Assembly (NCBI GenBank): GCA_964428805.1
Contig: CAYRZF010000002.1
Location: 1 to 63,610 of the forward strand
DNA from: an uncultured bacterium
GTDB taxonomy: Bacteria; Methylomirabilota; Methylomirabilia; Rokubacteriales; CSP1-6
Direction of reading: 5' to 3'
DNA: 63,610 nucleotides
Below the pieces are notes generated by a model that had not been told where the DNA came from, did no database searches, and was given only the letters and a program-made list of their open reading frames with translations. Made by a program: the position numbers and the translations under genes. Of this stretch, positions 1-63,610 are shown in pieces (within the stretch, counting starts at the first letter, position 1; every line of letters starts with the position of its first letter).

Positions 1-262
1 GGGCGCGGCGGAGGCGGCTCACCGAGAACAGAACGGCCCCGCCCACCGTGAACGCGAGGGCGTACCAGTAGGCGGCGTCACTCTGGATGGGATGCCCGGC
101 CAGAAACGCCACGGTGATTCCGAGGGCCGCGACCTGGGCCAGGGCCAGGTCAACGAAGATGACGCCACGGGCCAGGACGTGGAGCCCCAGATAGACGTGG
201 ATGCCGGTGAGGACGAGGCAGGCGAGGAACGGGATCCAGAGAAACTCGAGGGCGAGCGCCAT
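1..262 (-). CDS. metal (Zn/Mn-type) ABC transporter permease, N-terminal part; the gene runs off the left edge
   Basis: Minus-strand ATG at 262-260 reads MALALEFLWIPFLACLVLTGIHVYLGLHVLARGVIFVDLALAQVAALGITVAFLAGHP, a typical ZnuB/MntB/TroC N-terminus. It starts 1 nt after the stop of the upstream binding-protein gene. It is absent from the ORF track because it is truncated by the window edge. Confidence 0.75.
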   Translation of the reverse strand, partial: MALALEFLWIPFLACLVLTGIHVYLGLHVLARGVIFVDLALAQVAALGITVAFLAGHPIQSDAAYWYALAFTVGGAVLFSVSRLRRA

Positions 263-263
263 G

Positions 264-1184
264 CTACCGGCCCGCGGCGAGAGCGTCGGTGAGCCGCTTG
301 ATATTCAGGTCGAAGAGCGCCAGGTAGTCCCGGGCTTCGGGATCGCCGCCCACCGAAGGAATCAGGGTTACCGCGCGCGCGCCGCTTCGGGCCGCCATCT
401 CGCTCACCAGCGAGGCGTTCGACGAGGGCTCGGCGATCAGCAGCTTGATCCCGGCCTCCCGCATCTGCTGGGTGAGCCGCGCGAGATAGGACGGGGAGGG
501 CGGCACGCCCGGCGTGGGCTCAAACGCCGCGACAATTCTGAGGCCAAACCGCTCGGCGAAGTACGGCCAGGTCTCGTGGACCACCACGACCCGCGTTCCC
601 CGATACGGCGCCATAACCTGAAGCCAGCGCGAGAGCCCCGCGTCCAGTCGTTCCAGGAAGCGCTTTCGATTCACCTCGAAGGCGGGACCATCGGCCGGCG
701 CCAGGCGAGCGAGCGCTCCGAGAATTGCTCCGGTCATGGGCCGTGCGTTCTCGGGATCGAGCCAGTAGTGCGTATTTCCGAATCCGTGCAGATGGACTCC
801 CCGCTCGGCCCTGAGCCGCGGGGTCTCAGCCTGGAGAAGACGGATTCCCTTCGAGGTTTCCAGATAGTGGGGGCTTCCTGGAGTAAACCGTGGGTCGTTC
901 ACTGTCTTGAGCACGCGAAAGAGCCACGGCTCGTGGTCGAGGCCGATCCTGATCAGGAGGGTAGCGGCCTTGAGCTCGGCGAGCTGACTCGGCTTCACCT
1001 CGACCGCGTGGGGTTCGTGGATGGGTGGGGCCAGGCTCTCGACCCGGACCCGGTCTCCTCCCACAGCTTCGACAAGCGCCTTCAGGTCGGTCGAGGTCGT
1101 GACGACGGGGAGGGGGCCGCCGCCCCAGGCAGGGACAGCGGCCCACCACGCAACGACAGCAAAGAGGGCAAGCGCGCGGCGCAC
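264..1184 (-). CDS. metal ABC transporter substrate-binding protein (ZnuA/TroA family)
   Basis: 306 aa with signal peptide MRRALALFAVVAWWAAVPAWG. Family pattern present: TTSTDLKALVEAVGGDRV, HGFGNTHYWLDP, VVVHETWPYFAERFG, LIAEP. Followed directly by the permease gene. Confidence 0.85.
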   Translation of the reverse strand: MRRALALFAVVAWWAAVPAWGGGPLPVVTTSTDLKALVEAVGGDRVRVESLAPPIHEPHAVEVKPSQLAELKAATLLIRIGLDHEPWLFRVLKTVNDPRFTPGSPHYLETSKGIRLLQAETPRLRAERGVHLHGFGNTHYWLDPENARPMTGAILGALARLAPADGPAFEVNRKRFLERLDAGLSRWLQVMAPYRGTRVVVVHETWPYFAERFGLRIVAAFEPTPGVPPSPSYLARLTQQMREAGIKLLIAEPSSNASLVSEMAARSGARAVTLIPSVGGDPEARDYLALFDLNIKRLTDALAAGR

Positions 1185-1187
1185 CCT

Positions 1188-2312
1188 CTACTTCTTAGCA
1201 AAGAGAGACTTGGGCACCATGCAGTGGATCCCCTTGCGGACGTTCACCACCTGGGTCACGACGCAGTTCGTCGTTATAGACGCCAACGAGTAAGCCTCGT
1301 AGCGGTCCAGGGGGACCATTTTCTGCTTCGACAGGAAGTCGATCATCTCGCGGGCGGCGATGACCATGGCCTTGTTGAGGTCCTCGTCGTACCCCATCAG
1401 GATCCAATGGGTTTTGGTCTCAAGCCGGGGCCATTCCAGCTTCATGTCTTTCCGGACGATCAACTGCATCACGATCTCCCGAAACGCGCACTCAAGCCCC
1501 GTCAGGTTCAGTTCGGTACCCTGCCGGCAGTGCGCATCACCCACCCAGACGAGCCCGCCCTTGAGGAAGATCGGGACGAAGAGGGTGGTCCCTTCCTGAA
1601 GCTCGTTGATGTCCAGGTTGGAGGCGTTCTTCCAGGGCCGGAGTGTGGAGACCGGGGCCATGGGGTCGTCCTTGACGCCGCCCTTGCGGGGTGAGGGGTC
1701 GGTGGGATCGATCCCGACGGCCAGGATGCCCGGGAACGGCTGAAGGTCAATCATGATTCCGGGTTTGAACTCCGCCTGGCGCTTCTCCCAGTCGAGGTAG
1801 AAGTACTTGACGAAGCCATCGGGGAATTCGGGGGCGAGAGCCCCGACCGTCGGGAACTCCTTTCCGGGCAGGTTGAAGTTAACCCCGAAGGCCTTGGGAA
1901 CAATTTTGAGGATCCGGATCTCCATCACGTCACCGGGCTCGGCGCCGTTGACATAGATGGGGCCGGTCACGGTGTGAGGGCCGCCGCCGGGGTTCGCCTT
2001 CCGAAGAGCGACGATTTCCTCGATCGTGGTTCCCGGCTGGATCTTGTTATGCGAGTGCATCAGGGTCTCGACGGCCACAGTGTCCCCCGAGTTGACGACG
2101 AGCTTGAGAGGCTCCTTGGGGTCGAGCCAACCCCACTGGGAAGTTTCCAGCGTGGCGGCGAGTCCGTGGTACTTCCCTCCCGCGACCGGCACGGCGCGCT
2201 GCCGCTTGGACTCCTCCATCTGCTGAGCCACCGCGTAGAGGCCCGCGGTGAAGACCAGCAGCAGGACGCCGAGGCCGATCACGATGCGCTTCCGGGTTCT
2301 GAATGTCGCCAT
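1188..2312 (-). CDS. acetamidase/formamidase family protein with N-terminal membrane anchor
   Basis: 374 aa. N-terminal TM helix, then an FmdA/AmdA-like pattern: NSGDTVAVETL, GPHTVTGPIYVNGAEPGDVMEIRIL, TLFVPIFLKGGLVWVGDAHCRQG. Confidence 0.8.
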   Translation of the reverse strand: MATFRTRKRIVIGLGVLLLVFTAGLYAVAQQMEESKRQRAVPVAGGKYHGLAATLETSQWGWLDPKEPLKLVVNSGDTVAVETLMHSHNKIQPGTTIEEIVALRKANPGGGPHTVTGPIYVNGAEPGDVMEIRILKIVPKAFGVNFNLPGKEFPTVGALAPEFPDGFVKYFYLDWEKRQAEFKPGIMIDLQPFPGILAVGIDPTDPSPRKGGVKDDPMAPVSTLRPWKNASNLDINELQEGTTLFVPIFLKGGLVWVGDAHCRQGTELNLTGLECAFREIVMQLIVRKDMKLEWPRLETKTHWILMGYDEDLNKAMVIAAREMIDFLSKQKMVPLDRYEAYSLASITTNCVVTQVVNVRKGIHCMVPKSLFAKK

Positions 2313-2338
2313 GGATGACTCCTCTCTCGGTGTGGGGT

Positions 2339-3166
2339 CTAGGGTTTCAAGAAGGCTCGGACCGCTTTGATGAATGCCTCGGGCTGATCGCCGGGGACCG
2401 TATGTCCGGCGTCGGGGATCTCCACCAGCCGGCCATCCTTCAGGGTCTCGAGCATGCGCTTGGCGATCTCCGGTGAGAGCACGTCCGATTCGGCGCCCCG
2501 AACGATCAGCGCCGGGCGGGTAATGCGGGCCAGGTCGGGCCAGAGGTTCGGGATATCCCGCGTTCGCTCCCGCGTCTGATCGCGCAGGACTTTGTCGTAC
2601 TTCCAGGTGAGCTTGCCATTGGGCAGCCGGTTGAAGCTGTGTTTCAGCCGGTGGCGGAGCAGGGGTTCGGAGTAGCGCGGAACGGCAGCGCGGAGTATCC
2701 GATAGGCCTGTTTCTCTGACTCTAGTTCCTCGGGGACGTTCGACACCGTCGTCCGGATCCGGGCGAGGCCCTCCGGGGCGATCTCGGGGCCAATGTCCAC
2801 CAGGACCAGGCGCTCCACCCGACGCAGATGGGACGCGGTGTAGGCGATGGAGATCCGGCCGCCCATCGACAGGCCGACGAGACTGAAGCGGCCGGGGCAG
2901 AGGGCGTCGGCGAACGCCTCCAGGTCGCCTACCATCGACTTAACGGTGTAGTTGCCGTCCCGGGCCCGGTCGCTATCCCCGTGGCCCCGCTGGTCCAGGG
3001 CCAGAACCCTGAAGCGGTCCGCCAGGGCTAGGGCGACGTGGTCCCAGCTCCGGGCGTGACTGCCGAACCCGTGGAGCAGCACGAGGGGCGAGGCGCCCGA
3101 GTCCCCCCACTCCAGGTAGTGGAATCGGAGGCCGCCCAGCCTGATCTCGCGTTCGCGTGGCTCCAT
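2339..3166 (-). CDS. alpha/beta hydrolase
   Basis: 275 aa. HGFGSHARSWD region, GLSMGG nucleophile elbow, C-terminal DAGH. Confidence 0.85.
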   Translation of the reverse strand: MEPREREIRLGGLRFHYLEWGDSGASPLVLLHGFGSHARSWDHVALALADRFRVLALDQRGHGDSDRARDGNYTVKSMVGDLEAFADALCPGRFSLVGLSMGGRISIAYTASHLRRVERLVLVDIGPEIAPEGLARIRTTVSNVPEELESEKQAYRILRAAVPRYSEPLLRHRLKHSFNRLPNGKLTWKYDKVLRDQTRERTRDIPNLWPDLARITRPALIVRGAESDVLSPEIAKRMLETLKDGRLVEIPDAGHTVPGDQPEAFIKAVRAFLKP

Positions 3167-3276
3167 CCTATAGGCTCTCCGGGGTTCCAGCCGTCGAGCG
3201 CCCGTGGCAGGAGAAAAGCGAGGGGATTGTAGACTCCGCGAGCGAAAGGAGTCAAGGATATGTTATAAAGTCAGCC

Positions 3277-3678
3277 ATGGTGAGATCGCGCGGGAAGAAG
3301 GCGGACGCTCTGATCCGGAGGATGCGGCGGGTCCGGGGATATCTCTATCCGGAGTGGGAGTTGGTGGCGCGCCGGGATCCGGATTTCTTCGCGGCCTACG
3401 ATGGGCTCTATACCGCGGCGCTGGCGTCCAACCGGGGATTGCCGATCAAGTATCGCGAGCTGGTCGCACTCGGCATTCTCGCGTTCCGCGGGGCCGACAG
3501 CGACGCCATCGCGAACCACATTCGCCGGGCCTTCCGCCACGGCGCCACTCGGGCGGAGGTGCTGGGGGCGCTGGAGGCCACCATTGTTCCGGGCGGCGCG
3601 CTCACGTTCCTCAACGGGATTCGGGGGCTGGCCCGGGTCCAGCGAGAAGCCTCGACGAATCGGGACGGCAGGAGGTAG
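3277..3678 (+). CDS. carboxymuconolactone decarboxylase (AhpD-like) family protein
   Basis: Track ORF 3157-3678 trimmed to ATG 3277 (MVRSRGKK). Helical CMD pattern YRELVALGILAFRGADSDAIANHIRRAFRHGATRAEVLGAL. No CxxC motif. Confidence 0.7.
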   Translation: MVRSRGKKADALIRRMRRVRGYLYPEWELVARRDPDFFAAYDGLYTAALASNRGLPIKYRELVALGILAFRGADSDAIANHIRRAFRHGATRAEVLGALEATIVPGGALTFLNGIRGLARVQREASTNRDGRR

Positions 3679-3688
3679 GAGGGAAGGG

Positions 3689-5233
3689 ATGGCAGCCGTG
3701 GCACTCAGGCACAAGGCCATCGTGCTCCGTCCCGAGGACGACGTCGCTGTCGCCCGCGGGGAGATCTGCGCCGGGACGCTTCTGGAAGATGAGGGCGGCA
3801 CGATCGAGGCGCGGCAGGACATCCGGCCGGGACACAAGATCGCTCGCCGGGACATCGCGCTTGGTCGGCCAGTCAGGCGTTACGGCCAGGTGATTGGCTT
3901 CGCCACGTGCGACATCGCCAGGGGCGATCACGTCCACACCCACAACCTGGCGATCGGGGAGCTCCACCGCGAGTACGAAGTCGGCACGGATGTCCGCCCG
4001 GTGGATTACTACCCGCCCGCCGAGATGCGCTACTTCGACGGGTACCGGCGGGAGGACGGCCGGGTCGGCACCCGCAACTACGTGGCGGTGGTGTCCACGG
4101 TCAACTGCTCCGCCAGCGTTTGCCAGTTCATCCGGGAGAAGTTCCGCGACGTCCAGAAGGACTTCCCCCACGTGGACGGCGTGCTCGCCATCACGCACAA
4201 GTCGGGCTGCGGGACCAAACTCTTCGGCGAGGACCACTTTGCCCTCCAGCGCGTGCTGGCCGGCTACGCCAAGCACCCCAACGTGGCCGCCTACCTCCTG
4301 ATCGGTCTCGGCTGCGAGGTGAACCAGGCCGTCGTCATGGTGGAGCGTCAGAGGCTGGCCGCGCCGGGTCACCCGGAGCGGCAGCCCACGATTCTCACCA
4401 TCCAGGAGACCGGGGGCGTCCGGAAGACCGTGGAGAAGGGGATCGAAGCGGTCCTCGCCCTCCTGCCGAAGGCGAACGAGGCTCGCCGGAGCCGGCAACC
4501 CATCTCGGAGCTCGTGTTGGCGACGAACTGCGGAGGCTCCGACGGCAACTCGGGGATCACCGCCAACCCGGCGCTCGGCTGGGCCGTGGACGAGCTGGTG
4601 CGCTACGGCGGCACCGGGGTCCTGGCGGAGACCCCCGAGATCTACGGGGCCGAGCACCTGCTGGTGAAGCGGGCCATCAACGAGGGCGTGGCGAAGAAGC
4701 TCATCGACCGCTACAAGTGGTGGGAGTGGTACTGCCGCGGCATCGAGGCCATGGACAATAATCCCGCCCCCGGCAACAAGGCCGGCGGGATCACGACGGT
4801 CTTCGAGAAGTCCCTCGGCGGGGTCACCAAGGGCGGCACGACGCCGCTGATGGACGTGTTCCTCTATGGCGAGCCGATCACGACGCGGGGCTTCGTCTTC
4901 ATGGACACGCCGGGCCACGATCCCGTCTCCATCACGGGCCTCGTCGCGGGCGGGGCCAACATCATCTGCTTCACGACCGGCCGCGGCTCCGTCTTCGGCT
5001 GCAAGCCCGTCCCTTCCATCAAGCTGGCGACGAACTCGATCGTCTATCGGCACATGGAGGAGGACATGGACATCAACTGCGGGGTGATCCTGGAGGGGAC
5101 GCCACTCGAGGCCGTCGGCCGGCAGATCTTCGAGGAAGTCATCGCGGTGGCTTCGGGCAAGCGCGCCAAGAGCGAGCTCAGCGGCGTAGGCGAGGAAGAG
5201 TTCGCCCCATGGATCATCGGCCCGGTGATGTAG
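3689..5233 (+). CDS. UxaA family hydrolyase (altronate/galactarate dehydratase-like)
   Basis: Track ORF 3401-5233 trimmed to ATG 3689, with GGAGGG at 3678-3683. SAF-like N-domain (IVLRPEDDVAVARGEI, GHKIA, GDHVHTHN) plus C-domain motifs VSTVNCSASV, ITHKSGCG, LATNCGGSDGNSG. Confidence 0.85.
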   Translation: MAAVALRHKAIVLRPEDDVAVARGEICAGTLLEDEGGTIEARQDIRPGHKIARRDIALGRPVRRYGQVIGFATCDIARGDHVHTHNLAIGELHREYEVGTDVRPVDYYPPAEMRYFDGYRREDGRVGTRNYVAVVSTVNCSASVCQFIREKFRDVQKDFPHVDGVLAITHKSGCGTKLFGEDHFALQRVLAGYAKHPNVAAYLLIGLGCEVNQAVVMVERQRLAAPGHPERQPTILTIQETGGVRKTVEKGIEAVLALLPKANEARRSRQPISELVLATNCGGSDGNSGITANPALGWAVDELVRYGGTGVLAETPEIYGAEHLLVKRAINEGVAKKLIDRYKWWEWYCRGIEAMDNNPAPGNKAGGITTVFEKSLGGVTKGGTTPLMDVFLYGEPITTRGFVFMDTPGHDPVSITGLVAGGANIICFTTGRGSVFGCKPVPSIKLATNSIVYRHMEEDMDINCGVILEGTPLEAVGRQIFEEVIAVASGKRAKSELSGVGEEEFAPWIIGPVM

Positions 5234-5261
5234 CGCAGTTACCCTCTGGAGGAGGTTTCTG

Positions 5262-5555
5262 ATGGCCCCACGGCCGGGGATGTACCGGGGAGATCGGCGG
5301 CGCAAAGAGGAGGCGCGGAAGGCCAAGCAGGAGGCCAAGCGTCAGCGCAGGCTCGAGCGGAAGGAAAGCGGGACTTCGGGGCCGGAGATCGAGGCGCTCC
5401 CGGACGCCGCCCAGCAGGCCGACGTGCCCGTGGATTATGTGTGGTTTTCGCCCAACCGGAACCGCACCCTCACCACCCGCACCGCGGCGCGTCCCGTCAC
5501 GGATGGGAGCGACGACTGGATCTTGCTGACAGAGCCGCCGAAACCCTCGGCGTAG
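5262..5555 (+). CDS. hypothetical small protein with a very basic N-terminal half
   Basis: 97-aa ORF, Lys/Arg/Glu-rich N-terminus, followed by an intrinsic terminator. No recognisable family. Confidence 0.4.
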   Translation: MAPRPGMYRGDRRRKEEARKAKQEAKRQRRLERKESGTSGPEIEALPDAAQQADVPVDYVWFSPNRNRTLTTRTAARPVTDGSDDWILLTEPPKPSA

Positions 5556-5578
5556 TTACTCCGGTTCGAGAAACCTAA

Positions 5579-5621
5579 ACGGGGTGACGACTATGGCCGC
5601 CACCCCGTCTTTCGTTTCTTT
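5579..5621. terminator. intrinsic terminator between convergent genes (possibly bidirectional)
   Basis: ACGGGGTG (5579-5586) pairs with CACCCCGT (5601-5608) and is followed by CTTTCGTTTCTTT. The opposite strand has GTTTAGGTTT after the stem. Confidence 0.5.
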
Positions 5622-5635
5622 GAAGAAGGTGTGAT

Positions 5636-5821
5636 CTAGTACTGGCGGAGCGATCGCACGAACGCCTGGACCGGCTCCAGTCGGAGGAGCAGGAAGACCC
5701 AGCCAAACGGAAGGAAGATCGCGGCTGCCAGAAGCCAGGCGTTGCCGCTCTTCAGCCAGTTTTCACGCCCGAACAGATCCTCCCGCCACGCCCCACTCAG
5801 CACGCCGATGAACTGTCTCAT
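5636..5821 (-). CDS. hypothetical small membrane protein
   Basis: Track ORF 5636-5992 trimmed to ATG 5821 (MRQFIGVLSGAW). One clear TM helix, WLLAAAIFLPFGWVFLLL. The start choice is uncertain. Confidence 0.35.
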   Translation of the reverse strand: MRQFIGVLSGAWREDLFGRENWLKSGNAWLLAAAIFLPFGWVFLLLRLEPVQAFVRSLRQY

Positions 5822-6028
5822 TGCTCGCTTCCCCCCAAAAGTTGTTGCTCTGGTACCAGTAGCTAGCAACTGCGGTGCCATGGCGGAGAGACTGGAAAAT
5901 CTACGTCCTTTTACGAAGTTGCAAGGGCGCCCCGGTTCAACAGGGGAGAGCGAGGCAGGCGGTGGTGCCGGATTGTCGTGCCCGACCACCACCGGCGTGT
6001 CAGCGGGACATTGGAGGGCGCCGGGGCT

Positions 6029-6328
6029 TCAGGACGGGGCGACCGTGACGATGAGGCCGATCTCAGCCAGGATGTTTCCCACCCTCACGCACTCGGCTTC
6101 GGCTCCGACCTTTACTACCGCTTTGCCGGTATTGTGGACCTGCCAGGCGATCTCCCACCCTTCCGCCTCGGAGCAAGCGATGGCCTTCATGAGCTGGCGC
6201 ACGACCTGCTCGAAGGTGTGGCAGTCGCAGTTGTGGAGCACCGTCATCCAGGGCGGGGCGACGGCGGAATCGGTTCGGTCGAGTTCCTCGAGGTCGGGTG
6301 TGGTGCCGGGGAGCCGCGACGTATTCAC
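6029..6328 (-). CDS. clpS: ClpS-like ATP-dependent Clp protease adaptor domain protein
   Basis: 99 aa. PPWMTVLHNCDCHTFEQVVRQLMKAI..EAEGWEIAWQVHNTGKAVVKVGAEAE matches the ClpS core (W.V.L.NDD.NTF..V, H..G.A.V). NCD replaces the usual NDD. Confidence 0.7.
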   Translation of the reverse strand: MNTSRLPGTTPDLEELDRTDSAVAPPWMTVLHNCDCHTFEQVVRQLMKAIACSEAEGWEIAWQVHNTGKAVVKVGAEAECVRVGNILAEIGLIVTVAPS

Positions 6329-6537
6329 GCGTGCTCTTCCAGCTCCTCGGCGGCCTCCTCGAACTCCGGGCAGTGGGGGGCGTACGTTGGCATCACGCGG
6401 CGCCGGATCCGTGGACAGTAGAACTCCTGGACGAGCACCCCCGCGGCGAGGCGATCGGGAGCCGAGGTCTCCACGTCGGGCTTGGGCTCGGGGTAGTACA
6501 CGCAGTCGGTGCAGAGCGGCTCTCTGAGTTCTTCCAT
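6325..6537 (-). CDS. hypothetical 4-Cys mini-protein, translationally coupled to the ClpS-like gene
   Basis: 70 aa with CTDC near the N-terminus plus two further Cys and an acidic tail. Its stop overlaps the ClpS-like start (ATGA, 6325-6328). Confidence 0.5.
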   Translation of the reverse strand: MEELREPLCTDCVYYPEPKPDVETSAPDRLAAGVLVQEFYCPRIRRRVMPTYAPHCPEFEEAAEELEEHA

Positions 6538-6540
6538 GAG

Positions 6541-7023
6541 TTAGTAGGGGAGCTTTCCCTCTCCCAGCGTGGCGTGGTGCTTCATGGGAATCAGGACGTG
6601 ACGGCGGAAGGTCATGACCAGTTCTCCGCGCTGGTTGGTGACCCGGGTCTCCACGTACACGACGCCGCGGTCCCCCTTGGACGACTCCTTCTTCCCAAGG
6701 ATCGTGCTCTCGGAGTACAGGGTGTCGCCGTGGAACGTCGGCGCGTCGTGGGTGATCTTCTCGTAGTCCAGGTTGGCGATCGCGCGGCCGGAAATGTCCG
6801 CTACCGTCATCCCCGCGCCCACGGCAAACACGAAGGTCCCGTTGACCAGACGCTGGCCGTGCTGCGTGTACTTCGCGGTATAGTGCGCATCGATGTGGAG
6901 CGGCTGCTGGTTCATCGTGAGGAGCGAGAACCAGGTGTTGTCGGCCTCGGTGATCGTGCGTCCGGGCCAGTGCTTGATGACTTCACCGGCGGTAAACTCC
7001 TCGAAGTAACGTCCGTACGGCAT
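6541..7023 (-). CDS. MaoC-family (R)-specific enoyl-CoA hydratase/dehydratase
   Basis: 160 aa hotdog protein: FTAGEVIKHWPGRTITEADNTWFSLLTMNQQPLHID, VNGTFVFAVG, THDAPTFHGDTL. Confidence 0.85.
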   Translation of the reverse strand: MPYGRYFEEFTAGEVIKHWPGRTITEADNTWFSLLTMNQQPLHIDAHYTAKYTQHGQRLVNGTFVFAVGAGMTVADISGRAIANLDYEKITHDAPTFHGDTLYSESTILGKKESSKGDRGVVYVETRVTNQRGELVMTFRRHVLIPMKHHATLGEGKLPY

Positions 7024-7039
7024 CGCGTCCTCCCTCAGA

Positions 7040-9283
7040 TCATGAGCCCGCGCCGCGCGCGATCAGGTGGCGGGCGAGGTCGAGTCGCTCGCGCTCGTTT
7101 CCGTCGAGTGCCAGCATGAGGCGGGGCGCGTCGCGGTAGTACCTCTCGACGGGGAACTCCGTCGTATAGCCGTAACCGCCATGGATGCGCATGGCCTCGA
7201 GCGCGACCTCGTAGGCCGCCTCGGTGGCATGGAGCTTCGCCATGCCGATTGGGATAACATCGCGGCGGTCGGTATGAGCGCCCTCGACGGCTCGGTGTGT
7301 GAGCAACCTCGCGGCCGTGATCCTCGTCGCCATGTCGGCGAGCTTGAGTTGAATGGCCTGGTGCTGGCAGATCGGTTTGCCGAAGGCCGAGCGTTGCTGG
7401 GAGTAGCGGAGCGCCGCTTCAAAGGCTGCCTGGGCCAGGCCCACGGCGGCGGCGGCGATGCCCTGGCGGGCGGTGGCGAGCAGGGCCTGCTCGGCGCCGC
7501 GCCCCCTGTCGCCCCCGATGAGTGACGCCGCCGAAACCCGGACGCCATTGAGACGGAGGTCGCGGATACCGAGTCCCCGCGCGCCGAGCGTCTCGAGCGG
7601 TGGGCCGAGCGTAAGACCTTTGGCGCCGCGCTCGACCAGGAAGCATCCGGAGCGCCGCCTGTCGATGCGGCCGAGTACGATGAACAGCGCGCCGTGTGAA
7701 GCGTTCTCCACCACCCGAATCGTTCCTGTGAGGATCCAAGCGCCCCGCGCGCGCCGCGCGGTCACGGCGTTGCTCAAGGCCACACAGCCCATGCGGTCGC
7801 CTCGCGCCATTAGGGGAAGCAGCCGTTTGCGCTGCCTCGCCGTGCCGAATCGGGCGATGGCGCGCGCAAGGGCCAAGTGCGAAGTCACGATTCCCGCTAT
7901 GGTCGTCCAACCGCGCGCCAGCTCTTCGAGGATCATGGAGCAGGTCCTGAGATCGAGGCCCAGGCCCCCGTACTCCGGCGGGACAATCGCCCCGAGGATC
8001 CCCAGCTCGCCCAGCCGCTCGACGATTTCCTGGGGATACCGGCTCGAGTTCTCCTGGTCCTGGACGACGGGAATGACGTGCTTCTCGACGAACTGGCGCA
8101 CGGCGAGCACCATCTGCTTGCGCTCCTCGGGCTGGCCCTCGGGGAAGGTGAGGGCACCGGGCTGCTTGCCGTAACGCTCGAGGAGCTGTCGAGCGATGAG
8201 TAGGCGCTGAATCTCGTTGGTCCCCTCGCCGATGATCATGAGCGGCGTATCGCGGTAGTGGCGCTCGACGGTGAGGGTCTTGAGGGTCCCGGCCTCGCCG
8301 TGGATGCGCATCGCATCCACGGCGATCTCCTGCGCCGCCTCCGACGCATAGAGCTTGGCCATGCCGGCCTCGAGATCGCAACGCGCGCCACGGTCCTTCA
8401 TGGCGGCGGCCCAGTAGGTGAGGAGCCGCGCGGCTGTGAGTCGCGTGGCCATCTCGGCGATCGCGGGCGGCGGTGCGCGGCGGCCTTGCCGCCGGGCGCG
8501 GACCTGTCCCATTGCGTTCTCGAAGGCGGCCTGGGCCACGCCGACGGCGCGCGCCGCGATGTTGATGCGGCCCATCTCCAGGCCGGACATCACGTGCTTG
8601 AACCCCCGCCCCTCCACGCCGCCCACGAGGTTCTGGACGGGGACGGGGAAGTCCTCGAACACCAGCTCGGCCGTATCCACGCCTTTGTAGCCGAGCTTGG
8701 AGATCGACTTGACGACCTGGAGGCCCGGGTGTCCCTTTTCGATGATGAAGCACGACATCCCCCTGTGGGGCGGGTCCGCGGTTGGGTCGGTGCGGGCCAG
8801 GAGGGCGAAGGTGTTGCCCTCGCGGCCGTTGGTGACGAACATCTTGGTTCCCGTGATGAGGTAGGTGTCGCCGTGGCGTCGCGCAACGGTCCTGATCGCC
8901 TGGACGTCCGAGCCCGCGTGCGGCTCAGTCAAGCAGAGCCCGCCCCGCGCATCGCCCCGGGCAAAGGGCGGGAGGAACCGCCGGCGCTGCTCCTCCGTGC
9001 CGTGATTCAAGACGATCAGCGCCGCCATCGTGTGGCTGTTGATCACCCCCGTCAGGGACATCCAGCCCCGGCCGAGCTCCTCGACGACCCTGGCGTACGT
9101 GGTCGTGTCGAGGCCAAGCCCGCCGTACGCCCCGGGGATGAGCGCGCCGAACAGCCCGAGCTGTCTCATCCGCGCGACGAGGTCGTGAGGGTAGAGGTCG
9201 TCGTGCTCGAGAGCGGCGGCCACCGGCTTGACTTCCTTCTCGACGAACCGGCGGATGGAAGCGACGACTTGATGTTGGTCCAT
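7040..9283 (-). CDS. tandem (two-module) acyl-CoA dehydrogenase fusion protein
   Basis: 747 aa made of two full ACAD-like halves joined near residue 380. Half 1 keeps CLTEPHAGSD and IIGEGTNEIQ. Half 2 has CVALSNAVTARR and LALDGNERERL at the same positions. Confidence 0.85.
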   Translation of the reverse strand: MDQHQVVASIRRFVEKEVKPVAAALEHDDLYPHDLVARMRQLGLFGALIPGAYGGLGLDTTTYARVVEELGRGWMSLTGVINSHTMAALIVLNHGTEEQRRRFLPPFARGDARGGLCLTEPHAGSDVQAIRTVARRHGDTYLITGTKMFVTNGREGNTFALLARTDPTADPPHRGMSCFIIEKGHPGLQVVKSISKLGYKGVDTAELVFEDFPVPVQNLVGGVEGRGFKHVMSGLEMGRINIAARAVGVAQAAFENAMGQVRARRQGRRAPPPAIAEMATRLTAARLLTYWAAAMKDRGARCDLEAGMAKLYASEAAQEIAVDAMRIHGEAGTLKTLTVERHYRDTPLMIIGEGTNEIQRLLIARQLLERYGKQPGALTFPEGQPEERKQMVLAVRQFVEKHVIPVVQDQENSSRYPQEIVERLGELGILGAIVPPEYGGLGLDLRTCSMILEELARGWTTIAGIVTSHLALARAIARFGTARQRKRLLPLMARGDRMGCVALSNAVTARRARGAWILTGTIRVVENASHGALFIVLGRIDRRRSGCFLVERGAKGLTLGPPLETLGARGLGIRDLRLNGVRVSAASLIGGDRGRGAEQALLATARQGIAAAAVGLAQAAFEAALRYSQQRSAFGKPICQHQAIQLKLADMATRITAARLLTHRAVEGAHTDRRDVIPIGMAKLHATEAAYEVALEAMRIHGGYGYTTEFPVERYYRDAPRLMLALDGNERERLDLARHLIARGAGS

Positions 9284-9356
9284 CAGCGCTTCGGCGAGGC
9301 CAGCCTAGCAAAGCGGTGGGAACTGCGCAAGGTAAAATGGGTGCTCGGAGACCCTC

Positions 9357-9812
9357 ATGTCACTCGATGACCTGAACCTCTGGCTCCAGCGTGGAGCGGA
9401 CCGGGGCTCCCCCGGGGCCGCGCTGGAGCTCTCCGGGCACCCCGGGGTGGGGTTTATTCTTGCACGGTCCGCGGGTGGCCCGATATGCTTCTATCGAGGC
9501 CGGAGCCTTACCCTCGGCGAGGCCTGCTCAAACGGTCCCTTCGCTGATCGTGAGGATCGCGCCGTTGTAGAGGGGGGACTGACGGATCTCATGCGGATGC
9601 CGAGCGCGGGAGACCTGGTGATCTACGGCATCGGCGCGGCTGCGGGACACGTCTCGTATCTGCCCGAGATGGGGGCCCCCGCCGGGCCGTCCCCCGAGGA
9701 GCTTCACACCTTCGTTCTTCATCCACCGACCGTCTCGCTTCCGTCGTCCCGGCTGACTCGTCCCTCCCAGCTTTACTCCCATTTCATGGCGTACCGGGAG
9801 GAGCGCCGGTGA
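9357..9812 (+). CDS. hypothetical protein
   Basis: 151-aa ORF with normal amino-acid composition. It overlaps the downstream EEP gene by 4 nt (ATGA-type coupling). No family recognised with confidence. Confidence 0.45.
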   Translation: MSLDDLNLWLQRGADRGSPGAALELSGHPGVGFILARSAGGPICFYRGRSLTLGEACSNGPFADREDRAVVEGGLTDLMRMPSAGDLVIYGIGAAAGHVSYLPEMGAPAGPSPEELHTFVLHPPTVSLPSSRLTRPSQLYSHFMAYREERR

Positions 9813-10498
9813 GGCCGCTGACCGTCGTCTCGTACAACATTCACCGCGGCCGCGGGCTGGACCGCAGGGTGAATCTGGACCGGATCGTTGAGGTGCTGAG
9901 GGAAACCGAACCGGACGTGGTGGGGCTCCAGGAGGTGTTCGGTTCCCAGGCGGGGCGCGTTGGCCGCGAGCTCGGGATGGAGGTCGTGATGGGCCCGACG
10001 CGCTCGGGGCCGTCGGGTCACTTCGGGAACGCGGTGCTCACCCGGCTCGCGGTCAGAAGTCATCACCGCTTCGATCTCTCGAGCCTGGGACGCGAGCCGC
10101 GGGGCGGGCTCCGGGTTGACCTCGAGGCTGGCCGGACCGTGCTCCATCTCTTCAACGTCCACTTTGGCCTCGCATTCGGGGAGCGACGGGAGCAGGTGGA
10201 GCTCCTGCTCTGCCGGGAGATCCTCCGCGCTCCCGGACTCCCAGGACCTCGAATCCTGGTGGGGGACTTCAACGAGTGGCTGCCCGGGCCGGTGGTGCGC
10301 CAGCTCCGGCGCGAGTTCTGCGTCGGGCGTCGTCGCGCCCGGCGCACCCATCCCGCGCCGTTTCCGCTTTTCCCCCTGGATCAGATTTTCTGGGACGCGG
10401 GACTGGTGGGAGAACCGCTCCACGTCCATCGAAGCCGTCTCGCCCGCGTCGCCTCGGACCACCTGCCGGTCGTCGCCCGCCTGCGCCTCCCGGGCTGA
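9809..10498 (+). CDS. endonuclease/exonuclease/phosphatase (EEP) family protein
   Basis: 229 aa: VVSYNIHRGRG, PDVVGLQEV, LVGDFNEW, SDHLPVVARL. Confidence 0.85.
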   Translation: MRPLTVVSYNIHRGRGLDRRVNLDRIVEVLRETEPDVVGLQEVFGSQAGRVGRELGMEVVMGPTRSGPSGHFGNAVLTRLAVRSHHRFDLSSLGREPRGGLRVDLEAGRTVLHLFNVHFGLAFGERREQVELLLCREILRAPGLPGPRILVGDFNEWLPGPVVRQLRREFCVGRRRARRTHPAPFPLFPLDQIFWDAGLVGEPLHVHRSRLARVASDHLPVVARLRLPG

Positions 10499-10542
10499 CC
10501 CGCGCGTCGCCTCCCGGGATTCTCCCTTCGGGGCGCCCGCCC

Positions 10543-11472
10543 CTATCGCCGTCGCCGGCGGGTCGGTGGCGCGACGACGCGACTGACCGCGGCCCTGAGC
10601 GCCTGGAGCAGGGCCCGCGCCTCCGCGCTCAGCGGACGCTGGCGCGGATGGATGACGTCGAGGCTGCGGCTCAACGGCTCGGCATCCAGGATATCGATCG
10701 CCACGAGCGTCCGGCGGCGGATCTCGCGGCTGACGGCCAGGTGAGGGAGGAAGGCGAGCCCCATCCCGCGCTCCACCATCCGCTTCGCGGTCTCGATGGT
10801 CTCCACCTCGAGCACGACGTTGGGGACGAGGCCGGCGCGGCGGAACAGCCCGTGGCTCAGCGTCCAATCACTGGACCCCCGATCGAAAAAGATCAGCGGC
10901 TGGTCCGCTACTTGCTCCAACCGTACCCGGCGCGCCCCCTTCGGCCAGGTGGCTCCCCGGCCGACCAGAATGAGGGGGTCATCTCGCAGGCTCACCGTCT
11001 CAACCGCGGGGTGCTGGAGCGACCGAGCCAGCCCGATCTCGGCCTCGCCGCGCAGGACCATCTCCAGGACCTCCTTGGAGTGGCCCGAGCGAACGGTGAT
11101 CATCACCTTGGGGTGGGCGGCCTGGAACCGCTTGAGCACGTCCGGCAGGAGGTACGTACAGATGGACAGGGCGGCGGCAATCTGGAGCGCCCCGCCGCTG
11201 GCGGGGCGGAGGTTGTGAACCGCCTGCCGGGCCAGCGCGACGGCCCGGAGGAGCTGCTCCGCGTGGGGTCTGAGGGCCCGGCCGGCGGCGGAGAGGGCCA
11301 GGTTTCCCCGCCCCCGCTCGAAGAGGGACACGCCGAGGGAATCCTCCAGCACCTTGATCCGGGCGCTCACGGCGGGCTGAGTCACCCGCAACGCTTCGGC
11401 CGCTCGGCGGAAGCCGCCGAACGTGCCCACCGCCAGGAAGGCCTCGACCTGGCCGATTTCCACGGTCCGCAT
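10543..11472 (-). CDS. LysR family transcriptional regulator
   Basis: 309 aa. N-terminal wHTH (FLAVGTFGGFRRAAEALRVTQPAVSARIKVLEDSLG) plus a LysR substrate-binding domain. Divergent from the isocitrate-lyase-family gene. Confidence 0.9.
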   Translation of the reverse strand: MRTVEIGQVEAFLAVGTFGGFRRAAEALRVTQPAVSARIKVLEDSLGVSLFERGRGNLALSAAGRALRPHAEQLLRAVALARQAVHNLRPASGGALQIAAALSICTYLLPDVLKRFQAAHPKVMITVRSGHSKEVLEMVLRGEAEIGLARSLQHPAVETVSLRDDPLILVGRGATWPKGARRVRLEQVADQPLIFFDRGSSDWTLSHGLFRRAGLVPNVVLEVETIETAKRMVERGMGLAFLPHLAVSREIRRRTLVAIDILDAEPLSRSLDVIHPRQRPLSAEARALLQALRAAVSRVVAPPTRRRRR

Positions 11473-11497
11473 TGTATCACGGTCTGATCACAATTCT

Positions 11498-11512
11498 TTA
11501 TCACTCCTATAA
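11498..11512. promoter_or_regulatory. candidate LysR-type operator (T-N11-A-like inverted repeat)
   Basis: TTATCACTCCTATAA (TTAT-N7-ATAA) lies in the divergent intergenic region, just upstream of the predicted -35. Confidence 0.3.
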
Positions 11513-11523
11513 GAACAATAAGG

Positions 11524-11552
11524 TTGACCCCATCTTGCCCTGCCCGTAGATT
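11524..11552 (+). promoter_or_regulatory. sigma70-like promoter for the isocitrate-lyase-family gene
   Basis: TTGACC (11524-11529), 17-nt spacer, TAGATT (11547-11552). AAGGAGA Shine-Dalgarno lies 7 nt before TTG 11612. Confidence 0.4.
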
Positions 11553-11611
11553 GAGGTTCACGCGAGGAAGGGGGCGTTAGCCCCCCTGCGAGTTATAAAG
11601 GAGACGAAACC

Positions 11612-12586
11612 TTGGAAAACATGGGGAGAAAGTTTCGGCAACTCTTGAAGGATGAGGACTACCTGTTCACGGGCGGCGTCTATACGCCGCTCGACGCGCA
11701 GATCGCCGAGCGGGTAGGAATGAAATCCATCTACATGAGCGGGTATTCGGTGGCGATGGCGAACGGGTGGCCGGACATGGGCTTGCTCACCATGACGGAG
11801 GTCGCGCGCACCGCCTCGATGATCGCGAGCGCGGTGAACATCCCGATCATTGCGGACGCGGATGACGGCTACGGCAATGCGCTGAGCACTATGCGCACGG
11901 TGCAGGAGTTCATCAAGACCGGCGTCGCCGGTCTCCACCTCGAGGATCAGCGGTTCCCCAAGCGGTGCGGTCACATCGCCGGCAAGACGATCGTCAGCCG
12001 GGAGGAGGCGCTGGGAAAGTACCGCGCCGCGGTGGACGTGCGTAACCGTCTTGATCCGGACTTCGTCCTGGTCGCTCGAACGGACGCCTACGGCGCCGTG
12101 GGGGGGAGCCTCGAAGAGGCGATCTGGCGGGGCCGGGCCTATGCGGACGCCGGGGTGGACCTGGTCTGGTGTGAGCTTTCCGATGCCTCCCGGGAGCCCG
12201 CGATCGCCTTTGCCAAGGCCATGCGTGAGACGCATCCAAAGCTCCCGCTGGCGTTCAACTACTCGTCCTCCTTCAAGTGGAGCTCGGATCCAAACCCCTT
12301 TTTGTTCCGCGAACTCGGCGACCTCGGCTACAAGTTCATCTTCATCACGCTGTATTCTGCCCACGCCGCCATGTACGCCGTCTGGAACGCCATGGAGGAC
12401 CTGGTCAAGAACCAGGAGCAGGCCCAGTGGACGCTGGAGAAGGTCAAGGCCGGACATCCAACGGAGAGCCATCACGTGATGGCGCGCGTCGAGCATTTCA
12501 AGGAGCTCGAGAAGCGCTACGTCCCCGGGGCCGAGGACCGCTACCGGTCGTCCGACGGCTTTGGACAGGAGAAGAAGCGGCACTGA
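11612..12586 (+). CDS. isocitrate lyase / PEP mutase family protein (2-methylisocitrate lyase or oxaloacetate decarboxylase-like)
   Basis: 324 aa: IIADADDGYGN, GLHLEDQRFPKRCGHIAGK (K(R/K)CGH signature), LVARTDA. Confidence 0.85.
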   Translation: MENMGRKFRQLLKDEDYLFTGGVYTPLDAQIAERVGMKSIYMSGYSVAMANGWPDMGLLTMTEVARTASMIASAVNIPIIADADDGYGNALSTMRTVQEFIKTGVAGLHLEDQRFPKRCGHIAGKTIVSREEALGKYRAAVDVRNRLDPDFVLVARTDAYGAVGGSLEEAIWRGRAYADAGVDLVWCELSDASREPAIAFAKAMRETHPKLPLAFNYSSSFKWSSDPNPFLFRELGDLGYKFIFITLYSAHAAMYAVWNAMEDLVKNQEQAQWTLEKVKAGHPTESHHVMARVEHFKELEKRYVPGAEDRYRSSDGFGQEKKRH

Positions 12587-12624
12587 CGGCGGGCTTTCCC
12601 GCGCGCGTGGTACAATGCGACGGG

Positions 12625-13155
12625 ATGAGCCCGGACGAGCACTCTTCCCGTCATCTGGCCCCCTCGACCATCCGGTTCTGTCCGCTCTGCCGGGGCGACC
12701 TCGTCAGGATCCCGGTCCCGCCGGACCAGAAGGAGGAGGCGGTTTGCTCGGCGTGCGGGTTTGTCTTCTACCTCAATCCGAAGCTGGTGGCGGGAACGAT
12801 TCCGTTCGAGGACGGGCGGATTCTCCTCGTCCGCCGGAACATTAACCCCTCGAAGGGGAAATGGACGTTCCCAGGCGGGTTCGTGGACTGGGGAGAAACC
12901 GTCACGGGTGCCGCGCTGCGGGAGACGCAGGAGGAGACCGGCCTTCGCGTGGACCTGGATGGGCTGGTCGGCGTCTATTCGTATCCTGACGCTCCCATCG
13001 TGATCGTGGTGTATCGAGCGCGCGTGGCCGGCGGCACGCTTGGACTGAGCGACGAGATCCAGGAGCTCGCCTGGCTCACCCCCGGGCAGATCCCCTGGGA
13101 CGAGCTGGCGTTTCCCTCGACTCGGGAGGCCCTGCGCGACTTTCTCTCCCGCTAG
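12625..13155 (+). CDS. NUDIX hydrolase with N-terminal zinc ribbon
   Basis: Track ORF trimmed to ATG 12625. CPLC..17..CSAC ribbon, then the Nudix box GKWTFPGGFVDWGETVTGAALRETQEETG. Confidence 0.85.
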   Translation: MSPDEHSSRHLAPSTIRFCPLCRGDLVRIPVPPDQKEEAVCSACGFVFYLNPKLVAGTIPFEDGRILLVRRNINPSKGKWTFPGGFVDWGETVTGAALRETQEETGLRVDLDGLVGVYSYPDAPIVIVVYRARVAGGTLGLSDEIQELAWLTPGQIPWDELAFPSTREALRDFLSR

Positions 13156-13547
13156 CGTTTCCCCTTCCCCATCGCGCGGGCCAGGAATTTCTCCAGGTTC
13201 TGGACCACAAAGCGCTCGTGCTTCCCTTCCGCGATCTTTTCGATCTCGTCGTGGGCCTCCACCTGGAAGAGGAAGCGGCGCCCGTCCGTCTCGAGGAGCG
13301 TCGCCTTCGCCCTGACCTTCATCCCCACGGGCGTGGCGGCGAGGTGACGCATCTCGACGACGGTACCCACGGTGGAGGCGCCACCGGGCAGGTGCGGCTG
13401 GATGACCGCGTTGGACACTTCTTCCAGGAGGCCGATGAGATGAGGGGTGGAGAATACCATGACGCCTGGATTGCCGATTCTGTCGGCGGTGCGGTCGGCG
13501 GTGACGGTGATCTCTACCTCTGCGGTGGCTCCGGGGCGGACGTCCAT
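13152..13547 (-). CDS. hotdog-fold thioesterase (FlK-like family)
   Basis: 131 aa: VFSTPHLIGLLEEVS, GASTVGTVVEMRHLAATPVG, FQVEAHDEIEKIAEGKHERFVV. Confidence 0.75.
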   Translation of the reverse strand: MDVRPGATAEVEITVTADRTADRIGNPGVMVFSTPHLIGLLEEVSNAVIQPHLPGGASTVGTVVEMRHLAATPVGMKVRAKATLLETDGRRFLFQVEAHDEIEKIAEGKHERFVVQNLEKFLARAMGKGKR

Positions 13548-13561
13548 GCTTGATTCTCCTT

Positions 13562-14542
13562 TCAGGTGTCGAGGACCCGCTCGAGCGGCTCCTCGCCGCC
13601 CATGACCCGGGCGATGTTCCCCAGCGCGAAACGCAGCTTCGTCCTGAACGCGTCAAGGGTGCCGGCGGCGATGTGAGGGGTGAGGATGACGTTATCCAGG
13701 GTCGTCAGAGGGTCCCCGGCCGGCAGCGGCTCGGGGGAAAAGACGTCGAGCCCCGCGGCCATGATGCGGCGGTCCTTGAGGGCTTCATAGACGGCGGGCT
13801 GGTCGATCACCCCACCGCGCGACACGTTGATCAGCACGGCGCTCGGTTTCATCTGCGCCAGCTCCGGCCGGCCGATCAGGTGTCGGGTTTCCTCTGTGAG
13901 CGGCACGTGGAGAGAGACGATGTCGGCCTCGCGCAGGACGATCTCTTTGCTCACCAACGTGACCCCGAACTCTGCCCTCTCCCGGTCGGAGAGCGTGATG
14001 TAGGGGTCATTGGCGATCAGCCTGACGCCAAACCCCCTGAGCCGTTTTGCCACGGCGCGCCCGGTCCGGCCAAAGCCGATGAGGCCCACGGTCTTGCCGT
14101 AGAGGTCCCGGGTTGACATCCTGAGCTCCCACCTGAGCCATTTTCCGACTACCATCGCGTCGTGAGCGGCAACGAGCCGCTTGAGCGCGGCCAGCATCAG
14201 GAGCACCGTGTGCTCCCCGACGGCTTCATCCGTCCCTGCGGGGCAGAGGGCCAGGGGGACTCCGGCTTTGGCGAGTGCCTTCACGTCGATCCGCTCATAG
14301 CCGACCCCCTGGTGCTGTACCATCTTCAGTTTCGCCGCCTGCTGGATCATCTCCGCCGTGAGGGCCGCATCAGCGATCAGGATCGCGTCAGCCCGGGGGA
14401 GCTTCTCCCGGACCTCTTCAGAGCGTCCGGAGTCGAGGAAGAGCAGTTGAAGTCCCGGCGGGGCTTCCTCCCGCATGACCTCGTAGAGGTCGGCAGTGGC
14501 GCAGTTGAGGTAGAGAACCATCCAGCCTATGCGGTCTTTCAT
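13562..14542 (-). CDS. D-isomer-specific 2-hydroxyacid dehydrogenase (NAD-binding)
   Basis: 326 aa: GKTVGLIGFGRTGRAVAKRL Rossmann motif, INVSRGGVID, TPHIAAGT. Confidence 0.9.
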   Translation of the reverse strand: MKDRIGWMVLYLNCATADLYEVMREEAPPGLQLLFLDSGRSEEVREKLPRADAILIADAALTAEMIQQAAKLKMVQHQGVGYERIDVKALAKAGVPLALCPAGTDEAVGEHTVLLMLAALKRLVAAHDAMVVGKWLRWELRMSTRDLYGKTVGLIGFGRTGRAVAKRLRGFGVRLIANDPYITLSDRERAEFGVTLVSKEIVLREADIVSLHVPLTEETRHLIGRPELAQMKPSAVLINVSRGGVIDQPAVYEALKDRRIMAAGLDVFSPEPLPAGDPLTTLDNVILTPHIAAGTLDAFRTKLRFALGNIARVMGGEEPLERVLDT

Positions 14543-14654
14543 CGTCTATCGGCGGCGGGAAGTCAAGGCCTTTCCGGCTCGGCAGATCGGGGGTTGCCTG
14601 CGCTGGTTGTCGTTGCGCGTCCCGGACGCAATCGGAGGACCGTGAGTCGCCTCG

Positions 14655-16033
14655 CTAGCCGCGCGCGGCGATCGCGGGCGGGATCTCTCTAGCCCAGGGC
14701 GCCGCAGCCTCGAAGGCGGCCGCGGCCCGAAGCACCGCCGCTTCCTGGCGTCGCCGTCCCACGATCTGGAGCCCGACCGGGAATCCGCTCCGCGTGAAGC
14801 CGCACGGCACCGAGATCGCCGGCAGGCCGGTCAGTGTGATGCCGTACGTGAGGAAGAACCACTGGGTGTAATTCTCAAGCGGCTTGCCGTTGATCTCCGT
14901 CGGGTAGGGTTGTTCCACGGGGAAGGGTGGCACGGCCACAGAACCGTGCGGAGCTTTTCGCCCCGGCCGATCGCTTCCGGGGTGAGCCTCAGCCCCTGTT
15001 CGATGTTCCAGACCAATCCCGGCTGCATCTGGTCCTTCCACCGGGCGAGCTTGTCCGCGTGGAGCGCCACCATGGCGAGGCCGCGAGTGGCCAGCACGAT
15101 CTCGTTGACCTCGCCGAAGTCTGGGCAAGCGGTCTTCACCGTGGCGCCCAGCGACCGGAAGACCCGTGTCGCACCCTCGGCGACGCGCGCCACTTCCGCG
15201 TCCACCGGGATGAGGCCGTTCAAATCGGGGGTCCAGGCCACGCGCCAGCCCTTGACGGAGGGGGCCTTCACCGCCTTCAGGAACTCGCGTGTATCCACGG
15301 CGTAGGAGAGTGGCGTCCGGTCATCCGGCCCGGCCATCACGGAGAGCATCAGCGCCGTGTCGGCGACGGTTCGCGCCATGGGCCCGGTCACGGAAAGTGA
15401 ATCCCAGGCCAGTTCTCTCGGATAGACGGGGACGAGCCCGGGGGTAGTGCGAAAGCCCACGACGCCGCAGAAGGCCGCCGGGATCCGCAACGAGCCGCCG
15501 AGGTCTGAGCCCTGTGCGAGCGGTCCCATCCCCGTCGCCACCGCGACGGCGGCCCCGCCGCTCGAACCGCCGCAGGTGAGGGCGGGATTCCAGGGATTGC
15601 GCGTCGCCCCGAACACCGCGTTGAAGGTGTTGCCGCCCGCCCCGAACTCGGGCGTGTTGGTTTTCCCCACCACGATCGCCCCGGCCGCCTTGAGGCGCTG
15701 GACCACGAGGGCATCCTCGTCCGGAACATGGTGCTCGTAAATCCTGGAGCCCCAGGTGGTGCGAATGCCTTTGGTCGGGGTCAGGTCCTTGATCGACACC
15801 GGGACCCCGTGAAGCGGGGGTAAAGCGGCGCCCTTCTTGAGGGCGGATGTGGCGGCCCGGGCTGCTCGGAGGGCGGACTCGCGCGCGACAGTGACGTAGG
15901 CGTTGAGCCGCGGATTGGCGGCGTCGATCCGCGCGAGCGCGGCGTGCATCACCTCGAGGGGCGAGGTCTTGCGGGTGCGGAACAGCCGGACCAAGTCGGT
16001 CGCGGGCGTGAAGCACAGCTCTGGGGCGTTCAT
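14655..16033 (-). pseudogene. amidase-signature family amidase, disrupted by a frameshift with an apparent internal deletion
   Basis: The N-part (16033 down to about 14945) carries GGSSGGAAVAVATG and GSDLGGSLRIPAAFCG and ends ..EAIGRGEKLRTV. The conserved C-part (VAVPPFPVEQPYPTEINGKP..GLPAISVPCGF..GLQIVG) continues in another frame. About 15-20 residues usually found between them seem to be missing. Confidence 0.6.
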
Positions 16034-16042
16034 GACAGGACC

Positions 16043-17122
16043 CTACAGGGCTTTGACGACGGCGTCGCCTGCCTCGCGGGTGGTCGCGGTACCCCCGATG
16101 TCGCGAGTGTTCGTGGTCCCCGTCGCCAGGACCGTCGCCACCGCGCGTTCGATCCGGTCGGCCGCCTGTCGCGCCGCATCGTCGGACCGACGCTCGCCCA
16201 GCCACCTGAGCATCATTGCCGCGGACAAAATCATGGCAAGCGGATTGGCAATCCCCTTGCCGGCGATATCGGGCGCGGTACCGTGTGAGGGCTGGAAGAG
16301 GGCCCAGCGATCGCCGATGTCTCCCGAGGGGGCCATCCCGAGCCCTCCCACGGTCGCGGCGCCAAGGTCGGAGAGGATATCGCCAAACATGTTCTCCGAC
16401 ACGATCACGTCGTACCGCCACGGCGCGGCAACGAGGTGCATGCTCATCGCGTCCACGTAGGCGCACTCGGCTTCGATCCCCGGGTATTCCCGGGCGATCT
16501 CCTGGAAGACCTGGCGGAACAGGGCGTAGCTCCGGAACATGTTGGCCTTGTCCACGCAGGTCACGCGTCGGCCCCCGTCGGCGGGGGCGGCGGCCCGTTT
16601 CTGACACCATTCGAACGCCCGGCGAACCACCCTCTCGGTTCCGGCGCGCGTGATGACGAGGCTGTCGAGGGCCAATGAGGTCCCGACCCTGGCGCCTCCG
16701 CCCCGGGAGGCGAAGAGCCCTTCCGTATTCTCCCGGAAGATAACGTAATCAATCGTCCGACCCCGAGGGATGGCCAGCGGGACGGGCACGCCCGGGTAAA
16801 GCCTGATCGGGCGAACCCCGGCGTAGAGATCCAGGACGAGGCGGAGCGTGATCTGCGGGGCGATCTCCGTCCCGTCGGAATAGCGGATGTTCGGAAGCCC
16901 CGTGGCGCCGAAGAGGATCGCGTCGGCCCTCTGGCAGAGGGCGAGCGTCTCCTTGGGGAGGTCTTCTCCCGTGCGCGCCCAGAGGGCTGCCCCGGCCTCG
17001 GCTTCCTCCCAGGAGAGCGAGAGGGCCGGGCCGGTCACCGCCCGCAGCACCTTGAGGGCTTCGGTCATGACCTCGGGCCCGATGCCGTCTCCTGCGATCA
17101 CGGCGATTCGGTAGCTACTCAT
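16043..17122 (-). CDS. isocitrate/isopropylmalate dehydrogenase family enzyme (tartrate or 3-isopropylmalate dehydrogenase-like)
   Basis: The 600-aa track ORF is trimmed to ATG 17122 (MSSYRIAVIAGDGIGPEV). Motifs: FRENTEGLF, NMFGDILSDLGA, GTAPDIAGKGIANP. Confidence 0.85.
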   Translation of the reverse strand: MSSYRIAVIAGDGIGPEVMTEALKVLRAVTGPALSLSWEEAEAGAALWARTGEDLPKETLALCQRADAILFGATGLPNIRYSDGTEIAPQITLRLVLDLYAGVRPIRLYPGVPVPLAIPRGRTIDYVIFRENTEGLFASRGGGARVGTSLALDSLVITRAGTERVVRRAFEWCQKRAAAPADGGRRVTCVDKANMFRSYALFRQVFQEIAREYPGIEAECAYVDAMSMHLVAAPWRYDVIVSENMFGDILSDLGAATVGGLGMAPSGDIGDRWALFQPSHGTAPDIAGKGIANPLAMILSAAMMLRWLGERRSDDAARQAADRIERAVATVLATGTTNTRDIGGTATTREAGDAVVKAL

Positions 17123-17215
17123 CGCGTGCGGTCTATGATATGCTCGCAACTGCCCGCTGGGAATAGATATCCTGGTCGCCTGGTGCCTGACCTCGCCCTG
17201 ACGTATACTGGGGCC

Positions 17216-17746
17216 GTGCGGATCCTCCCGAGGGTTTTCCTCTCTATTATGCTCCTGCTTCTCGTTCCCCGCGCGGCGCCCGCCCAGGATCCCTATAAGG
17301 CGCTCGACCTGATCAGGCCGAGCCGGCTCCAGCCCGCGAAGGACTTCAGCGTGCCTACCCCCGACGGCAAGATGCTCCGGCTCGCTGACCAGAAGGGTAA
17401 GGTGGTGTTCCTGAACTTTTGGGCCACGTGGTGCCCTCCCTGCAAGGAGGAAATGCCGGCCATGGAGCGCCTCTATCAGCGCTACAAGGACAAGGGGTTC
17501 GTCGTGCTGGCCCTGTCGGTGGATGCCGAGGGCGGGCCCGTCGTGAGCCCCTTCGTCAAGGAGTACAAATTGAGCTTCCCGATCGGGCTCGATCCCAAGA
17601 TGGAGGTAGCCGACCGCTACGGCGTGCGGGCCCTTCCCACCAGTTTCCTCGCGAACCGGACGGGCGCGCTCGTGGCGGTGGCTCTGGGTCCCCGCGAGTG
17701 GGACGGCAAGGCGGGTCAGGCCCTGATCGAGTCCTTGCTGAAGTAG
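17216..17746 (+). CDS. TlpA-family thiol:disulfide oxidoreductase (thioredoxin fold, exported)
   Basis: WATWCPPCKEEMP active site. A signal-like N-terminus results if GTG 17216 is used (VRILPRVFLSIMLLLLVPRAAPA). The track start at 17126 would leave only 3 nt to the divergent gene. Confidence 0.8.
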   Translation: MRILPRVFLSIMLLLLVPRAAPAQDPYKALDLIRPSRLQPAKDFSVPTPDGKMLRLADQKGKVVFLNFWATWCPPCKEEMPAMERLYQRYKDKGFVVLALSVDAEGGPVVSPFVKEYKLSFPIGLDPKMEVADRYGVRALPTSFLANRTGALVAVALGPREWDGKAGQALIESLLK

Positions 17747-17762
17747 CACGGGGTATGGTTCC

Positions 17763-18506
17763 GTGAGCCTCGGCGAATCTCTCGGCGTGGCCGTGGCGTT
17801 CGGGGCGGGGCTTCTCTCCTTTCTCTCCCCCTGCGTGCTCCCCATCTTTCCGTCCTATCTCTCGTTCATCACCGGGATGTCCGTGGACCGCCTTGCCACC
17901 GACGCGGCGGCGGGGTCGCGGCGTCGGGTCATGCTGCACTCCCTGGCCTTCATCGTCGGCTTCTCCCTGGTGTTCATCGCCCTGGGGGCGTCCTTCAGCG
18001 CCGCGGGCCAGATTCTCCTGGATTACCGGGAGTGGATCCGGATGGGCGGGGGCCTTTTCATCATCATCTTCGGCCTCTACATCGCGGGTGTCCTGCGCGT
18101 CGGATTCTTCGGCCGTACCCGGCAGCTCCAAATCAAGACCAAGCCGGCGGGGTACATCGGCACCTTCGCCGTGGGGGTGACCTTCGCGATCGGCTGGACG
18201 CCCTGCGTGGGTCCCATCCTCGGGTCGATCCTCTCGCTGGCCGGGACGGCCGAGACCGTGGGAACGGGGGTCAGGCTCCTGCTCGCCTATTCGGCGGGGC
18301 TGGCCGTGCCGTTCTTCCTCTCCTCCATCGCGCTCGGGGGGTTCCTGAAATTCTTCAAACGCTACCGGAGCGCCATGCCGATCGTGGAACGCGTGGCAGG
18401 CGTCTTCCTCGTCGTCGTGGGGCTGCTCGTCGTCACCAACTACTTCGTCGTCCTCAACTCCTACGCCATCAGCCTCACCCCCCAGTGGCTGCTCAAGCGC
18501 CTGTAG
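17763..18506 (+). CDS. ccdA: cytochrome c biogenesis / thiol-disulfide transporter CcdA (DsbD family)
   Basis: 247 aa, polytopic. FLSPCVLPIFPSYLSF and GWTPCVGPILGSIL motifs. Follows tlpA. Confidence 0.85.
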   Translation: MSLGESLGVAVAFGAGLLSFLSPCVLPIFPSYLSFITGMSVDRLATDAAAGSRRRVMLHSLAFIVGFSLVFIALGASFSAAGQILLDYREWIRMGGGLFIIIFGLYIAGVLRVGFFGRTRQLQIKTKPAGYIGTFAVGVTFAIGWTPCVGPILGSILSLAGTAETVGTGVRLLLAYSAGLAVPFFLSSIALGGFLKFFKRYRSAMPIVERVAGVFLVVVGLLVVTNYFVVLNSYAISLTPQWLLKRL

Positions 18507-19411
18507 CGGCGACCCGGATTCGCGTCCGCGTGCCCGCCACCTCGGCGAACCTGGGGCCGGGGTTCGACGTCCTCGGGCTCGCCCTCGCCCTCCATAACGA
18601 GGTCATCCTGGAGGCCGCCGCGGGGGTCTCCGTCTCCATCGAGGGCGAAGGGGCGGGTCATCTCGACCGCGGGGAGGGGAACCTGGTGGTCCGCGGCGTC
18701 CGGTCCGTCTACGAGCGGCTCCAGCGCCCGTTCCGCGGTATCAAGATCGCCTGCGCCAACCGCATTCCGACCGGGCGGGGGCTTGGTTCAAGCGCCGCAG
18801 CGTGGCTCGCCGGCATCGTCGGCGCCAACGCCCTCCTCGAGGGCCCGCTGGACCAGGACACCCTCCTCACGCTGGCGGCCAGTAGTGAAGGGCACCCGGA
18901 CAACGCAGCGGCCGCCCTCCTGGGAGGCTTGACCGTGGCATGTTGGAGCGCCGGGAAGGTCGTCGCCGTGTCGCTCCCGGTGCCATCGGAGATCCAGTGG
19001 GTGGTGTTGATTCCCGACGTGCAGGGCTCGACGGCCGAGGCGCGAGCGGTGCTGCCCCAGACCGTGTCCCGCGGGGACGCCGTCTTCAACCTGCAGCGGG
19101 TTGGCCTGCTTCTCGCAGGGCTCCAAGTTGGGCGCGCCGACCTCCTCAGCGTCGCGATGGAAGACCGGTTGCACCAGCCGTATCGAGCCGGCCTCTTTCC
19201 GTGGATGGAACGCGTCGCCGCCGCGGCTCGGTCGGCGGGCGCCCTCGGCTGCGTGCTGAGTGGCGCCGGTCCCTCCCTCCTGGCGGCGGTCGGAAGGGGT
19301 GCGGACGAGGTGGCCCGGGCGATGGAGTCCGCCCTCGGGGAATCGGGCATCCGCGGTCGCGCGCTGGTGCTGGGGGTGGATCCCGTCGGGACCGTCTGGG
19401 AGGCGGTCTGA
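18485..19411 (+). CDS. thrB: homoserine kinase
   Basis: VPATSANLGPGFDVLGLAL, PTGRGLGSSAAA, EGHPDNAAAALLGG. The start is set at in-frame GTG 18485, overlapping ccdA by 22 nt. GTG 18530 is an alternative. Confidence 0.85.
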   Translation: MAAQAPVAATRIRVRVPATSANLGPGFDVLGLALALHNEVILEAAAGVSVSIEGEGAGHLDRGEGNLVVRGVRSVYERLQRPFRGIKIACANRIPTGRGLGSSAAAWLAGIVGANALLEGPLDQDTLLTLAASSEGHPDNAAAALLGGLTVACWSAGKVVAVSLPVPSEIQWVVLIPDVQGSTAEARAVLPQTVSRGDAVFNLQRVGLLLAGLQVGRADLLSVAMEDRLHQPYRAGLFPWMERVAAAARSAGALGCVLSGAGPSLLAAVGRGADEVARAMESALGESGIRGRALVLGVDPVGTVWEAV

Positions 19412-19421
19412 AGAAAGGCGC

Positions 19422-19451
19422 TTGACGTAGCATTCGGGGGTCTGTTAAGGT
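19422..19451 (+). promoter_or_regulatory. sigma70-like promoter with extended -10
   Basis: TTGACG (19422-19427), 18-nt spacer, TGTTAAGGT (TAAGGT at 19446-19451). It implies a leader of about 255 nt before ATG 19713. Confidence 0.3.
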
Positions 19452-19712
19452 GCAGGGAAAGTCTCACCAAGTGTAACGATAAGACGATTTACTCTCCCGT
19501 ACTCGCGCTCATGAGTCCCGGCCCACATCGCGCCTCTTCGGCCCTCCGTGTCCGACGTGTCCTCCCCTTCAGGCGTCTCCTCGCGCGCGCGAATCGAGTG
19601 GCTCCAAAATGGCTCCCGTCTCGGACGTAGCCCGGTGAGGGAGGTGAGATTCGAGCATCGCGGTCGGTCCCGACCTACGTGGAACCCCTGATCTTTGAGG
19701 GAGAGCACGCGG

Positions 19713-20042
19713 ATGGAATTCCAGGATAAGGTGGTGACGTGCAGGGAGTGTGGGAAGGAGTTTCTCTTCTCGGCGGGGGAGCAGGCATTTTACGCGGAGA
19801 AGGGGTTTCAGCATCAGCCTTCACGCTGCAAGGATTGCCGCGGATCGCGGCGATCGAGCGGGCAGGGCGCGGGCGCCACAGCGGGGGAGCGCTCGCTCTT
19901 CGCCACGGTGTGTTCCGCCTGCGGCAAGGACACCCAGGTGCCCTTCAAGCCGACTCTCGGCAAGCCGGTCTATTGCCGTGACTGCTACGCCAAGCGCGGA
20001 GGGCGCACCGGCCAGCGCAGCCCGATGCTCCTGGAGCCCTAG
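19713..20042 (+). CDS. CxxC-x17-CxxC zinc-ribbon domain protein (two repeats)
   Basis: ATG 19713 ([22 protein letters not shown] ... [21 protein letters not shown]). GAGGGAGAG Shine-Dalgarno upstream. Confidence 0.75.
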
Positions 20043-20212
20043 GTTCGCCCACACTGACCTCGCGAACGGTCCTGGGCGTTCCCGGTCCTTCCGTCGGCTT
20101 CGATTCGCCGCACCCGAACCATTCATGCCCGTTGAGGGGCCTCGGCAGACTTGACTCGTTCTCCGGGGGAGCGGTACCATGGGGTTCAGGTGAGGGAAAG
20201 GCTCGGCGATCC

Positions 20213-20764
20213 GTGATCAAAAGCGATCGGTGGATCAAACGGATGGCCATCGAGAAGGGAATGATCGTGCCCTTCGAAGAGTGCCAGGTCCGCAAGGGCG
20301 TGATCTCCTACGGGCTGTCCTCGTACGGATACGACATCCGGATCTCCGACGAATTCAAGATCTTCACAAACATCAACACGACCATCGTCGACCCAAAGGG
20401 CTTTGATCCCCGGTCGTTCGTGGACTTCAAGGGGGAAGTGTGCGTGATCCCGCCGAACTCTTTCGCGCTGGGGCGATCGGTCGAGTACTTCAAGATCCCG
20501 CGCAACGTCATGACCATTTGCCTCGGAAAGTCCACGTACGCGCGCTGCGGGATTATCACCAACGTGACTCCCTTTGAGCCTGAGTGGGAGGGGTTCGTCA
20601 CGCTGGAGATTTCCAACACCACCCCGCTCCCGGCGAAGATCTACGCCCACGAGGGGATCGCTCAGGTCCTCTTCTTCGAGTCCGATGAAACCTGTGCGGT
20701 CTCGTACGCCGACCGTCAGGGGAAGTACCAGGGCCAGCAAGGGATCGTGCTGCCCACGGTCTAG
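20213..20764 (+). CDS. dcd: dCTP deaminase
   Basis: GTG 20213 gives [22 protein letters not shown]. Also [32 protein letters not shown]. Shine-Dalgarno GGTGAGGGAAAGG. Confidence 0.9.
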
Positions 20765-20806
20765 CCCTGGGGCGGCCCCCTCGGGGGCCAGGAGGCGGTG
20801 AGATCC

Positions 20807-21004
20807 ATGGCGGAACAGAAACGGAAGGTCGAACGGCCCAAAGGTCCCTCCGAGGGCGAGGGGGGCGGTGCCAACCCCGAGGTCGCCAAGAAGGGAAAGA
20901 AGATCAGGGAGGACCTGGACAAACTCCTGGACGAAATCGATGATATCCTCGAGGAAAACGCCGAGGAGTTCGTGAAGAGCTACGTCCAGCGGGGAGGCCA
21001 ATAG
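20807..21004 (+). CDS. pup: prokaryotic ubiquitin-like protein Pup
   Basis: 65 aa from ATG 20807 (AGGAGG lies 11 nt upstream). The C-terminus LDKLLDEIDDILEENAEEFVKSYVQRGGQ matches the Pup helix and GGQ end. Confidence 0.85.
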   Translation: MAEQKRKVERPKGPSEGEGGGANPEVAKKGKKIREDLDKLLDEIDDILEENAEEFVKSYVQRGGQ

Positions 21005-21009
21005 GCGCG

Positions 21010-21219
21010 ATGCCGATCTACGAGTATCGCTGTCCCCACTGCGGGACGGAATTCCAGAAGCTGGTGCACGGGCAAACCGCGGTCGCCTGCCCGTCCTGCC
21101 AGAGTCCCGATGTGCGGCGCACCCTGTCGCTCTTCGGTATCCGGGGGGGCTCGGGATCCGTCGCCTCCGAAGGAGGGGGCGGGGCGTGCTGTAGCGCGGG
21201 AGGATGTCGGTGTCACTGA
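21010..21219 (+). CDS. FmdB-family zinc ribbon protein
   Basis: MPIYEYRCPHCGTEFQKLV..ACPSCQS signature and a Gly/Ser/Cys-rich tail. Confidence 0.85.
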   Translation: MPIYEYRCPHCGTEFQKLVHGQTAVACPSCQSPDVRRTLSLFGIRGGSGSVASEGGGGACCSAGGCRCH

Positions 21220-21247
21220 CGTTGCTTCGCCTTGACGGCGATTCGGC

Positions 21248-21277
21248 AAAAGGGGCGAGGCGGCCCCTTTTTTCTTT
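21248..21277 (+). terminator. intrinsic terminator after dcd-pup-fmdB
   Basis: AAAAGGGGC (21248-21256) pairs with GCCCCTTTT (21263-21271), loop GAGGCG, followed by TTCTTTC. Confidence 0.65.
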
Positions 21278-21311
21278 CGGGTACTGTCCGGTCTAGAGAG
21301 GAACCTGTCCG

Positions 21312-23453
21312 ATGGGTCGGAACTACTCCAAGGAGGACCTGGCCCAGTTGCGCTTGGGCAAGGGGACGGAGCTCCACGGGGATGGCTCGCTCGTCGTCCT
21401 GAAAGCGCTCCTTGAGAGCGGGGTCGCCTACCTCGGTGGCTACCCCGGGGCTCCCACCTCGAGCCTGTACGACGCCATCGCGGACTCCTACCATGACGTC
21501 CTCGAGCCGATGGGGATTTACTTCGAGGGGTCGGGCAACGAGGCGGCGGCCGGCGCGCTGCTTTCGCTCTCCGTTCACTACCCTATCCGCGGCGCCGTCA
21601 ACTGGAAGGTGGTCGGCTCCAACGTCGCCGCCGATGCCCTGGCCCATGTGTCCGCGTCGGGCGTGTACGGCGGCGCGCTCATCATCGTCGGCGAGGATTA
21701 CGGCTGCAACTCCACCACGGTGGCGGAGAAGACGCTCCCGTACGCGCAGAAGTCGGTCTGCGCGGTGATCGACCCCAAGGGGGACGCGGACACCATGGCC
21801 CGGATGGTCCGGGAGGGCTTCCGTCTCTCCGAGGCCTCCCACATGCCGGTCTTCTACCTCTTCCGGACCCGCACCGGCAATCTCAAGGGGTCGATGACCT
21901 GCGGGGACAACCGGGAGCCGCCCATCAGCATGAAGAACCGGCTCACGAAGCCGGAGGTCCAGCTGGACCGGATGTGCCTCCCGCCCTATGTGTTTGACCA
22001 CGAGCGCGAGAAGTTCACCGAGCGGATCCCGGCCGCCCGGGACTACATCGTGAAGCACAGCCTGAACGAGTGGATCCCGGGGGAGGGGCGCGGGATCGGG
22101 ATCATCACCCACGGCATGATCTATAACACCACGGTTCGCGCGCTCCACTCGCTGGGCGAGGCCGACCTGGCGGGCACCACCTGGATCGACATGCTCTGCC
22201 TGAACGTGATCTACCCCCTGGTGCCTCAGAAGATCGTGGACTTTCTCCGCGACAAGCGCGAGGTGCTGATCGTGGAGGAGGGAATGCCCAACCTCCTGGA
22301 GCAGGAAATCCGGGCCATCGCTCAGGAGCGGGGTCTTTCCGTCCGGTTGTACGGAAAGGATTTACTCCCCATGCCCGGGGAGTACACCCCGCCCGTGCTG
22401 ATCCAGGGGATCGGGAAATTTCTGATCCGGACGGTCTACGCCACCAACGGGCAGAAGTCCCGTATCGAAGGACGCGTTGAGGAGCTGACCACCCATCTCG
22501 CGAAGGCGCACAGCAGTTTTGTGGTGCCGGTGAGCGTGCGGAATCCGATCTTCTGCACCGGCTGCCCCGAGCGCCCGGTGTTCTCCGCGCTCAAGATCAT
22601 GGAGAAGGTTTACGAGCGGCCCCACTACGCTCAGGACACCGGCTGCTACGCCATGGGGACCATGCCCCCCTTCGACTCCATCACGGCCTCCTACACGGGG
22701 ATGGGGACCGGGTTGGCCGCCGGCGGAGCGCTCTCCAAGCTCTCCGAGAAGCCCGTCGTGTCGTTCATGGGCGACGGAACCTTCTGGCACTCGGGGCTCA
22801 CGACCTCGATTGCCAACGCCGTGTACAACAAGCAGGAGAGCGTGCTGGTCATCTTCGAAAACTTCTGGACATCCATGACCGGCCAGCAGGAGAATCCCGC
22901 CTCCGAACACAATGTCCGGGGGGAGCCCAATTCCAAGATGTCCATTCTCGGCGTCCTCAAGGAGATGGGGGTCAAGTGGATCCGGCAGACCAATCCATAC
23001 GACCTCAAGGGATCCATGAAGGCCCTCCGCGAGGCCATGGAGGCCAAGGGAAAGGGGCTCCGCGTCATCATTTCCCACGCGGAGTGCATGCTCGAGAAGC
23101 AGCGGAGATCGAAACCGGAAAAGAAGGCCGCCCTGGCAGCCGGTGCCACAGTGGAGGACGTCAAACTGGGGGTGGACGACGACCTGTGCACCGGCGACCA
23201 TTCCTGCATGCGCTACAACGGCTGTCCATCCCTCACCGTCAAGCCGGGGCCGAACCCGCTGCGCGAGGACCCTATCGCCACCATCGTCAACTCGTGCGTC
23301 GGGTGTGGCCTCTGCGGCGAGGTGGCCCACGCCGCGGTGCTCTGTCCGTCGTTCTACGAAGCCAAGGTAATCTCGCACCCGACCGTCTGGCAGAAAGCTC
23401 GCTTCAGGGTTAGCCGCGCTCTGATCGGGGGGCTGCTCGGAGTCGCAGTCTAA
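21312..23453 (+). CDS. iorA: indolepyruvate/2-oxoacid:ferredoxin oxidoreductase, alpha (TPP plus 4Fe-4S) subunit
   Basis: 713 aa. GYPGAPTSS, the TPP-binding GDGTFWHSG region, and a C-terminal Cys cluster (CTGDHSC..C, CVGCGLCGE..C). Confidence 0.85.
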   Translation: MGRNYSKEDLAQLRLGKGTELHGDGSLVVLKALLESGVAYLGGYPGAPTSSLYDAIADSYHDVLEPMGIYFEGSGNEAAAGALLSLSVHYPIRGAVNWKVVGSNVAADALAHVSASGVYGGALIIVGEDYGCNSTTVAEKTLPYAQKSVCAVIDPKGDADTMARMVREGFRLSEASHMPVFYLFRTRTGNLKGSMTCGDNREPPISMKNRLTKPEVQLDRMCLPPYVFDHEREKFTERIPAARDYIVKHSLNEWIPGEGRGIGIITHGMIYNTTVRALHSLGEADLAGTTWIDMLCLNVIYPLVPQKIVDFLRDKREVLIVEEGMPNLLEQEIRAIAQERGLSVRLYGKDLLPMPGEYTPPVLIQGIGKFLIRTVYATNGQKSRIEGRVEELTTHLAKAHSSFVVPVSVRNPIFCTGCPERPVFSALKIMEKVYERPHYAQDTGCYAMGTMPPFDSITASYTGMGTGLAAGGALSKLSEKPVVSFMGDGTFWHSGLTTSIANAVYNKQESVLVIFENFWTSMTGQQENPASEHNVRGEPNSKMSILGVLKEMGVKWIRQTNPYDLKGSMKALREAMEAKGKGLRVIISHAECMLEKQRRSKPEKKAALAAGATVEDVKLGVDDDLCTGDHSCMRYNGCPSLTVKPGPNPLREDPIATIVNSCVGCGLCGEVAHAAVLCPSFYEAKVISHPTVWQKARFRVSRALIGGLLGVAV

Positions 23454-23478
23454 ACCAAAGTCGACTGGGGGGAGCTGT

Positions 23479-25116
23479 ATGGCCGATGACCTCCAGCTCA
23501 AATCGATCTTCCTCTCGGCCGTCGGGGGTCAAGGAGGAAACCTGCTCTCCGAGTGGATCTTCCAGGCCGCCACCTTCGAGGGGCACCGTGCCCAGGCGGT
23601 CAGCCTGCCCGGGCTTTCCCAGCGCGGCGGCGCCACGAGCTTCTACGTGGAGTTGGCCGTCGGGACGGACCGGGAGCGTCTCTCCAGGGTCGTATTCTCC
23701 CAGCATCCGGTCCCCGGCGAGGTGGATCTCATCATCGCCCAGGAGTTTATCGAGCTGGCGCGGATGCTCCAAGAAGGCTATGGGTCCCCCCGGACCAAGA
23801 TCGTGGCCTCCACCCATCGGGTGTACACCGTTGGAGAGAAGACCCTGGCCTGGGACGGCCCGGTCCCCATGGAGACGCTCTACACGGCGGCGCGCTCCAT
23901 GTCCGAGGAGTTCGTCGGCTTCAACGCGGTGGAGCTGGCTCAGCGGAACGGCCTGGACGAGCTCGCGGTCAACGCGATCCTGCTAGGGGCCCTGTGCGCC
24001 TCGAAGGCTCTGCCCATCTCGGACGCGGCATACGAAAAGGCCATCGTCCGTGTGGGCATCGCGCCGGAGATGAACCAGCGCGCCTTCGATCTCGGCCGAC
24101 GTTTCGTGGAGAGCGGCGCCTACAAGCTGGAGGAGATTCCGCCCGCCGAGCCGTGGGAGGACTTCGTGGGCGCCCGCGCCCAGAAGCTCGCTTCCCGCGT
24201 CCGTCCCGCCTTTCGGGACCTCGTCACGCCGCTTCCCGGCCAGTACGGCCAGGCCTTGGCCAGGGTCCTGGCCGAGGCGATCTGGCGACTCGTGGACTAC
24301 CAAAACCTGGCGTACGCGCGCGACTTCCTCACGACGGTCCAGCAGATCCATGACCTGGACCATTCCCTCAGGCCGGAAGGCCCTCCCCAGCTCACCGAGA
24401 TTTTCGCCAAAGGGCTCGGCACCTGGATGGCATACGAGGACGGGATCCGCGTGGCCCAACTCAAGACGCGATCTGCGCGATTTGAGTCCATTCGTACTCG
24501 CCTCGGGGTGAGGCCGGATCAGGTCTACGAGGTCCACGAATTCCTGAAACCGGACGCCGAGGAGATCTATGGAATCCTGCCCACCTGGCTGGTGGACCCG
24601 CTGCTGGCTGTGGGACCCGTCAGGCGGTTTGTCGAGCGCCGAGACTTTTCCCAGCGTCCCAAGACCACGAGCTTTCGAGGGATCCTCCGGCTGAAGATGC
24701 TGCTCCTCCTCAAGCCCGTTCGCCGTTCCTCCTGGCGTTACCGCAAGGAGCACGCGCTCATGCGCCAGTACGCCCTCCGCGTGAAAGAGGCCGCGGCGGT
24801 GGATTATCGCGTGGCGTGCCTGGTGGCGCGGACGGGGCAGATGGTCAAGGGGTACGGCGACACGCGGCGGAAGACGGTGGGGTTCGTTGACCGGTACGTC
24901 TCCGAGGTCCTCACCCCCTTGATCGAGTTCGACCGGGCGTACCCCGAGGGTCGCTTTGCTCTCACGCTCAAGGTAGGGAGCCACTGCCGGCGGCTCATCG
25001 GGAAGGACGACCACGGGATCGACGGGGCCGTCGCGCTCACCCGCCAGATTCTTGAGCGGGCGAGGGGAGCTTCCTACCAGGAACTCCTCGCGCAGGCCGA
25101 GGCCCTGAGAGCGTAA
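23479..25116 (+). CDS. iorB: indolepyruvate oxidoreductase beta subunit with a long C-terminal extension
   Basis: 545 aa. The N-terminus IFLSAVGGQGGNLLSEWI is the gamma/IorB-type domain. About 340 extra residues resemble the C-terminal region of single-chain bacterial Ior-family proteins. Confidence 0.75.
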   Translation: MADDLQLKSIFLSAVGGQGGNLLSEWIFQAATFEGHRAQAVSLPGLSQRGGATSFYVELAVGTDRERLSRVVFSQHPVPGEVDLIIAQEFIELARMLQEGYGSPRTKIVASTHRVYTVGEKTLAWDGPVPMETLYTAARSMSEEFVGFNAVELAQRNGLDELAVNAILLGALCASKALPISDAAYEKAIVRVGIAPEMNQRAFDLGRRFVESGAYKLEEIPPAEPWEDFVGARAQKLASRVRPAFRDLVTPLPGQYGQALARVLAEAIWRLVDYQNLAYARDFLTTVQQIHDLDHSLRPEGPPQLTEIFAKGLGTWMAYEDGIRVAQLKTRSARFESIRTRLGVRPDQVYEVHEFLKPDAEEIYGILPTWLVDPLLAVGPVRRFVERRDFSQRPKTTSFRGILRLKMLLLLKPVRRSSWRYRKEHALMRQYALRVKEAAAVDYRVACLVARTGQMVKGYGDTRRKTVGFVDRYVSEVLTPLIEFDRAYPEGRFALTLKVGSHCRRLIGKDDHGIDGAVALTRQILERARGASYQELLAQAEALRA

Positions 25117-25126
25117 GGGGTTCAGG

Positions 25127-26581
25127 TTGCTCAGGCGGGTCAGCCTCGCCCTCGTTGCCAGTCTCGTCCTTACTGCCTTCACCGCTCTTGGCCGCTTCGC
25201 CTGGGGCGGGCCGTTTCCCCCGGAGCAGATGGCTGAGATTCTGTTTGCGAACATCCCGGTCTGGGCCTTTACGCCGCTGTTCCGCTTGTTCGGGTTGGGG
25301 TCCAAATACTGGGCGTTCGCAGGGATGGTAGGATTGCATCTGGTCCTCTGGAGCGTCGCAGGGGGGTGGCTCCTGGGGAGAGGAGGGTGGACGATGCTGG
25401 GGGGACTTCTCGTGCTCCTGGGATTCACGCTGATCCTGCTGCCGCTGGGCGGGGACGGCTGGTTCGGCACCGCCCTTCCCTCGGGCCCCCTGGGTGCTGT
25501 CCTCACGCTTGTCGTGGCTGTCGCCCTCTACGGCGGCGTGCTCGTTCTGGCCCACCGCCGCGACGGGCGGGCCGCCGCGCCGGATCGGCGGGGTTTCCTC
25601 AGAACCGTCGGGCTCGCCGCGGCGGCGACTGCCGGTCTCACGCTTGCCGGTGGCCTGTGGGCCCGCGCCGCGCGCGCCGCTGAAGATCTGTGGAAAGCCG
25701 TCATCGGGTTGCCCCCGGAGATCACGCCGGTAGGGAAGTTCTACACGGTCTCCAAAAATGTGTTCGACCCACCGGTGAAAGCGGAGCGATGGAGCCTGGA
25801 GGTCAAGGGACTCGTGGACCGGCCGTACAAGCTTACCTACGAGGAACTGAAAGGGCTCCCGTCGGTCGCGCAGCCCGCCACGCTCATGTGCATTTCGAAC
25901 GAGGTGGGTGGGGACCTGATCGGCAATGCCCAGTGGAGGGGGGTCCGGCTCAAGGACCTGCTGGCCAAGGCCGGGATCAAACCCAACGCGGTCGAAGTAA
26001 TCCTGCGCGCCGCCGACGGGTACTCGGATTCGTTCCCCCTTAAGAAGGCACTCGAGGACGGCGTCCTCGTCGTTTACGAGATGAACGGTCAGCCCCTTGT
26101 CAGGCAGCACGGGGCGCCTGCGCGGGTGATCGTCCCCGGGATCTACGGGATGAAGAATGTCAAGTGGGTGACCTCTGTGGAGCTGGCCGACTACGACTAC
26201 AAGGGCTACTGGGAGGTCCGGGGCTGGTCCGACGAGGCGATCTACAAGACTATGTCGCGGATCGACGTGCCGGCGGGGCCGCTCAAGGCGGGGGAGCGGG
26301 CCTGGGTCGGGGGCGTGGCCTTTGCGGGCGACCGCGGCATCCGTGATGTCGAGGTCTCCGTGGACGGTGGGAAGACCTGGCAGAAAGCGTCGGTCAAGCC
26401 CCCGCTCGGCCCCTTCACCTGGGTGCTCTGGGCGCTGCCGTGGACGCCGCCGGCCCCGGGTGCCTATACGGTCAAGGCTCGTGCCGTCGAGAAGAACGGC
26501 GCCGTGCAGACCTCGGAAGTCCGCCCGCCGCTGCCCGACGGCTCATCGGGCTGGCACGCGGCCACGATCCACGTGAGTTGA
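25127..26581 (+). CDS. molybdopterin-dependent oxidoreductase (sulfite oxidase/YedY fold) fused to a polytopic membrane domain
   Basis: TTG start 10 nt after iorB. About 145 aa of TM helices, an internal RRGFLRTVGLAAAA motif, then the SUOX core (ATLMCISNEVGG, GYSDSFPL, VYEMNGQPL, GAPARVIVPGIYGMKNVKWV) and an Ig-like C-domain. Confidence 0.8.
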   Translation: MLRRVSLALVASLVLTAFTALGRFAWGGPFPPEQMAEILFANIPVWAFTPLFRLFGLGSKYWAFAGMVGLHLVLWSVAGGWLLGRGGWTMLGGLLVLLGFTLILLPLGGDGWFGTALPSGPLGAVLTLVVAVALYGGVLVLAHRRDGRAAAPDRRGFLRTVGLAAAATAGLTLAGGLWARAARAAEDLWKAVIGLPPEITPVGKFYTVSKNVFDPPVKAERWSLEVKGLVDRPYKLTYEELKGLPSVAQPATLMCISNEVGGDLIGNAQWRGVRLKDLLAKAGIKPNAVEVILRAADGYSDSFPLKKALEDGVLVVYEMNGQPLVRQHGAPARVIVPGIYGMKNVKWVTSVELADYDYKGYWEVRGWSDEAIYKTMSRIDVPAGPLKAGERAWVGGVAFAGDRGIRDVEVSVDGGKTWQKASVKPPLGPFTWVLWALPWTPPAPGAYTVKARAVEKNGAVQTSEVRPPLPDGSSGWHAATIHVS

Positions 26582-26591
26582 GCTTCCTTCG

Positions 26592-27485
26592 ATGGATGTG
26601 AGACAGCTGGAAATCTTCGTCAGGGTGGCGGAGCTGGGCTCCTTCTCCAAGGCCGCCGGGGCGCTCTTCCTGACCCAGCCGACCGTGTCGGAGCGCATCC
26701 GTGGGCTGGAGGAGGAGCTCGGGATCCGCCTGCTCGACCGCCTCGGGCGCGGCGCGGTCCCGACGAGAGCCGGGCAGTTGCTTCTCGGTTACGCCCAGCG
26801 AATCCTCGAGCTTCACCGGGAGGCGCGCCAGGCCCTCGATCGGTTCCAGGGGCGCATGAGCGGGGAGCTGGTGGTGGGCGCCAGCACGATCCCCGGCGAG
26901 TATGTGCTCCCGGCGCTGATCGGGCGCTTCAAGGAAAAGTACCCGGACATCGCGATCTCGCTCCTCATCGGGGATAGCCAGGGGGTGGTGGACTGGGTCC
27001 TTGAGGGACGGGTGGAGCTGGGTGTGGTGGGGGCACAGATCAACCACCGGGCCCTCGACTATCGCGAACTGATGCCGGACGAGCTCGTGGTGGTGGTGTC
27101 CGCCGGCCACCCCTGGCACGGGAAGAAAAGCACGACCCTTGAAGAAGTCCGAGCGGAACCGCTGATCGTGAGGGAGCGGGGGTCGGGTTCGCGCCACACG
27201 CTCGAGCGGGCTCTCGCCGAGGTGGGGCTCGATCTGGGCGCCTTTCGTGTGGTCGGGGAGATGGGCTCGACGCAGGCGATCAAGCAGGCGGTCAAGGCTG
27301 GGGTCGGGATTTCATTGATCTCCAAGCGGGCCGTGGCGGAGGAGTGCCAGCACGGGATTCTCTACTGCGTGAAGGTGAAGGACCTCCGCTTCAGTCGCGC
27401 GTTCTATCTCGTCGTCAACACCACCCGCACCCGATCGCCGTTGGCCGAGGCCTTTCTGGCATTTCTTCTGGCCGAGTCCCCGTAG
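26592..27485 (+). CDS. LysR family transcriptional regulator located directly upstream of selD
   Basis: 297 aa. wHTH FVRVAELGSFSKAAGALFLTQPTVSERIRGLEEELG plus an effector domain. Confidence 0.9.
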   Translation: MDVRQLEIFVRVAELGSFSKAAGALFLTQPTVSERIRGLEEELGIRLLDRLGRGAVPTRAGQLLLGYAQRILELHREARQALDRFQGRMSGELVVGASTIPGEYVLPALIGRFKEKYPDIAISLLIGDSQGVVDWVLEGRVELGVVGAQINHRALDYRELMPDELVVVVSAGHPWHGKKSTTLEEVRAEPLIVRERGSGSRHTLERALAEVGLDLGAFRVVGEMGSTQAIKQAVKAGVGISLISKRAVAEECQHGILYCVKVKDLRFSRAFYLVVNTTRTRSPLAEAFLAFLLAESP

Positions 27486-27564
27486 GCACCGGGGTCTTCC
27501 CTGAATCCAGCGTGTTCGCCGCCGCGTCGAAAGAGGGAAACGAGTGGAAGGGAGGTGACCGCCC

Positions 27565-28644
27565 GTGGCTGACGCGAAGCTGACCGACCCGGCCTCCGGC
27601 AAGCAGATTCGACTGACCAGCTATGCCGCCTGTGCCGGTTGAGCCTCAAAGATGGGGCCGGGCGAGCTCCACGACGTGCTGAGCAGCCTCAAACGCCAGA
27701 CGCACCCCGATCTCCTGGTGGGTCTGGCGAAGAGTGACGACGCCGCCGTCTATCGCGTCACGGACGAGATCGCCATCGTGGAGACCGTGGATTTCTTCCC
27801 TCCCATCGTGGACGACCCGTATACCTACGGAGCGATCGCGGCGGCCAACTCCATGTCGGACGTCTACGCCATGGGCGGGCAGGTGCTCTTCGCCCTCAAC
27901 GTGGCCGGCTTCCCGCGCGAATTCCCCAAAGAGGTCATCGCCGAGATCTTTCGCGGGGGCGCCGAGAAGGTCGCCGAAGGGGGCGGTGTGGTGGCGGGGG
28001 GGCACACTGTGGTGGACGCTGAGCCGAAGTACGGTCTCTGCGTCACCGGGCGCGTTCACCCGGGAAAGATCTTCCTCAAAGGTGGCCTCCGGGCCGGGGA
28101 CCGGTTGTTCCTGTCCAAGCCGTTGGGGACGGGGGCCATCGCCACCGCCGCCAAGGAGGACGCGTGCGCTCCCGAGGTGCTCCAGGGGGCTGTGCAGAGC
28201 ATGCTGAGGCTGAACCGCGTGGCCGCGGAGGTCGCTCAGGAGCTGGAGGTTCGCGGGGCGACCGACATCACCGGCTTTGGCCTGCTGGGCCATGCGGCCG
28301 AGATGGTCGAGGCTTCCGGGGCGGGGATCCTGATCCGCGCTTCGAAACTTCCGCTGTTGGAGGGCGCGCTCCCCCTGGCAGAGAAAGGTCACCTGAGCGG
28401 CGGCATGAAGCGAAACCGCCGGCACCTCGAGTCAACCCTCGGGGCCAAGGGACAACTCAAGATTGACGCGTCGCTCCCCGCCGCCCTGACGAGCCTGCTC
28501 TTCGAGTCTGAGACCTCGGGCGGGCTTCTCTTCGCCGTTCCCCCCGATCGCGCCGGGCTCGTGATCGAAGGCTTCAAGAAGCGTGGCGAGCCCTGCTGGG
28601 AGATCGGCGAGGTGACCACGGAGCCGACTATCCGCATCGTCTAG
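27565..28644 (+). CDS. selD: selenide, water dikinase (selenophosphate synthetase), selenocysteine-containing; UGA at 27640-27642 read as Sec
   Basis: The track ORF (27652-28644) carries the AIR-synthase-like SelD body. The same frame upstream reads GTG27565-ADAKLTDPASGKQIRLTSYAACAG-TGA-ASK-M27652. GGAGG lies 9 nt before the GTG, and the next upstream stop is at 27556. Confidence 0.8.
27661..27688 (+). promoter_or_regulatory. candidate bacterial SECIS stem-loop of selD
   Basis: GGC/GA/GCUCCAC-GAC-GUG/CU/GAGC/A/GCC begins 19 nt after the UGA. Folded by eye only. Confidence 0.3.
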
Positions 28645-28811
28645 TAAGCGGCCCAACTAACTCCAGTAGCTCCGCGCCCAAACCGTTCCGATCGAGGTTT
28701 TCTATTCCCGCTGCCGCGTTCCATCGGGGATACCGATTTGTGTTCTCGGCGAATCTCTATACGATGAAGGGGCGTCTCAACAGCGAGCTCAACTTCGACT
28801 TGGGGGACCCA

Positions 28812-29672
28812 ATGCGCAGACTCATAGGGATTTTACTGCTCACGCTGCTCGGCATCGCCCCTGTCGCCCAGGCGGGGGACGTCCCGGAGGTCCTTAGGGT
28901 CTCGGCGATCCCCGACGAGAACCCCAACGAGCTGCTTCGGATCTACACGCCGTTCGCCGAGTACCTGGCGAAGCAACTCCACATGAAGGTGAAGTTCACG
29001 CCGGTGGTGGACTACCCCGCAACGGTGGAAGGACTCGCGGCGAAGAAGCTGGACCTGGTGTGGTACGGCGGGTTCACCTCCGTGCAAGCCGTGAGGCGGA
29101 CCAACGGAACGGCTCGACGCCTGGTGCTCCGGCAGGAGGACGCCGAGTTCAAGTCGGTGTTCGTCGCCCGGCCGGGCTCCGGGATCAACTCCCTCGCCGA
29201 TCTCAAAGGAAAAACGTTCTCCTTCGGGTCGGTCTCGTCCACCTCCGGCCACCTCATGCCCCGCTCCTTCCTCCTCAAGGCGGGCCTCAACCCCGAGCGG
29301 GACTTCAAACAGCTCGCCTACTCTGGGGCCCACGACGCCACGGCGCTGTGGGTGGAGTCGGGCAAGGTGGACGCCGGTGCCCTGAACTTCCTCGTCTGGG
29401 ACAAGCTCGTGCAGACAAAGAAAGTCGATCTCGCGAAGGTTAACGTCTTCTGGACCACGCCGCCCTACGTGGATTACGTCTGGACGGCGCGGGGCGACCT
29501 GGACAAGGGGCTCCAGGAGAAAATCACCGCCGCATTTCTGAAGCTCGATTACCAGAACCCCGAGCACAAGAAACTCCTCGATCTGCATCGAACCAAGAGG
29601 TACATCGCGGCCACCGACGAGGACTGGAAGGGGATCGAGGAGGCGGCGGTCGCCGCGGGCCTCCTCAAGTAG
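28812..29672 (+). CDS. PhnD-family ABC transporter substrate-binding protein (phosphonate/oxyanion type; selD-linked)
   Basis: ATG 28812 gives signal peptide MRRLIGILLLTLLGIAPVAQA. Motifs: LRVSAIPDENP, LDLVWYGGFTSVQA, FSFGSVSSTSGHLMPR, YSGAHDATA. Confidence 0.8.
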   Translation: MRRLIGILLLTLLGIAPVAQAGDVPEVLRVSAIPDENPNELLRIYTPFAEYLAKQLHMKVKFTPVVDYPATVEGLAAKKLDLVWYGGFTSVQAVRRTNGTARRLVLRQEDAEFKSVFVARPGSGINSLADLKGKTFSFGSVSSTSGHLMPRSFLLKAGLNPERDFKQLAYSGAHDATALWVESGKVDAGALNFLVWDKLVQTKKVDLAKVNVFWTTPPYVDYVWTARGDLDKGLQEKITAAFLKLDYQNPEHKKLLDLHRTKRYIAATDEDWKGIEEAAVAAGLLK

Positions 29673-29674
29673 CC

Positions 29675-30487
29675 GTGTTCGAACTGGAAAACGTCCGGAA
29701 GGTCTTCAGCGATGGCACCGTGGCCGTTGACGGCATTTCCCTCGCCGTCGGGCGCGGGGAGCATGTGGCGTTCATCGGGCCCAGCGGCGCCGGCAAGACC
29801 ACGCTATTCCGGCTGCTCAATCTCACGCTCCGTCCCACCTCCGGCATCCTGCGCCTGGACGGACAGGACGTGGCATCCATGTCGGACGCAGCCCTCCGGA
29901 ACAGGCGGCGCCGGATCGGAACGATCTACCAGCAACACAACCTGGTGGGACGGCTCCGCGTCGTCCACAACGTCCTGGCCGGGAACCTCGGTCGCTGGTC
30001 CGCCCTGAAGGCCGTCGCGTCGCTCGTCCGGCCCCAGTCCCCCGACGACGCCCAGCGGGCGCTGGCCCAGGTGGGGATGCCGGAGAAGCTCTACGCGCGG
30101 ACCGACGAGCTATCGGGCGGCCAGCAGCAGCGCGTGGCGATCGCCCGGGTGCTCGTCCAGGCCCCGGACATCATCCTGGCCGACGAGCCGGTGTCTTCGG
30201 TGGATCCCTCGCTAGCGGTGTCCATCGTGACGCTCCTCCGGGACCTGTCGGCGGAGTCCCGCAAAACCTTGGTGATGAATCTCCACAGCGTGGATCTGGC
30301 CCTCGCCCACTTTCCCCGCATCATCGGCATCCAGGACGGGCGCATCCTGTTCGATCTCGCGCCGGACAAAGTCAGCGCGGATCTCCTTTCCACGCTGTAC
30401 ACCGGCCATGAGGACGAGGAGCCCCAGCGTGACCGATTCAACGAGATCCTTCCGGTCAGCGGGGTCTGTCGGCCGCTTCGCCGGTAA
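29675..30487 (+). CDS. PhnC-type ABC transporter ATP-binding protein
   Basis: Walker A GPSGAGKTT, signature LSGGQQQRVAIARV, Walker B IILADEP. Confidence 0.85.
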   Translation: MFELENVRKVFSDGTVAVDGISLAVGRGEHVAFIGPSGAGKTTLFRLLNLTLRPTSGILRLDGQDVASMSDAALRNRRRRIGTIYQQHNLVGRLRVVHNVLAGNLGRWSALKAVASLVRPQSPDDAQRALAQVGMPEKLYARTDELSGGQQQRVAIARVLVQAPDIILADEPVSSVDPSLAVSIVTLLRDLSAESRKTLVMNLHSVDLALAHFPRIIGIQDGRILFDLAPDKVSADLLSTLYTGHEDEEPQRDRFNEILPVSGVCRPLRR

Positions 30488-31301
30488 GTCCGCCTTCGGC
30501 GTCATCTTCGCCCTGCTGTTCCTTCTCACCCTCGGGGCGAGCCTGCGCCTGGCCCAGGTAGACCCGCGCCTGCTCTTCGAGCGGGAGGCGCTCCACAACC
30601 TGGCAAGATTCATTGGCGGGATGTTCCCGCCCAATCTCTCCCGGTCCTTCCTGGCGTTGATGGCGCGGCCCGTCCTGGAAACGATCCAGATCTCGGTGAT
30701 GGGGACGGCCATCGCGGTGCTGATCGGGGCTCCGCTCGGGCTCCTCGCCACGGGATCCCTCAGCTGGAGCGGCGTCCTCCACGAGCGGCGAACGGCCGGT
30801 GGCCGGTGGCTGCTCGGTTTCGTCCCGTACGCGCTGGCCCGCCTCCTCCTTTCCGTGTTCCGGTCGATCCCCGAGTTCGTGTGGGCCTTCATGTTCGTGC
30901 GGGCGGTGGGGCTCGGGCCGTTCCCGGGCGTCCTGGCAATCGGTGTCGCCTATGGCGGAATGCTCGGCAAGGTGTACTCGGAGATCCTTGAGGGCGTGAA
31001 CCCCCAGCCCCTCGAAGCTCTGCACGCGGGCGGAGCCTCCAAGCTTGGGATCGCGCTCTACGGATTCCTGCCACAGGCGCTTCCGAATGTCGTTTCGTAC
31101 ACCCTGTACCGCTGGGAGTGCGCGATCCGCGCCTCGGCGATCCTCGGGTTCGTCGGGGCGGGCGGTCTGGGTCAGCAGCTGGAGCTCTCCATGCGGATGT
31201 TCCAGTTCGACGAAGTGCTCACGATCCTGGGACTTCTCTTTCTGCTGGTCGCCGGCGTGGACTTCGTGAGCGGGAAGATCCGGGCTCAGGTGGTGCGGTG
31301 A
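30408..31301 (+). CDS. PhnE-type ABC transporter permease 1
   Basis: EALHAGGASKLGIALYGFLPQALPNVVSYTLYRWECAIRASAILGFVGAGGLG. The start is uncertain (ATG 30408 or GTG 30429, overlapping phnC). Confidence 0.8.
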   Translation: MRTRSPSVTDSTRSFRSAGSVGRFAGKSAFGVIFALLFLLTLGASLRLAQVDPRLLFEREALHNLARFIGGMFPPNLSRSFLALMARPVLETIQISVMGTAIAVLIGAPLGLLATGSLSWSGVLHERRTAGGRWLLGFVPYALARLLLSVFRSIPEFVWAFMFVRAVGLGPFPGVLAIGVAYGGMLGKVYSEILEGVNPQPLEALHAGGASKLGIALYGFLPQALPNVVSYTLYRWECAIRASAILGFVGAGGLGQQLELSMRMFQFDEVLTILGLLFLLVAGVDFVSGKIRAQVVR

Positions 31302-32134
31302 TGGCTGAGGGCCGACGGCTGCGATGGCCTGGGCTCACGTTGACCGCCGGATTCGCTCTGCTGCTCGTTTGGAGCTACCACGGGACCCAGGTGGACCTGG
31401 CCGCGCTTTTCGGGAGCGAGGGACGGAGCCAGATCGCCACCTATATCGAGAAACTCTTCCCGCCCGACCTGTCGAGGAAGACCCTCGTGGATGCGGGCAT
31501 GGGCGCAGTGGAAACCTTCGCTATTTCCTTCGTGGGCTCGCTCCTCGCTGTCGTGCTGGCGCTTCCGCTCGCGGTGCTGACCACCCGGACCCTCCTCTAT
31601 CGCGGGATCCTCTACGAGGGACGGCGCCTGGGACCGGTGTCGAAAGGCATCCGGGTGGGGATTTACGTGATCGCGAAGGCTGTTCTGAACGTCCTCAGGA
31701 CGATTCCCGAGATCGTGTGGGCGCTGATCTTCGTCTTCCTGGTGGGACTCGGACCGTTCCCCGGCGTCCTGGCGCTTGGGTTCCACACCGGCGGGGTGCT
31801 CGGTAAACTCTTCGGCGAAGTACTCGAGGATGTGAATCCGCGCCCGCTCGAGGCGCTGGGGAGCGCCGGCGCCGGTCGGCTGGCGATCCTGTTCTACGGG
31901 GTGCTCCCCCAGGCCGCTCCCCAGTGTCTCTCCTATGCCCTCTATCGGTGGGAGGTGAACATCCGAGCGGCAGCCATTCTGGGGTTCGTCGGGGCGGGGG
32001 GCCTGGGTCAGCGAATCTACATCGCGATCAACCTCTTTCTGGAGAACGAACTGCTGACGCTGATCCTCGCGATCTATGTCATGGTGACGCTGGTAGACGC
32101 CCTGAGCGCCTATTTGAGGCGGCGACTCCTCTGA
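31301..32134 (+). CDS. PhnE-type ABC transporter permease 2
   Basis: ATG 31301 overlaps the preceding stop (TGATG). EALGSAGAGRLAILFYGVLPQAAPQCLSYALYRWEVNIRAAAILGFVGAGGLG. Confidence 0.8.
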   Translation: MAEGRRLRWPGLTLTAGFALLLVWSYHGTQVDLAALFGSEGRSQIATYIEKLFPPDLSRKTLVDAGMGAVETFAISFVGSLLAVVLALPLAVLTTRTLLYRGILYEGRRLGPVSKGIRVGIYVIAKAVLNVLRTIPEIVWALIFVFLVGLGPFPGVLALGFHTGGVLGKLFGEVLEDVNPRPLEALGSAGAGRLAILFYGVLPQAAPQCLSYALYRWEVNIRAAAILGFVGAGGLGQRIYIAINLFLENELLTLILAIYVMVTLVDALSAYLRRRLL

Positions 32135-32152
32135 CCCCCAAAGGGCCCGGCG

Positions 32153-32404
32153 CTAAGGGACGTTCCGCTTCCGGAGAAAGGAGAGCAGCCGATCCTTGAG
32201 CTCCGGGGGGATGTCAGTCTCTTTGAGCTGGCGGGCGGCCTTGACCGTGCCTTTGTAGGTATTCAGGAAGGCGATGCAGGGGGCGCATCCCTCCAGGTGA
32301 GCCCGGAGGTTCTTTGCGGTAGCGGGGTCGAGGCTGCCGTCGAGGTAGTCGGCCAAGAGGTCGACAATCTCCCGACATCCTGGCGCGGAGCGAGCCTTTG
32401 CCAT
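32153..32404 (-). CDS. small soluble zf-HC2 (anti-sigma/RsrA-like) protein
   Basis: The 378-aa track ORF is trimmed to ATG 32404. 83 aa with the HLEGCAPC (HxxxCxxC) motif, no TM segment, and no sigma gene adjacent. Confidence 0.65.
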   Translation of the reverse strand: MAKARSAPGCREIVDLLADYLDGSLDPATAKNLRAHLEGCAPCIAFLNTYKGTVKAARQLKETDIPPELKDRLLSFLRKRNVP

Positions 32405-32539
32405 CCCACCCTCCGATTCGTCCCGAACTTCCATCACCGTAGCACGGGTCGCCGAAATTCGGCAACGCCACTCCCGGGGAATGATCCCACGTCTTGGGAT
32501 GTTTTCAGCGTGAGGAGGATTCGCCATGGCCCAAGTAGA

Positions 32540-33781
32540 ATGGGGGCGATGGCTTTCTTTCATCGCCCCTTCGTTCTGCTTTTTGCTCTCATCGTTCTGC
32601 TTTTCTCCTCGGGGGGCGAGGCGCAGAAGCGGTGGTCGGAGGCCGAGCAGCTCGACTTTCTCCGCCGCCACTGGTCGCGTCCTATCCCGCGCCAGGGGAA
32701 GCCGCCGGCCCGTTTCACCCCGCTGGAGGCTTCGCTCCTGCCGGAGAGCTGCGGGAGCTGTCATCCCGCCCAACTCGCGGACTGGAGGGAGAGTCGGCAC
32801 GCGAAGAGCATGGGCCCTGGAGTGCAAGGGCAGCTGGTGGAGATGCTCGGCACCGATCCGGATTCGGCGCTCGGCTGCTACGCCTGCCACGCGCCGCTGA
32901 CGGAACAGCAGGAGAAAGTGCGGAGGCGCCAGGGGGGGCTCGCCCCCAATCCGGTGTTCGACGCCCAGCTGCAGGCGCGCGGGCTCGCGTGCGCGGCCTG
33001 CCACCTGCGCGGTCACGAGCACTTCGCACCGCCGAAGCGCGACGGGTCGCTTCTGAGCGAGCTGCCGCGGGAACGCCTTCCTCACAATGGGGCGACGCGG
33101 ACGCCCGCCTTCCTGCGGGCGGAGTTCTGCAAAGACTGCCACCAGTTCCCGCCCGATGGCTTTGCCCTGAACGGCAAGCTCCTGGAGAACACCTACGAGG
33201 AGTGGAGGGCGAGCCCGTTCGGCCGCTCCGGAGTCCAGTGCCAGGATTGCCACATGCCCGACCGCCGACATCTCTGGGGCGGGATCCATGATGCCCAGAT
33301 GGTCCGTTCCGGGGTGAGCGTGGATCTTTCAGTGGACGGGGAGTCGCATCGGGTCGGCGACACCGTTTCGGCAACGCTCACGATCACCAACAGCAAGGTC
33401 GGGCATTATTTTCCGACGTACGTGACCCCCCGGGTGGTGGTCTCGGGGGAACTAGTGGACGGGTCCGGTCAGGCGGTCGCCGGAAGTCGACAGGAGAAGG
33501 TCATCGCGCGAGAGGTGGCCCTGGACCTCTCGCGGGAACTTTTCGACACGCGGCTCGCGCCACGACAGAGCCTGACCTTTCGCTACCGGCACAGACTCTC
33601 CGCGGTCGGCCTCAGGTTGCGGCTCGCCGTCACCGTCTACCCGGATCACTTTTACGTCAGCTTCTTTGAGTCCCTCCTGGCCAGCGGGGCGGGGAAGGGC
33701 ACCGCCCAGGTCCGGGAGGCTCTCGAGGCCGCCCGAAGTTCGTCCTTTACCATCTATTCCCACGAAATCCCCCTGACCTGA
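32540..33781 (+). CDS. secreted pentahaem c-type cytochrome with a non-haem C-terminal domain
   Basis: Signal peptide MGAMAFFHRPFVLLFALIVLLFSSGGEA. Five CxxCH motifs: CGSCH, CYACH, CAACH, CKDCH, CQDCH. About 170 C-terminal residues carry no haem motif. Confidence 0.8.
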   Translation: MGAMAFFHRPFVLLFALIVLLFSSGGEAQKRWSEAEQLDFLRRHWSRPIPRQGKPPARFTPLEASLLPESCGSCHPAQLADWRESRHAKSMGPGVQGQLVEMLGTDPDSALGCYACHAPLTEQQEKVRRRQGGLAPNPVFDAQLQARGLACAACHLRGHEHFAPPKRDGSLLSELPRERLPHNGATRTPAFLRAEFCKDCHQFPPDGFALNGKLLENTYEEWRASPFGRSGVQCQDCHMPDRRHLWGGIHDAQMVRSGVSVDLSVDGESHRVGDTVSATLTITNSKVGHYFPTYVTPRVVVSGELVDGSGQAVAGSRQEKVIAREVALDLSRELFDTRLAPRQSLTFRYRHRLSAVGLRLRLAVTVYPDHFYVSFFESLLASGAGKGTAQVREALEAARSSSFTIYSHEIPLT

Positions 33782-33876
33782 CTGACGACGGTGCGCCGGG
33801 CCGCCCTCCCGACGCTCGGGTGCCGGCATCGCACGATTGCGGGCGCGCGCGGCGGCGTGTACTCTGGATCAGCCTT

Positions 33877-34941
33877 ATGCGTCTTGCCCTCTTGACCCCC
33901 TTCGACTTCCCCTCGGTCCGCGGCAATGCCATCACCGTGAATCGGATCGTGCGCGGCCTTCGCGAGCGCGGGGTGGAACTGAATGTCTGGGACTGCTCGG
34001 TGATCTCTGACACCCAGGTGGGACGCGAGGTCGAAACGTATCGCCCCGCGCTGATTCACGCCTTCCACGCGTTCCGCGTCGGGCCCCTGGCTCTCAGGCT
34101 GGCCCGGAAACTGGAGGTTCCGCTACTCGTGACCATCACCGGCACCGACGGCAACCACGATCTCTTTGATCCCGACCGGGCGCAAACGGTCCGGCGGGTC
34201 CTCGAAGGAGCCTCGGCCGTCACGGTCTTCCACGAGAGCATGCTGACGAAAATCTCGAAAACCCTCCCCGACCTCACCGTCAAGATGGTGGTGATTCCCC
34301 AGAGCGCCTGGCTCGAAGAGGGCCCCCCCTATCCGCTCGCCGACCGGCTCAGCCTCACGCCGGATACCGTCATCTTTCTCTTCCCGGCGGGGATCCGGAT
34401 GGTCAAGAACCCGCTCTTCCCCCTCGCTTCCTTTGACCGGCTCGTGTCCCGCTTTCCCCACCTTCGACTCGTCTACGCCGGTCCGATTCTCGATCCCGGG
34501 GAGGGGGAGCACCTGCTGCGGGCGCTGGCAGGGCGGCCGTGGGCGGCTTACCTGGGGGCGGTGCCTCACAGGCAGATGCGGTCGCTCCTGGAGGCGTGTG
34601 ATGTCGTGCTCAATTGTTCCCTGTCGGAGGGAGGCATGGCCAACTCCGTCCTCGAGGCCATGGCGTGTGGTCTTCCGGTCCTGGCTTCAGACATCGAGGG
34701 AAATCGCTCCCTCGTCGAGGATGGCGTCACAGGATTCCTCTTCAACGGGCCTGAGGAGTTCGAGGCCAAGGCAATCCGGCTCCTGGGCGATCCCGGGCTC
34801 AGAAGATGGTTCGGGCTGCTGGGGCAGACCCGCGTGCGTGCCCTCTACTCCCGCGAGCGAGAGGTGGAAGGTTACCTTGCCCAATACCATCGGCTGGTGC
34901 CGGCCCCGTCGGCCGGCGACTTTCTCCTCCGCGGTGGCTAG
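33877..34941 (+). CDS. GT-B (GT4-like) glycosyltransferase; possible SenB-like selenosugar synthase by context only
   Basis: ATG 33877 (MRLALLTPFDFPSVRGNAITVNRIV). TITGTD segment. C-terminal SLSEGGMANSVLEAMACGLPVLASDIEGNRSLVEDGVTGFLF. Confidence 0.8.
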   Translation: MRLALLTPFDFPSVRGNAITVNRIVRGLRERGVELNVWDCSVISDTQVGREVETYRPALIHAFHAFRVGPLALRLARKLEVPLLVTITGTDGNHDLFDPDRAQTVRRVLEGASAVTVFHESMLTKISKTLPDLTVKMVVIPQSAWLEEGPPYPLADRLSLTPDTVIFLFPAGIRMVKNPLFPLASFDRLVSRFPHLRLVYAGPILDPGEGEHLLRALAGRPWAAYLGAVPHRQMRSLLEACDVVLNCSLSEGGMANSVLEAMACGLPVLASDIEGNRSLVEDGVTGFLFNGPEEFEAKAIRLLGDPGLRRWFGLLGQTRVRALYSREREVEGYLAQYHRLVPAPSAGDFLLRGG

Positions 34942-34964
34942 CGGCAGAGGAGAAGCGGGCAAAA

Positions 34965-34993
34965 TTGCCGTTTTCTCAACTAACTGATAGACT
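34965..34993 (+). promoter_or_regulatory. sigma70-like promoter of the MoxR operon
   Basis: TTGCCG (34965-34970), 17-nt spacer, TAGACT (34988-34993). AAGGAG Shine-Dalgarno at 35026-35031. Confidence 0.35.
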
Positions 34994-35034
34994 TAGCTCA
35001 AGTGGCAATCTCTTCGCGATACCCCAAGGAGCGC

Positions 35035-36051
35035 ATGATGGGGAATGCTGAACGGGTCCGGGAGTTCGTTGAGGCATTCGGGAGCCTCAAGGCCGAAGTC
35101 CAGAAGATCATCGTCGGTTACGACACGGTCATCAGCGACGTTCTTGCTGGTCTCTTTGCCGGAGGGCACATTCTGCTCGAGGGAGTGCCGGGTCTCGGCA
35201 AGACCCTCTTGATCAAGACGCTAGCCGAGGGCCTCGAGCTCTCGTTCTCCCGTATCCAGTTCACCCCCGACCTCATGCCCGCCGACATTATCGGTACGAA
35301 CATCATCCTGGAGGACGCCGAGGGTCGGAGACACTTCCAGTTCCAGCGGGGACCGATCTTCGGCCACATCCTCCTCGCCGACGAGGTGAACCGGGCCACC
35401 CCCAAGACCCAGTCGGCGCTCCTGGAAGGAATGCAGGAGGGGACCGTCACCGTGTCGGGGGCTTCGCACCTGCTGCCGTCTCCGTTCTTCGTCCTCGCTA
35501 CCCAGAATCCAATCGAGATGGAGGGGACCTACCCTCTTCCCGAGGCCCAGCTCGACCGGTTTCTCTTCAAGCTACGGGTGACGTACCCGGCGCTGGACGA
35601 GCTGAATGAGATCATTGACCGGACGACCCGATCCGGCGTGGCGGAGGTCCGGCGTGTCATGACCGGTCCCGAGGTGTTGCGCTTCCGGGAGCTGGTTCGG
35701 GAGGTTCCCATCGCCGCCCACGTGCGGGAACTGGCTTCGCTGATCGTCATGGCCACCCACCCCACGTGGGAGCACTCTCCCGACGTCACGCGCCGCTTCG
35801 TCCGGTACGGGTCGAGTCCGCGGGGCGCCCAGGCGCTGGTGCTGGGCGGCAAGGTCCGCGCCCTCGCCGAGGGTCGCTATAACGTGAGCCTGGAGGATCT
35901 GCGGGCGGTTGCCCAGCCGGCGCTCCGGCATCGAATCATCCTCAACTTCGAGGGCGAAGCGGAGGGCGTGGACGTGGACACCCTGATCGGGCAAGTCCTC
36001 GAACAGGCGGAGGCTCAGAGCCGTCAGGGCAAGGAAGTGTTTTTGCGGTAG
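35035..36051 (+). CDS. MoxR-family AAA+ ATPase
   Basis: GHILLEGVPGLGKT (Walker A), LLADEVNRATPKTQSALLEGMQE, ATQNPIEMEGTYPLPEAQLDRF. Confidence 0.9.
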   Translation: MMGNAERVREFVEAFGSLKAEVQKIIVGYDTVISDVLAGLFAGGHILLEGVPGLGKTLLIKTLAEGLELSFSRIQFTPDLMPADIIGTNIILEDAEGRRHFQFQRGPIFGHILLADEVNRATPKTQSALLEGMQEGTVTVSGASHLLPSPFFVLATQNPIEMEGTYPLPEAQLDRFLFKLRVTYPALDELNEIIDRTTRSGVAEVRRVMTGPEVLRFRELVREVPIAAHVRELASLIVMATHPTWEHSPDVTRRFVRYGSSPRGAQALVLGGKVRALAEGRYNVSLEDLRAVAQPALRHRIILNFEGEAEGVDVDTLIGQVLEQAEAQSRQGKEVFLR

Positions 36052-36071
36052 GGCGCAGGGGGGGCCCTCTC

Positions 36072-37520
36072 ATGACGGATTCGGGCGTCCTCGAGCGTCT
36101 TGTCGATCAGGTCGGCTGGCAGATCAGGAAGCGACGCGCGGAGTTCTACGGGCTCCGCGGGCTATTCTACGGCGCATGCCTCGGCCTGGTCCCGCTTCTC
36201 CTGAAAGAGGCCATCGGTCCCGTAGCCCCGCTCATTGCTCTCGGGCTGGCCCTGGTCGGCGCCACGGCGGGCGCCCTGGTCGGATTTTGGCTCAGGCTCT
36301 CCCGGCAGGACGTCGCGCGCATCGCGGATCGGGCTTTCGATCTTCGAGATAGGGTCGCGACGGCCCTCGAGTGGAGAAGCCGGCCCGACCGGAGTCCCCT
36401 GGTTGACCTCCTGGTGGCGGATGTGGTGGGCCGCATCGAGGGCCTCGACGGCCGCCACGCCACGCGCCGGATCCTTCCCCCGGAGCTAAGACTCCTCCCG
36501 CTCCCGGTCTTCCTGCTGGTCGTCGTTGCCTTGGCCCCGGCGATTCCGCTTCCAACCGGGAGACTCCCCACATTTTCGTCGGGCGAGGATTCCGAGACCC
36601 CGGAAGAGCGCGAAGCGAAGATCCTCGCCGAGGAACGATCGACGGCGGCCAAGCGGGAGCCGCTCCAGCGCGCCGAGTTGCTGGAGCGGAACGTCGCCGT
36701 CCGGCAGGGCGGGACCGGCAGCAGCCAACCTGGGGATCTCTCGGCCCTATTCAAAGATACCGCTCTCGCGGCCCAGCGCCCGGACTTCAACAGCTTTCTG
36801 AAGAAAGGCGATGAGCGGCTTCGGATGCTCGAGCAGGTTGACCGCCTCCCCGACCTGAAGCGCGACTTCACCCAGAGCCCGTACAAGATGGTCTTCCAGA
36901 AGAAGAAGGAACTGTTCGGAGGTCTTCGCCCGGATCAGCTCTCCCCTCAGAAACTCCGTGAGCTGCTCGAGGAGATGGATCGAATGGGGCGCAAGGGCGG
37001 TAACTGGGGCGGGGACACCTGGGAGGGGCTCGAAGCCCTGGAACAGGGGCAGACCGACCGCGCTCTGGAGGCCATGGAGAAAGCGCTCTCCAAGATGCGC
37101 GCGATGGAGGAACGGGGGCGGGGTGGGCGCGGGCTCCGGGGCGGTCGCGAGGAGGATCGCCGGGGCGCTCGCGGCCGGGACCGGGGCGCGGGAGGGGACA
37201 GCATCGAGGCCGACCTCGGCGAGGGCGAGGGACTGTTGCCGGGGAAGGGGCGGAACCCGAACCCCAAGGGCGATGCCACGGAGCGCCTCCGCGCCACTCC
37301 CTATGATGCCGGCGTGGAGGGGGAATCCCGCTCCGGCAGAAAAGAGGGCCACGACACCAACCTCCTCGGCAAAGGTGGGCGTCTTCCGTCGCGGCTGCAA
37401 TACATGGGCGTGTTCGGTCAATACCGGAAGATGATGGAGGAGGCCTTGGCGCGGGAGCAGGTGCCTCGGGACTATCAGACGCAGGTGAAGGAGTACTTCG
37501 ACTCGCTGGAGGAGAGATAA
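36072..37520 (+). CDS. hypothetical membrane protein with a charged low-complexity C-terminal half (MoxR-operon associated)
   Basis: 482 aa. Two N-terminal TM helices plus a third near residue 145, then Arg/Gly/Glu/Asp-rich segments (RGGRGLRGGREEDRRGARGRDRGAGGD). Ends VPRDYQTQVKEYFDSLEER. Confidence 0.6.
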   Translation: MTDSGVLERLVDQVGWQIRKRRAEFYGLRGLFYGACLGLVPLLLKEAIGPVAPLIALGLALVGATAGALVGFWLRLSRQDVARIADRAFDLRDRVATALEWRSRPDRSPLVDLLVADVVGRIEGLDGRHATRRILPPELRLLPLPVFLLVVVALAPAIPLPTGRLPTFSSGEDSETPEEREAKILAEERSTAAKREPLQRAELLERNVAVRQGGTGSSQPGDLSALFKDTALAAQRPDFNSFLKKGDERLRMLEQVDRLPDLKRDFTQSPYKMVFQKKKELFGGLRPDQLSPQKLRELLEEMDRMGRKGGNWGGDTWEGLEALEQGQTDRALEAMEKALSKMRAMEERGRGGRGLRGGREEDRRGARGRDRGAGGDSIEADLGEGEGLLPGKGRNPNPKGDATERLRATPYDAGVEGESRSGRKEGHDTNLLGKGGRLPSRLQYMGVFGQYRKMMEEALAREQVPRDYQTQVKEYFDSLEER

Positions 37521-37525
37521 GGCCG

Positions 37526-38416
37526 GTGGCCGCGGCGCGGGCGCAGGACTTCTTCACCCGCGAGTTCCTGACCCAGCTGGAGCGGCTTGCCCTGGCCTCC
37601 AGGCGGACCTTCCGGGGCCGGGTCAAGGGGGAGCGCAAGAGCCCTCACCGCGGGAGCAGCGTGGAGTTCGTGGACTACCGCCCGTACGGGGTGGGGGACG
37701 ACCTCCGCTACGTGGACTGGAACATCTTCGGCCGCCTCGATCGGCTCTACGTGAAGCTTTTCGTCGACGAAGAAGACCTCTGCCTGCACCTGCTGCTGGA
37801 CGCCTCAGCCTCGATGGACTACGGGGAGCCCACGAAGCTTCAGTACGGAGCCCGGCTGGCTGCGGCCCTCGGCTTCGTGGCGCTCGTGAATCATGAGCGC
37901 GTGGGGGTCGGCATCTTGAGGGAACGGGTCACGGAGGGGTGGTCGTCGGCCCGCGGGCGAGCCCAGGTTCTCCCGCTCCTGGGCTTCCTGGCGAAGCTGC
38001 GCGCGGCGGGCGCCACGGGGCTGAGCGACGGCCTTGCCAGCTATGCCCGGACGTCTCGGGACCCCGGACTTGCGGTTCTGATTTCCGACCTTTTGGATCC
38101 GGGCGGATACGAAGCGGGGCTCCGGGCCCTTCAGGAACGACGCTTCGATGTCCACGTGATTCATCTGTTGTCGCCGGAAGAGATGAACCCCTCGTTCACC
38201 GGGGACCTTCGCCTGAAGGATTCCGAAACCGGGGAGACCCGGGAGCTCACGTTCGACGGTGAAGCGTCTCGGAACTACCGCCGCCGGCTTCACGCGTTTC
38301 TCGATGGGGCCGAGGCGTTCTGCCGTTCCCGCGAGATCAGTTATCACCGTGTGACCACCGACATCCCGCTGGACGGGTTCGTGCTGCGACAGCTCAAGGG
38401 ACTCCTGCTCGTATGA
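37526..38416 (+). CDS. DUF58 (vWA-like) protein, MoxR partner
   Basis: GSSVEFVDYRPYGVGDDLRYVDWN, LLLDASASMDYG. Confidence 0.85.
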   Translation: MAAARAQDFFTREFLTQLERLALASRRTFRGRVKGERKSPHRGSSVEFVDYRPYGVGDDLRYVDWNIFGRLDRLYVKLFVDEEDLCLHLLLDASASMDYGEPTKLQYGARLAAALGFVALVNHERVGVGILRERVTEGWSSARGRAQVLPLLGFLAKLRAAGATGLSDGLASYARTSRDPGLAVLISDLLDPGGYEAGLRALQERRFDVHVIHLLSPEEMNPSFTGDLRLKDSETGETRELTFDGEASRNYRRRLHAFLDGAEAFCRSREISYHRVTTDIPLDGFVLRQLKGLLLV

Positions 38417-41400
38417 GCTTCCTCTCCCCGCTGGCCTTCCTGCTCCTGGGCCTGGCCGTTCCGCTCCTGCTCCTGTACTTCCTCAAGGTACGGCGGCACG
38501 AGCGGCGCGTCCCCAGCCTCCTCCTTTGGGATCCTGCGCTCCGAGACCGCGAAGCCTCGGACTTTTTTCAGCGCCTCCAACGCGATCCGCTGCTGCTCCT
38601 GCAGCTCCTGGCGCTTCTGGCCTTGACGGTGGCGCTGGCGCGGCCCGTCGTAACGGTGGAGGGCCGGGGGGCTCAGCGGACAGTCCTGATTCTGGACATC
38701 TCGGCCTCCATGAAGGCCACCGATGTTCTCCCCTCGCGCTTTGCCGCGGCCCAGCGGGAGGCGCTGGCGTTCCTCGAGCGGCTCCCCTCCGGCGCCGAGG
38801 TGATGCTGATCGAGGCGGGAATCCAGCCTCGCGTCCTGGTCCCCTTCTCCCGTGATCGGCAGCGGCTCACCGCCGCCCTGGGAGCCCTCGAGGCACGCGA
38901 CCTTCCCAATCGGTTGAATGAAGCCCTCCGCACGGCCCGGGCCCTGACCGCTCAAGATCCCCGCGCCGGCATTCGCATCTTCACCGACGGTGCCCATCCG
39001 ACCGCGGTCGGAGATGGCGGCGGTGACCCGCGCGTCCACTGGCTGGGAGTCGGGCGGCGGGGCCGGAATGTCGCGATCACCAATCTGGCGCTGCGAAAGA
39101 CGTTCTTCGGCGCGTTTGGGTATCAGGCGTTTGTCTCGGTGGTCAACTTCTCCGACGAACCTCAGTCGTTCACCTTCACGGTGGACTTGGACGATCGGCC
39201 GATCGCGGAGCAATCCCTCACCCTGGACCCACACGTGCGTCGATCGGTGATGCTTCCGTTCAGCCACCAGGGCGCTGGTGTCGTGCGGGTCCGCCTGAAC
39301 ATCGCCGACGACCTCGGCGCCGACAACGTGGCGTACGCCATCATCCCCCCGCCGCGCGAGATGCGGGTGCTGCTGGTGAGTCCCGGCAACCTATTCCTTG
39401 AGAAAGTCCTGAGGGCCGATGCCCAAGTCAAGCTCGAGGTCCGCACGGCGGAGGCCTATCAAGGGGGGATGGAGTCCTTCGACGTCGTGGTGCTGGACAG
39501 CGTGAGCCCGGCTAGGATTGGGGCCGGCCGGTACGTCCTCATCAACACGATCCCGCCCGATGTCCCGCTGGAGAATCTGGGCCGGGCCGCGCAGCCGGTC
39601 ATCATGGACTGGGACCGGTCGCACCCGATCATGCGATACGTGGACTTTTCCAAGGTGGTTATCGAGGAAGCGCTCCGGGTTCGTCCGTTGGCCGCGGGTA
39701 AGACCCTGGTGGAGGCGATCGGTGGGCCGCTGATCTACGGTTTGGAGGAACCACGGCGCAAAGCGATCTTTTTCGGGTTCGACCTGTTCAAGACGGATCT
39801 TCCCCTTCGTGTGGCCTTTCCGCTCATCCTCTCCAACGGGCTCCGCTGGCTTCACCCGGCCGGCCTCGATCTGACGAGCTTCCAGCTTCAGGCGGGACAG
39901 CCGATTCTCCTCCCGGTGGAGCATGGCGTCACCGCTGCCAGGGTGATCACCCCGTCGGGGCGGAGCGTGGAGGCCCAGGTCACGCGCGGGCTTGCGAGCT
40001 TCGCCGACACCGGTCAGGTGGGAGTGTACACCGTGGTGACCTCCCGCGGAGAGGCCCGGGTCGCCGTAAACCTCACGAGTGCCGAGGAGTCGGACATCGC
40101 CCCTCGGCCGATCCCGACGCGGTCGGAGGCCCCTTCATCCGACGGCATGACCGTGCCGCTTCAGCGCGAACTCTGGGGGTTGTTCGCCCTGCTGGCCGCG
40201 GTCCTCCTCCTGGTCGAGGGGTTTCTCTATTGGCGTCGCCAAACCGCGGGGAGGCTCGTGCTTCCACGCGGCCCCGGAGATCGGTGGGCTCTCGGGCTCC
40301 GCTGCGTTCTGGTGGTCTTCCTGTTGACGGCGCTTCTGCGTCCTGTGGTGCCGCGCTGGGTGGACAGGCTGAACGTGGTGTTTCTCCTCGACGTGTCCGA
40401 CAGCGTCACCCTGGCTGCCCGGGAAAACGCATACCGCTTCGCGGTCCAGGCCCTGACCGGGATGCAGGAAGGCGATCAGGTGGGGCTCCTCGTGTTTGGC
40501 GAGGCGGCGGCGGTGGCCCAGCCGTTGAGCGCCAAGCCGAAGCTGGACCGCCCCCAGGTCGACGTGCGGGGGCGGGGGACCGACCTCGCCCAGGCCATCC
40601 AACTGGCGCTGGCGACGCTGCCGGCGCGCCACGCCAACCGTCTCGTCCTGCTCACGGACGGTCGCCAGAACAAGGGTAGCGCCTTGGCGGTTGCGCAGGC
40701 GGCCAAGGACGCAGGAGCCGACATTCACTACGCCCCCACGTCGTTGACCTTCGCCCAGGAGGTGGTGGTCGAGGCCATGCTCCTTCCGCAGGAGGTGAAG
40801 TTCGGGGAGCCGTTTGACGCGAAGGTCGTGGCCTGGAGCCAGCAAGACACCCAGGGACGGCTCTCGCTCTTTCGCAACGGGGAGTTCCTGGGGTCTCAGG
40901 TGGTGCGGCTTTCCGCCGGCAAGAACGTTTTCACCTATCGCCAGTCGCTGGAGCGGAACGGGATTCACGTCTACCAGGCGGCCGTCGAGGCCGACGGGGA
41001 CACGATCGAGGAGAATAACCGGGCCGTCGGGACCGTGGTAGTCCGAGGCCGGCCCCATGTCCTGCTGGCGGAGAAGGAGCGGGCGCATGCGCAGGCCTTG
41101 AGCGCGGCGCTCCGTGCCCAGCACATCGACGTGGAGGTGATGGAGCCGGAGCGGATTCCCAGGGACCTGGCGGGGCTCCAGAAATACGATGGCTTGATCC
41201 TTTCGAACGTCTCCTCACTCAAGCTCACGAAGAAACAGATGGAGAACATCCGCGACTACGTGCGGGACTACGGCGGCGGGCTCATCATGGTGGGCGGAGA
41301 GGAAAGCTTCGGTCTGGGGGGCTACTACCGCACGCCGATCGAGGAAGCACTGCCCGTCACCATGGAGGTGAAGCAGCGGCTCGAGATCCCCAGCCTCGCT

Positions 41401-42810
41401 GTCGTTCTGTCCATCGATCGGTCGGGCTCCATGGCCATGTCCACCGATGAGAGGGTCACGAAGCTCGACATCGCGAAGGAAGCGGCGCACCTGGTGGTGG
41501 ACCTCCTGGACGAACGAAACGAGGTGGGGGTGATGAGCTGGGACACCGAGTTCGTTTGGGACGTCTCCATGCAGGCCGCACGGGACAAGAATGCCATCCA
41601 CCGCGCCGTCGCCACGATCAAAGCGGGCGGTGGCACAGACGGGTATCCGGCGCTGAAGGACGCGTACCGGGCCCTCTTCGACCGTCCGGCCCTGCTCAAG
41701 CATGTCATCTTCATGTCTGACGGCCAGATGACGCGCGGGGACTTTGCGGGCCTCATTCGCCGCATGGCGAAGGACAAGATCACCGTATCATCCGTCGCCA
41801 TCGGCAAAGATGCCGACGCTCAACTGATGTTGGACATCGCCAAGTGGGGGCGTGGCCGGTTCTACTACACCGAGGACACGCAGACCATTCCTCGGATCTT
41901 TACGCTCGAGACCCAGCTGGCCTCCAAGGCCTCGCTGATCGAACATCCCTTCAAGCCGGCCGTGTCCGGTGCGAGTCACGAAGTGCTCCAGGACATCGAC
42001 TGGAAGAATGCCCCTCCGCTGGGTGGGTACGTGGCTACCACGCTCAAAGGCACCGCGGAGCAGCTGCTCATGACCCACCAGGAAGATCCGCTCCTGGCCA
42101 CGTGGCGGTACGGTTTGGGACGGACCGCGGCATTCACCTCGGATGCCAAGGGAAAGTGGGCCGTCCTCTGGCTTCGTTGGGGTGCCTTTAACAAGTTCTG
42201 GGGGCAACTCACGCGCTGGTCGCTTCGCACGGGGAGCCGGAGTGATACCGTGGCGACCGTGGAACGGCGTGATGGAGTGGGGGAGGTGACGGTCGAGGCC
42301 GTCGATCCCAAGGGTGAATTCATCAACTTCCTGGAGACTCAGGTCGGCGTCGTGGCTCCGGACAAGCAGCGGTCGGTGGTCGATCTGGAGCAGGTGGCCC
42401 CGGGCCGGTACCGGGGCCGGTTCCCCGCTCCCGAGGAGGGTATCTACCTGGTGGGAATGGCCCAGCGCCGGGGCGAGAAGATGGTTGGCTCGCAGCTGGC
42501 GGGGTTGGTGGTACCGTATGCTAAGGAGTTCAGGGATCTCGGTGTGGACGAAACGCTGCTGCGAGAGTTGGCGGAGCTCACCGGCGGGGGGGCTGTCGCG
42601 CAGCCGAAGGATGTGTTCCTTAAGGCCCGACGGCGCTCGCGGCTCTCGGTTGAGCTCTGGCCCTGGCTTGTCGGCTGCGCGGCGCTGTTGCTGCTGCCGG
42701 AGGTCGCGCTGAGACGGATCGGCCCCAGACTGTTCACGCGCCTCCGCGGGCGGTTTCGGCACCCGCCGGGCGGCGGCGGTAACCCCCCGGATGCGAGGAT
42801 GTCACCGTGA
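38413..42810 (+). CDS. giant BatA-N / triple vWA / GATase1-like membrane protein
   Basis: 1465 aa. The BatA N-terminal double-TM signature (LAFLLLGLAVPLLLLYFLKVRR..PSLLLW). Three vWA MIDAS-type starts (LILDISASM, FLLDVSDSV, LSIDRSGSM). ThuA/GATase-like segments (YDGLILSNV, GGGLIMVGG). Internal and C-terminal TM helices. Confidence 0.8.
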   Translation: MSFLSPLAFLLLGLAVPLLLLYFLKVRRHERRVPSLLLWDPALRDREASDFFQRLQRDPLLLLQLLALLALTVALARPVVTVEGRGAQRTVLILDISASMKATDVLPSRFAAAQREALAFLERLPSGAEVMLIEAGIQPRVLVPFSRDRQRLTAALGALEARDLPNRLNEALRTARALTAQDPRAGIRIFTDGAHPTAVGDGGGDPRVHWLGVGRRGRNVAITNLALRKTFFGAFGYQAFVSVVNFSDEPQSFTFTVDLDDRPIAEQSLTLDPHVRRSVMLPFSHQGAGVVRVRLNIADDLGADNVAYAIIPPPREMRVLLVSPGNLFLEKVLRADAQVKLEVRTAEAYQGGMESFDVVVLDSVSPARIGAGRYVLINTIPPDVPLENLGRAAQPVIMDWDRSHPIMRYVDFSKVVIEEALRVRPLAAGKTLVEAIGGPLIYGLEEPRRKAIFFGFDLFKTDLPLRVAFPLILSNGLRWLHPAGLDLTSFQLQAGQPILLPVEHGVTAARVITPSGRSVEAQVTRGLASFADTGQVGVYTVVTSRGEARVAVNLTSAEESDIAPRPIPTRSEAPSSDGMTVPLQRELWGLFALLAAVLLLVEGFLYWRRQTAGRLVLPRGPGDRWALGLRCVLVVFLLTALLRPVVPRWVDRLNVVFLLDVSDSVTLAARENAYRFAVQALTGMQEGDQVGLLVFGEAAAVAQPLSAKPKLDRPQVDVRGRGTDLAQAIQLALATLPARHANRLVLLTDGRQNKGSALAVAQAAKDAGADIHYAPTSLTFAQEVVVEAMLLPQEVKFGEPFDAKVVAWSQQDTQGRLSLFRNGEFLGSQVVRLSAGKNVFTYRQSLERNGIHVYQAAVEADGDTIEENNRAVGTVVVRGRPHVLLAEKERAHAQALSAALRAQHIDVEVMEPERIPRDLAGLQKYDGLILSNVSSLKLTKKQMENIRDYVRDYGGGLIMVGGEESFGLGGYYRTPIEEALPVTMEVKQRLEIPSLAVVLSIDRSGSMAMSTDERVTKLDIAKEAAHLVVDLLDERNEVGVMSWDTEFVWDVSMQAARDKNAIHRAVATIKAGGGTDGYPALKDAYRALFDRPALLKHVIFMSDGQMTRGDFAGLIRRMAKDKITVSSVAIGKDADAQLMLDIAKWGRGRFYYTEDTQTIPRIFTLETQLASKASLIEHPFKPAVSGASHEVLQDIDWKNAPPLGGYVATTLKGTAEQLLMTHQEDPLLATWRYGLGRTAAFTSDAKGKWAVLWLRWGAFNKFWGQLTRWSLRTGSRSDTVATVERRDGVGEVTVEAVDPKGEFINFLETQVGVVAPDKQRSVVDLEQVAPGRYRGRFPAPEEGIYLVGMAQRRGEKMVGSQLAGLVVPYAKEFRDLGVDETLLRELAELTGGGAVAQPKDVFLKARRRSRLSVELWPWLVGCAALLLLPEVALRRIGPRLFTRLRGRFRHPPGGGGNPPDARMSP

Positions 42811-44174
42811 AACGCCGCCAGGCGCGCGGTCCTCGGATTTCCGCGCGGGTATCTGTGCTGCTTCTGTGTGTGGCGTTGCTGAATCCTTCCCCAGCTCGCG
42901 CGGCGCCGGCGGGCCGGTCGCTTCTCATTCTCCCGTTCCAGCCGGTTGAAGTTGAACGGGAGGAGCAGTGGCTGGGGGAGGGAGTTGCCACTGTCCTGTC
43001 GCTTGCCCTCGTGAACCACCCTGCATTCATCGTCGTGGACCCCGCCCGGGTCAAGAGACTGGGTCAGCCCGAGGCGTCGGGAGAGCAAGTCGTCCTCGAC
43101 ACCGCGCGAAGTCTGCGGGCGGACCTAGTCTTCTATGGCGAGATCAGGCGCGACGCGGGCGACCTTCGGATCATTCCCCGCTACCTGGAGCTCGGGGCGG
43201 GAGGCGGAGAAGGGCGTGCTGTGGAGCCGGTCACGGTTCCGGAGGGGCGAATCCTGGAAAGCGTGAAGGGATTGCCGCTGGCCTACGTCCGGGCGCTTCG
43301 CCTTCCCGTGAGCGAGGCCGAGGTCGCGAAGATCGAAAAGGCCGCCATGCCCACCAAATCGATTCGCGCGTTCGAGACCTTCGTCAAGGGCCACGGCGCC
43401 GCACTCCTGGGGACGCAAGCCGGCAACGAGGCCGCGGCGGACCTGCTCGGGAAGGCCGTGGAGCTGGACTCGACGTTCGTCGCGGCACAATACACGCTGG
43501 GTCTGGTGCATGTGGCGCTGGGAAACCGCTGGAAGGCAGCCGCCCAGTTTCGCGCCTCAGTCCCGCTCGACCCCACATTCCCCGAGCCGTACAAGGCCCT
43601 CGGTGATCTGTTCCTCACGCATCCCCGCCGGATGTTCGATCAGGCCGTGGAGGCTTACCAGAAGGCGCTGGAGCTCCGACCCTTCTATGCTGACGCGTAC
43701 GTCGGGCTCGGGGACGCTCGGGCCGCCAAGGGGGAGGTGGACGAAGCCATCGCAAGTTACCAGAAGGCCGTCCGACACAATCCTGGGAACCCCAAGGTCC
43801 ACATGAGCCTGGGGAAAATCTACTATGCGGAGAAAGGACTCTACTACGAATCCGTGACTTCGTACAAGAAGGCCATCGAACTCGATCGCCAATTCCTGGA
43901 AGCGCGCATGGGGCTGGGCGAAGTCTACGAGGACAAGGGGCTCTACGAGGACGCCATCCGTGAGTACCGGCAAGTGGTGGGACTCGACCCGCAGCATACC
44001 GGGGCACTCTACAACCTCGCTCTCGTTTACGAGAAAGTGGATCCCCGGGAGGCCATCGCCCAGTGGGAGCGCTACATCCAGGTCGCCGTGCTGCTCCCGT
44101 CGGAAAAGGACTGGGTGGACGTGGCACGCCAGCACTTGAAAAAGCTCAAGACGCAGGTGGAAGGAGGCCGCTGA
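42807..44174 (+). CDS. TPR-repeat protein (BatC-like position), exported
   Basis: 455 aa with a signal-like N-terminus and at least 6 TPR units (AYQKALELRPFYADAYVGLG, ASYQKAVRHNPGNPKVHMSLG, and others). Overlaps the upstream gene by 4 nt. Confidence 0.8.
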   Translation: MKRRQARGPRISARVSVLLLCVALLNPSPARAAPAGRSLLILPFQPVEVEREEQWLGEGVATVLSLALVNHPAFIVVDPARVKRLGQPEASGEQVVLDTARSLRADLVFYGEIRRDAGDLRIIPRYLELGAGGGEGRAVEPVTVPEGRILESVKGLPLAYVRALRLPVSEAEVAKIEKAAMPTKSIRAFETFVKGHGAALLGTQAGNEAAADLLGKAVELDSTFVAAQYTLGLVHVALGNRWKAAAQFRASVPLDPTFPEPYKALGDLFLTHPRRMFDQAVEAYQKALELRPFYADAYVGLGDARAAKGEVDEAIASYQKAVRHNPGNPKVHMSLGKIYYAEKGLYYESVTSYKKAIELDRQFLEARMGLGEVYEDKGLYEDAIREYRQVVGLDPQHTGALYNLALVYEKVDPREAIAQWERYIQVAVLLPSEKDWVDVARQHLKKLKTQVEGGR

Positions 44175-44176
44175 CG

Positions 44177-44416
44177 CTAAATTCCCAAAAGCCGCTGGAG
44201 CCGCCCTTTGTCGAAGCCCACGACCACTTCTTCGTCAACGAGGATCACCGGAACGGCCATCTGCCCGGTCCGTCGCACCAGCTCCGCTCGCGCTTCATGA
44301 TCCTCCAGCACGTTGACGTCCTTGAATGCGACTCCCTTGGACGAAAGAAACTCTTTCGTCGCTCGGCAGGGACCTCACGTGGGGGTCGAGAACACCGTCA
44401 CCCGGGGCTCTGTCAT
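44177..44416 (-). CDS. glutaredoxin-like selenoprotein (UxxC redox motif); TGA at 44377-44375 read as Sec
   Basis: Not in the ORF track. Minus-strand ATG 44416 (GGAGG 8 nt upstream) reads MTEPRVTVFSTPT-U-GPCRATKEFLSSKGVAFKDVNVLEDHEARAELVRRTGQMAVPVILVDEEVVVGFDKGRLQRLLGI-TAG. This is a full-length Grx/NrdH-like fold with Sec at the first Cys position. Confidence 0.75.
44340..44360 (-). promoter_or_regulatory. candidate SECIS hairpin of the Grx-like selenoprotein
   Basis: RNA GACGAAAGA-GUU-UCUUUCGUC is a perfect 9-bp stem starting 14 nt after the UGA. A flanking CCCU/AGGG pair could extend it. Confidence 0.5.
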
Positions 44417-44481
44417 GCGGCTCACCTCCTTCGACTTATCAATTGTCCCATATTCATCTCGAGCCAGCAAAGCCGACGATC

Positions 44482-44510
44482 TTGACAAGGAAAGACGCCG
44501 TCGCTATTGT
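44482..44510 (+). promoter_or_regulatory. sigma70-like promoter of the GalT-like gene
   Basis: TTGACA (44482-44487), 17-nt spacer, TATTGT (44505-44510). GAGAGGAGGG Shine-Dalgarno lies 8 nt before TTG 44546. Confidence 0.4.
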
Positions 44511-44545
44511 TTCGTGTGTTTATTGACGAGAGGAGGGTCCGGTTC

Positions 44546-45529
44546 TTGAGCGAGTTGAGGAAGGATCCAACCCGCGCACAGTGGGTACTCGTGCGACCCC
44601 GTAGCGCTGGCAGGCCGGAGGACAACGAGTGTCCTTTTTGTCCCGGCAACGAGGCGAGCACGCCCCCGGAGATCGCGGCCTATCGAAAGGAAGGGTCTGC
44701 TCCCAACACTCCGGGCTGGCAGGTGCGGGTCATTCCGGAAGCCGACCCATACTTCCAGGTGGAGTGGGATCTGGTCCGCGAGGGAGCGGGCATGTACGAC
44801 AAGATCACTCCACGTGGGGCCAGCGAGTTGATCATCGAGAGCCCGAGCCACGAGGACACGTTGGCCACGATGGGCGCGGACCAGCTCGAGCGAGTGCTCT
44901 GGATGTACCGGGATCGGTTGGAGGATCTGAAGCAGGACGTGAAGATCCGCGATATCCTCATCACCCGCCGTCATCGCAAACCCGGGTCGCGTTTGAGTCA
45001 TCCGTATTCGCGGGTGACGGCGATTCCCGTGATCTTCGACGATCTCCGCCGGGGGCTCCGGGAGTCGCGCGAGTACTATCAGTACAAGCGCCGCTGCCTC
45101 TTCTGCGACATCCTCCGCCAGGAGCTGGCCGACGGCGACCGCGTGGTGCGAATGACGCCGTATTTCTTGCTGATGATTCCCTACGCGGCCCGCACGCCAT
45201 TCGAGACCCGGGTCTTACCCCGTCAACATGCGTGCGCCTACGAGACGCTGTCGCCCGAAGCCGCCGCGGATCTCGCCCGCCTGCTCGCCGGATATTTCGG
45301 GGCGCTGGCGACCGGGCTGGGGGATCCGTCATTCGAGTTGAGCCTCCAGACCGCCCCGAATCTCCACTCTAAGATCCTGCAGGGAGAGTGGGCGACGGTC
45401 CAGGACGATTACCACTGGCATCTCGAGATCGTCATCCATCCCGAGAGAGCCAACCGGGTGGGGGGAATCTTCATCAACGACCTGCCCCCGGAAGAAGCTG
45501 CCCGCCAGCTCCGCGCGGCCTGGCGGTAG
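44546..45529 (+). CDS. galactose-1-phosphate uridylyltransferase-like (GalT/HIT branch) protein with an altered active-site motif
   Basis: TTG 44546 gives LSELRKDPTRAQWVLV. Motifs CPFCPGNE and GASELIIESPSHED are present. HPYSR replaces the usual HPH(G/S)Q. The second half carries CLFC and YHWHLEIVIHP. Confidence 0.75.
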   Translation: MSELRKDPTRAQWVLVRPRSAGRPEDNECPFCPGNEASTPPEIAAYRKEGSAPNTPGWQVRVIPEADPYFQVEWDLVREGAGMYDKITPRGASELIIESPSHEDTLATMGADQLERVLWMYRDRLEDLKQDVKIRDILITRRHRKPGSRLSHPYSRVTAIPVIFDDLRRGLRESREYYQYKRRCLFCDILRQELADGDRVVRMTPYFLLMIPYAARTPFETRVLPRQHACAYETLSPEAAADLARLLAGYFGALATGLGDPSFELSLQTAPNLHSKILQGEWATVQDDYHWHLEIVIHPERANRVGGIFINDLPPEEAARQLRAAWR

Positions 45530-45543
45530 GCCGGCCTCAGCCC

Positions 45544-46827
45544 TCAAGGGTAGAGGCCGCGGATGCGGAATGCCTCGGCGACGCGGCGGATGCCCTCCAT
45601 GAGGGCGGCGGTCCTGAGGTCTGTTCCCTCTTTCTGTGCTAGCCCCCAGATTCGGTTGAAGGCGCGGGTCATGATCTCCTGGAGCCGCGAGAGGATTTCA
45701 CTCTCCCGCCAGAAGTAGTACTGGAGCCCCTGTACCCATTCGAAGTACGAGACGACGACCCCGCCTCCGTTCGCGAGGATGTCCGGGATGATTGTCACCC
45801 CCCGCTCGCGGAGGATCTGATCGGCCTCCGGTGCGGTGGGGCCGTTAGCGCCCTCGGCGATGATGGAAGCCTTGATGCGGCTGGCGTTGTCCTCGCGGAT
45901 CTGAGCGGCGACGGCGGCCGGGATCAGGATGTCGCACGGTAGTTCCAGGAGCTCCGCGTTGGTCACCGGGTCCGTGTCCGGGAAGCCGGCGACGCCTCCG
46001 CTTTCTGCCGCGTGAGTCTGAAGCTGGCGGATGTCGAGCCCCCGCGGCGAATAGATTCCTCCCTTGACGTCGCTGACTCCCACGATCGTGCAGCCTTCGC
46101 GCCAGAGCAATCGAGCCGCCACCGCCCCCACGTTGCCGAATCCCTGGACGACGACCCGCTTGCCCTTGAGGTCCTGGCCGAGGTGGCGGGCCGCCCCGAA
46201 GAGCGTGTACACGATTCCGCGGCCCGTGGCCTCTTTGCGCCCGGCGGAGCCGCCGATCAAGATCGGCTTCCCCGTAACCACCCCCGGGACAGATTTCCCT
46301 TGTGTCATCGAGTAAGTGTCCATCATCCAGGCCATCACCTGCTCATTGGTGCCCAGGTCGGGGGCGGGAATGTCGAGATCGGGGCCGATCAGGAGGATGA
46401 TCTCGGTGGTGTACCGACGAGTCATCCGCTCCAGCTCCCGCGCGGACATCGAGCGGGGGTTGCAGCGGATGCCCCCCTTGGCGCCCCCGTAGGGGAGCTC
46501 GAAGAGCCCGCACTTCCAGCTCATGAGCATGGCCAACCCGGTCACCTCTCCCAGGTTCACGTCCGTGTGGTAGCGAAGCCCGCCTTTGGTGGGGCCGAGG
46601 GCGGTGTTGTGGTGAACACGGTAGCCGATGAAGACCTCTGTCCGTCCGTCGTCCATCTGGATCGGAACCGAGACAACCAAGGCGCGACGGGGGTAGCGGA
46701 GCCGTTCATGAAGGTTCGGGTCCAGGTTGAGGCGGGCCGCAACCGTGTCGAGTTGATGAAGGGCGGCTCTGAAGAAGGGAGAATCAAACTCAGATTTGTC
46801 TAGCATAACGATATTACCTCTTGACAT
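45544..46827 (-). CDS. gdhA: glutamate dehydrogenase (Glu/Leu/Phe/Val dehydrogenase family)
   Basis: 427 aa. LPYGGAKGGI (catalytic Lys), VQGFGNVGAVAARL Rossmann motif, GANGPT. Confidence 0.92.
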   Translation of the reverse strand: MSRGNIVMLDKSEFDSPFFRAALHQLDTVAARLNLDPNLHERLRYPRRALVVSVPIQMDDGRTEVFIGYRVHHNTALGPTKGGLRYHTDVNLGEVTGLAMLMSWKCGLFELPYGGAKGGIRCNPRSMSARELERMTRRYTTEIILLIGPDLDIPAPDLGTNEQVMAWMMDTYSMTQGKSVPGVVTGKPILIGGSAGRKEATGRGIVYTLFGAARHLGQDLKGKRVVVQGFGNVGAVAARLLWREGCTIVGVSDVKGGIYSPRGLDIRQLQTHAAESGGVAGFPDTDPVTNAELLELPCDILIPAAVAAQIREDNASRIKASIIAEGANGPTAPEADQILRERGVTIIPDILANGGGVVVSYFEWVQGLQYYFWRESEILSRLQEIMTRAFNRIWGLAQKEGTDLRTAALMEGIRRVAEAFRIRGLYP

Positions 46828-46849
46828 AGCGGGGGGGAGATAGGAGAAT
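46821..46849 (+). promoter_or_regulatory. sigma70-like isc promoter
   Basis: TTGACA (46821-46826, overlapping the gdh start codon on the other strand), 17-nt spacer, GAGAAT (46844-46849). Confidence 0.4.
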
Positions 46850-46867
46850 CCGACTATAAAGATCGGC
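46849..46867. promoter_or_regulatory. candidate IscR (Rrf2) operator
   Basis: TCCGACTATAAAGATCGGC has CCGA..N9..TCGG arms and resembles the GACT-RWWWY-AGTC core of type-1 IscR sites. It sits at about +1 of the predicted promoter. Confidence 0.3.
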
Positions 46868-46907
46868 GATCAATTTCCTCCCTCATTGGGGATGGTGGAG
46901 AAATTAG

Positions 46908-47342
46908 ATGCTTCGCTTTACCAAACGCGCCGATTACGGGCTGATGGCAATCAATTATATCGCCATGCAGCGGGAGTACGGGGCTATTAGCGCAAAGCGG
47001 GTCGCCGAGGAGTTCGGTATCCCCCCGGAGCTGCTGGCGAAGATCCTCCAGCGCTTGGCAAAGAAGGGGCTCATCGCCAGCCACAACGGCCCCAAAGGAG
47101 GCTATCTGCTGGCACGCTTGCCCGAGGAGATCACGGTAGGGCAGGTGGTGCGGGCTCTCGAGGGACCCATCAATATTGTGAGTTGCCTTGAGGACCTGGA
47201 CTGTCCCCAGTTCGAGCGCTGCAACTTGCGTCGCCCGGTCCAGAAGATCCAAGCCAGCATCAGCTACCTGCTCGACACGATGACCCTGGCTGAGCTGAAT
47301 CGCGAGACCGTCCCAATCGCTGAGCTCACGACGATCAACTAG
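46908..47342 (+). CDS. iscR: Rrf2-family Fe-S cluster regulator IscR
   Basis: MLRFTKRADYGLMAINYIA wHTH. Three-Cys ligand segment CLEDLDCPQFERC. First gene of the isc operon. Confidence 0.85.
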   Translation: MLRFTKRADYGLMAINYIAMQREYGAISAKRVAEEFGIPPELLAKILQRLAKKGLIASHNGPKGGYLLARLPEEITVGQVVRALEGPINIVSCLEDLDCPQFERCNLRRPVQKIQASISYLLDTMTLAELNRETVPIAELTTIN

Positions 47343-47353
47343 GAGAGCCGATC

Positions 47354-48580
47354 ATGGCGTTGAAGTTTCCGATCTTCATGGACAGCCACTCGACGACCCC
47401 GGTGGACCCGCGGGTGCTAGAGGCTATGATTCCGTTCTTTACGGAGAAGTTCGGTCACCCCGGAAGCCGAAACCATCCCTTCGGGTGGGAGGCCGAGGCC
47501 GCCGCGGATAAGTCCCGCGAACAGGTGGCCAAGCTGATCGGTGCCCGGGATCCGAAGGAGATTGTCTTCACCTCCGGGGGCACCGAGTCGATCAACCTGG
47601 CCATCAAGGGCGTGGCCGAGATGTACCGGGAAAAGGGCAACCACATTGTGACCACAGCCATCGAGCAGAGAGCCGGCCTCGACGTGTGCAAGCACCTCGA
47701 GCGCCAGGGGCATCAGGTCACCTACCTCCCCGTGGCGGCGGACGGCCTGATGGACGTCGAGGCGATCCGAAAGGCCATCACCGACAAGACGATCCTCATC
47801 TCCGTGATGTTCGCCAACAACGAAATCGGCACGATCCAGCCGATCGCCGAGATCGGCAAGCTGGCCAAGGAGAAAGGGATCATCTTCCACTGCGACGGGA
47901 CTCAGGCCGTGGGAAAGGTGCCCGTGGATGTGGAAGCCATGGGGATCGACCTGCTGTCTTGCACCGCCCACATGGTCTACGGCCCCAAGGGAGTCGGCGC
48001 GCTCTACGTCCGCCGCAAGAACCCCCGGGTCCGGATCGCCCCGCTGTTCGATGGCGGCGGCCACGAGCGCGGAATGCGGTCGGGAACAGTGCCGGTGCCC
48101 CTGACGGTCGGCTTCGGCAAGGCGGCTGAGATCTGTCAGGAGGTAATGCCCGAGGAGTCAGCCCGGCTCAAGGCTCTCAGGGACAAGCTTCAGGACAAGA
48201 TCCTCTCCTCGATGGACGAAGTATACCTGAACGGGCATCCGGAGAAGCGGCTCCCCCATAACCTGAACATCTCCTTCGCCTACGTGGAAGGGGAGTCCGT
48301 CCTCATGGGGCTGAACAAGGAGGTGGCCATCTCCTCGGGCTCGGCCTGCACGTCGTCAACCCTGGAGCCCTCTTATGTGATCGCGGCCCTGGGGGTCGGG
48401 TCTGAACTGGCCCACTCCTCTATCCGGTTCGGCTTGCATCGGTTCAACACGCAGGAGGAAGTGGATTACGTCGGCAATCGGATGATCGAGGTCGTCAGTC
48501 GGCTTCGGGAAATGTCCCCCCTCTACGAGTTGGCCAGGGAGGGCGTGGACATCAAGTCGATCCAGTGGAAGGCCGAGTAG
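47354..48580 (+). CDS. iscS: cysteine desulfurase IscS
   Basis: 408 aa: FTSGGTESINLAIKG, GPKGVGALYVRR, SSGSACTSSTLEPSYV. Confidence 0.93.
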   Translation: MALKFPIFMDSHSTTPVDPRVLEAMIPFFTEKFGHPGSRNHPFGWEAEAAADKSREQVAKLIGARDPKEIVFTSGGTESINLAIKGVAEMYREKGNHIVTTAIEQRAGLDVCKHLERQGHQVTYLPVAADGLMDVEAIRKAITDKTILISVMFANNEIGTIQPIAEIGKLAKEKGIIFHCDGTQAVGKVPVDVEAMGIDLLSCTAHMVYGPKGVGALYVRRKNPRVRIAPLFDGGGHERGMRSGTVPVPLTVGFGKAAEICQEVMPEESARLKALRDKLQDKILSSMDEVYLNGHPEKRLPHNLNISFAYVEGESVLMGLNKEVAISSGSACTSSTLEPSYVIAALGVGSELAHSSIRFGLHRFNTQEEVDYVGNRMIEVVSRLREMSPLYELAREGVDIKSIQWKAE

Positions 48581-48616
48581 CAACGCCAGCGGGCGATAAA
48601 GGGAGGAATCAGAGAC

Positions 48617-49033
48617 ATGGCGTATAGCGAGAAGGTGATTGATCACTACAACAACCCGCGCAACGTGGGGTCCTTCTCCAAGGAGATGCCCGGCGTGGGG
48701 ACAGGGCTCGTGGGGGCGCCGGAATGCGGCGACGTCATGAAGCTCCAGATCAAGGTGAATCTGGACACTGGCGTCATCGAGGACGCCAAGTTCAAGACCT
48801 TCGGCTGCGGCAGCGCCATCGCGTCTTCCAGCCTGGCCACCGAGTGGCTGAAGGGGAAGTCCGTGGACGACGCCATGAAGATCAAGAACACGGACATCGT
48901 CAACGAGCTGAAGCTGCCTCCGGTGAAGATCCACTGCTCGGTGCTGGCCGAGGACGCCATCAAGGCCGCCCTGGCGGACTATCGGGAGAAGTGGGGCAAG
49001 CGGGAAGCCGCGGCCGGCGCTCACGCGTCATAA
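48617..49033 (+). CDS. iscU: Fe-S cluster scaffold IscU
   Basis: GAPECGDVMKL, FKTFGCGSAIASSS, LPPVKIHCSVLAEDAIKAA. Confidence 0.93.
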   Translation: MAYSEKVIDHYNNPRNVGSFSKEMPGVGTGLVGAPECGDVMKLQIKVNLDTGVIEDAKFKTFGCGSAIASSSLATEWLKGKSVDDAMKIKNTDIVNELKLPPVKIHCSVLAEDAIKAALADYREKWGKREAAAGAHAS

Positions 49034-49069
49034 GGACTGAAGGCACTCGCGACAAAGGAGGCTTTTCAT

Positions 49070-49396
49070 ATGGCGGTGAATCTTAGCGAAGAGGCGCTGA
49101 AGCAGGTCAAGCAGCTCATGGCTGCCCAGAACCTCGAAAACGTCTATCTCCGGATGGGGGTCAAGGGGGGCGGCTGTTCGGGACTCTCCTACTCCGTGGA
49201 GTTCGACAACGAGGTCGGGCCGCACGACAAGACCTTTGACGTCGACGGGGTCAAGGTGGTCTGCGACGCCAAGAGCTTCCTGTACCTGAACGGGACGACC
49301 CTGGACTACGTGACCCAGGGGCTCACCGGCGGATTCACCTTTGTGAACCCCAACGCCAAATCGAGCTGCGGCTGCGGGACGTCCTTCTCGGCGTAG
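49070..49396 (+). CDS. iscA: A-type Fe-S carrier (IscA/ErpA)
   Basis: 108 aa. GGGCSGLSY and C-terminal CGCGTSF. Confidence 0.9.
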   Translation: MAVNLSEEALKQVKQLMAAQNLENVYLRMGVKGGGCSGLSYSVEFDNEVGPHDKTFDVDGVKVVCDAKSFLYLNGTTLDYVTQGLTGGFTFVNPNAKSSCGCGTSFSA

Positions 49397-49475
49397 CGAC
49401 GCGATCTCGGACAGGGCGGGGGTCCGGAGGTGAGACGGGGGTCAGGATAGCGAGACCGTCGCGCAAGGAGAGAGC

Positions 49476-49508
49476 AGAAACGGGCCCGGGCGGGCCTGTT
49501 TCTATTTT
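49476..49508 (+). terminator. intrinsic terminator/attenuator-like hairpin between iscA and hscB
   Basis: AGAAACGGGCC (49476-49486) pairs with GGCCTGTTTCT (49493-49503, one G-U pair), loop CGGGCG, then ATTTT. The hscB Shine-Dalgarno follows immediately. Confidence 0.5.
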
Positions 49509-49517
49509 GGAGAGAGG

Positions 49518-50126
49518 ATGTCGGGCAGGTCGGACTACTTCAAGGTTTTCGAGTTGCCCCGGAAGCTCGGGATCGACGGGGATGAGCTCCAGCGCAGGTT
49601 TTACGAGCTCTCGCGACGGGTGCACCCCGACTTCTTCCAGACGGGGACGCCCGCTGAACAGGCTTGGAGCCTGGAGCGATCGGCGCTCATCAACCGAGCG
49701 TACCGGACCCTCCGCGACCTCGTTTCCCGGGTGGAATACCTGATCCAGCTTGAGGAAGGGCGGGAGACGAAAGAGGGAGCCACCGGCATTAAGCCCCAGG
49801 CACCGACTGACCTCCTGGAAGAGATGCTCGAGATTCAGGAAGCGCTTCAGGAGGCCAAAGCGGGGGGGCTGGATGGGCCAAGGCGTCAGCACCTCAGGGA
49901 CGTGCAGGCTCGGCTCACGGAGCGGCGGAAGTCCGAGGAAGCCTCGCTCCTGGATCTTGCCCGCGGGTGGGACGCCGTGGTGGACGGGGGCGGTGAGCGC
50001 AAGGCACTCTTGGACCGGATGAAGCAGGCCTTGGCCGCGAGAGCCTATCTCGATACTGTGATCAACGATCTGGGCGACGCGCTCGGAGAGGAAACGCAGA
50101 GAGATGTCTCGCATCGTCGGCATTGA
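49518..50126 (+). CDS. hscB: co-chaperone HscB (J-domain)
   Basis: YFKVFELPRKLGID..YELSRRVHPDFF contains the HPD motif. 202 aa. Confidence 0.85.
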   Translation: MSGRSDYFKVFELPRKLGIDGDELQRRFYELSRRVHPDFFQTGTPAEQAWSLERSALINRAYRTLRDLVSRVEYLIQLEEGRETKEGATGIKPQAPTDLLEEMLEIQEALQEAKAGGLDGPRRQHLRDVQARLTERRKSEEASLLDLARGWDAVVDGGGERKALLDRMKQALAARAYLDTVINDLGDALGEETQRDVSHRRH

Positions 50127-51936
50127 TCTCGGCACCACCAACAGCCTCGTGGCGTACATGGAGGGGGACTTCCCCAAGGTAATTCCCGACGCGGAGGGAC
50201 GCGTCCTCCTGCCGTCCGTGGTGGCCTTCACCCCCGACGGCGTCCTGGTGGGCGATGCGGCCAGGCGGCAGCTCGTCAGGAACCCGACCCGGACCATCTA
50301 CTCGATCAAGCGGTTCATGGGGAAGGGGTACGAAGATGTCAAAGAGGAGCTGCGGTATTTCCCCTTTCGGGTCCTGCCGAGTCGCGAGATCGTGCGCATC
50401 AGGGTCGGAGAGCGAGAGGTCACGCCGCCTGAGGTCTCGGCGCTGATCCTGAGAGCCCTGAAGGAGCGAGCCGAGGCCCACCTGGGCGAGCCCGTCACGA
50501 AGGCGGTCATCACGATCCCCGCGTACTTCAACGACAGCCAGCGTCAGGCCACCAAGGACGCGGGGCGGATCGCCGGCTTGGAGGTTCTGAGAATCGTCAA
50601 CGAGCCGACCGCCGCGTCACTCGCCTACGGGCTTCACCGTCTCACGCAGGGGACCATCGCGGTCTACGACCTGGGCGGCGGGACCTTCGACATTTCGATC
50701 CTCAAGGTGAAGGATGGGATCTTCGAGGTGCTGGCCACGAACGGCAACACGCATCTCGGCGGCGATGACTTCGACCGGGCGCTGGTGGACTGGCTGCTGG
50801 CCGATATCGAGGCGCGTCACGGGAGAGACCTCAGCGGCGACTTGGAGGCCATGCAGGAGCTCCGGCTCGGGGCCGAGGCCGCCAAATGTCGCCTGTCCTA
50901 CGAGGACCGGACGGTGTTCACGATTCCGTTTCCCCAGCATGGATTCACCTATCGGCGGGAGATCGCGCGCTCGGATGTGGAAGCCTTGATCGAGCCGCTG
51001 GTCCAGCAGACGCTCGGCCCGTGCCGCCTGGCCCTGGCCGACTCCCGGCTGGTCGCCGAGCAAATTGATGAGATCGTCCTGGTTGGCGGCTCCACCCGGA
51101 TCCCGCTTGTGAAGCGGCGCGTTCAGGAGCTGTTCGGCAAGTCGCCGCACAGCCAGCTGAACCCCGACGAGGTCGTGGCCCTGGGGGCGGCCGTGCAGGC
51201 TCACATCCTGGCCGGCGGGATCACCAACATGCTCCTGCTTGACGTCACGCCCCTCTCCCTCGGGATCGAGACTGTGGGGGGCGTCATGAGCGTGCTGATT
51301 CCGCGGAACACCACAATCCCGACCAGCGCCAAGGAGCTGTTCACCACCTCGGTGGACGGGCAGGCGGTCGTGGACATGCACGTGCTCCAGGGCGAGCGGG
51401 AGCTGGCCAACGACAACCGGTCTCTTGCCCGCTTTGAGCTCCGCGGCATTGACCCCATGCCCGCCGGGATGCCGCGGATCGAGGTGACGTTCCTCATCGA
51501 TGCCAACGGGATCCTCCAGGTCCACGCCAAGGAACTCAGGACCGAAAAGGCCGCGTCCATCGAAGTGAAGCCCTCCTACGGGCTCACCGATGCTGAAGTG
51601 GAACGGATGATCGAGGAATCCTTCATTCACGCCGAAGAAGATGTGGCGTCGCGGCTCCTCATCGAGGCTCGCAACGAGGCGGACACGGTCGTCCGCGCCA
51701 CGGAGCGGGCGCTGGGGCAGGGGAGCCACTTGATCGCCGAAGACGAGGCGGCCCGGATCAAAGAGGCGCTGGCGGCACTGAAGGGCGTCAGCGACGGAAA
51801 TGACCGGGACGCCATTCGTGAGGCAACAGAACGGCTCAACCAGGCCACGCTTCACTTGGCCGAGATCCTGATGGACTCCGCCCTCAAGGAGGCCCTGACC
51901 TCGAAGCGGGTGACGGAGGCTCTGGAGAAGAAATAG
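50104..51936 (+). CDS. hscA: Fe-S cluster chaperone HscA (Hsp70 family)
   Basis: IVGIDLGTTNSLVA, DLGGGTFDISIL, LVGGSTRIPLV. 610 aa. Confidence 0.92.
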   Translation: MSRIVGIDLGTTNSLVAYMEGDFPKVIPDAEGRVLLPSVVAFTPDGVLVGDAARRQLVRNPTRTIYSIKRFMGKGYEDVKEELRYFPFRVLPSREIVRIRVGEREVTPPEVSALILRALKERAEAHLGEPVTKAVITIPAYFNDSQRQATKDAGRIAGLEVLRIVNEPTAASLAYGLHRLTQGTIAVYDLGGGTFDISILKVKDGIFEVLATNGNTHLGGDDFDRALVDWLLADIEARHGRDLSGDLEAMQELRLGAEAAKCRLSYEDRTVFTIPFPQHGFTYRREIARSDVEALIEPLVQQTLGPCRLALADSRLVAEQIDEIVLVGGSTRIPLVKRRVQELFGKSPHSQLNPDEVVALGAAVQAHILAGGITNMLLLDVTPLSLGIETVGGVMSVLIPRNTTIPTSAKELFTTSVDGQAVVDMHVLQGERELANDNRSLARFELRGIDPMPAGMPRIEVTFLIDANGILQVHAKELRTEKAASIEVKPSYGLTDAEVERMIEESFIHAEEDVASRLLIEARNEADTVVRATERALGQGSHLIAEDEAARIKEALAALKGVSDGNDRDAIREATERLNQATLHLAEILMDSALKEALTSKRVTEALEKK

Positions 51937-51938
51937 GA

Positions 51939-52292
51939 ATGACGTATAAGGTGACGTTTCTCCCGCAGAACATCACGGTGGAGGTGGACCCGGAGAAGTT
52001 CCCCCTCCAGGAGGACGGCCTGCCGGGTTCCGTCCTGGACATCGCGCTGGGGAACAACATCGCCCTGCAGCACAACTGCGGCGGCAAGTGCGCCTGCACC
52101 ACCTGCCACGTCATCGTGAAGGAGGGGGCGGAGAACCTCTCCAAGATGGAGGAGGACGAGGAGGACCGGCTCGACACTGCCGAGGGACTCACCCTCCATT
52201 CGCGGTTGGGCTGCCAAGCGGTCGTGAGCGGCGACGTCGTCGTGGAAATCCCGCTGTCCGGGCGGGGAGGTCACACGCCTCCCAGCCATTGA
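51939..52292 (+). CDS. fdx: ISC-type [2Fe-2S] ferredoxin
   Basis: NCGGKCACTTCHV plus a distal Cys in SRLGCQ (adrenodoxin-type spacing). Confidence 0.88.
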   Translation: MTYKVTFLPQNITVEVDPEKFPLQEDGLPGSVLDIALGNNIALQHNCGGKCACTTCHVIVKEGAENLSKMEEDEEDRLDTAEGLTLHSRLGCQAVVSGDVVVEIPLSGRGGHTPPSH

Positions 52293-52347
52293 GGAGCCCG
52301 GACGCCGTCGGAAGGGCGCAAGGACCACCACGAGGTGAGGAGCTCAT

Positions 52348-52554
52348 ATGGGGCTGACCTGGAAAGACGTGGAAGACATCGCGATGGCGCTGGCGGAGAA
52401 GTTCCCGGACACGGACCCATTGGGAGTGCGGTTCACCGATCTCCACAAGTGGGTGACCCAGCTCGACGACTTTTCGGACGATCCGGAAGCCTCCAACGAG
52501 GGGATCTTGGAGGCCATCCAGATGGCCTGGGTCGAGGAGGTCCGGAATCGGTAG
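52348..52554 (+). CDS. iscX: Fe-S assembly protein IscX
   Basis: 68 aa, acidic. MGLTWKDVEDIAMALAEKFPDTDPLGVRFTDLHKWV is the IscX pattern. Last gene of the operon. Confidence 0.8.
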   Translation: MGLTWKDVEDIAMALAEKFPDTDPLGVRFTDLHKWVTQLDDFSDDPEASNEGILEAIQMAWVEEVRNR

Positions 52555-52596
52555 GAGACCCACCTTCGGTGGGTACCCCGACCCCCTCCGGCAGGG

Positions 52597-52848
52597 CTAC
52601 CAGGAAATGACCTGGTCCGCGGAAAAGATCAGGTCGAGCAACGCAGAATAGGTGAGAGTGTCCCTGCCGGCGAGGGAAGATTCCGCGGCGAGGTGCTGCA
52701 CCCGGACGCCGGAGGGCAGCGGGAGGGCCTCGGTGCCCTGGGTGAGAACGACGGTGAGCGTTGTGTCGGGCTGGCGGCTCTGCCGCTGGATCATCGACAG
52801 CGCGTGGGCGGGGACGGGAGCCTTGAGCAGGTGAAGGACGTGGGGCAT
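52597..52848 (-). CDS. DsrH/TusB-like sulfur relay protein
   Basis: 83 aa. MPHVLHLL start, and ends LTYSALLDLIFSADQVISW, as TusB/DsrH proteins do. Last gene of a three-gene set. Confidence 0.6.
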   Translation of the reverse strand: MPHVLHLLKAPVPAHALSMIQRQSRQPDTTLTVVLTQGTEALPLPSGVRVQHLAAESSLAGRDTLTYSALLDLIFSADQVISW

Positions 52849-53207
52849 CAGAACACGATGAACCGCCGACAGCGCCCCATGAGTTCGGCGATCTCATCCG
52901 GGGAAACCGGGATGAGCGGGTGGCCCTCCTCGTTCCAATCCGCCGGTTCGGTCGGGATGGCGGACTTCTCGATGTGGAACGGAATCTCCATCTTCCTGAG
53001 AGCGCCTCGGTGTCTGGCGATATCGTCGCCGTCCACGAGGTCATCGGTGTCCGCGTCGAGGAGATGGACGGATGGACCCGTCAGGATGATCGTCACGTCG
53101 TTCTCGCCGGCGGCAACTCCGAGCGCGATCCGCATCGCCTCGTTGGCCCGGTGGGAGCTGCGGGGATCCTCAGCGATGAGGACCGCGACGGGCCGCGATT
53201 CGTCCAC
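52848..53207 (-). CDS. DsrF/TusC-like sulfur relay protein
   Basis: The start is set at GTG 53207 (GAGGGGA upstream; the track uses 53288). VAVLIAEDPRSSHRANEAMRIALGVAAGENDVTIILTGPSVHLL, ending RFIVF. Confidence 0.6.
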   Translation of the reverse strand: MDESRPVAVLIAEDPRSSHRANEAMRIALGVAAGENDVTIILTGPSVHLLDADTDDLVDGDDIARHRGALRKMEIPFHIEKSAIPTEPADWNEEGHPLIPVSPDEIAELMGRCRRFIVF

Positions 53208-53375
53208 GGGGCTAGTCCCCTCGGGGCCGGGCCAAATGGCGAGCCAGACAAGGCCCGAGGGAGAAGCCGACCGGAGCGTAACGACCACGCCGGCCTGCGG
53301 CCGGACGCGGTGCCCGCAAAGGAACGGATCGGCGACAACCGAGAACGCAGTATGGCGAAGTCAGGTGGGCCGGCA

Positions 53376-53699
53376 CTAGTTCAGGGCGAGAAATCGCTCA
53401 CAACCGTTGATCAGGTCTGTGAGCACCACCAGGCCGCAGTAGTTGAACCGGTCGGGGTCGGAGAGCGGGACGTTTCGCTTCTGGCAGCCGTAGGCGCACA
53501 CGAAGAGTTTCGCCCCGCGCTCGGCGAGCTCCTGGATCTCGGGCCGGTGTTTGGCGAGGACGGCGTCGTCGATCAGGTAGAGGTACAGGTCGGCCCCCCG
53601 GTCGAGCGCCGCACGCGACAGGCGGATCGTGGTGTCCAGGTTGGGGTGCTCGGGCTTCGTCGAGAGGAGCAGCCCCAATTTCCGCTTGGCGAGATCCAT
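53376..53699 (-). CDS. DsrE-family sulfur relay protein (short form)
   Basis: 107 aa. LYLYLIDDAV, and a conserved Cys in KLFVCAYGCQKRN. Confidence 0.65.
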   Translation of the reverse strand: MDLAKRKLGLLLSTKPEHPNLDTTIRLSRAALDRGADLYLYLIDDAVLAKHRPEIQELAERGAKLFVCAYGCQKRNVPLSDPDRFNYCGLVVLTDLINGCERFLALN

Positions 53700-53764
53700 G
53701 GCGACTTGAGCTTAGCATCCGGTCCGAACACTGTCAACGAAGGTGAGGCCCGCGGGGAGAAACG

Positions 53765-53793
53765 TTGACACCTTCGGGCGATCTCGGTAAGGT
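53765..53793 (+). promoter_or_regulatory. sigma70-like promoter of nifS-nifU-cysE
   Basis: TTGACA (53765-53770), 17-nt spacer, TAAGGT (53788-53793). Confidence 0.4.
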
Positions 53794-53801
53794 GAGCTGA
53801 T

Positions 53802-54959
53802 ATGAGCCGTCGCGTCTACCTGGATCACAATGCGTCGACCCCTGTGCACCCGGAGGTGGTGGTGGCCATGCTCCCGTACTTCGGGGAGCATTTCGGCAAT
53901 CCCTCCAGCGTCCACGGCTTCGGCCGCGAGGCGCGCGAAGGGCTTGAGATCGCCCGGGAGCAGATCTCGCACTTCCTCCGCGTGGGTAAGGAGGAAGTGC
54001 TCTTTACCTCGGGCGGCACCGAATCCGACAACCTGGCCATCAAGGGCGTGGCCTGGGCTCGGGGCGCCGGCCACATCATCACGTCACAGATCGAGCACCA
54101 CGCGGTGCTCCGGACGTGCCAGTCCCTCGAAAGCCAGGGGTTTACGGTGACATATCTTCCGCTGGACTCGGACGGGTTGGTGGACCCCGCTGATGTCCGC
54201 AAGGCCATCAGACCCGACACGATCCTGATCACAATCATGCACGCGAACAGCGAGGTGGGAACGATCCAACCCGTGGAGGCCATCGGCCCCATCGCGCGGG
54301 AGCGGGGCATCCCGTTTCATGTGGACGCCGTCCAGACGTTCGGCAAGATCCCCATCGACCTCGACCGCTTCGGGATTGATCTCCTCTCCTTCTCAAGCCA
54401 CAAGATCTACGGTCCCAAGGGTGTGGCCGGGTTGTACATGCGCAGGGGCATCAGGATGGTCGCCGTCCAGCACGGGGGGGAGCACGAGCGCCGCCGCCGG
54501 GCGGGGACGGAGAACGTCCCGGGTATCGTGGGATTCGGGAAGGCGGTGGAGATCCGGTCTCGCGAGATGGACGCGGAAGCGGTCCGCCTCGCGGCCTTAC
54601 GCAATCGCTTATGGACCGGGGTGGAGTCCCGGGTTCAGGAGGTTCGGCTCAACGGCCACCCGACGCGGCGCCTGCCGGGCACGCTCAACATGTGCTTCCG
54701 GCATGTGGAGTCTGAATCCATCGTGCTGGGACTTGATCTCAAGGGTGTGGGTGTCTCGGCGGGCTCGGCCTGCACGTCGGGCAACGTGGAGCCTTCGTAC
54801 GTGCTGGTGGCCATGGGCGTTCCCCTCGATTGGGCCATGGGATCGGTGCGCGCGACCCTGGGCCGCGGGAACACGGACGATGACATCGATTACGTCCTCG
54901 AGATCCTCCCCCCCCTCGTGGAGCGGATCCGGAGTCTGTCACCGGCCGCGGTCTCATGA
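53802..54959 (+). CDS. nifS: class I cysteine desulfurase (NifS-like), second copy in the window
   Basis: 385 aa: FTSGGTESDNLAIKG, SSHKIYGPKGVAGLYMRR, SAGSACTSGNVEPSYV. Confidence 0.9.
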   Translation: MSRRVYLDHNASTPVHPEVVVAMLPYFGEHFGNPSSVHGFGREAREGLEIAREQISHFLRVGKEEVLFTSGGTESDNLAIKGVAWARGAGHIITSQIEHHAVLRTCQSLESQGFTVTYLPLDSDGLVDPADVRKAIRPDTILITIMHANSEVGTIQPVEAIGPIARERGIPFHVDAVQTFGKIPIDLDRFGIDLLSFSSHKIYGPKGVAGLYMRRGIRMVAVQHGGEHERRRRAGTENVPGIVGFGKAVEIRSREMDAEAVRLAALRNRLWTGVESRVQEVRLNGHPTRRLPGTLNMCFRHVESESIVLGLDLKGVGVSAGSACTSGNVEPSYVLVAMGVPLDWAMGSVRATLGRGNTDDDIDYVLEILPPLVERIRSLSPAAVS

Positions 54960-55360
54960 ACTACAGCCAGACGCTCATCGACCACTTCAGGAATCCCCGG
55001 AACGCCGGGATGATGCGCGACCCGGCCGGGGTTGGCGAGGACACCTTTGACGGTTGCGGCGACCTGGCCAGGTTTTATCTGAAGGTAGTGGACGGGCGTG
55101 TTTCCGAGGTGAGATTTCAGACCTACGGCTGCGGGCCCACGATTGCGGCCTCCAGCGCCGGTAGTGAGCTGGTGGCAGGCCGGGCTGTCACGGACCTGCT
55201 GGCGTTGACCGAAAAGGAGGTGACCGCCGCGGTGGATGGACTTCCGGACGAACGCCTTCACGCGGCCCAAGTGGTGGCGGGCGCGCTCCGCGCGGCGGCC
55301 CGGAATTACCTAACCCGGAGGAATGCGTCGAGCGCAGCGGGGGTGAGGCAGCATGTTTGA
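54956..55360 (+). CDS. NifU N-terminal/IscU-like scaffold paralogue lacking the third ligand Cys
   Basis: GCGDLARF and [14 protein letters not shown] are conserved. [11 protein letters not shown] stands where IscU has IHCSVLAEDAI. Confidence 0.75.
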
Positions 55361-56024
55361 AATGATGCGGCGAGACATTCGGGCGGCCCTTGAACGTGAT
55401 CCGGCGGCGCGGTCGGCGCTCCAGATCGTGCTCTGTTACCCGGGCATCCACGCCGTCTGGCTTCACCGCATCGCCCACCGACTGTGGGGATGGGGCTGGT
55501 TGACCCTGGCTCGCTTCGTCGCGCACCTGGGCCGGTTCCTGACGGGGATCGAGATCCATCCGGGGGCCAAGCTCGGACCCGGGTTGTTCATCGATCACGG
55601 CATGGGCGTGGTCATCGGGGAGACCGCCGAGGTCGGGGAGAACGTAACCCTCCTCCATGGAGTGACGCTGGGCGGGACGAGCCTCAAGCGGGAGAAGCGC
55701 CATCCGACCCTGGGGAACAACGTGGTGGTGGGCGCCGGGGCGACAATCCTCGGGGCGTTCAAGATCGGCGATGGCAGCCGGATCGGCGCGGGATCCGTCG
55801 TCGTCCGGGAGGTTCCCCCGAACTCGGTTGTCGTCGGAGTGCCGGGTCGGGTCACCCACAAGGACGGGCAGCGAGTGGCAGGGCAGATCGACCTGAACCA
55901 GATCGACCTCCCGGACCCTCTCGCCAGGGCCATCGAGCAGTTGTTGGACCGAATTCATCATCTCGAATCGGAAGTCCAGACGTTGCGAAAGGTTGTTGAG
56001 GAGCGAGAAGTCGGACGCCGCTGA
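55353..56024 (+). CDS. cysE: serine O-acetyltransferase
   Basis: [44 protein letters not shown], and hexapeptide repeats. Confidence 0.88.
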
Positions 56025-56060
56025 CCCTGACGTCACAGCGCCAAAGGAGGAAACTGAGAC

Positions 56061-56243
56061 GTGGTCCCCAAGGATAAGATGACGATGTCTGAGGCGTCTG
56101 CCTACCTTGCCGTGGATGCCGAAACGCTCCGCCGCATGGCGTCGGAGCGAAGCATCCCGTGCCTGAAGGTAGAGGAAGAGTGGGTCTTCTCCAAGAAGTC
56201 AATCGACAAGTGGCGACGCCAACGGGAGACGAAGCGTTTGTAA
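56061..56243 (+). CDS. small excisionase/MerR-type helix-turn-helix protein
   Basis: 60 aa. MSEASAYLAVDAETLRRMASERSIPCLKVEEEWVFSKKSIDKW is the HTH_17-like pattern. AGGAGG upstream. Confidence 0.6.
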   Translation: MVPKDKMTMSEASAYLAVDAETLRRMASERSIPCLKVEEEWVFSKKSIDKWRRQRETKRL

Positions 56244-56271
56244 CAGCGGCCCAGCCTCCTAGTCCCCTCCT

Positions 56272-57456
56272 GTGACGACCGCAGGTCCTGTCCGCTCCAT
56301 CATCCACGTTGACATGGACGCATTCTACGCGTCCGTGGAGGAGCGTGACCGTCCCGAGCTCCGCGGGCGGCCGGTCATCGTGGGTGCCGATCCGCGAGGT
56401 CGCGGGGTCGTGTCTGCGGCCTCCTACGAGGCTCGAAGGTTCGGCGTCGACTCTGCTATGCCGATCGGGAAGGCCGCCCGTCTCTGCCCCCACGCCGCCT
56501 TCCTTCCCGTGGATATGGAGAAGTACGCCCGCGTTTCCGGCCAGATCATGGCCATCCTATCGGAGTACTCACCGCTGGTGGAGCCGATTTCCGTGGACGA
56601 GGCGTTCCTCGACGTCATGGGGACCGATCGCCTGCTGGGCCCACCCCTGGAGGTCGCCCGGGCGATCAAGGCCCACCTCCGGCGGGAGGTGAAGCTCACG
56701 GCGTCGGCGGGGGTCGCGCCCAACAAGTTCCTCGCCAAGCTCGCGTCGGATCTTGAAAAGCCCGACGGCCTCGTGGAAGTAAAACCAGGGGAAGAGATGG
56801 CGTTCCTCAAGGACCTCCCGATTGAGCGCCTCTGGGGGGTCGGCCGGATCACCGCGGAAGCCATCAGGCGAATGGGGATCGAGACCATCGGGCAACTGGC
56901 CGGACTCCCGGTCCAGGTTCTTGAGCGGCGCTTCGGAAAAAGCGGCAGGCAGCTGCATGCGTTGGCCCGGGGAAGAGATGATCGGCCGGTGGAACCCTTC
57001 ACCCCGCCCAAGTCCATGGGGGCCGAAGAAACGTTTTCTTCCGATCATCGTGACCTCGAGCGCCTGGAGGTGACGCTTCGCGCCCAGGCCGAGCGGGTCG
57101 CGCGGGAGCTCAGGCTCGCGGGCTGCCTCGGAAAGACCGTCACGCTGAAGGTCCGCTTCAGCGACTTCCGCACCGTGACGCGGCGCCTCAGTGGCGAACC
57201 CACGCAGGAGGGGCTCGAGATCTTTCGGCGGGCGCGGAGCCTGCTTGAGGGGGTCCGTCTGGTTGATCCCGTGCGGCTCATCGGCGTTTCCGTTTCTGGC
57301 CTCGTCTCGAGTGATGCCGACCAGCTCCATCTCTTTCCCGACCCCGCGGTCCGGCGGGCCAGACTGGCCCAGGCGGTGGACGCGCTCGTCGAGCGATTCG
57401 GAGACCGCACCCTAATCGCCGCTCGCCTCCTCATGCGACCACGCCAACAGGATTGA
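56272..57456 (+). CDS. dinB: DNA polymerase IV
   Basis: IIHVDMDAFYASVEERDRPEL, SIDEAFLDV, ASAGVAPNKFLAKLASD. Confidence 0.92.
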   Translation: MTTAGPVRSIIHVDMDAFYASVEERDRPELRGRPVIVGADPRGRGVVSAASYEARRFGVDSAMPIGKAARLCPHAAFLPVDMEKYARVSGQIMAILSEYSPLVEPISVDEAFLDVMGTDRLLGPPLEVARAIKAHLRREVKLTASAGVAPNKFLAKLASDLEKPDGLVEVKPGEEMAFLKDLPIERLWGVGRITAEAIRRMGIETIGQLAGLPVQVLERRFGKSGRQLHALARGRDDRPVEPFTPPKSMGAEETFSSDHRDLERLEVTLRAQAERVARELRLAGCLGKTVTLKVRFSDFRTVTRRLSGEPTQEGLEIFRRARSLLEGVRLVDPVRLIGVSVSGLVSSDADQLHLFPDPAVRRARLAQAVDALVERFGDRTLIAARLLMRPRQQD

Positions 57457-57478
57457 CGCCCCGACAAAGGAGTCCTCG

Positions 57479-57694
57479 ATGCGTGACGAGGTCAAAGCGC
57501 ATATTGCTGGTGTTGTCTTCCAGGTGGTAGCCAATCCCGGCGACAAGGTCGGGGCCGGAGACCCGATCATCGTGCTGGAGTCCATGAAGATGGAGATTCC
57601 CGTCGAGGCGCCCCGTGCGGGGACCGTAACCGAGTTGAGGGTGAAGGAAGGAGAGGCGGTCCAGGAAGGAGACACCGTGGCGCTCCTGGACTAA
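57479..57694 (+). CDS. stand-alone biotinyl/lipoyl carrier domain protein
   Basis: 71 aa with ILESMKMEIPVEAP (the biotinyl-Lys MKM motif). No carboxylase subunit is adjacent. Confidence 0.8.
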   Translation: MRDEVKAHIAGVVFQVVANPGDKVGAGDPIIVLESMKMEIPVEAPRAGTVTELRVKEGEAVQEGDTVALLD

Positions 57695-57753
57695 TGGAGC
57701 GATCCGGCAAGGAGGGTCCCGCCCGGCCGCCCTTCCGTCCCGGAATTCACGAC

Positions 57754-57782
57754 TTGACCGGGGTTCAGATCCGGGGTAGGGT
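57754..57782 (+). promoter_or_regulatory. possible sigma70-like promoter inside the 252-nt non-coding gap
   Basis: TTGACC (57754-57759), 17-nt spacer, TAGGGT (57777-57782). Confidence 0.3.
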
Positions 57783-57786
57783 CAGA

Positions 57787-57947
57787 TCGCCCTGGGCGGT
57801 TCGGGGTTGCCGGCAGTCGCCAACCAACGGTCGGTTGGGGCCGGGAGGGCGGACTTGGGATGCCAGGTCCCCTGAGGAACGGCCTCGAAAGGTTGACGGA
57901 CGGCGAAAGTCGAGAGCATTCCGAGCCCCCGGGGCTCTTTCTTTTTC
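57787..57947 (+). ncRNA. candidate small RNA of about 160 nt, or a long structured 3' UTR; family unknown
   Basis: Bounded by the putative promoter and a canonical terminator. It contains nested helices by eye (CGCCCU..AGGGCG enclosing CCGGC/CCAACC-AACGGUC-GGUUGG/GCCGG, and GACUU..AAGUC enclosing GUCC..GGAC). There is no credible ORF. Confidence 0.2.
57923..57947 (+). terminator. intrinsic terminator abutting the rpoD stop codon
   Basis: GAGCCCC-C-GGGGCTC followed by TTTCTTTTTC. Confidence 0.55.
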
Positions 57948-59413
57948 TAATTCTCCACGAAGGCTCTGAGAGCCCGCCCCCGCAACGGGTGGCGCAGCTT
58001 CTTCAGCGCCTTGGCCTCGATCTGACGGATGCGCTCGCGCGTCACCGAAAAGCGCTCGCCGACTTCTTCCAGCGTGTGTTCGCCGTCCGCACCGATCCCG
58101 AAGCGCAGTCGCAGGATCTGCTGCTCCTTGGGAGAGAGCGTCGCCAAGACCCGCTCTATCTGCACGCCCAGTTCCTGGCTGAGCAGTGAGTCGTTGGGGG
58201 AGTGGACGTTCTTGTCCTCCAGGAAGTCTGCGAGCTGGGAGTCTTCGCCGATCGGCGTCTCCAGCGACAACGGCTTCCGTGACGATTCGAGGATCAGCCT
58301 CACCTTCCAGGCCGGGACGCCCGCCCGCTGCGCCAGCTCCTCGGGCGTTGGCTCGCGGCCCATCTGGCTGGCCAGATTCCGGCTCACCCGCGAGATCCGG
58401 TTCAGGGTTTCCACCATGTGGACCGGAATTCGGATCGTGCGCGAATGATCGGCGATGGCGCGGGTGATGGCCTGACGGATCCACCAGGTCGCGTATGTGG
58501 AGAACTTGAAGCCGCGGCGGTACTGGAACCGATCCACGGCCTTCATCAACCCCAGGTTCCCCTCCTGGATCAGGTCCAGCAGCGAGAGGTCGCTCCCCAG
58601 GTAGCGCTTGGCGACGGAGACGACCAGCCGGAGGTTGGCCTCCATCAGTTCGCGCTTGGCCGTCCGAACGACCCGGTCGTGCTGGTCGATCTGACGCAGC
58701 CGCTCGAGGAGCTGCCGCCAGGGCAGCCCCAGGAGTGCCTCCGCCTCGCGAATCTGCCGGCCGGCGCCCCCCCGGCGGCTCCCCTTTCGCGCGGCGTCCA
58801 GTTCTTGGAGCGGAGCAACCTGCTTCCGGAGGTCCGCCACGAGGGCATCGACGAGGGCAGGCTTGAGGGGGAGACCGCCGACGATAGTCTGGATTTGCTC
58901 CCGGTTGTGAGCGATCCAGCGCTGGTAAGTCGCCCGCGTGCTCTTCGAGCGGCGGCGATCCCTGAGCGCGGTCTCGAGCCGAGCGATTTCCCGTTCCAGT
59001 CGCCGGATTCGACTGAACGCCGCCAGCATGGGCTTGACCTCGTCGGGTTCGGGGTCGCCCCCCTCGGGGAGCAGGATCAGTTCATCCAGGGGCAGCTCTC
59101 GCCGCCTTACGCGGTCGGCAAGCTCCAGCAGGGCCTGGACCGCTCGCCGAATCCCGGCCAGGGCGCACCGCAGTTCCGTTTGCCCCGCCTCGATTCGCTG
59201 GCCGATCTCCACCTCCTGCTCGGCCTTCAGCAGGGAGACCTTACCGATCTCCTTCAGGTACAGGCGAACCGGATCTTCGATGTGGGCAGCCGATCTGGCG
59301 GAGGTTTCCTCTTCGAGGGGGGCCCGCGGCTCCTCGATCTCAGACAGGGGGAGCGGGCAAGCAGGGGCACTGGCCGTACCCGGGCTATGTTCAAGGGATT
59401 CGTTGAAGCTCAT
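57947..59413 (-). CDS. rpoD: primary RNA polymerase sigma factor (sigma-70)
   Basis: 488 aa. Region 1.2 ([16 protein letters not shown]), region 2 ([44 protein letters not shown]), region 4 ([28 protein letters not shown]). Confidence 0.93.
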
Positions 59414-59574
59414 GACGCTTGCCTGTTCCTTCCTGGTCCCCTATCCCGAGGCTCCAACCATTTAGAGGGGTTTTTAAGCTTGAAGGATTCAGAATTCCTC
59501 TTTTATTCCCAGAAGTTCAGACGAGGGGGTCAACCCCGCTATTCATCTCTCGGGTGGTCTATAATGGGGCGTCT

Positions 59575-60789
59575 ATGCAGGCGGAAATCCTCAGCATCGG
59601 GTCCGAGCTCCTCCTGGGCCAGATTGTGGATACCAACTCTGCGGTCATCAGCCGCCACCTGGCCGCCATTGGGTTGGACGTCTATTACAGGACGACGGTT
59701 GGGGATAACCTGAACCGTCTGGCTGCCGTTCTCCGCCAGGCCCTGAAGCGGTCTCAGGTCGTCATCACGACCGGTGGCATCGGCCCCACGGCCGACGATG
59801 TCACGCGTGAGGCCGTCGCCCTAGCCACTAACCGGGAACTCGTGTTCTCGGAGCACCTGATGGCCCAGATCGAAGCATTCTTCCGGTCCCGTGGCTTCAA
59901 TTTTTCCCCCTCCAACCGCCGGCAGGCCTTCATTCCCCGGGGGGCCATCCCGGTCGAAAACCCGGTCGGGACCGCGCCCGCCTTCATCGTCCCCGTCGGT
60001 GACCGGTGCGTGATCACCCTGCCGGGGGTTCCCCGGGAAATGGAACACCTGCTCGTGACGCGAGTCCTGCCCTATCTCCGCGAGCGCTACGGTCTCAAGG
60101 GGGAGATCCGCCTTCGCGTTCTCAAAGTCGTCGGGCTCGGAGAGAGCGGGATCGGCGAGCTGCTGGGGGATTTCATGGAGAAGGGGCGAAACCCGACCGT
60201 CGGGACCCTCGCCCACTTGGGTCAGGTGGACGTTCGAATCGCCGCCAAAGGACCCGACGCCGAGGCGGCTCAACGCCTCATCGAGCCCGTGGAGGCGGCG
60301 ATCCGGGAGCGGCTTGGAGATCTGATCTTCGGGGTTGACGGTGAGACCCTGGAAAGCGCCGTCTCGGCCCAGGTCCAACGTCTCGGCGTCCAGGTGGCTG
60401 TCGCCGAGTTGGGCAGTGTCGGGGTGGTGGCCGAGCGCCTGTCTCAAGGGATCGGGCAGGGATTCGCGGGCGCGGTTGTCCTGGGCGACACGCAGGCTGC
60501 GCAGCGGTTGGGGGCAGACCTTCGGCGTGAATCCGGGCCGGAGGTGAAAGCCGGAATCCTGGCCGAGCGGATCCGAGCGTGGCACGGGGTTCAGGTGGGT
60601 GCCGCGACCGTGTTTGAGGAAGATCCCGGCGCTGAGCCTCCGGTGACGGTGGTGGGGCTGGCCGCGGCGCTCGATGGGTGCGTGGAACGCCGCGAATACC
60701 GATTCGGCGGGGACCTACCCTCGATGAGGATCCGGACCGCGACGCTGGCGCTGGACCTCCTCCGACGAACTCTGGCGCGTCGGCCCTGA
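59575..60789 (+). CDS. cinA: CinA-family competence/damage-inducible protein (MoCF-binding plus PncC-like domains)
   Basis: ATG 59575 gives MQAEILSIGSELLLGQIVDTNSAVISRHL, then VITTGGIGPTADDVTREA. TATAAT at 59560-59565. Confidence 0.85.
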   Translation: MQAEILSIGSELLLGQIVDTNSAVISRHLAAIGLDVYYRTTVGDNLNRLAAVLRQALKRSQVVITTGGIGPTADDVTREAVALATNRELVFSEHLMAQIEAFFRSRGFNFSPSNRRQAFIPRGAIPVENPVGTAPAFIVPVGDRCVITLPGVPREMEHLLVTRVLPYLRERYGLKGEIRLRVLKVVGLGESGIGELLGDFMEKGRNPTVGTLAHLGQVDVRIAAKGPDAEAAQRLIEPVEAAIRERLGDLIFGVDGETLESAVSAQVQRLGVQVAVAELGSVGVVAERLSQGIGQGFAGAVVLGDTQAAQRLGADLRRESGPEVKAGILAERIRAWHGVQVGAATVFEEDPGAEPPVTVVGLAAALDGCVERREYRFGGDLPSMRIRTATLALDLLRRTLARRP

Positions 60790-60797
60790 CGCGCGTC

Positions 60798-61373
60798 TCA
60801 CTTTTTTGGAGTCAGCCTGAGATCAAAGCCCAGGCGCACGCCATCGCCGACTGCCAGGAAGAACTTCCTCGGGGGCGTGATCCCGAAGTCGGTCAGCTTC
60901 AGCTCCGCCTCGCCGCGAACCCAGAGCTTTCCCTCGTCGATTCGCGCGCGGCCGGTCCACGTCATGGGGCGCTCAACGCGGCGGATGACCATCACCCCTT
61001 TGATCGTGACGGCGATGTCCGCCCGCTCGGCCAGGGAGGGAAACGAGGCCTGAACTTCCTCCACGGTGAAACGGATCTCCGGATACTTCTCCGTCTCCAG
61101 CGCCTTCCTGAGGTCTCTGTCCCTCCCCTCGATCCCGGTCTTGAGGTCGGCGGGATGTACGGTGACGCTACCGCTCACGCCCCGAGTCACGTTGTCTGGG
61201 TTTATCCGGAATTCCCCCGTCACCTTCTCGGTTGTGCCCGCGAAATCGCCGAGAGGATATCTCGCCTCGAACATCACCCGGCTCCGGTCCTCCGTGACGA
61301 TATAGGACTTCGGTTGGGCATCGGCGCTTGTCGCAACGGCCAGCGCGAGAAGTACGAGGCTAAGGCGGAACAT
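60798..61373 (-). CDS. yceI: YceI-family periplasmic protein
   Basis: 191 aa with a signal peptide. SRVMFEARYPLGDFAGTTEKVTGEF, DLKTGIEGRDRDLR, YPEIRFT. Confidence 0.85.
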   Translation of the reverse strand: MFRLSLVLLALAVATSADAQPKSYIVTEDRSRVMFEARYPLGDFAGTTEKVTGEFRINPDNVTRGVSGSVTVHPADLKTGIEGRDRDLRKALETEKYPEIRFTVEEVQASFPSLAERADIAVTIKGVMVIRRVERPMTWTGRARIDEGKLWVRGEAELKLTDFGITPPRKFFLAVGDGVRLGFDLRLTPKK

Positions 61374-61532
61374 GGCGCGATCTCTCCCCGGGGTTTTTTC
61401 CTGATACCACGGATGCCGGGTGTGGTCAACGGTGAGACCTGAAGCGACGAAACGGCTACGGCTGGTGATCAGCCTTGGGGGGAATTTGGTTGACAGCTAT
61501 GGAGCCCGGGATTTATCGTCGAAACTGCCTAT

Positions 61533-62093
61533 ATGGTGAAGATTTACACGAAGAAGGGCGACGAGGGACAAACCAGCCTCTTTGGGGGCCAGCGGATCTC
61601 GAAGTCGGACCCACGCCCCGAAGCCTACGGCAGCCTGGACGAAGTGTGCGCAATCCTGGGCGTGGTTCGGGCGGTCGCCCAGGATCCCGACCTCCAGGCT
61701 GTGATCCACTCCCTTCAGGAGGATCTTTTCTTGCTCGGCGCCGAGCTGGCCACGGCGCCGGAAGACCGCGCACGGTTCGCCGTTCAGCAGATCACGCCGG
61801 AGCACACGGTCCGGCTGGAATCGCTGATCGACGAACGGCTGGCCAAGATCGAGCTGCCGCGCGCGTTCATTATCCCCGGGTCCTCCTCCTACATTCCCGC
61901 CCTCCTCGACTGGTGCCGGGCGGTGGCGCGGCGTGCCGAGCGGCGGGTGGTCGAGCTCCGCAAGGCCGGTCTCCTCGACAATCCGGAGGTCCTCAAGTAT
62001 TTGAACCGCCTGTCTGATCTGCTCTTCGTCCTGGCCCGCTACCAGGAGGCCGTGGAAGGGAAAGGCGCGGTCCAGTGGCGCGGACGCCGGTAA
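61533..62093 (+). CDS. PduO-type ATP:cob(I)alamin adenosyltransferase
   Basis: MVKIYTKKGDEGQTSLFGG, ARRAERRVV, YLNRLSDLLFVLAR. Confidence 0.88.
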   Translation: MVKIYTKKGDEGQTSLFGGQRISKSDPRPEAYGSLDEVCAILGVVRAVAQDPDLQAVIHSLQEDLFLLGAELATAPEDRARFAVQQITPEHTVRLESLIDERLAKIELPRAFIIPGSSSYIPALLDWCRAVARRAERRVVELRKAGLLDNPEVLKYLNRLSDLLFVLARYQEAVEGKGAVQWRGRR

Positions 62094-63565
62094 GGACCGA
62101 TCGTCGGCACGGTTCCCAGAGAGCCACGGACGCGACCACTGTTCCGAGCGCGAGCTATAGCCTGACCGTCCGGGTCCAGATCCGGAACCGCCCGGGCATG
62201 CTTGGACGCGTCACGTCCGTCATCGGCGCGGCCGGCGGCGACATCGGGGCGGTGGACATTGTGGGGATTACCCCCCAACGGGTCGTCCGAGATCTGACGA
62301 TCAACGCTCGCGACAGCGAGCACGGCCAGGAGATGGTGAGACGCCTCCGCGCCGTCAGCGGGGTGCGGGTGCTCGGCGTCTCGGATCGCACCTTTCTCAT
62401 GCACCTGGGCGGGAAGATCGAGGTGCGCAGCAAGGTTTCCATCCGCACGCGCGAGGACCTGGCCATGGCTGACACGCCCGGCGTGGCTCGCGCGTGCCTT
62501 GCCATCCGGGAAGACCGGGAATGCGCCTTCGCGTTTACCATCAAGCAGAACTCGGTGGCGGTGGTGACCGACGGCAGCGCGGTGTTGGGGCTGGGCGACA
62601 TTGGTCCCGAGGCGGCCTTGCCGGTCATGGAAGGCAAAGCGATGCTCTTCAAGGAGCTCGCGGGGGTTGACGCGTTTCCCATCTGCCTGGCGACCAAGGA
62701 CCCCGACAAGATCGTCGAGGCCGTCAAGTTGATCGCCCCCGGCTTCGGCGGGATCAACCTGGAGGACATCTCCGCCCCGCGATGCTTCGAGGTGGAGGAG
62801 CGCCTGCGCAAGGAATTGGAGATTCCGGTTTTCCACGACGACCAGCATGGAACCGCGGTGGTCGTTCTGGCGGCGTTGCTCAACGCGCTCCGCATCGTCC
62901 GGAAGGACCTGAAAAAGATCAAGGTGGTGGTGTCGGGGGTGGGAGCGGCCGGGACGGCCACGATCAAGATCCTCCTCTCCGTCGGGGTACGCCAGATTAT
63001 CGGCGTGGACGAGCACGGGACCCTCTTCCGGGGGCGGGAAGCGATGGACTTCATGAAGCGGTGGGTGGCCGGAGCGACGAACCCGCGCAACCTGCGCGGG
63101 AGACTGTCCGATGCGATCGAGGGAGCGGACGTGTTCATCGGGCTGTCGGTGCCGGGCGTGCTGACCGTGAAGGAGGTCAAGAAGATGGCGAAGCACCCGA
63201 TCGTGTTCTCCATGGCCAACCCGGTTCCGGAAATCCAGCCCGAGGCGGCAATGCGCCACGTGGCCGTCATGGCCACGGGCCGGTCGGACTATGCGAACCA
63301 GATCAACAACGTGCTGTGCTTTGCTGGTTTCTTCGCGGGATGCTCGACTGGCCGGGCGCGGGCCGTAAACGACGAGATGAAGATCGCCGCCGCTCGGGCC
63401 ATCGCGGAGTGCGTGCCGGCGGATGAGCTCACCGCGGAATACATTATTCCGAGTGTCTTCAGCAAGAAGGTGGTGCCAGCCGTGGCCCAGGCGGTGGCCC
63501 GAGCCGCCCAGCAGACCGGGGTGGCCCGGCGCCGGCGTCACCTGGAGATCCCTTCCCGGTTCTGA
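62075..63565 (+). CDS. NAD(P)-dependent malic enzyme with N-terminal ACT domain
   Basis: ACT-like VRVQIRNRPGMLGRVTSVIG, then AVVTDGSAVLGLGDIG, PVMEGKAMLFKELAGVDA, GINLEDISAPRCF, VVSGVGAAGTA. Confidence 0.88.
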   Translation: MARTPVRTDRRHGSQRATDATTVPSASYSLTVRVQIRNRPGMLGRVTSVIGAAGGDIGAVDIVGITPQRVVRDLTINARDSEHGQEMVRRLRAVSGVRVLGVSDRTFLMHLGGKIEVRSKVSIRTREDLAMADTPGVARACLAIREDRECAFAFTIKQNSVAVVTDGSAVLGLGDIGPEAALPVMEGKAMLFKELAGVDAFPICLATKDPDKIVEAVKLIAPGFGGINLEDISAPRCFEVEERLRKELEIPVFHDDQHGTAVVVLAALLNALRIVRKDLKKIKVVVSGVGAAGTATIKILLSVGVRQIIGVDEHGTLFRGREAMDFMKRWVAGATNPRNLRGRLSDAIEGADVFIGLSVPGVLTVKEVKKMAKHPIVFSMANPVPEIQPEAAMRHVAVMATGRSDYANQINNVLCFAGFFAGCSTGRARAVNDEMKIAAARAIAECVPADELTAEYIIPSVFSKKVVPAVAQAVARAAQQTGVARRRRHLEIPSRF

Positions 63566-63610
63566 TCAGCGGGTTCGAACGGCCATGGGCGGAGGATACG
63601 GGATCGTCTG

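Follow-up and report, generated by a model that had tools for sequence, protein, structure and literature searches.

The window analysed here is a stretch of DNA of 63.6 kb (63,610 nucleotides) from a bacterium of the Rokubacteria/Methylomirabilota, and within it an 8.3-kb block carries genes for a selenophosphate synthetase, an ABC importer, a multihaem cytochrome and a glycosyltransferase. The question raised by this locus is whether these genes comprise one selenium system. A sequence-only reading had proposed a single module that combines oxyanion uptake, periplasmic redox handling and selenophosphate-dependent glycosyl chemistry; the gene content and coordinates given in that reading are confirmed, and all of the genes are real. 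The block, however, is probably a mosaic of three independent units, which would adjoin each other because a chromosomal region of ~20 kb is syntenic across Rokubacteria. The family memberships, the selenocysteine (Sec) codon and the synteny statistics that bear on this view are direct observations.

Regulator, SelD and the slot downstream of selD

Unit 1, consisting of LysR, SelD and the importer, is the sole selenium-specific part of the block, and its genes form a co-directional run, as had been read from the sequence. The regulator (26592-27485, + strand) contains the Pfam domains HTH_1 and LysR_substrate and, in an NCBIfam profile scan, passes the curated model NF040786 (319.5 bits against a cut-off of 250), confirming its assignment to the selenium metabolism-associated LysR regulators (LysR_Se or HrsM type). 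Of 52 related loci, 46 have its gene directly 5' of selD. A role of LysR_Se in selenium regulation has been described and, in part, verified (PMC9312934).

SelD (27565-28644, + strand; TIGR00476, 354.6 bits) is itself a selenoprotein that uses Sec. The in-frame TGA at 27640-27642 (motif ..YAACAG-U-ASKMGPGEL), the sole credible one within the window, is located at the catalytic position, and this codon, together with the upstream reading frame, is kept in ~55 of 56 related loci. A SECIS-like hairpin region (27656-27675, + strand) lies 14 nt after the UGA. In relatives the hairpin, at the same distance, comprises an 8-bp stem and a GAUC loop, with 89.5% of cells paired and compensatory changes at two pairs; it is weaker in the clade to which the window belongs, where the window copy pairs poorly. 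In line with the gene absences read from the sequence, models for selA, selB, selU, yqeB, yqeC and senA/egtB matched none of the ~60 scanned ORFs of the window, which also yielded no tRNA genes and no match to Rfam families. The idea of a selD without a utilisation trait is nevertheless a weak premise. A Sec-containing SelD requires selA, selB and selC in the same genome and, as the SelD described here is made with Sec, the Sec-decoding genes must be encoded elsewhere in the genome; SelD would accordingly not be an orphan. In the selenium flow that we infer, imported selenite or selenate would be reduced to selenide by cytoplasmic thiols, SelD would convert the selenide into selenophosphate, and the latter would enter Sec-tRNA synthesis via selA, selB and selC encoded elsewhere.

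The position directly 3' of selD is a variable 'cargo slot', which in this genome holds a PhnD1-like ABC importer. The cassette, all on the + strand, encodes a periplasmic binding protein (28812-29672), a PhnC-like ATPase (29675-30487; TIGR02315, 254.7 bits against a cut-off of 266) whose gene starts 2 nt after that of the binding protein, and two PhnE-like permeases (30408-31301 and 31301-32134; TIGR01097, 229.2 and 245.8 bits, respectively, against 216.7). An ABC importer also fills the slot in loci L010, L020, L032, L041, L051, L070, L076 and L173, while L001, L002, L005, L006 and L016 have a PF03773 permease there, whose in-frame TGA is conserved, and L004 has a redoxin with a transglutaminase; in many loci the slot is empty. 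By synteny count, 6 of 52 related loci have the importer binding protein.

The binding protein, an XO3/XO4 oxyanion binder of the TIGR04553 or PhnD1 type, passes the curated model TIGR04553 (338.1 bits against 250), in line with the selenium-associated family proposed for it, and scores only 176.7 bits, against a cut-off of 261, with the PhnD model TIGR03431. Whether the protein belongs to a phosphonate/phosphite clade receives a divided answer: it passes the selenium model, yet characterised PhnD1 proteins share that model, the crystallised phosphite/phosphate-binding members scoring 333 and 299 bits. Thus, selenium is only a putative ligand of the importer, assigned to it from context. It could be argued that the cassette is a PhnD1-type importer of phosphite/phosphate (or methylphosphonate), and that its position after selD is incidental. 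The binding protein is 45% identical to PhnD1 7s6g (45% and 42% to the crystallised PhnD1 proteins) and retains every ligand-contacting residue of PhnD1 (D11, Y44, T65, S123-S126, H156, N174, D203 and Y204; cf. PMC10284923), an 81%-identical cassette is found away from selD in a metal-resistance neighbourhood that lacks this gene (L175), and a literature search gave no experimental evidence of selenate binding. In Rokubacteria, however, every cassette seen next to the transferase region occupies exactly the slot that follows selD, a slot whose alternative occupant is a candidate Sec-containing permease, and the window shows none of the genes for phosphite or phosphonate catabolism (ptxD, phn C-P lyase). 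Transporters with the annotation 'putative selenate transporter', moreover, are found alongside sen genes in other, unrelated phyla; the selenoneine discovery preprint describes such a transporter near many sen clusters. Selenite is also a phosphite-shaped trioxo anion, so the ligands may not be mutually exclusive. A PhnD1-type phosphite/phosphate importer placed there incidentally is, on balance, unlikely. The ligand that we infer would be an oxyanion of tetrahedral or trigonal shape, with selenite or selenate as the most likely candidates.

Zinc-finger protein, cytochrome and MoxR operon

Unit 2 is the gene of a small RsrA-like zinc-finger protein, divergent from the transferase. Its 83-aa product (32153-32404, - strand) is a cytoplasmic zf-HC2 protein of the ZAS type (PF13490, E = 2e-13), which scores 41 bits with the RsrA model TIGR03988 against a cut-off of 62.5. 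The gene lies 5' of the transferase, in divergent orientation, in 70 of 83 loci, and no sigma factor gene adjoins it. As the earlier reading described, it forms a divergent pair with the gene for a secreted pentahaem c-type cytochrome (32552-33781, + strand), whose sequence displays a signal-peptide-like N-terminus and five CxxCH motifs, followed by a C-terminal beta-sandwich domain; profile and sequence searches returned only weak matches to multihaem families. Lying between Units 2 and 3, the cytochrome gene is an insertion specific to this lineage, with no demonstrable tie to selenium. It occurs in 6 of 52 related loci, and elsewhere its orthologues (65% identity) lie beside a peptidase M1 gene, without selD or the transferase nearby.

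Unit 3 is the GT4 transferase (33877-34941, + strand, start placed from relatives) preceding a MoxR-DUF58-BatA/VWA-TPR ('Bat-like') operon on the same strand. This operon encodes a MoxR-type AAA+ ATPase (35035-36051; orthologues of 88-89% identity contain PF07726 AAA_3 and bpMoxR), the ATG of which, at 35035, is preceded by an AAGGAG Shine-Dalgarno sequence; a conserved 482-aa protein (36072-37520) with no NCBIfam match; a DUF58 protein (37526-38416; orthologues with PF01882), which, like the 482-aa protein, is conserved in position in relatives; a giant BatA/VWA protein (38413-42810) with weak NCBIfam matches of the VWA type and orthologues containing PF07584 BatA and VWA; and a TPR protein (42807-44174) with TPR-family matches and an orthologue containing TPR Pfam domains. 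The transferase had been viewed as a lone gene, and the MoxR operon as unrelated to it. Neither description holds: 85 of 92 related loci have MoxR no more than 4 kb 3' of the transferase, which heads the operon and has no partner more constant than MoxR. Indeed, in L011-L015 the transferase-MoxR unit is retained without LysR, SelD or zf-HC2. While selD is located 1.5-8 kb from the transferase in 47 of 52 loci, control genes upstream of LysR are conserved to a similar extent (Zn-ribbon, 32/35; DsbD, 27/35), and the adjacency of selD and the transferase is weak evidence of function because homoserine kinase (ThrB) is equally conserved (35/35). The cytochrome and transferase are probably placed here through phylum-conserved gene order.

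These data bear on the single integrated module, in which the importer would take in a selenium oxyanion, the pentahaem cytochrome would act in the periplasm, and SelD and the transferase would together generate an unknown organoselenium product. The full order LysR-SelD-ABC-zfHC2-cytochrome-transferase does recur in close relatives, albeit few (L010, L173 and L171), but its range is a single shallow clade, with a transferase identity of at least 66%. The importer and the cytochrome, each limited to 6 of 52 loci, occur independently of one another, and in other Rokubacteria the cytochrome orthologues adjoin a Metal_resist protein in addition to peptidase M1. The genes, furthermore, are on different strands or 95-167 nt apart, and the transferase retains a promoter-like element ahead of it. 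That the block operates as one such module is highly improbable.

Glycosyltransferase family and acceptor

The transferase, a compact GT4/GT-B enzyme, has as its best family NF038229, an uncharacterised GT4 group (353.1 bits against 400). SenB (TIGR04348) is the second-best NCBIfam family, both here and in every clade member tested, while the score of 95.5 bits is far below the cut-off of 300, and the models for BshA (62 against 274) and MshA (39 against 462) failed. The AF2 model (pLDDT 88) matches the fold of GlgM, BshA, MshA and SenB, and the best sequence matches among solved structures in the PDB are SenB structures (1.8e-13 to 5.7e-12). The SenB-type identity suggested for the enzyme therefore survives as a resemblance, which extends to the pocket residues discussed below, and not as family membership.

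In a SenB-like role the transferase would act as a selenosugar synthase, combining selenophosphate from SelD with a UDP-sugar to form a selenosugar or a low-molecular-weight glycoside that contains selenium; neither SenA nor OvsA would take part, LysR_Se and the ZAS protein might exert control, and the cytochrome would be dispensable. The selenophosphate-pocket residues N20, T23, T83, T85, D86, K158 and E231 of SenB are kept and, with the equivalents of R155, V157 and E239, are invariant. The same 'pocket' residues, however, are invariant in 126 representatives of the wider family, which has no selD in its other contexts and whose nearest named clade pairs with a YdjC deacetylase, a finding that also counts against the integrated module. 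Positions that discriminate SenB from BshA (N17, T20 and T88) follow SenB; the EGGAHV motif, in contrast, is not retained, Asn occupying the H235 position, and the fold search cannot tell SenB from BshA, MshA or GlgM. The proximity of selD is no stronger than that of housekeeping genes, and L011-L015 possess the transferase without a neighbouring selD. In Methylomirabilis (L078, L081 and L082), the transferase is followed at once by a bona fide LysR_Sec_metab gene (309.6 bits), in a different arrangement without MoxR, a hint that transferase and selenium may be genuinely linked. Taken together, a SenB-like function appears quite improbable.

The structural neighbours offer another explanation: GlgM, BshA, MshA and SenB are GT4 enzymes with small anionic acceptors, and the transferase could, like BshA or MshA, glycosylate such an acceptor in the first step to a low-molecular-weight thiol or related glycoside, its partner being the RsrA-like redox-sensing protein and not selD. 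The RsrA/SigR system of actinomycetes controls mycothiol genes, and zf-HC2 is divergent from the transferase in most loci (see above), although the gene has no neighbouring sigma factor and L011-L015 keep the transferase without it. The (T/H)GTD and R-x-V-K motifs are common to BshA, and the two-gene cassette of the nearest named clade, with its YdjC/HpnK-like deacetylase, parallels BshA-BshB and MshA-MshB; no deacetylase or Cys-ligase gene, however, was found in the window, and both family models failed. This role is doubtful, while the acceptor itself is probably a small anionic molecule.

Comparison with known systems

The downstream operon displays the same series of domains as Bat-type (MoxR-DUF58-BatA/VWA-TPR) operons; to our knowledge, the classical Bat operon contains neither a GT4 gene at its front nor an extra 482-aa protein, both of which are found here. 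With NF038229, annotated as 'GPMC system family 4 glycosyltransferase', the transferase shares a similar length and an N-terminal GN(W/A)xT motif, and this is also the best family for 10 of 10 sampled representatives of the wider family (239-394 bits); the transferase falls below the cut-off (353 against 400), and the clade nearest to the model consists of a YdjC/HpnK-like deacetylase and transferase cassette without selD, LysR or MoxR. A literature search for 'GPMC system' found nothing. BshA and MshA, which initiate bacillithiol and mycothiol synthesis, share the fold (TM ~0.8), the HGTD/TGTD and R..K motifs, the small anionic acceptor and, in actinomycetes, a connection to a redox-sensing ZAS protein; N17, T20 and T88 separate the transferase from BshA, as noted above.

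SenB of the senABC selenoneine pathway (8fbx, 8jjn, 8jjq and 8k5u) is likewise a compact GT-B/GT4 enzyme with a selD gene nearby, and by structural alignment is ~22-25% identical to the transferase, with GNxxT, TGTD, RxVK and E-G-G/E-x7-E positions in common and K177 as the equivalent of the catalytic K158. In contrast to SenB loci, the window lacks a senA/egtB-like gene, the transferase gene does not overlap selD, and its conserved partner is the MoxR operon. The cytochrome model has as its best Foldseek match the pentahaem c552 of Thermochromatium tepidum (5ze8; E = 2.6e-8), also a weak sequence match, which resembles it in haem number and size but is only 20% identical over 222 columns; as the modelled haem domain has a pLDDT below 50, the likeness may serve as a lead only.

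The picocyanobacterial PhnD1CE systems (7s6g and 5lq5) resemble the importer in sequence (42-45% identity), in the identical set of ligand-binding residues, in NCBIfam family and in PhnC/PhnE/PhnE architecture. The affinity of PhnD1 is higher for phosphite than for phosphate or methylphosphonate, and a role in constitutive phosphate transport has been suggested for it (PMC10284923). The importer described here, in contrast, is inserted behind selD, under a LysR of the selenium type. The locus resembles known selD neighbourhoods with LysR_Se (HrsM-type) and a TIGR04553 importer, in which the genes are similarly co-directional and closely spaced; here too the regulator, SelD and binding protein pass the cut-offs of their families. 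It differs from these in that SelD is a selenoprotein and that the importer, with its putative ligand, is optional cargo among relatives. The selenium set of regulator, selenophosphate synthetase and oxyanion importer is one that has already been predicted, and probably does not extend to a new selenium system that includes the cytochrome or transferase.

A selenium-associated regulator and a selenocysteine-containing SelD

All of the genes named in the sequence-only reading were found in the window (GC content about 65%), as judged by coordinates and family models, and the names of homologues assign the DNA to Candidatus Rokubacteria/Methylomirabilota. The LysR regulator (26592-27485) scored 319.5 bits against NF040786 (LysR_Sec_metab; cut-off 250), adjoins selD, 79 nt on its 5' side, and is equally placed in 46/52 relatives. 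By model score and adjacency to selD it is assigned to the selenium-associated LysR family. SelD (27565-28644; TIGR00476, 354.6 bits, cut-off 125) carries a TGA at 27640 that corresponds to the catalytic Sec/Cys position in the N-terminal Gly-rich loop (CAG-U-ASK), and both this codon and the reading frame 5' of it are kept in about 55/56 related loci; the protein is predicted to be a selenoprotein, and a search for in-frame TGA codons across the window returned selD as the sole credible case. In the selD genes of relatives a hairpin with an 8-bp stem and a GAUC loop lies 14 nt 3' of the UGA. Comparative analysis found 89.5% of the cells in this hairpin to be paired, with compensatory changes at two pairs, values higher than in any of 500 shuffles or any slid control. 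The window's own hairpin is degenerate and weakly paired, and its single-sequence fold was no better than that of shuffled sequence. The Rfam scan of the window retrieved zero families, and hence no annotated SECIS or riboswitch.

The 63.6-kb window contains no tRNA detectable by scanning, tRNA-Sec included, and models for selA, selB, selU, yqeB, yqeC and senA matched none of its about 60 ORFs. The absence of classical selenium genes was thus correctly described in the sequence-only reading; it is, however, the normal situation rather than an unexplained trait. Synthesis of a Sec-containing SelD itself needs Sec decoding, and therefore selA, selB and selC must be encoded elsewhere in the genome, outside the window. 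An orphan SelD as a pointer to a new trait was rejected on these grounds, since the Sec-containing enzyme presupposes the decoding machinery.

The top match of a second LysR gene (10543-11472, minus strand), which adjoins a methylisocitrate-lyase-like gene, is the selenium-LysR model, at 170.7 bits well under the cut-off of 250. A complete ISC operon (IscR, IscS, IscU, IscA, HscB, HscA and Fdx), followed by a second NifS-NifU pair with CysE, occupies 46908-56024; cysteine desulfurases of the IscS/NifS type are able to supply SelD with selenium, as established for E. coli IscS/CsdB. Between the dCTP deaminase gene and LysR (21312-26581) lie the alpha and beta subunits of an indolepyruvate:ferredoxin oxidoreductase and a membrane-anchored sulfite-oxidase-like molybdoenzyme. 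These genes look like a local insertion, because the related loci L001 and L173 hold only Pup and a Zn-ribbon gene at this position.

Gene order across related loci

Synteny was assessed in 113 related loci (designated by L numbers) anchored on the glycosyltransferase, a set that comprised 80 species representatives (GTDB genomes), contigs from exact-protein look-ups and Rokubacteria loci from a metagenome scan; counts were limited to loci with sufficient flanking DNA. The commonest, and minimal, order is LysR-SelD, a zf-HC2 gene on the opposite strand and then transferase-MoxR-unknown-DUF58-BatA/VWA-TPR. Indeed MoxR lies within 4 kb downstream of the transferase in 85/92 loci, and the description of the enzyme as a 'lone' glycosyltransferase therefore does not hold. 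The operon downstream of it is Bat-like (MoxR, DUF58, BatA/VWA and TPR). The zf-HC2 gene is found just upstream of the transferase in 70/83 loci, while SelD and LysR are upstream in 47/52 and 46/52, respectively. The arrangement of the sequence-only reading recurred in relatives for SelD and the transferase but not for the importer binding protein or the cytochrome, each of which was near the transferase in only 6/52 loci and which vary independently of one another.

It should be emphasized that gene order throughout this region, about 20 kb in all, is conserved in the phylum. Control genes upstream of LysR are fixed in position to a similar extent, as shown by homoserine kinase (ThrB; 35/35 loci), a Zn-ribbon protein (32/35) and DsbD (27/35). 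As these housekeeping genes are equally fixed, the adjacency of SelD and the transferase is no more informative on shared function than that of ThrB and SelD. In loci L011-L015, where the transferase is 69-80% identical, the transferase-MoxR operon is kept and the genes upstream are unrelated. The view that the block is one undescribed system is thus not supported, as two of its proposed components are infrequent and vary independently, and as the control genes are as conserved as selD.

A variable slot lies between selD and the zf-HC2 gene. It holds the ABC importer in the window and in L010, L020, L032, L041, L051, L070, L076 and L173, a PF03773 permease in L001, L002, L005, L006 and L016, and a redoxin and a transglutaminase in L004; in many loci it is empty. 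The permease (ArsP_1/YraQ-type) has, in all five loci, a conserved in-frame TGA within the motif '..SVPSMM-U-TCCAAPVAL..' (in L002 the gene spans 6734-7801, with the TGA at 7115-7117), and gene callers break it into 127 and 221 aa. Against NCBIfam it matched no named family, the best score being 51 bits to the SO_0444 Cu/Zn efflux model. A side result of this study is therefore a candidate selenocysteine-containing permease, predicted from these sequences, directly after selD in close relatives.

Within the window the intergenic gaps from LysR through MoxR are 79, 167, 2, overlap, -1, 18 (convergent), 147 (divergent), 95 and 93 nt, and a promoter/terminator scan of 26.4-35.3 kb gave no signal beyond shuffle expectation. 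In relatives about 130 nt separate the zf-HC2 gene from the transferase, an interval with conserved promoter-like elements, and a similar element lies 12 nt before the transferase ATG in the window despite the inserted cytochrome. Comparison of the LysR-selD and zf-HC2-transferase intergenic regions defined no shared LysR box, only the promoter-like elements before zf-HC2 and the transferase; a LysR box motif was not definable because the LysR-selD segments are too short, the spacing in most relatives being only about 30 nt (median of the extracted segments 47 nt, including 15-nt flanks).

The zf-HC2 protein (83 aa; 32153-32404, minus strand) displays a C-H-C-C ZAS signature with an HxxxCxxC motif and scored 41.1 bits against RsrA (TIGR03988), under the cut-off of 62.5. 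No sigma factor gene adjoins it in the window. In L173 an ECF sigma factor and a long zf-HC2 anti-sigma factor (1372-2732) are paired just upstream of Redoxin-DsbD, about 10 kb from the 83-aa protein, and this sigma factor is possibly its cognate partner. No such pair was present among the scanned ORFs at the equivalent position of the window, where ORF coordinates indicate that there is apparently no room for one.

The secreted cytochrome (32552-33781; five CxxCH motifs) made weak multihaem matches only, scoring 42.2 bits against ExtKL (NF040886) and failing the cut-off of 250. Its best structural match, the pentahaem c552 of T. tepidum (5ze8), is a weak lead, as the haem domain of the AF2 model has a pLDDT below 50 and only the C-terminal beta-sandwich is confident. 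The gene is confined to a shallow clade in which the transferase is at least 66% identical. Its orthologues in other Rokubacteria (65% identity) are neighbours of peptidase M1 and Metal_resist genes, and selD, the importer and the transferase are all missing from their surroundings.

The importer and the ligand of TIGR04553 proteins

The PhnD/C/E/E-type importer (28812-32134) includes a binding protein (28812-29672, plus strand) that scored 338.1 bits against TIGR04553 (cut-off 250), and NCBI names its close relatives 'putative selenate ABC transporter substrate-binding protein'. Against the E. coli-type PhnD model (TIGR03431) the score was 176.7 bits, under the cut-off of 261. The nearest solved structures are those of the picocyanobacterial phosphite/phosphate binder PhnD1, 7s6g (E = 1e-60, 45% identity) and 5lq5 (42% identity). 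In a control scan both also passed TIGR04553, with 333 and 299 bits, respectively, while PtxB, at 161 bits, failed. Thus, membership of TIGR04553 does not discriminate selenium from phosphorus ligands. The suggested scoring of the binding protein against the selenium-family model was positive, but selenium specificity does not follow from it, and the family name 'putative selenate' may be misleading in one direction or the other.

Indeed, the residues that contact the ligand in PhnD1 (D11, Y44, T65, S123-S126, H156, N174, D203 and Y204; PMC10284923) are all kept in the binding protein in the HMMER alignment. PhnD1 has a Kd for phosphite in the micromolar or sub-micromolar range and a lower affinity for phosphate and methylphosphonate, and has been proposed to act as a constitutive phosphate transporter (PMC10284923). 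A literature search found no experimental report of selenate or selenite binding by a TIGR04553 binding protein.

The importer is therefore a putative selenium-oxyanion transporter for which the case rests on context. The cassette lies directly 3' of selD in the Rokubacteria loci where it is seen beside the transferase region, the other occupant of its slot is the candidate Sec-containing permease, and a transporter with a like annotation ('putative selenate') has been reported close to sen clusters. Against a selenium ligand, however, is the whole cassette at L175:9001-12384, which is 81% identical and has no selD within 9 kb; its neighbours are MerR, HMA, P-type ATPase, DUF302, methyltransferase and 1-Cys peroxiredoxin genes. 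The cassette thus moves between loci. TIGR04553, a widespread transporter family, also takes in the puzzling picocyanobacterial PhnD1, for whose high phosphite affinity we know of no physiological explanation.

A GT4 family between SenB and BshA/MshA

The transferase (33877-34941, plus strand) represents a large uncharacterized GT4 family. Its top NCBIfam match is NF038229, 'GPMC system family 4 glycosyltransferase' (353.1 bits, under the cut-off of 400); a literature search on 'GPMC system' returned no papers. It failed the models for the selenosugar synthase SenB (TIGR04348, 95.5 bits, cut-off 300; relatives 88-102 bits), BshA (TIGR03999, 62.2, cut-off 273.7) and MshA (TIGR03449, 38.7, cut-off 462.5), a pattern that, with NF038229 first, is repeated in relatives down to 46% identity. 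An exhaustive search defined the family as 330 clusters at the 50% identity level (E of 1e-30 or better). Among ten sampled representatives NF038229 was first in all ten (239-394 bits) and SenB second in nine (70-114 bits), while the remaining one (P0249) did not match SenB within an E threshold of 1e-15. The best PDB sequence matches of the transferase are SenB structures, and in a family-profile search, RsrA-type comparisons aside, RsSenB (1e-16) was about level with BaBshA (1e-15). The AF2 model (pLDDT 88) matched GlgM, BshA, MshA and SenB alike in Foldseek, with E of about 1e-17 to 1e-19, and thus the fold does not discriminate among them. All four belong to GT4 and transfer sugars to small anionic acceptors, and such an acceptor is most likely for the transferase too.

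Could that acceptor be selenophosphate? The residues of SenB shown by mutagenesis to be important (N20, T23, T83, T85, D86, R155, V157, K158, E231 and E239; PMC10891094) have invariant equivalents in the transferase. Seven of these (N20, T23, T83, T85, D86, K158 and E231, equivalent to N17, T20, T88, T90, D91, K177 and E251) are invariant in alignment A1 and nearly so in 126 diverse family representatives, and at the three positions that distinguish SenB from BshA (N17, T20 and T88) the transferase is as in SenB. The SenB-type pocket residues are not specific to the selD-linked clades. In the clade nearest NF038229 the transferase gene is paired with one for a YdjC/HpnK-like deacetylase in a cassette of two genes, and about 50 loci of this clade showed neither selD nor LysR nor MoxR; selD was likewise absent from three other distant contexts of the family. 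The adjacency seen in Methylomirabilis, however, favours a selenium link. In L078, L081 (6267-8250) and L082 an orthologue of the transferase (46-48% identity) lies between gatC-gatA-gatB and, immediately after it, a LysR_Sec_metab gene (309.6 bits on the selenium-LysR model), with no selD or MoxR nearby.

It could be argued from the pocket and the Methylomirabilis loci that the Rokubacteria/Methylomirabilota clade represents a second type of Se-glycosyltransferase that depends on selenophosphate, a distinct family with a SenB-like pocket, although we consider this improbable. Such an enzyme would act with the Sec-containing SelD to form either a selenosugar or some low-molecular-weight glycoside that contains selenium, with no SenA/OvsA-type partner and under the control of the selenium LysR and/or the RsrA-like sensor, a scheme that we likewise regard as a long shot. 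At least as plausible is a function like that of BshA/MshA, coupled to the divergently encoded RsrA-like protein. Selenophosphate is thus a possible acceptor that is not indicated by the data and that we think unlikely; were it to be used, the transferase would define a new selenometabolite pathway, the third by which selenium enters small molecules.

Comparison with known systems places the enzyme between SenB and BshA/MshA. The deacetylase-GT4 cassette (L086:1170-3355 and L088-L138), in which the deacetylase gene runs into the 5' end of the GT4 gene and, in L086, is fused to a GIY-YIG domain, recalls the BshA/BshB and HpnI/HpnK pairs; the YdjC-like deacetylase is present in these GPMC-like loci and absent immediately upstream of the transferase in the window and the Rokubacteria loci. 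In contrast with the EGGAHV motif of SenB (H235), the transferase has SEGGMANSV, and the position of H235 is Asn in 102/127 sequences. SenB genes cluster with senA (EgtB-like) and senC, whereas the window has no EgtB/SenA-like protein, and its selD lies 5.2 kb upstream of the transferase with no overlap. What is new is residual, namely the SenB/BshA-like GT4 family, the question of the TIGR04553/PhnD1 ligand and the candidate Sec-containing permease of close relatives. For the rest, the locus is an ordinary one for taking up and activating selenium, from an uncultured phylum of soil and groundwater; its selenium-specific part belongs to a known, predicted kind, with a binding protein already named in public annotation.

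Follow-up and report, generated by a model that had tools for sequence, protein, structure and literature searches.

A glutaredoxin gene with an in-frame UGA codon and a SECIS-type hairpin in a Rokubacteriales contig, probably encoding a selenoprotein

Glutaredoxin (PF00462, with a UxxC motif) is one of the prokaryotic selenoprotein families in a 2026 review citing Kim et al. 2011 (PMC13188914), and glutaredoxin selenoproteins of Geobacter sulfurreducens, Alkaliphilus, and Moorella were described by Zhang et al. 2006 (PMC1794560). Glutaredoxin-1 of Clostridium (Alkaliphilus) oremlandii OhILAs (cGrx1; PDB 7C10, 7C12, and 7C13) has a U/C-P-x-C motif and was proposed to be the reductant of the selenoprotein MsrA (PMC7642778). 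The 7C10 structure is that of a "native selenoprotein" whose catalytic selenocysteine (Sec) was replaced by Cys for crystallization (PMC7642778).

I analyzed a 63,610-nucleotide stretch of DNA from an uncultured Rokubacteriales bacterium (the window). An earlier note, made from the letters of the window, had proposed that a glutaredoxin-like selenoprotein gene is hidden on the minus strand of a 240-nt space that no listed ORF explains, between a TPR protein gene and a GalT-like gene. Indeed, no minus-strand ORF of 60 or more amino acids crosses this gap. The positions that the note gave for the ATG, GGAGG, TGA, TAG, and hairpin are all correct when the minus strand is read. The features of the gene, all on the minus strand, are as follows.

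44177 to 44416, minus strand: coding sequence of the putative Sec-glutaredoxin (Grx), 79 codons, identified by sequence, translation, and the PF00462, TIGR02196, and 7C10 matches.
44425 to 44429, minus strand: Shine-Dalgarno-like GGAGG (within AGGAGG, 44430-44425), 8 nt 5′ of the ATG.
44416-44414, minus strand: start codon ATG, read from the sequence.
44375 to 44377, minus strand: in-frame TGA, codon 14 (U14), at the first Cys position of CxxC.
44366 to 44368, minus strand: TGC, encoding the resolving Cys17 of U-G-P-C; every aligned Sec form has TGC or TGT here.
44340 to 44360, minus strand: candidate SECIS upper stem-loop, GACGAAAGA-GUU-UCUUUCGUC, a perfect 9-bp stem of -9.8 kcal/mol in the codons for (A)TKEFLSS.
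44333 to 44372, minus strand: extended SECIS with a 5-bp lower helix (44372-44368 paired with 44337-44333), the minimum-free-energy fold.
44179-44177, minus strand: stop codon TAG, read from the sequence.

The frame reads MTEPRVTVFSTPT, then the TGA, then GPCRATKEFLSS...RLLGI (13+1+65 = 79 codons), and the TGA at 44377-44375 is the sole interruption between the ATG at 44416 and the TAG. TGA is a normal stop codon in the window, where it ends 22 of the 39 long ORFs. Thus, a reassigned genetic code is excluded. The TPR protein gene (42807-44174, plus strand) is convergent with the Grx gene at a distance of 2 nt and belongs to an adjoining MoxR-DUF58-BatA/VWA-TPR cluster. The GalT-like gene (44507-45529, plus strand) is divergent, and an ISC Fe-S operon starts about 2.5 kb from the Grx gene. 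The TPR/BatA and GalT-like neighbors are retained only in close relatives of the locus, and no conserved operon partner was found. A scan of the minus strand found no promoter-like or terminator-like site for the gene. A plus-strand ORF at 44063-44485 was rejected as an antisense shadow, since its GC1/2/3 values mirror those of the minus-strand Grx frame.

To which family does the product belong? Profile and structure searches were performed with the Grx product in which U was replaced by C, and they identified a glutaredoxin end to end. Pfam PF00462 (Glutaredoxin) matched with E=7e-21 and 74.7 bits against a gathering threshold of 22.9, residues 6-65 covering profile positions 1-60 of 60. NCBIfam TIGR02196 (YruB family), whose model name is silent on selenocysteine, scored 90.4 bits, a narrow margin over its cutoff of 88.55, with residues 5-77 covering positions 1-73 of 74. 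The earlier note had described a Grx/NrdH-type fold. With the NrdH-redoxin model TIGR02194, whose curated cutoff is 85.75, the product scores 55.9 bits. UXX-star (NF041212) was likewise not reached (56.3 against 66 bits; its subfamilies gave 32-38 bits against 72-100). NrdH-redoxin and UXX-star proteins resemble the product in being small glutaredoxin-fold proteins of about 75-80 residues with a similar C-terminal VGF motif, and membership in either family is ruled out by scores below the curated cutoffs.

Among solved structures, 7C10 is the nearest match (E=2e-17; 49% identity over 75 residues; residues 5-79 against 4-77), which is in accord with the note's remark that thiol-oxidoreductase selenoproteins are known in bacteria. 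The TGA of the Grx gene aligns with Cys13 of 7C10. As had been claimed, the UGA thus occupies the first Cys position of the CPxC motif and gives U-G-P-C, in the alignments with the Cys forms of relatives as well as with 7C10. The window Grx and cGrx1 have in common the fold and length, a Sec in the first position of U-x-x-C, a helix starting with KEFLS, and the VPV...VVVGFD pattern. They differ in phylum, the window genome being GC-rich, and in the active site (U-G-P-C versus U-P-H-C). By description, the window Grx can also be likened to the glutaredoxin selenoprotein family of Geobacter sulfurreducens (WP_010943784.1), Alkaliphilus, and Moorella in its Pfam domain, its UxxC motif with a single Sec, its Cys homologues, and its intragenic SECIS located 3′ of the UGA.

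The hairpin that the earlier note reported, a 9-bp stem with a GUU loop at 44360-44340 beginning 14 nt after the UGA, was confirmed on the minus strand. The distance from the UGA to the apical loop is 14 + 9 = 23 nt. I took the criteria for bacterial SECIS elements from the consensus in PMC13188914: a loop of 3-9 nt, an upper stem of 4-16 bp, a G at the first or second loop position that is usually followed by G or U, a UGA-to-loop distance of 16-37 nt, and a free energy of -7.5 kcal/mol or lower. The Grx hairpin agrees with all of them in position and stem length, as the note had judged, and in loop and energy (GUU of 3 nt starting with G-U, 9 bp, 23 nt, and -9.8 kcal/mol for the 21-nt hairpin alone). 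Its loop is at the minimum length of the consensus. Like the bSECISearch consensus and the element of E. coli fdhF, it is intragenic, just 3′ of the UGA, and has a small G-U loop. How rare is such a hairpin? Among the 1640 UGA triplets of the whole window, counted on both strands and in any frame, only five, representing three distinct hairpins, are followed in SECIS geometry by a perfect Watson-Crick stem of 9 bp or more whose loop begins with G. This rarity, together with the location of the TGA at the catalytic Cys of a full-length glutaredoxin, is more than chance would give. The upper stem is without a bulged U of the kind present in E. coli fdhF. The 61-nt fold around the hairpin has a modest z-score of -2.2. 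Rfam gave no relevant match for the whole window at the gathering threshold and none for 44150-44450 at E<=10.

Selenium-related genes were found elsewhere in the window, clustered around a predicted second selenoprotein gene, selD, which is flanked by the regulator and transporter genes.

26592 to 27485, plus strand: selenium-metabolism-associated LysR-family regulator (NF040786, 319.5 bits against a cutoff of 250).
27565 to 28644, plus strand: Sec-containing SelD (selenophosphate synthetase) with a GTG start at 27565 (TIGR00476 and NF002098).
27640-27642, plus strand: in-frame Sec-TGA of SelD (...RLTSYAACAG-U-ASKMGPGELHDVL...; ...AACAG-U-ASKMGPGE...).
28740 to 29672, plus strand: putative selenate ABC transporter substrate-binding protein (TIGR04553, 337.7 bits against a cutoff of 250).
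29675-30487, plus strand: PhnC-like ATPase, 3′ of the gene of the selenate-type binding protein.
31118-32134, plus strand: PhnE-like permease, after the PhnC-like ATPase gene.

The TGA of selD came out of a scan of the window for in-frame TGAs with coding-like flanks, a scan that missed the TGA of the Grx gene. With U read as C, the 359-residue SelD scored 354.6 bits against 125 for TIGR00476 and 307 against 299 for NF002098, and both matches span the TGA. Three other candidates were discarded: the TGA at 9530 (minus strand) lies in low-complexity, non-protein-like sequence, and those at 31299 and 12584 are ordinary stops with extensions of only 13 codons each. The best 120 SelD relatives are all about 330 amino acids in length, cut just after the TGA, and the named ones belong to Candidatus Rokubacteria or Methylomirabilis. 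The longest contigs of three SelD relatives are equal in size to those of Grx matches (62,007 nt for the Rokuibacteriota MAG L001, 32,823 nt, and 141,216 nt). Taken by themselves, these equal contig sizes suggest that the Sec-containing Grx and SelD are linked in other genomes too.

The earlier note had made its reading depend on the presence of Sec-decoding machinery in the genome. This holds in part. SelD with its own Sec-TGA is in the window, but neither SelA nor SelB was detected in the 63.6 kb when 40 ORFs were scanned with NCBIfam and Pfam, and ARAGORN found no tRNA, including tRNA-Sec. Since SelD itself needs Sec, SelA, SelB, and tRNA-Sec are presumably encoded elsewhere in the genome. 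Their absence from the window would also suit a read-through of the UGA that does not involve Sec, either stimulated by the hairpin or by near-cognate insertion of Trp or Cys, which would yield a protein free of selenium. However, the UGA stands where a catalytic Cys belongs, and the only codons that replace it in relatives are those for Cys; the hairpin agrees with the model of a SelB-type SECIS down to the G-U of its loop; SelD with its own Sec-UGA is encoded in the same window; and the closest characterized homologue is a native selenoprotein. Read-through of this kind is thus very unlikely.

Is the UGA conserved? A protein search with the Grx product found 85 relatives, most of which are 43-68 residues in length and start just after the expected stop. 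P0002-P0085 carry such short models, for example a 'glutaredoxin family protein' of 61-63 amino acids. Among the matches examined, the Rokubacteria/Methylomirabilota, Bryobacteraceae, and mer-linked members are present only as short entries of this name. Models that begin past a TGA are the signature of gene callers cutting at an in-frame TGA. The DNA of the relatives was fetched and read upstream of the annotated short starts, and a TGA was found at the equivalent codon in at least 14 distinct relatives with 54-85% identity from several phyla. The codons at this position are as follows.

L001, a Rokuibacteriota MAG: TGA, 85% identity.
L002, L083, L084, L089, L091, and L093: TGA.
L163, a Methylomirabilota MAG: TGA.
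L166, L167, L169, and L170: TGA.
L168, a Bryobacteraceae MAG: TGA.
L164/L165, a low-GC Clostridia MAG: TGA, 54% identity.
P0001/L161, a Cys form: TCAPC, 86% identity.
L003, L086-88, L092, and L095, more distant relatives: a Cys codon at the TGA position.

The copies in L081 and L082 are almost identical to the window Grx gene. The homologues thus extend over both sides of the TGA, one of the points on which the earlier note had let its reading hang, and the Cys-containing relatives that do so are P0001/L161, L003, L086-88, and L092. The Cys forms carry TGT or TGC where the Sec forms have TGA, and their frame runs straight through. None of the Sec forms, at least 14 in number, has any disruption other than the TGA. 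Upstream of it, a strand of the pattern V.V[FY]S[ST]PT is conserved in the Sec forms. By the Nei-Gojobori method applied to 13 GC-rich Sec forms, pN/pS is 0.51 upstream of the TGA (8 codons) and 0.48 downstream of the hairpin (52 codons). These similar values indicate that the two sides evolve as parts of a single coding frame. The active-site motif is U-[G/V/A/M/R]-P-C in the Rokubacteria clade and U-P-H-C in the Clostridia MAG.

These comparisons also bear on the short models themselves. If the models that gene callers give for P0002-P0085 were right, the real protein would be the 43-68 residues after the TGA, and the 13 upstream codons would be an untranslated leader. Such a product would be without strand beta-1 and the whole redox motif and would be incapable of glutaredoxin folding and activity. 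Moreover, the upstream codons follow a Shine-Dalgarno sequence and an ATG and show protein-level conservation with synonymous changes, and the starts of the truncated models are inconsistent (MPCR..., VPCR..., MAKEF..., and MLED...), as expected of artefacts. A short product is therefore even less probable than read-through without Sec.

The earlier note had also tied its reading to conservation of the hairpin in relatives. The hairpin is conserved, frozen at synonymous sites and with compensatory changes. Across 15 sequences, 97% of the upper-stem pairs are kept and the GUU loop is invariant (15/15). The lower helix varies more (89% paired), with changes on both sides in three of its five pairs. 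Over the whole element, pairing is seen in 94.3% of the cells; with the partners slid, this falls to 65% at most. Both-side changes occur in four pairs, and the observed values were reached by only 0-1 of 500 shuffles. Five of the nine hairpin pairs never vary, and one upper-stem pair is A-U in 11 sequences, G.U in two, and G-C in L168. The stem codons ACG AAA GAG TTT CTT TCG TC encode T-K-E-F-L-S-S. At a GC3 of 80%, the A/T-ending codons among them are disfavoured, and the joint probability of the series is 5e-4 under the codon usage of the window. Nevertheless, AAA GAG TTT CTT TCG is essentially identical in all Sec forms, the exceptions being L083 (AAG) and the Clostridia form (TCT). Synonymous divergence (pS) is 0.15 in the hairpin codons versus 0.50 upstream and 0.52 downstream. 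The KEFLS peptide is common in Cys forms as well, so a part of the nucleotide conservation reflects protein-level constraint.

The Cys forms show what happens to the stem when the TGA is gone. In L161, the TKEFLSS peptide is unchanged, but GCG->GCA and TTT->TTC break the basal and the loop-closing pairs. In the distant Cys forms, the codons are AAG, TTC, and CTG, and the hairpin is missing. This decay indicates that the nucleotide-level constraint is tied to the TGA. From its sequence, L161 seems to have exchanged Sec for Cys recently and to retain a decaying "fossil" SECIS; Zhang et al. 2006 (PMC1794560) described this phenomenon. It can hardly be maintained, then, that the gene is a glutaredoxin pseudogene inactivated by a Cys-to-TGA nonsense mutation next to an incidental hairpin: a single base change does turn TGT or TGC into TGA, and P0001/L161 is a Cys form close to the window gene, but the TGA is kept in at least 14 distinct and otherwise undisrupted sequences of several phyla, purifying selection acts on both of its sides, and only the TGA forms have the hairpin under nucleotide-level selection.

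Judging from sequence comparison, the three alternatives together would hold only a small share of the probability. Very probably, as the earlier note had proposed, the gene in the gap encodes a stand-alone glutaredoxin-fold thiol/selenol oxidoreductase of the YruB/Grx1 type, with Sec at the nucleophilic residue and a functional SECIS.

From the bacterial Sec pathway and the analogy with cGrx1, one may picture as follows how Sec is inserted, what reaction the protein carries out, and which substrate and reductant it has in the cell. Translation of the Grx mRNA would start at the ATG at 44416. At UGA14, the hairpin with its GUU loop 23 nt downstream would recruit SelB carrying Sec-tRNA(Sec), and translation would continue with Sec in place of a stop, so that the active site becomes U14-G-P-C17. 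The selenolate of U14 may attack an oxidized substrate, a disulfide, sulfenate, or selenenylsulfide by analogy with cGrx1. Cys17 would then resolve the mixed intermediate by joining U14 in an intramolecular selenenylsulfide. Grx would be regenerated by an external reductant, either glutathione or an enzyme of the thioredoxin-reductase type. The dipeptide of U-x-P-C is unlike that of cGrx1; thus, the reductant and substrate may differ. A Sec-containing MsrA, the proposed partner of cGrx1, was not seen in the window.

The family that the window Grx joins was predicted about two decades ago, its biochemistry and structure have since been characterized, and the window Grx reveals no new mechanism. 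With it, the glutaredoxin selenoproteins gain Rokubacteria members whose motif is U-x-P-C. It also corrects an annotation gap: the protein and dozens of its relatives were found only as fragments of 43-68 residues without the active site, and the SelD of the same lineage suffers an equal truncation in public databases. The contrast between a SECIS frozen in Sec forms and one decaying in an 86%-identical Cys form is a natural experiment on SECIS constraint. Rokubacteria/Methylomirabilota have been reported to be rich in selenoproteins, one Methylomirabilota MAG having 63 predicted selenoprotein genes (PMC13188914), and Sec-type hydrogenases were reported in Methylomirabilota by another paper. 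The present result supports this view of a heavy reliance on selenium. The text of the BSepDB paper has nothing specific on Grx or on Methylomirabilota.

It is tempting to put three further points together. The SECIS core GAAAGA-GUU-UCUUUC is common to the window Grx and the Clostridia relative L164, although the stem is 6 bp in the latter versus 9 bp in the former, and this core, lying in the KEFLS codons, may be common to Clostridia, Methylomirabilota, and Acidobacteriota. If so, the Sec-Grx is either ancient or was passed from phylum to phylum by gene transfer. Thioredoxins have the motif CGPC, and the dipeptide between the two Cys residues tunes the redox potential. The shift of Rokubacteria to a thioredoxin-like U-x-P-C may reflect a reductant or substrate other than that of cGrx1. 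Lastly, the setting of the gene in L168 and L169 hints at a selenium-based module for handling organomercury or Hg(II), with the Sec-Grx as a partner. It is doubtful that all three hold jointly, that is, a near-frozen SECIS shared across phyla by transfer or ancient origin, the U-x-P-C shift, and a Sec-Grx in a selenium mercury module.

L168 and L169 form a sister subclade that lies in mercury-resistance-type clusters. In L169, the Sec-Grx gene directly follows a MerB-like gene, which also has an in-frame TGA and a SECIS-like hairpin. This TGA may lie at the position of the catalytic Cys159.

The glutaredoxin-like gene with an in-frame UGA (Sec-Grx) is not alone in the window, where selenophosphate synthetase (SelD) is a second hidden selenoprotein. 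It was found that its reading frame runs through an in-frame Sec-UGA, around which the translation reads ...AACAG-U-ASKMGPGE.... The best 120 database relatives of this SelD are all cut to about 330 aa at the Sec-UGA point. The gene lies in a cluster for selenium utilisation, where a selenium-associated LysR regulator and the Sec-containing SelD are encoded together with the binding protein of a selenate-type ABC transporter, an ATPase resembling PhnC, and a permease resembling PhnE.

27565-28644, plus strand: SelD, selenophosphate synthetase, with the in-frame Sec-UGA at TGA 27640-27642
26592-32134, plus strand: selenium-utilisation gene cluster

A second and weaker LysR_Sec_metab-like regulator is encoded at 10543-11472 on the minus strand (170.7 bits, not reaching the cutoff of 250). 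Directly 3′ of the selenium cluster, a 494-residue ORF (32297-33781, plus strand) has only a weak likeness to two families, with scores far under the cutoffs: that of the multiheme cytochrome (seleno)protein ExtKL and that of the UshA-like (seleno)proteins.

The stop codon of Sec-Grx is 2 nt from the end of a Bat (aerotolerance)-like cluster (35002-44174, plus strand) consisting of a MoxR AAA ATPase, a DUF58 protein, a BatA/VWA protein of 1465 residues, and a TPR protein. The same BatA/VWA and TPR pair was found near the Sec-Grx of a Methylomirabilota MAG (L163). An ISC iron-sulfur cluster assembly operon (46908-54959, plus strand), which encodes IscR, IscS, IscU, and HscA as well as a second NifS-like cysteine desulfurase, starts at a distance of about 2.5 kb from Sec-Grx.

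One relative with 86% identity (L161:466-783) is a Cys form having TGT in place of the TGA. Its version of the SECIS hairpin is still present but decaying, as two synonymous changes have broken the basal and loop-closing pairs. This locus looks like a recent Sec-to-Cys conversion.

A subclade of Sec-Grx resides within mercury-resistance-type clusters. Its two loci, L168:64-1161 from a Bryobacteraceae MAG and L169:586-1073 from a soil metagenome contig (Ga0066905_100035131), have the motifs STG-U-GGC and SST-U-QSC, and in both of them a LysW-like zinc-ribbon gene follows Sec-Grx. MerF-like and MerT-like genes are present in L168, and L169 has a MerB-like gene directly 5′ of Sec-Grx (L169:1-600). 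The MerB-like frame runs on past an in-frame TGA (...KAFDSL-U-TTINFFRSEEHLKAW...), and a SECIS-like hairpin, UUCUUCC-GGUC-GGAAGAA, begins 12 nt after this TGA. The MerB profile match covers the TGA, with a score under the cutoff. The TGA presumably occupies the position of the catalytic Cys159 of MerB.

Elsewhere in the window, only about three quarters of the family profile is matched by an amidase gene (14540-16033, minus strand), whose translation past roughly residue 365 is Arg/Ser/Pro-rich nonsense. The gene is probably frameshifted, by an assembly error or as a pseudogene. A perfect 13-bp hairpin, CGCCGUGGAUGCG-CAUCG-CAUCCACGGCG, lies at about 8290-8325 (plus-strand reading) within an acyl-CoA dehydrogenase gene (7040-9283, minus strand). 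Just 5′ of an indolepyruvate oxidoreductase gene, a GC-rich hairpin of 9 bp and the U-run after it (GGCAAAAGGGGC...GCCCCUUUUUUCUU, about 21240-21280, plus strand) look like an intrinsic terminator.
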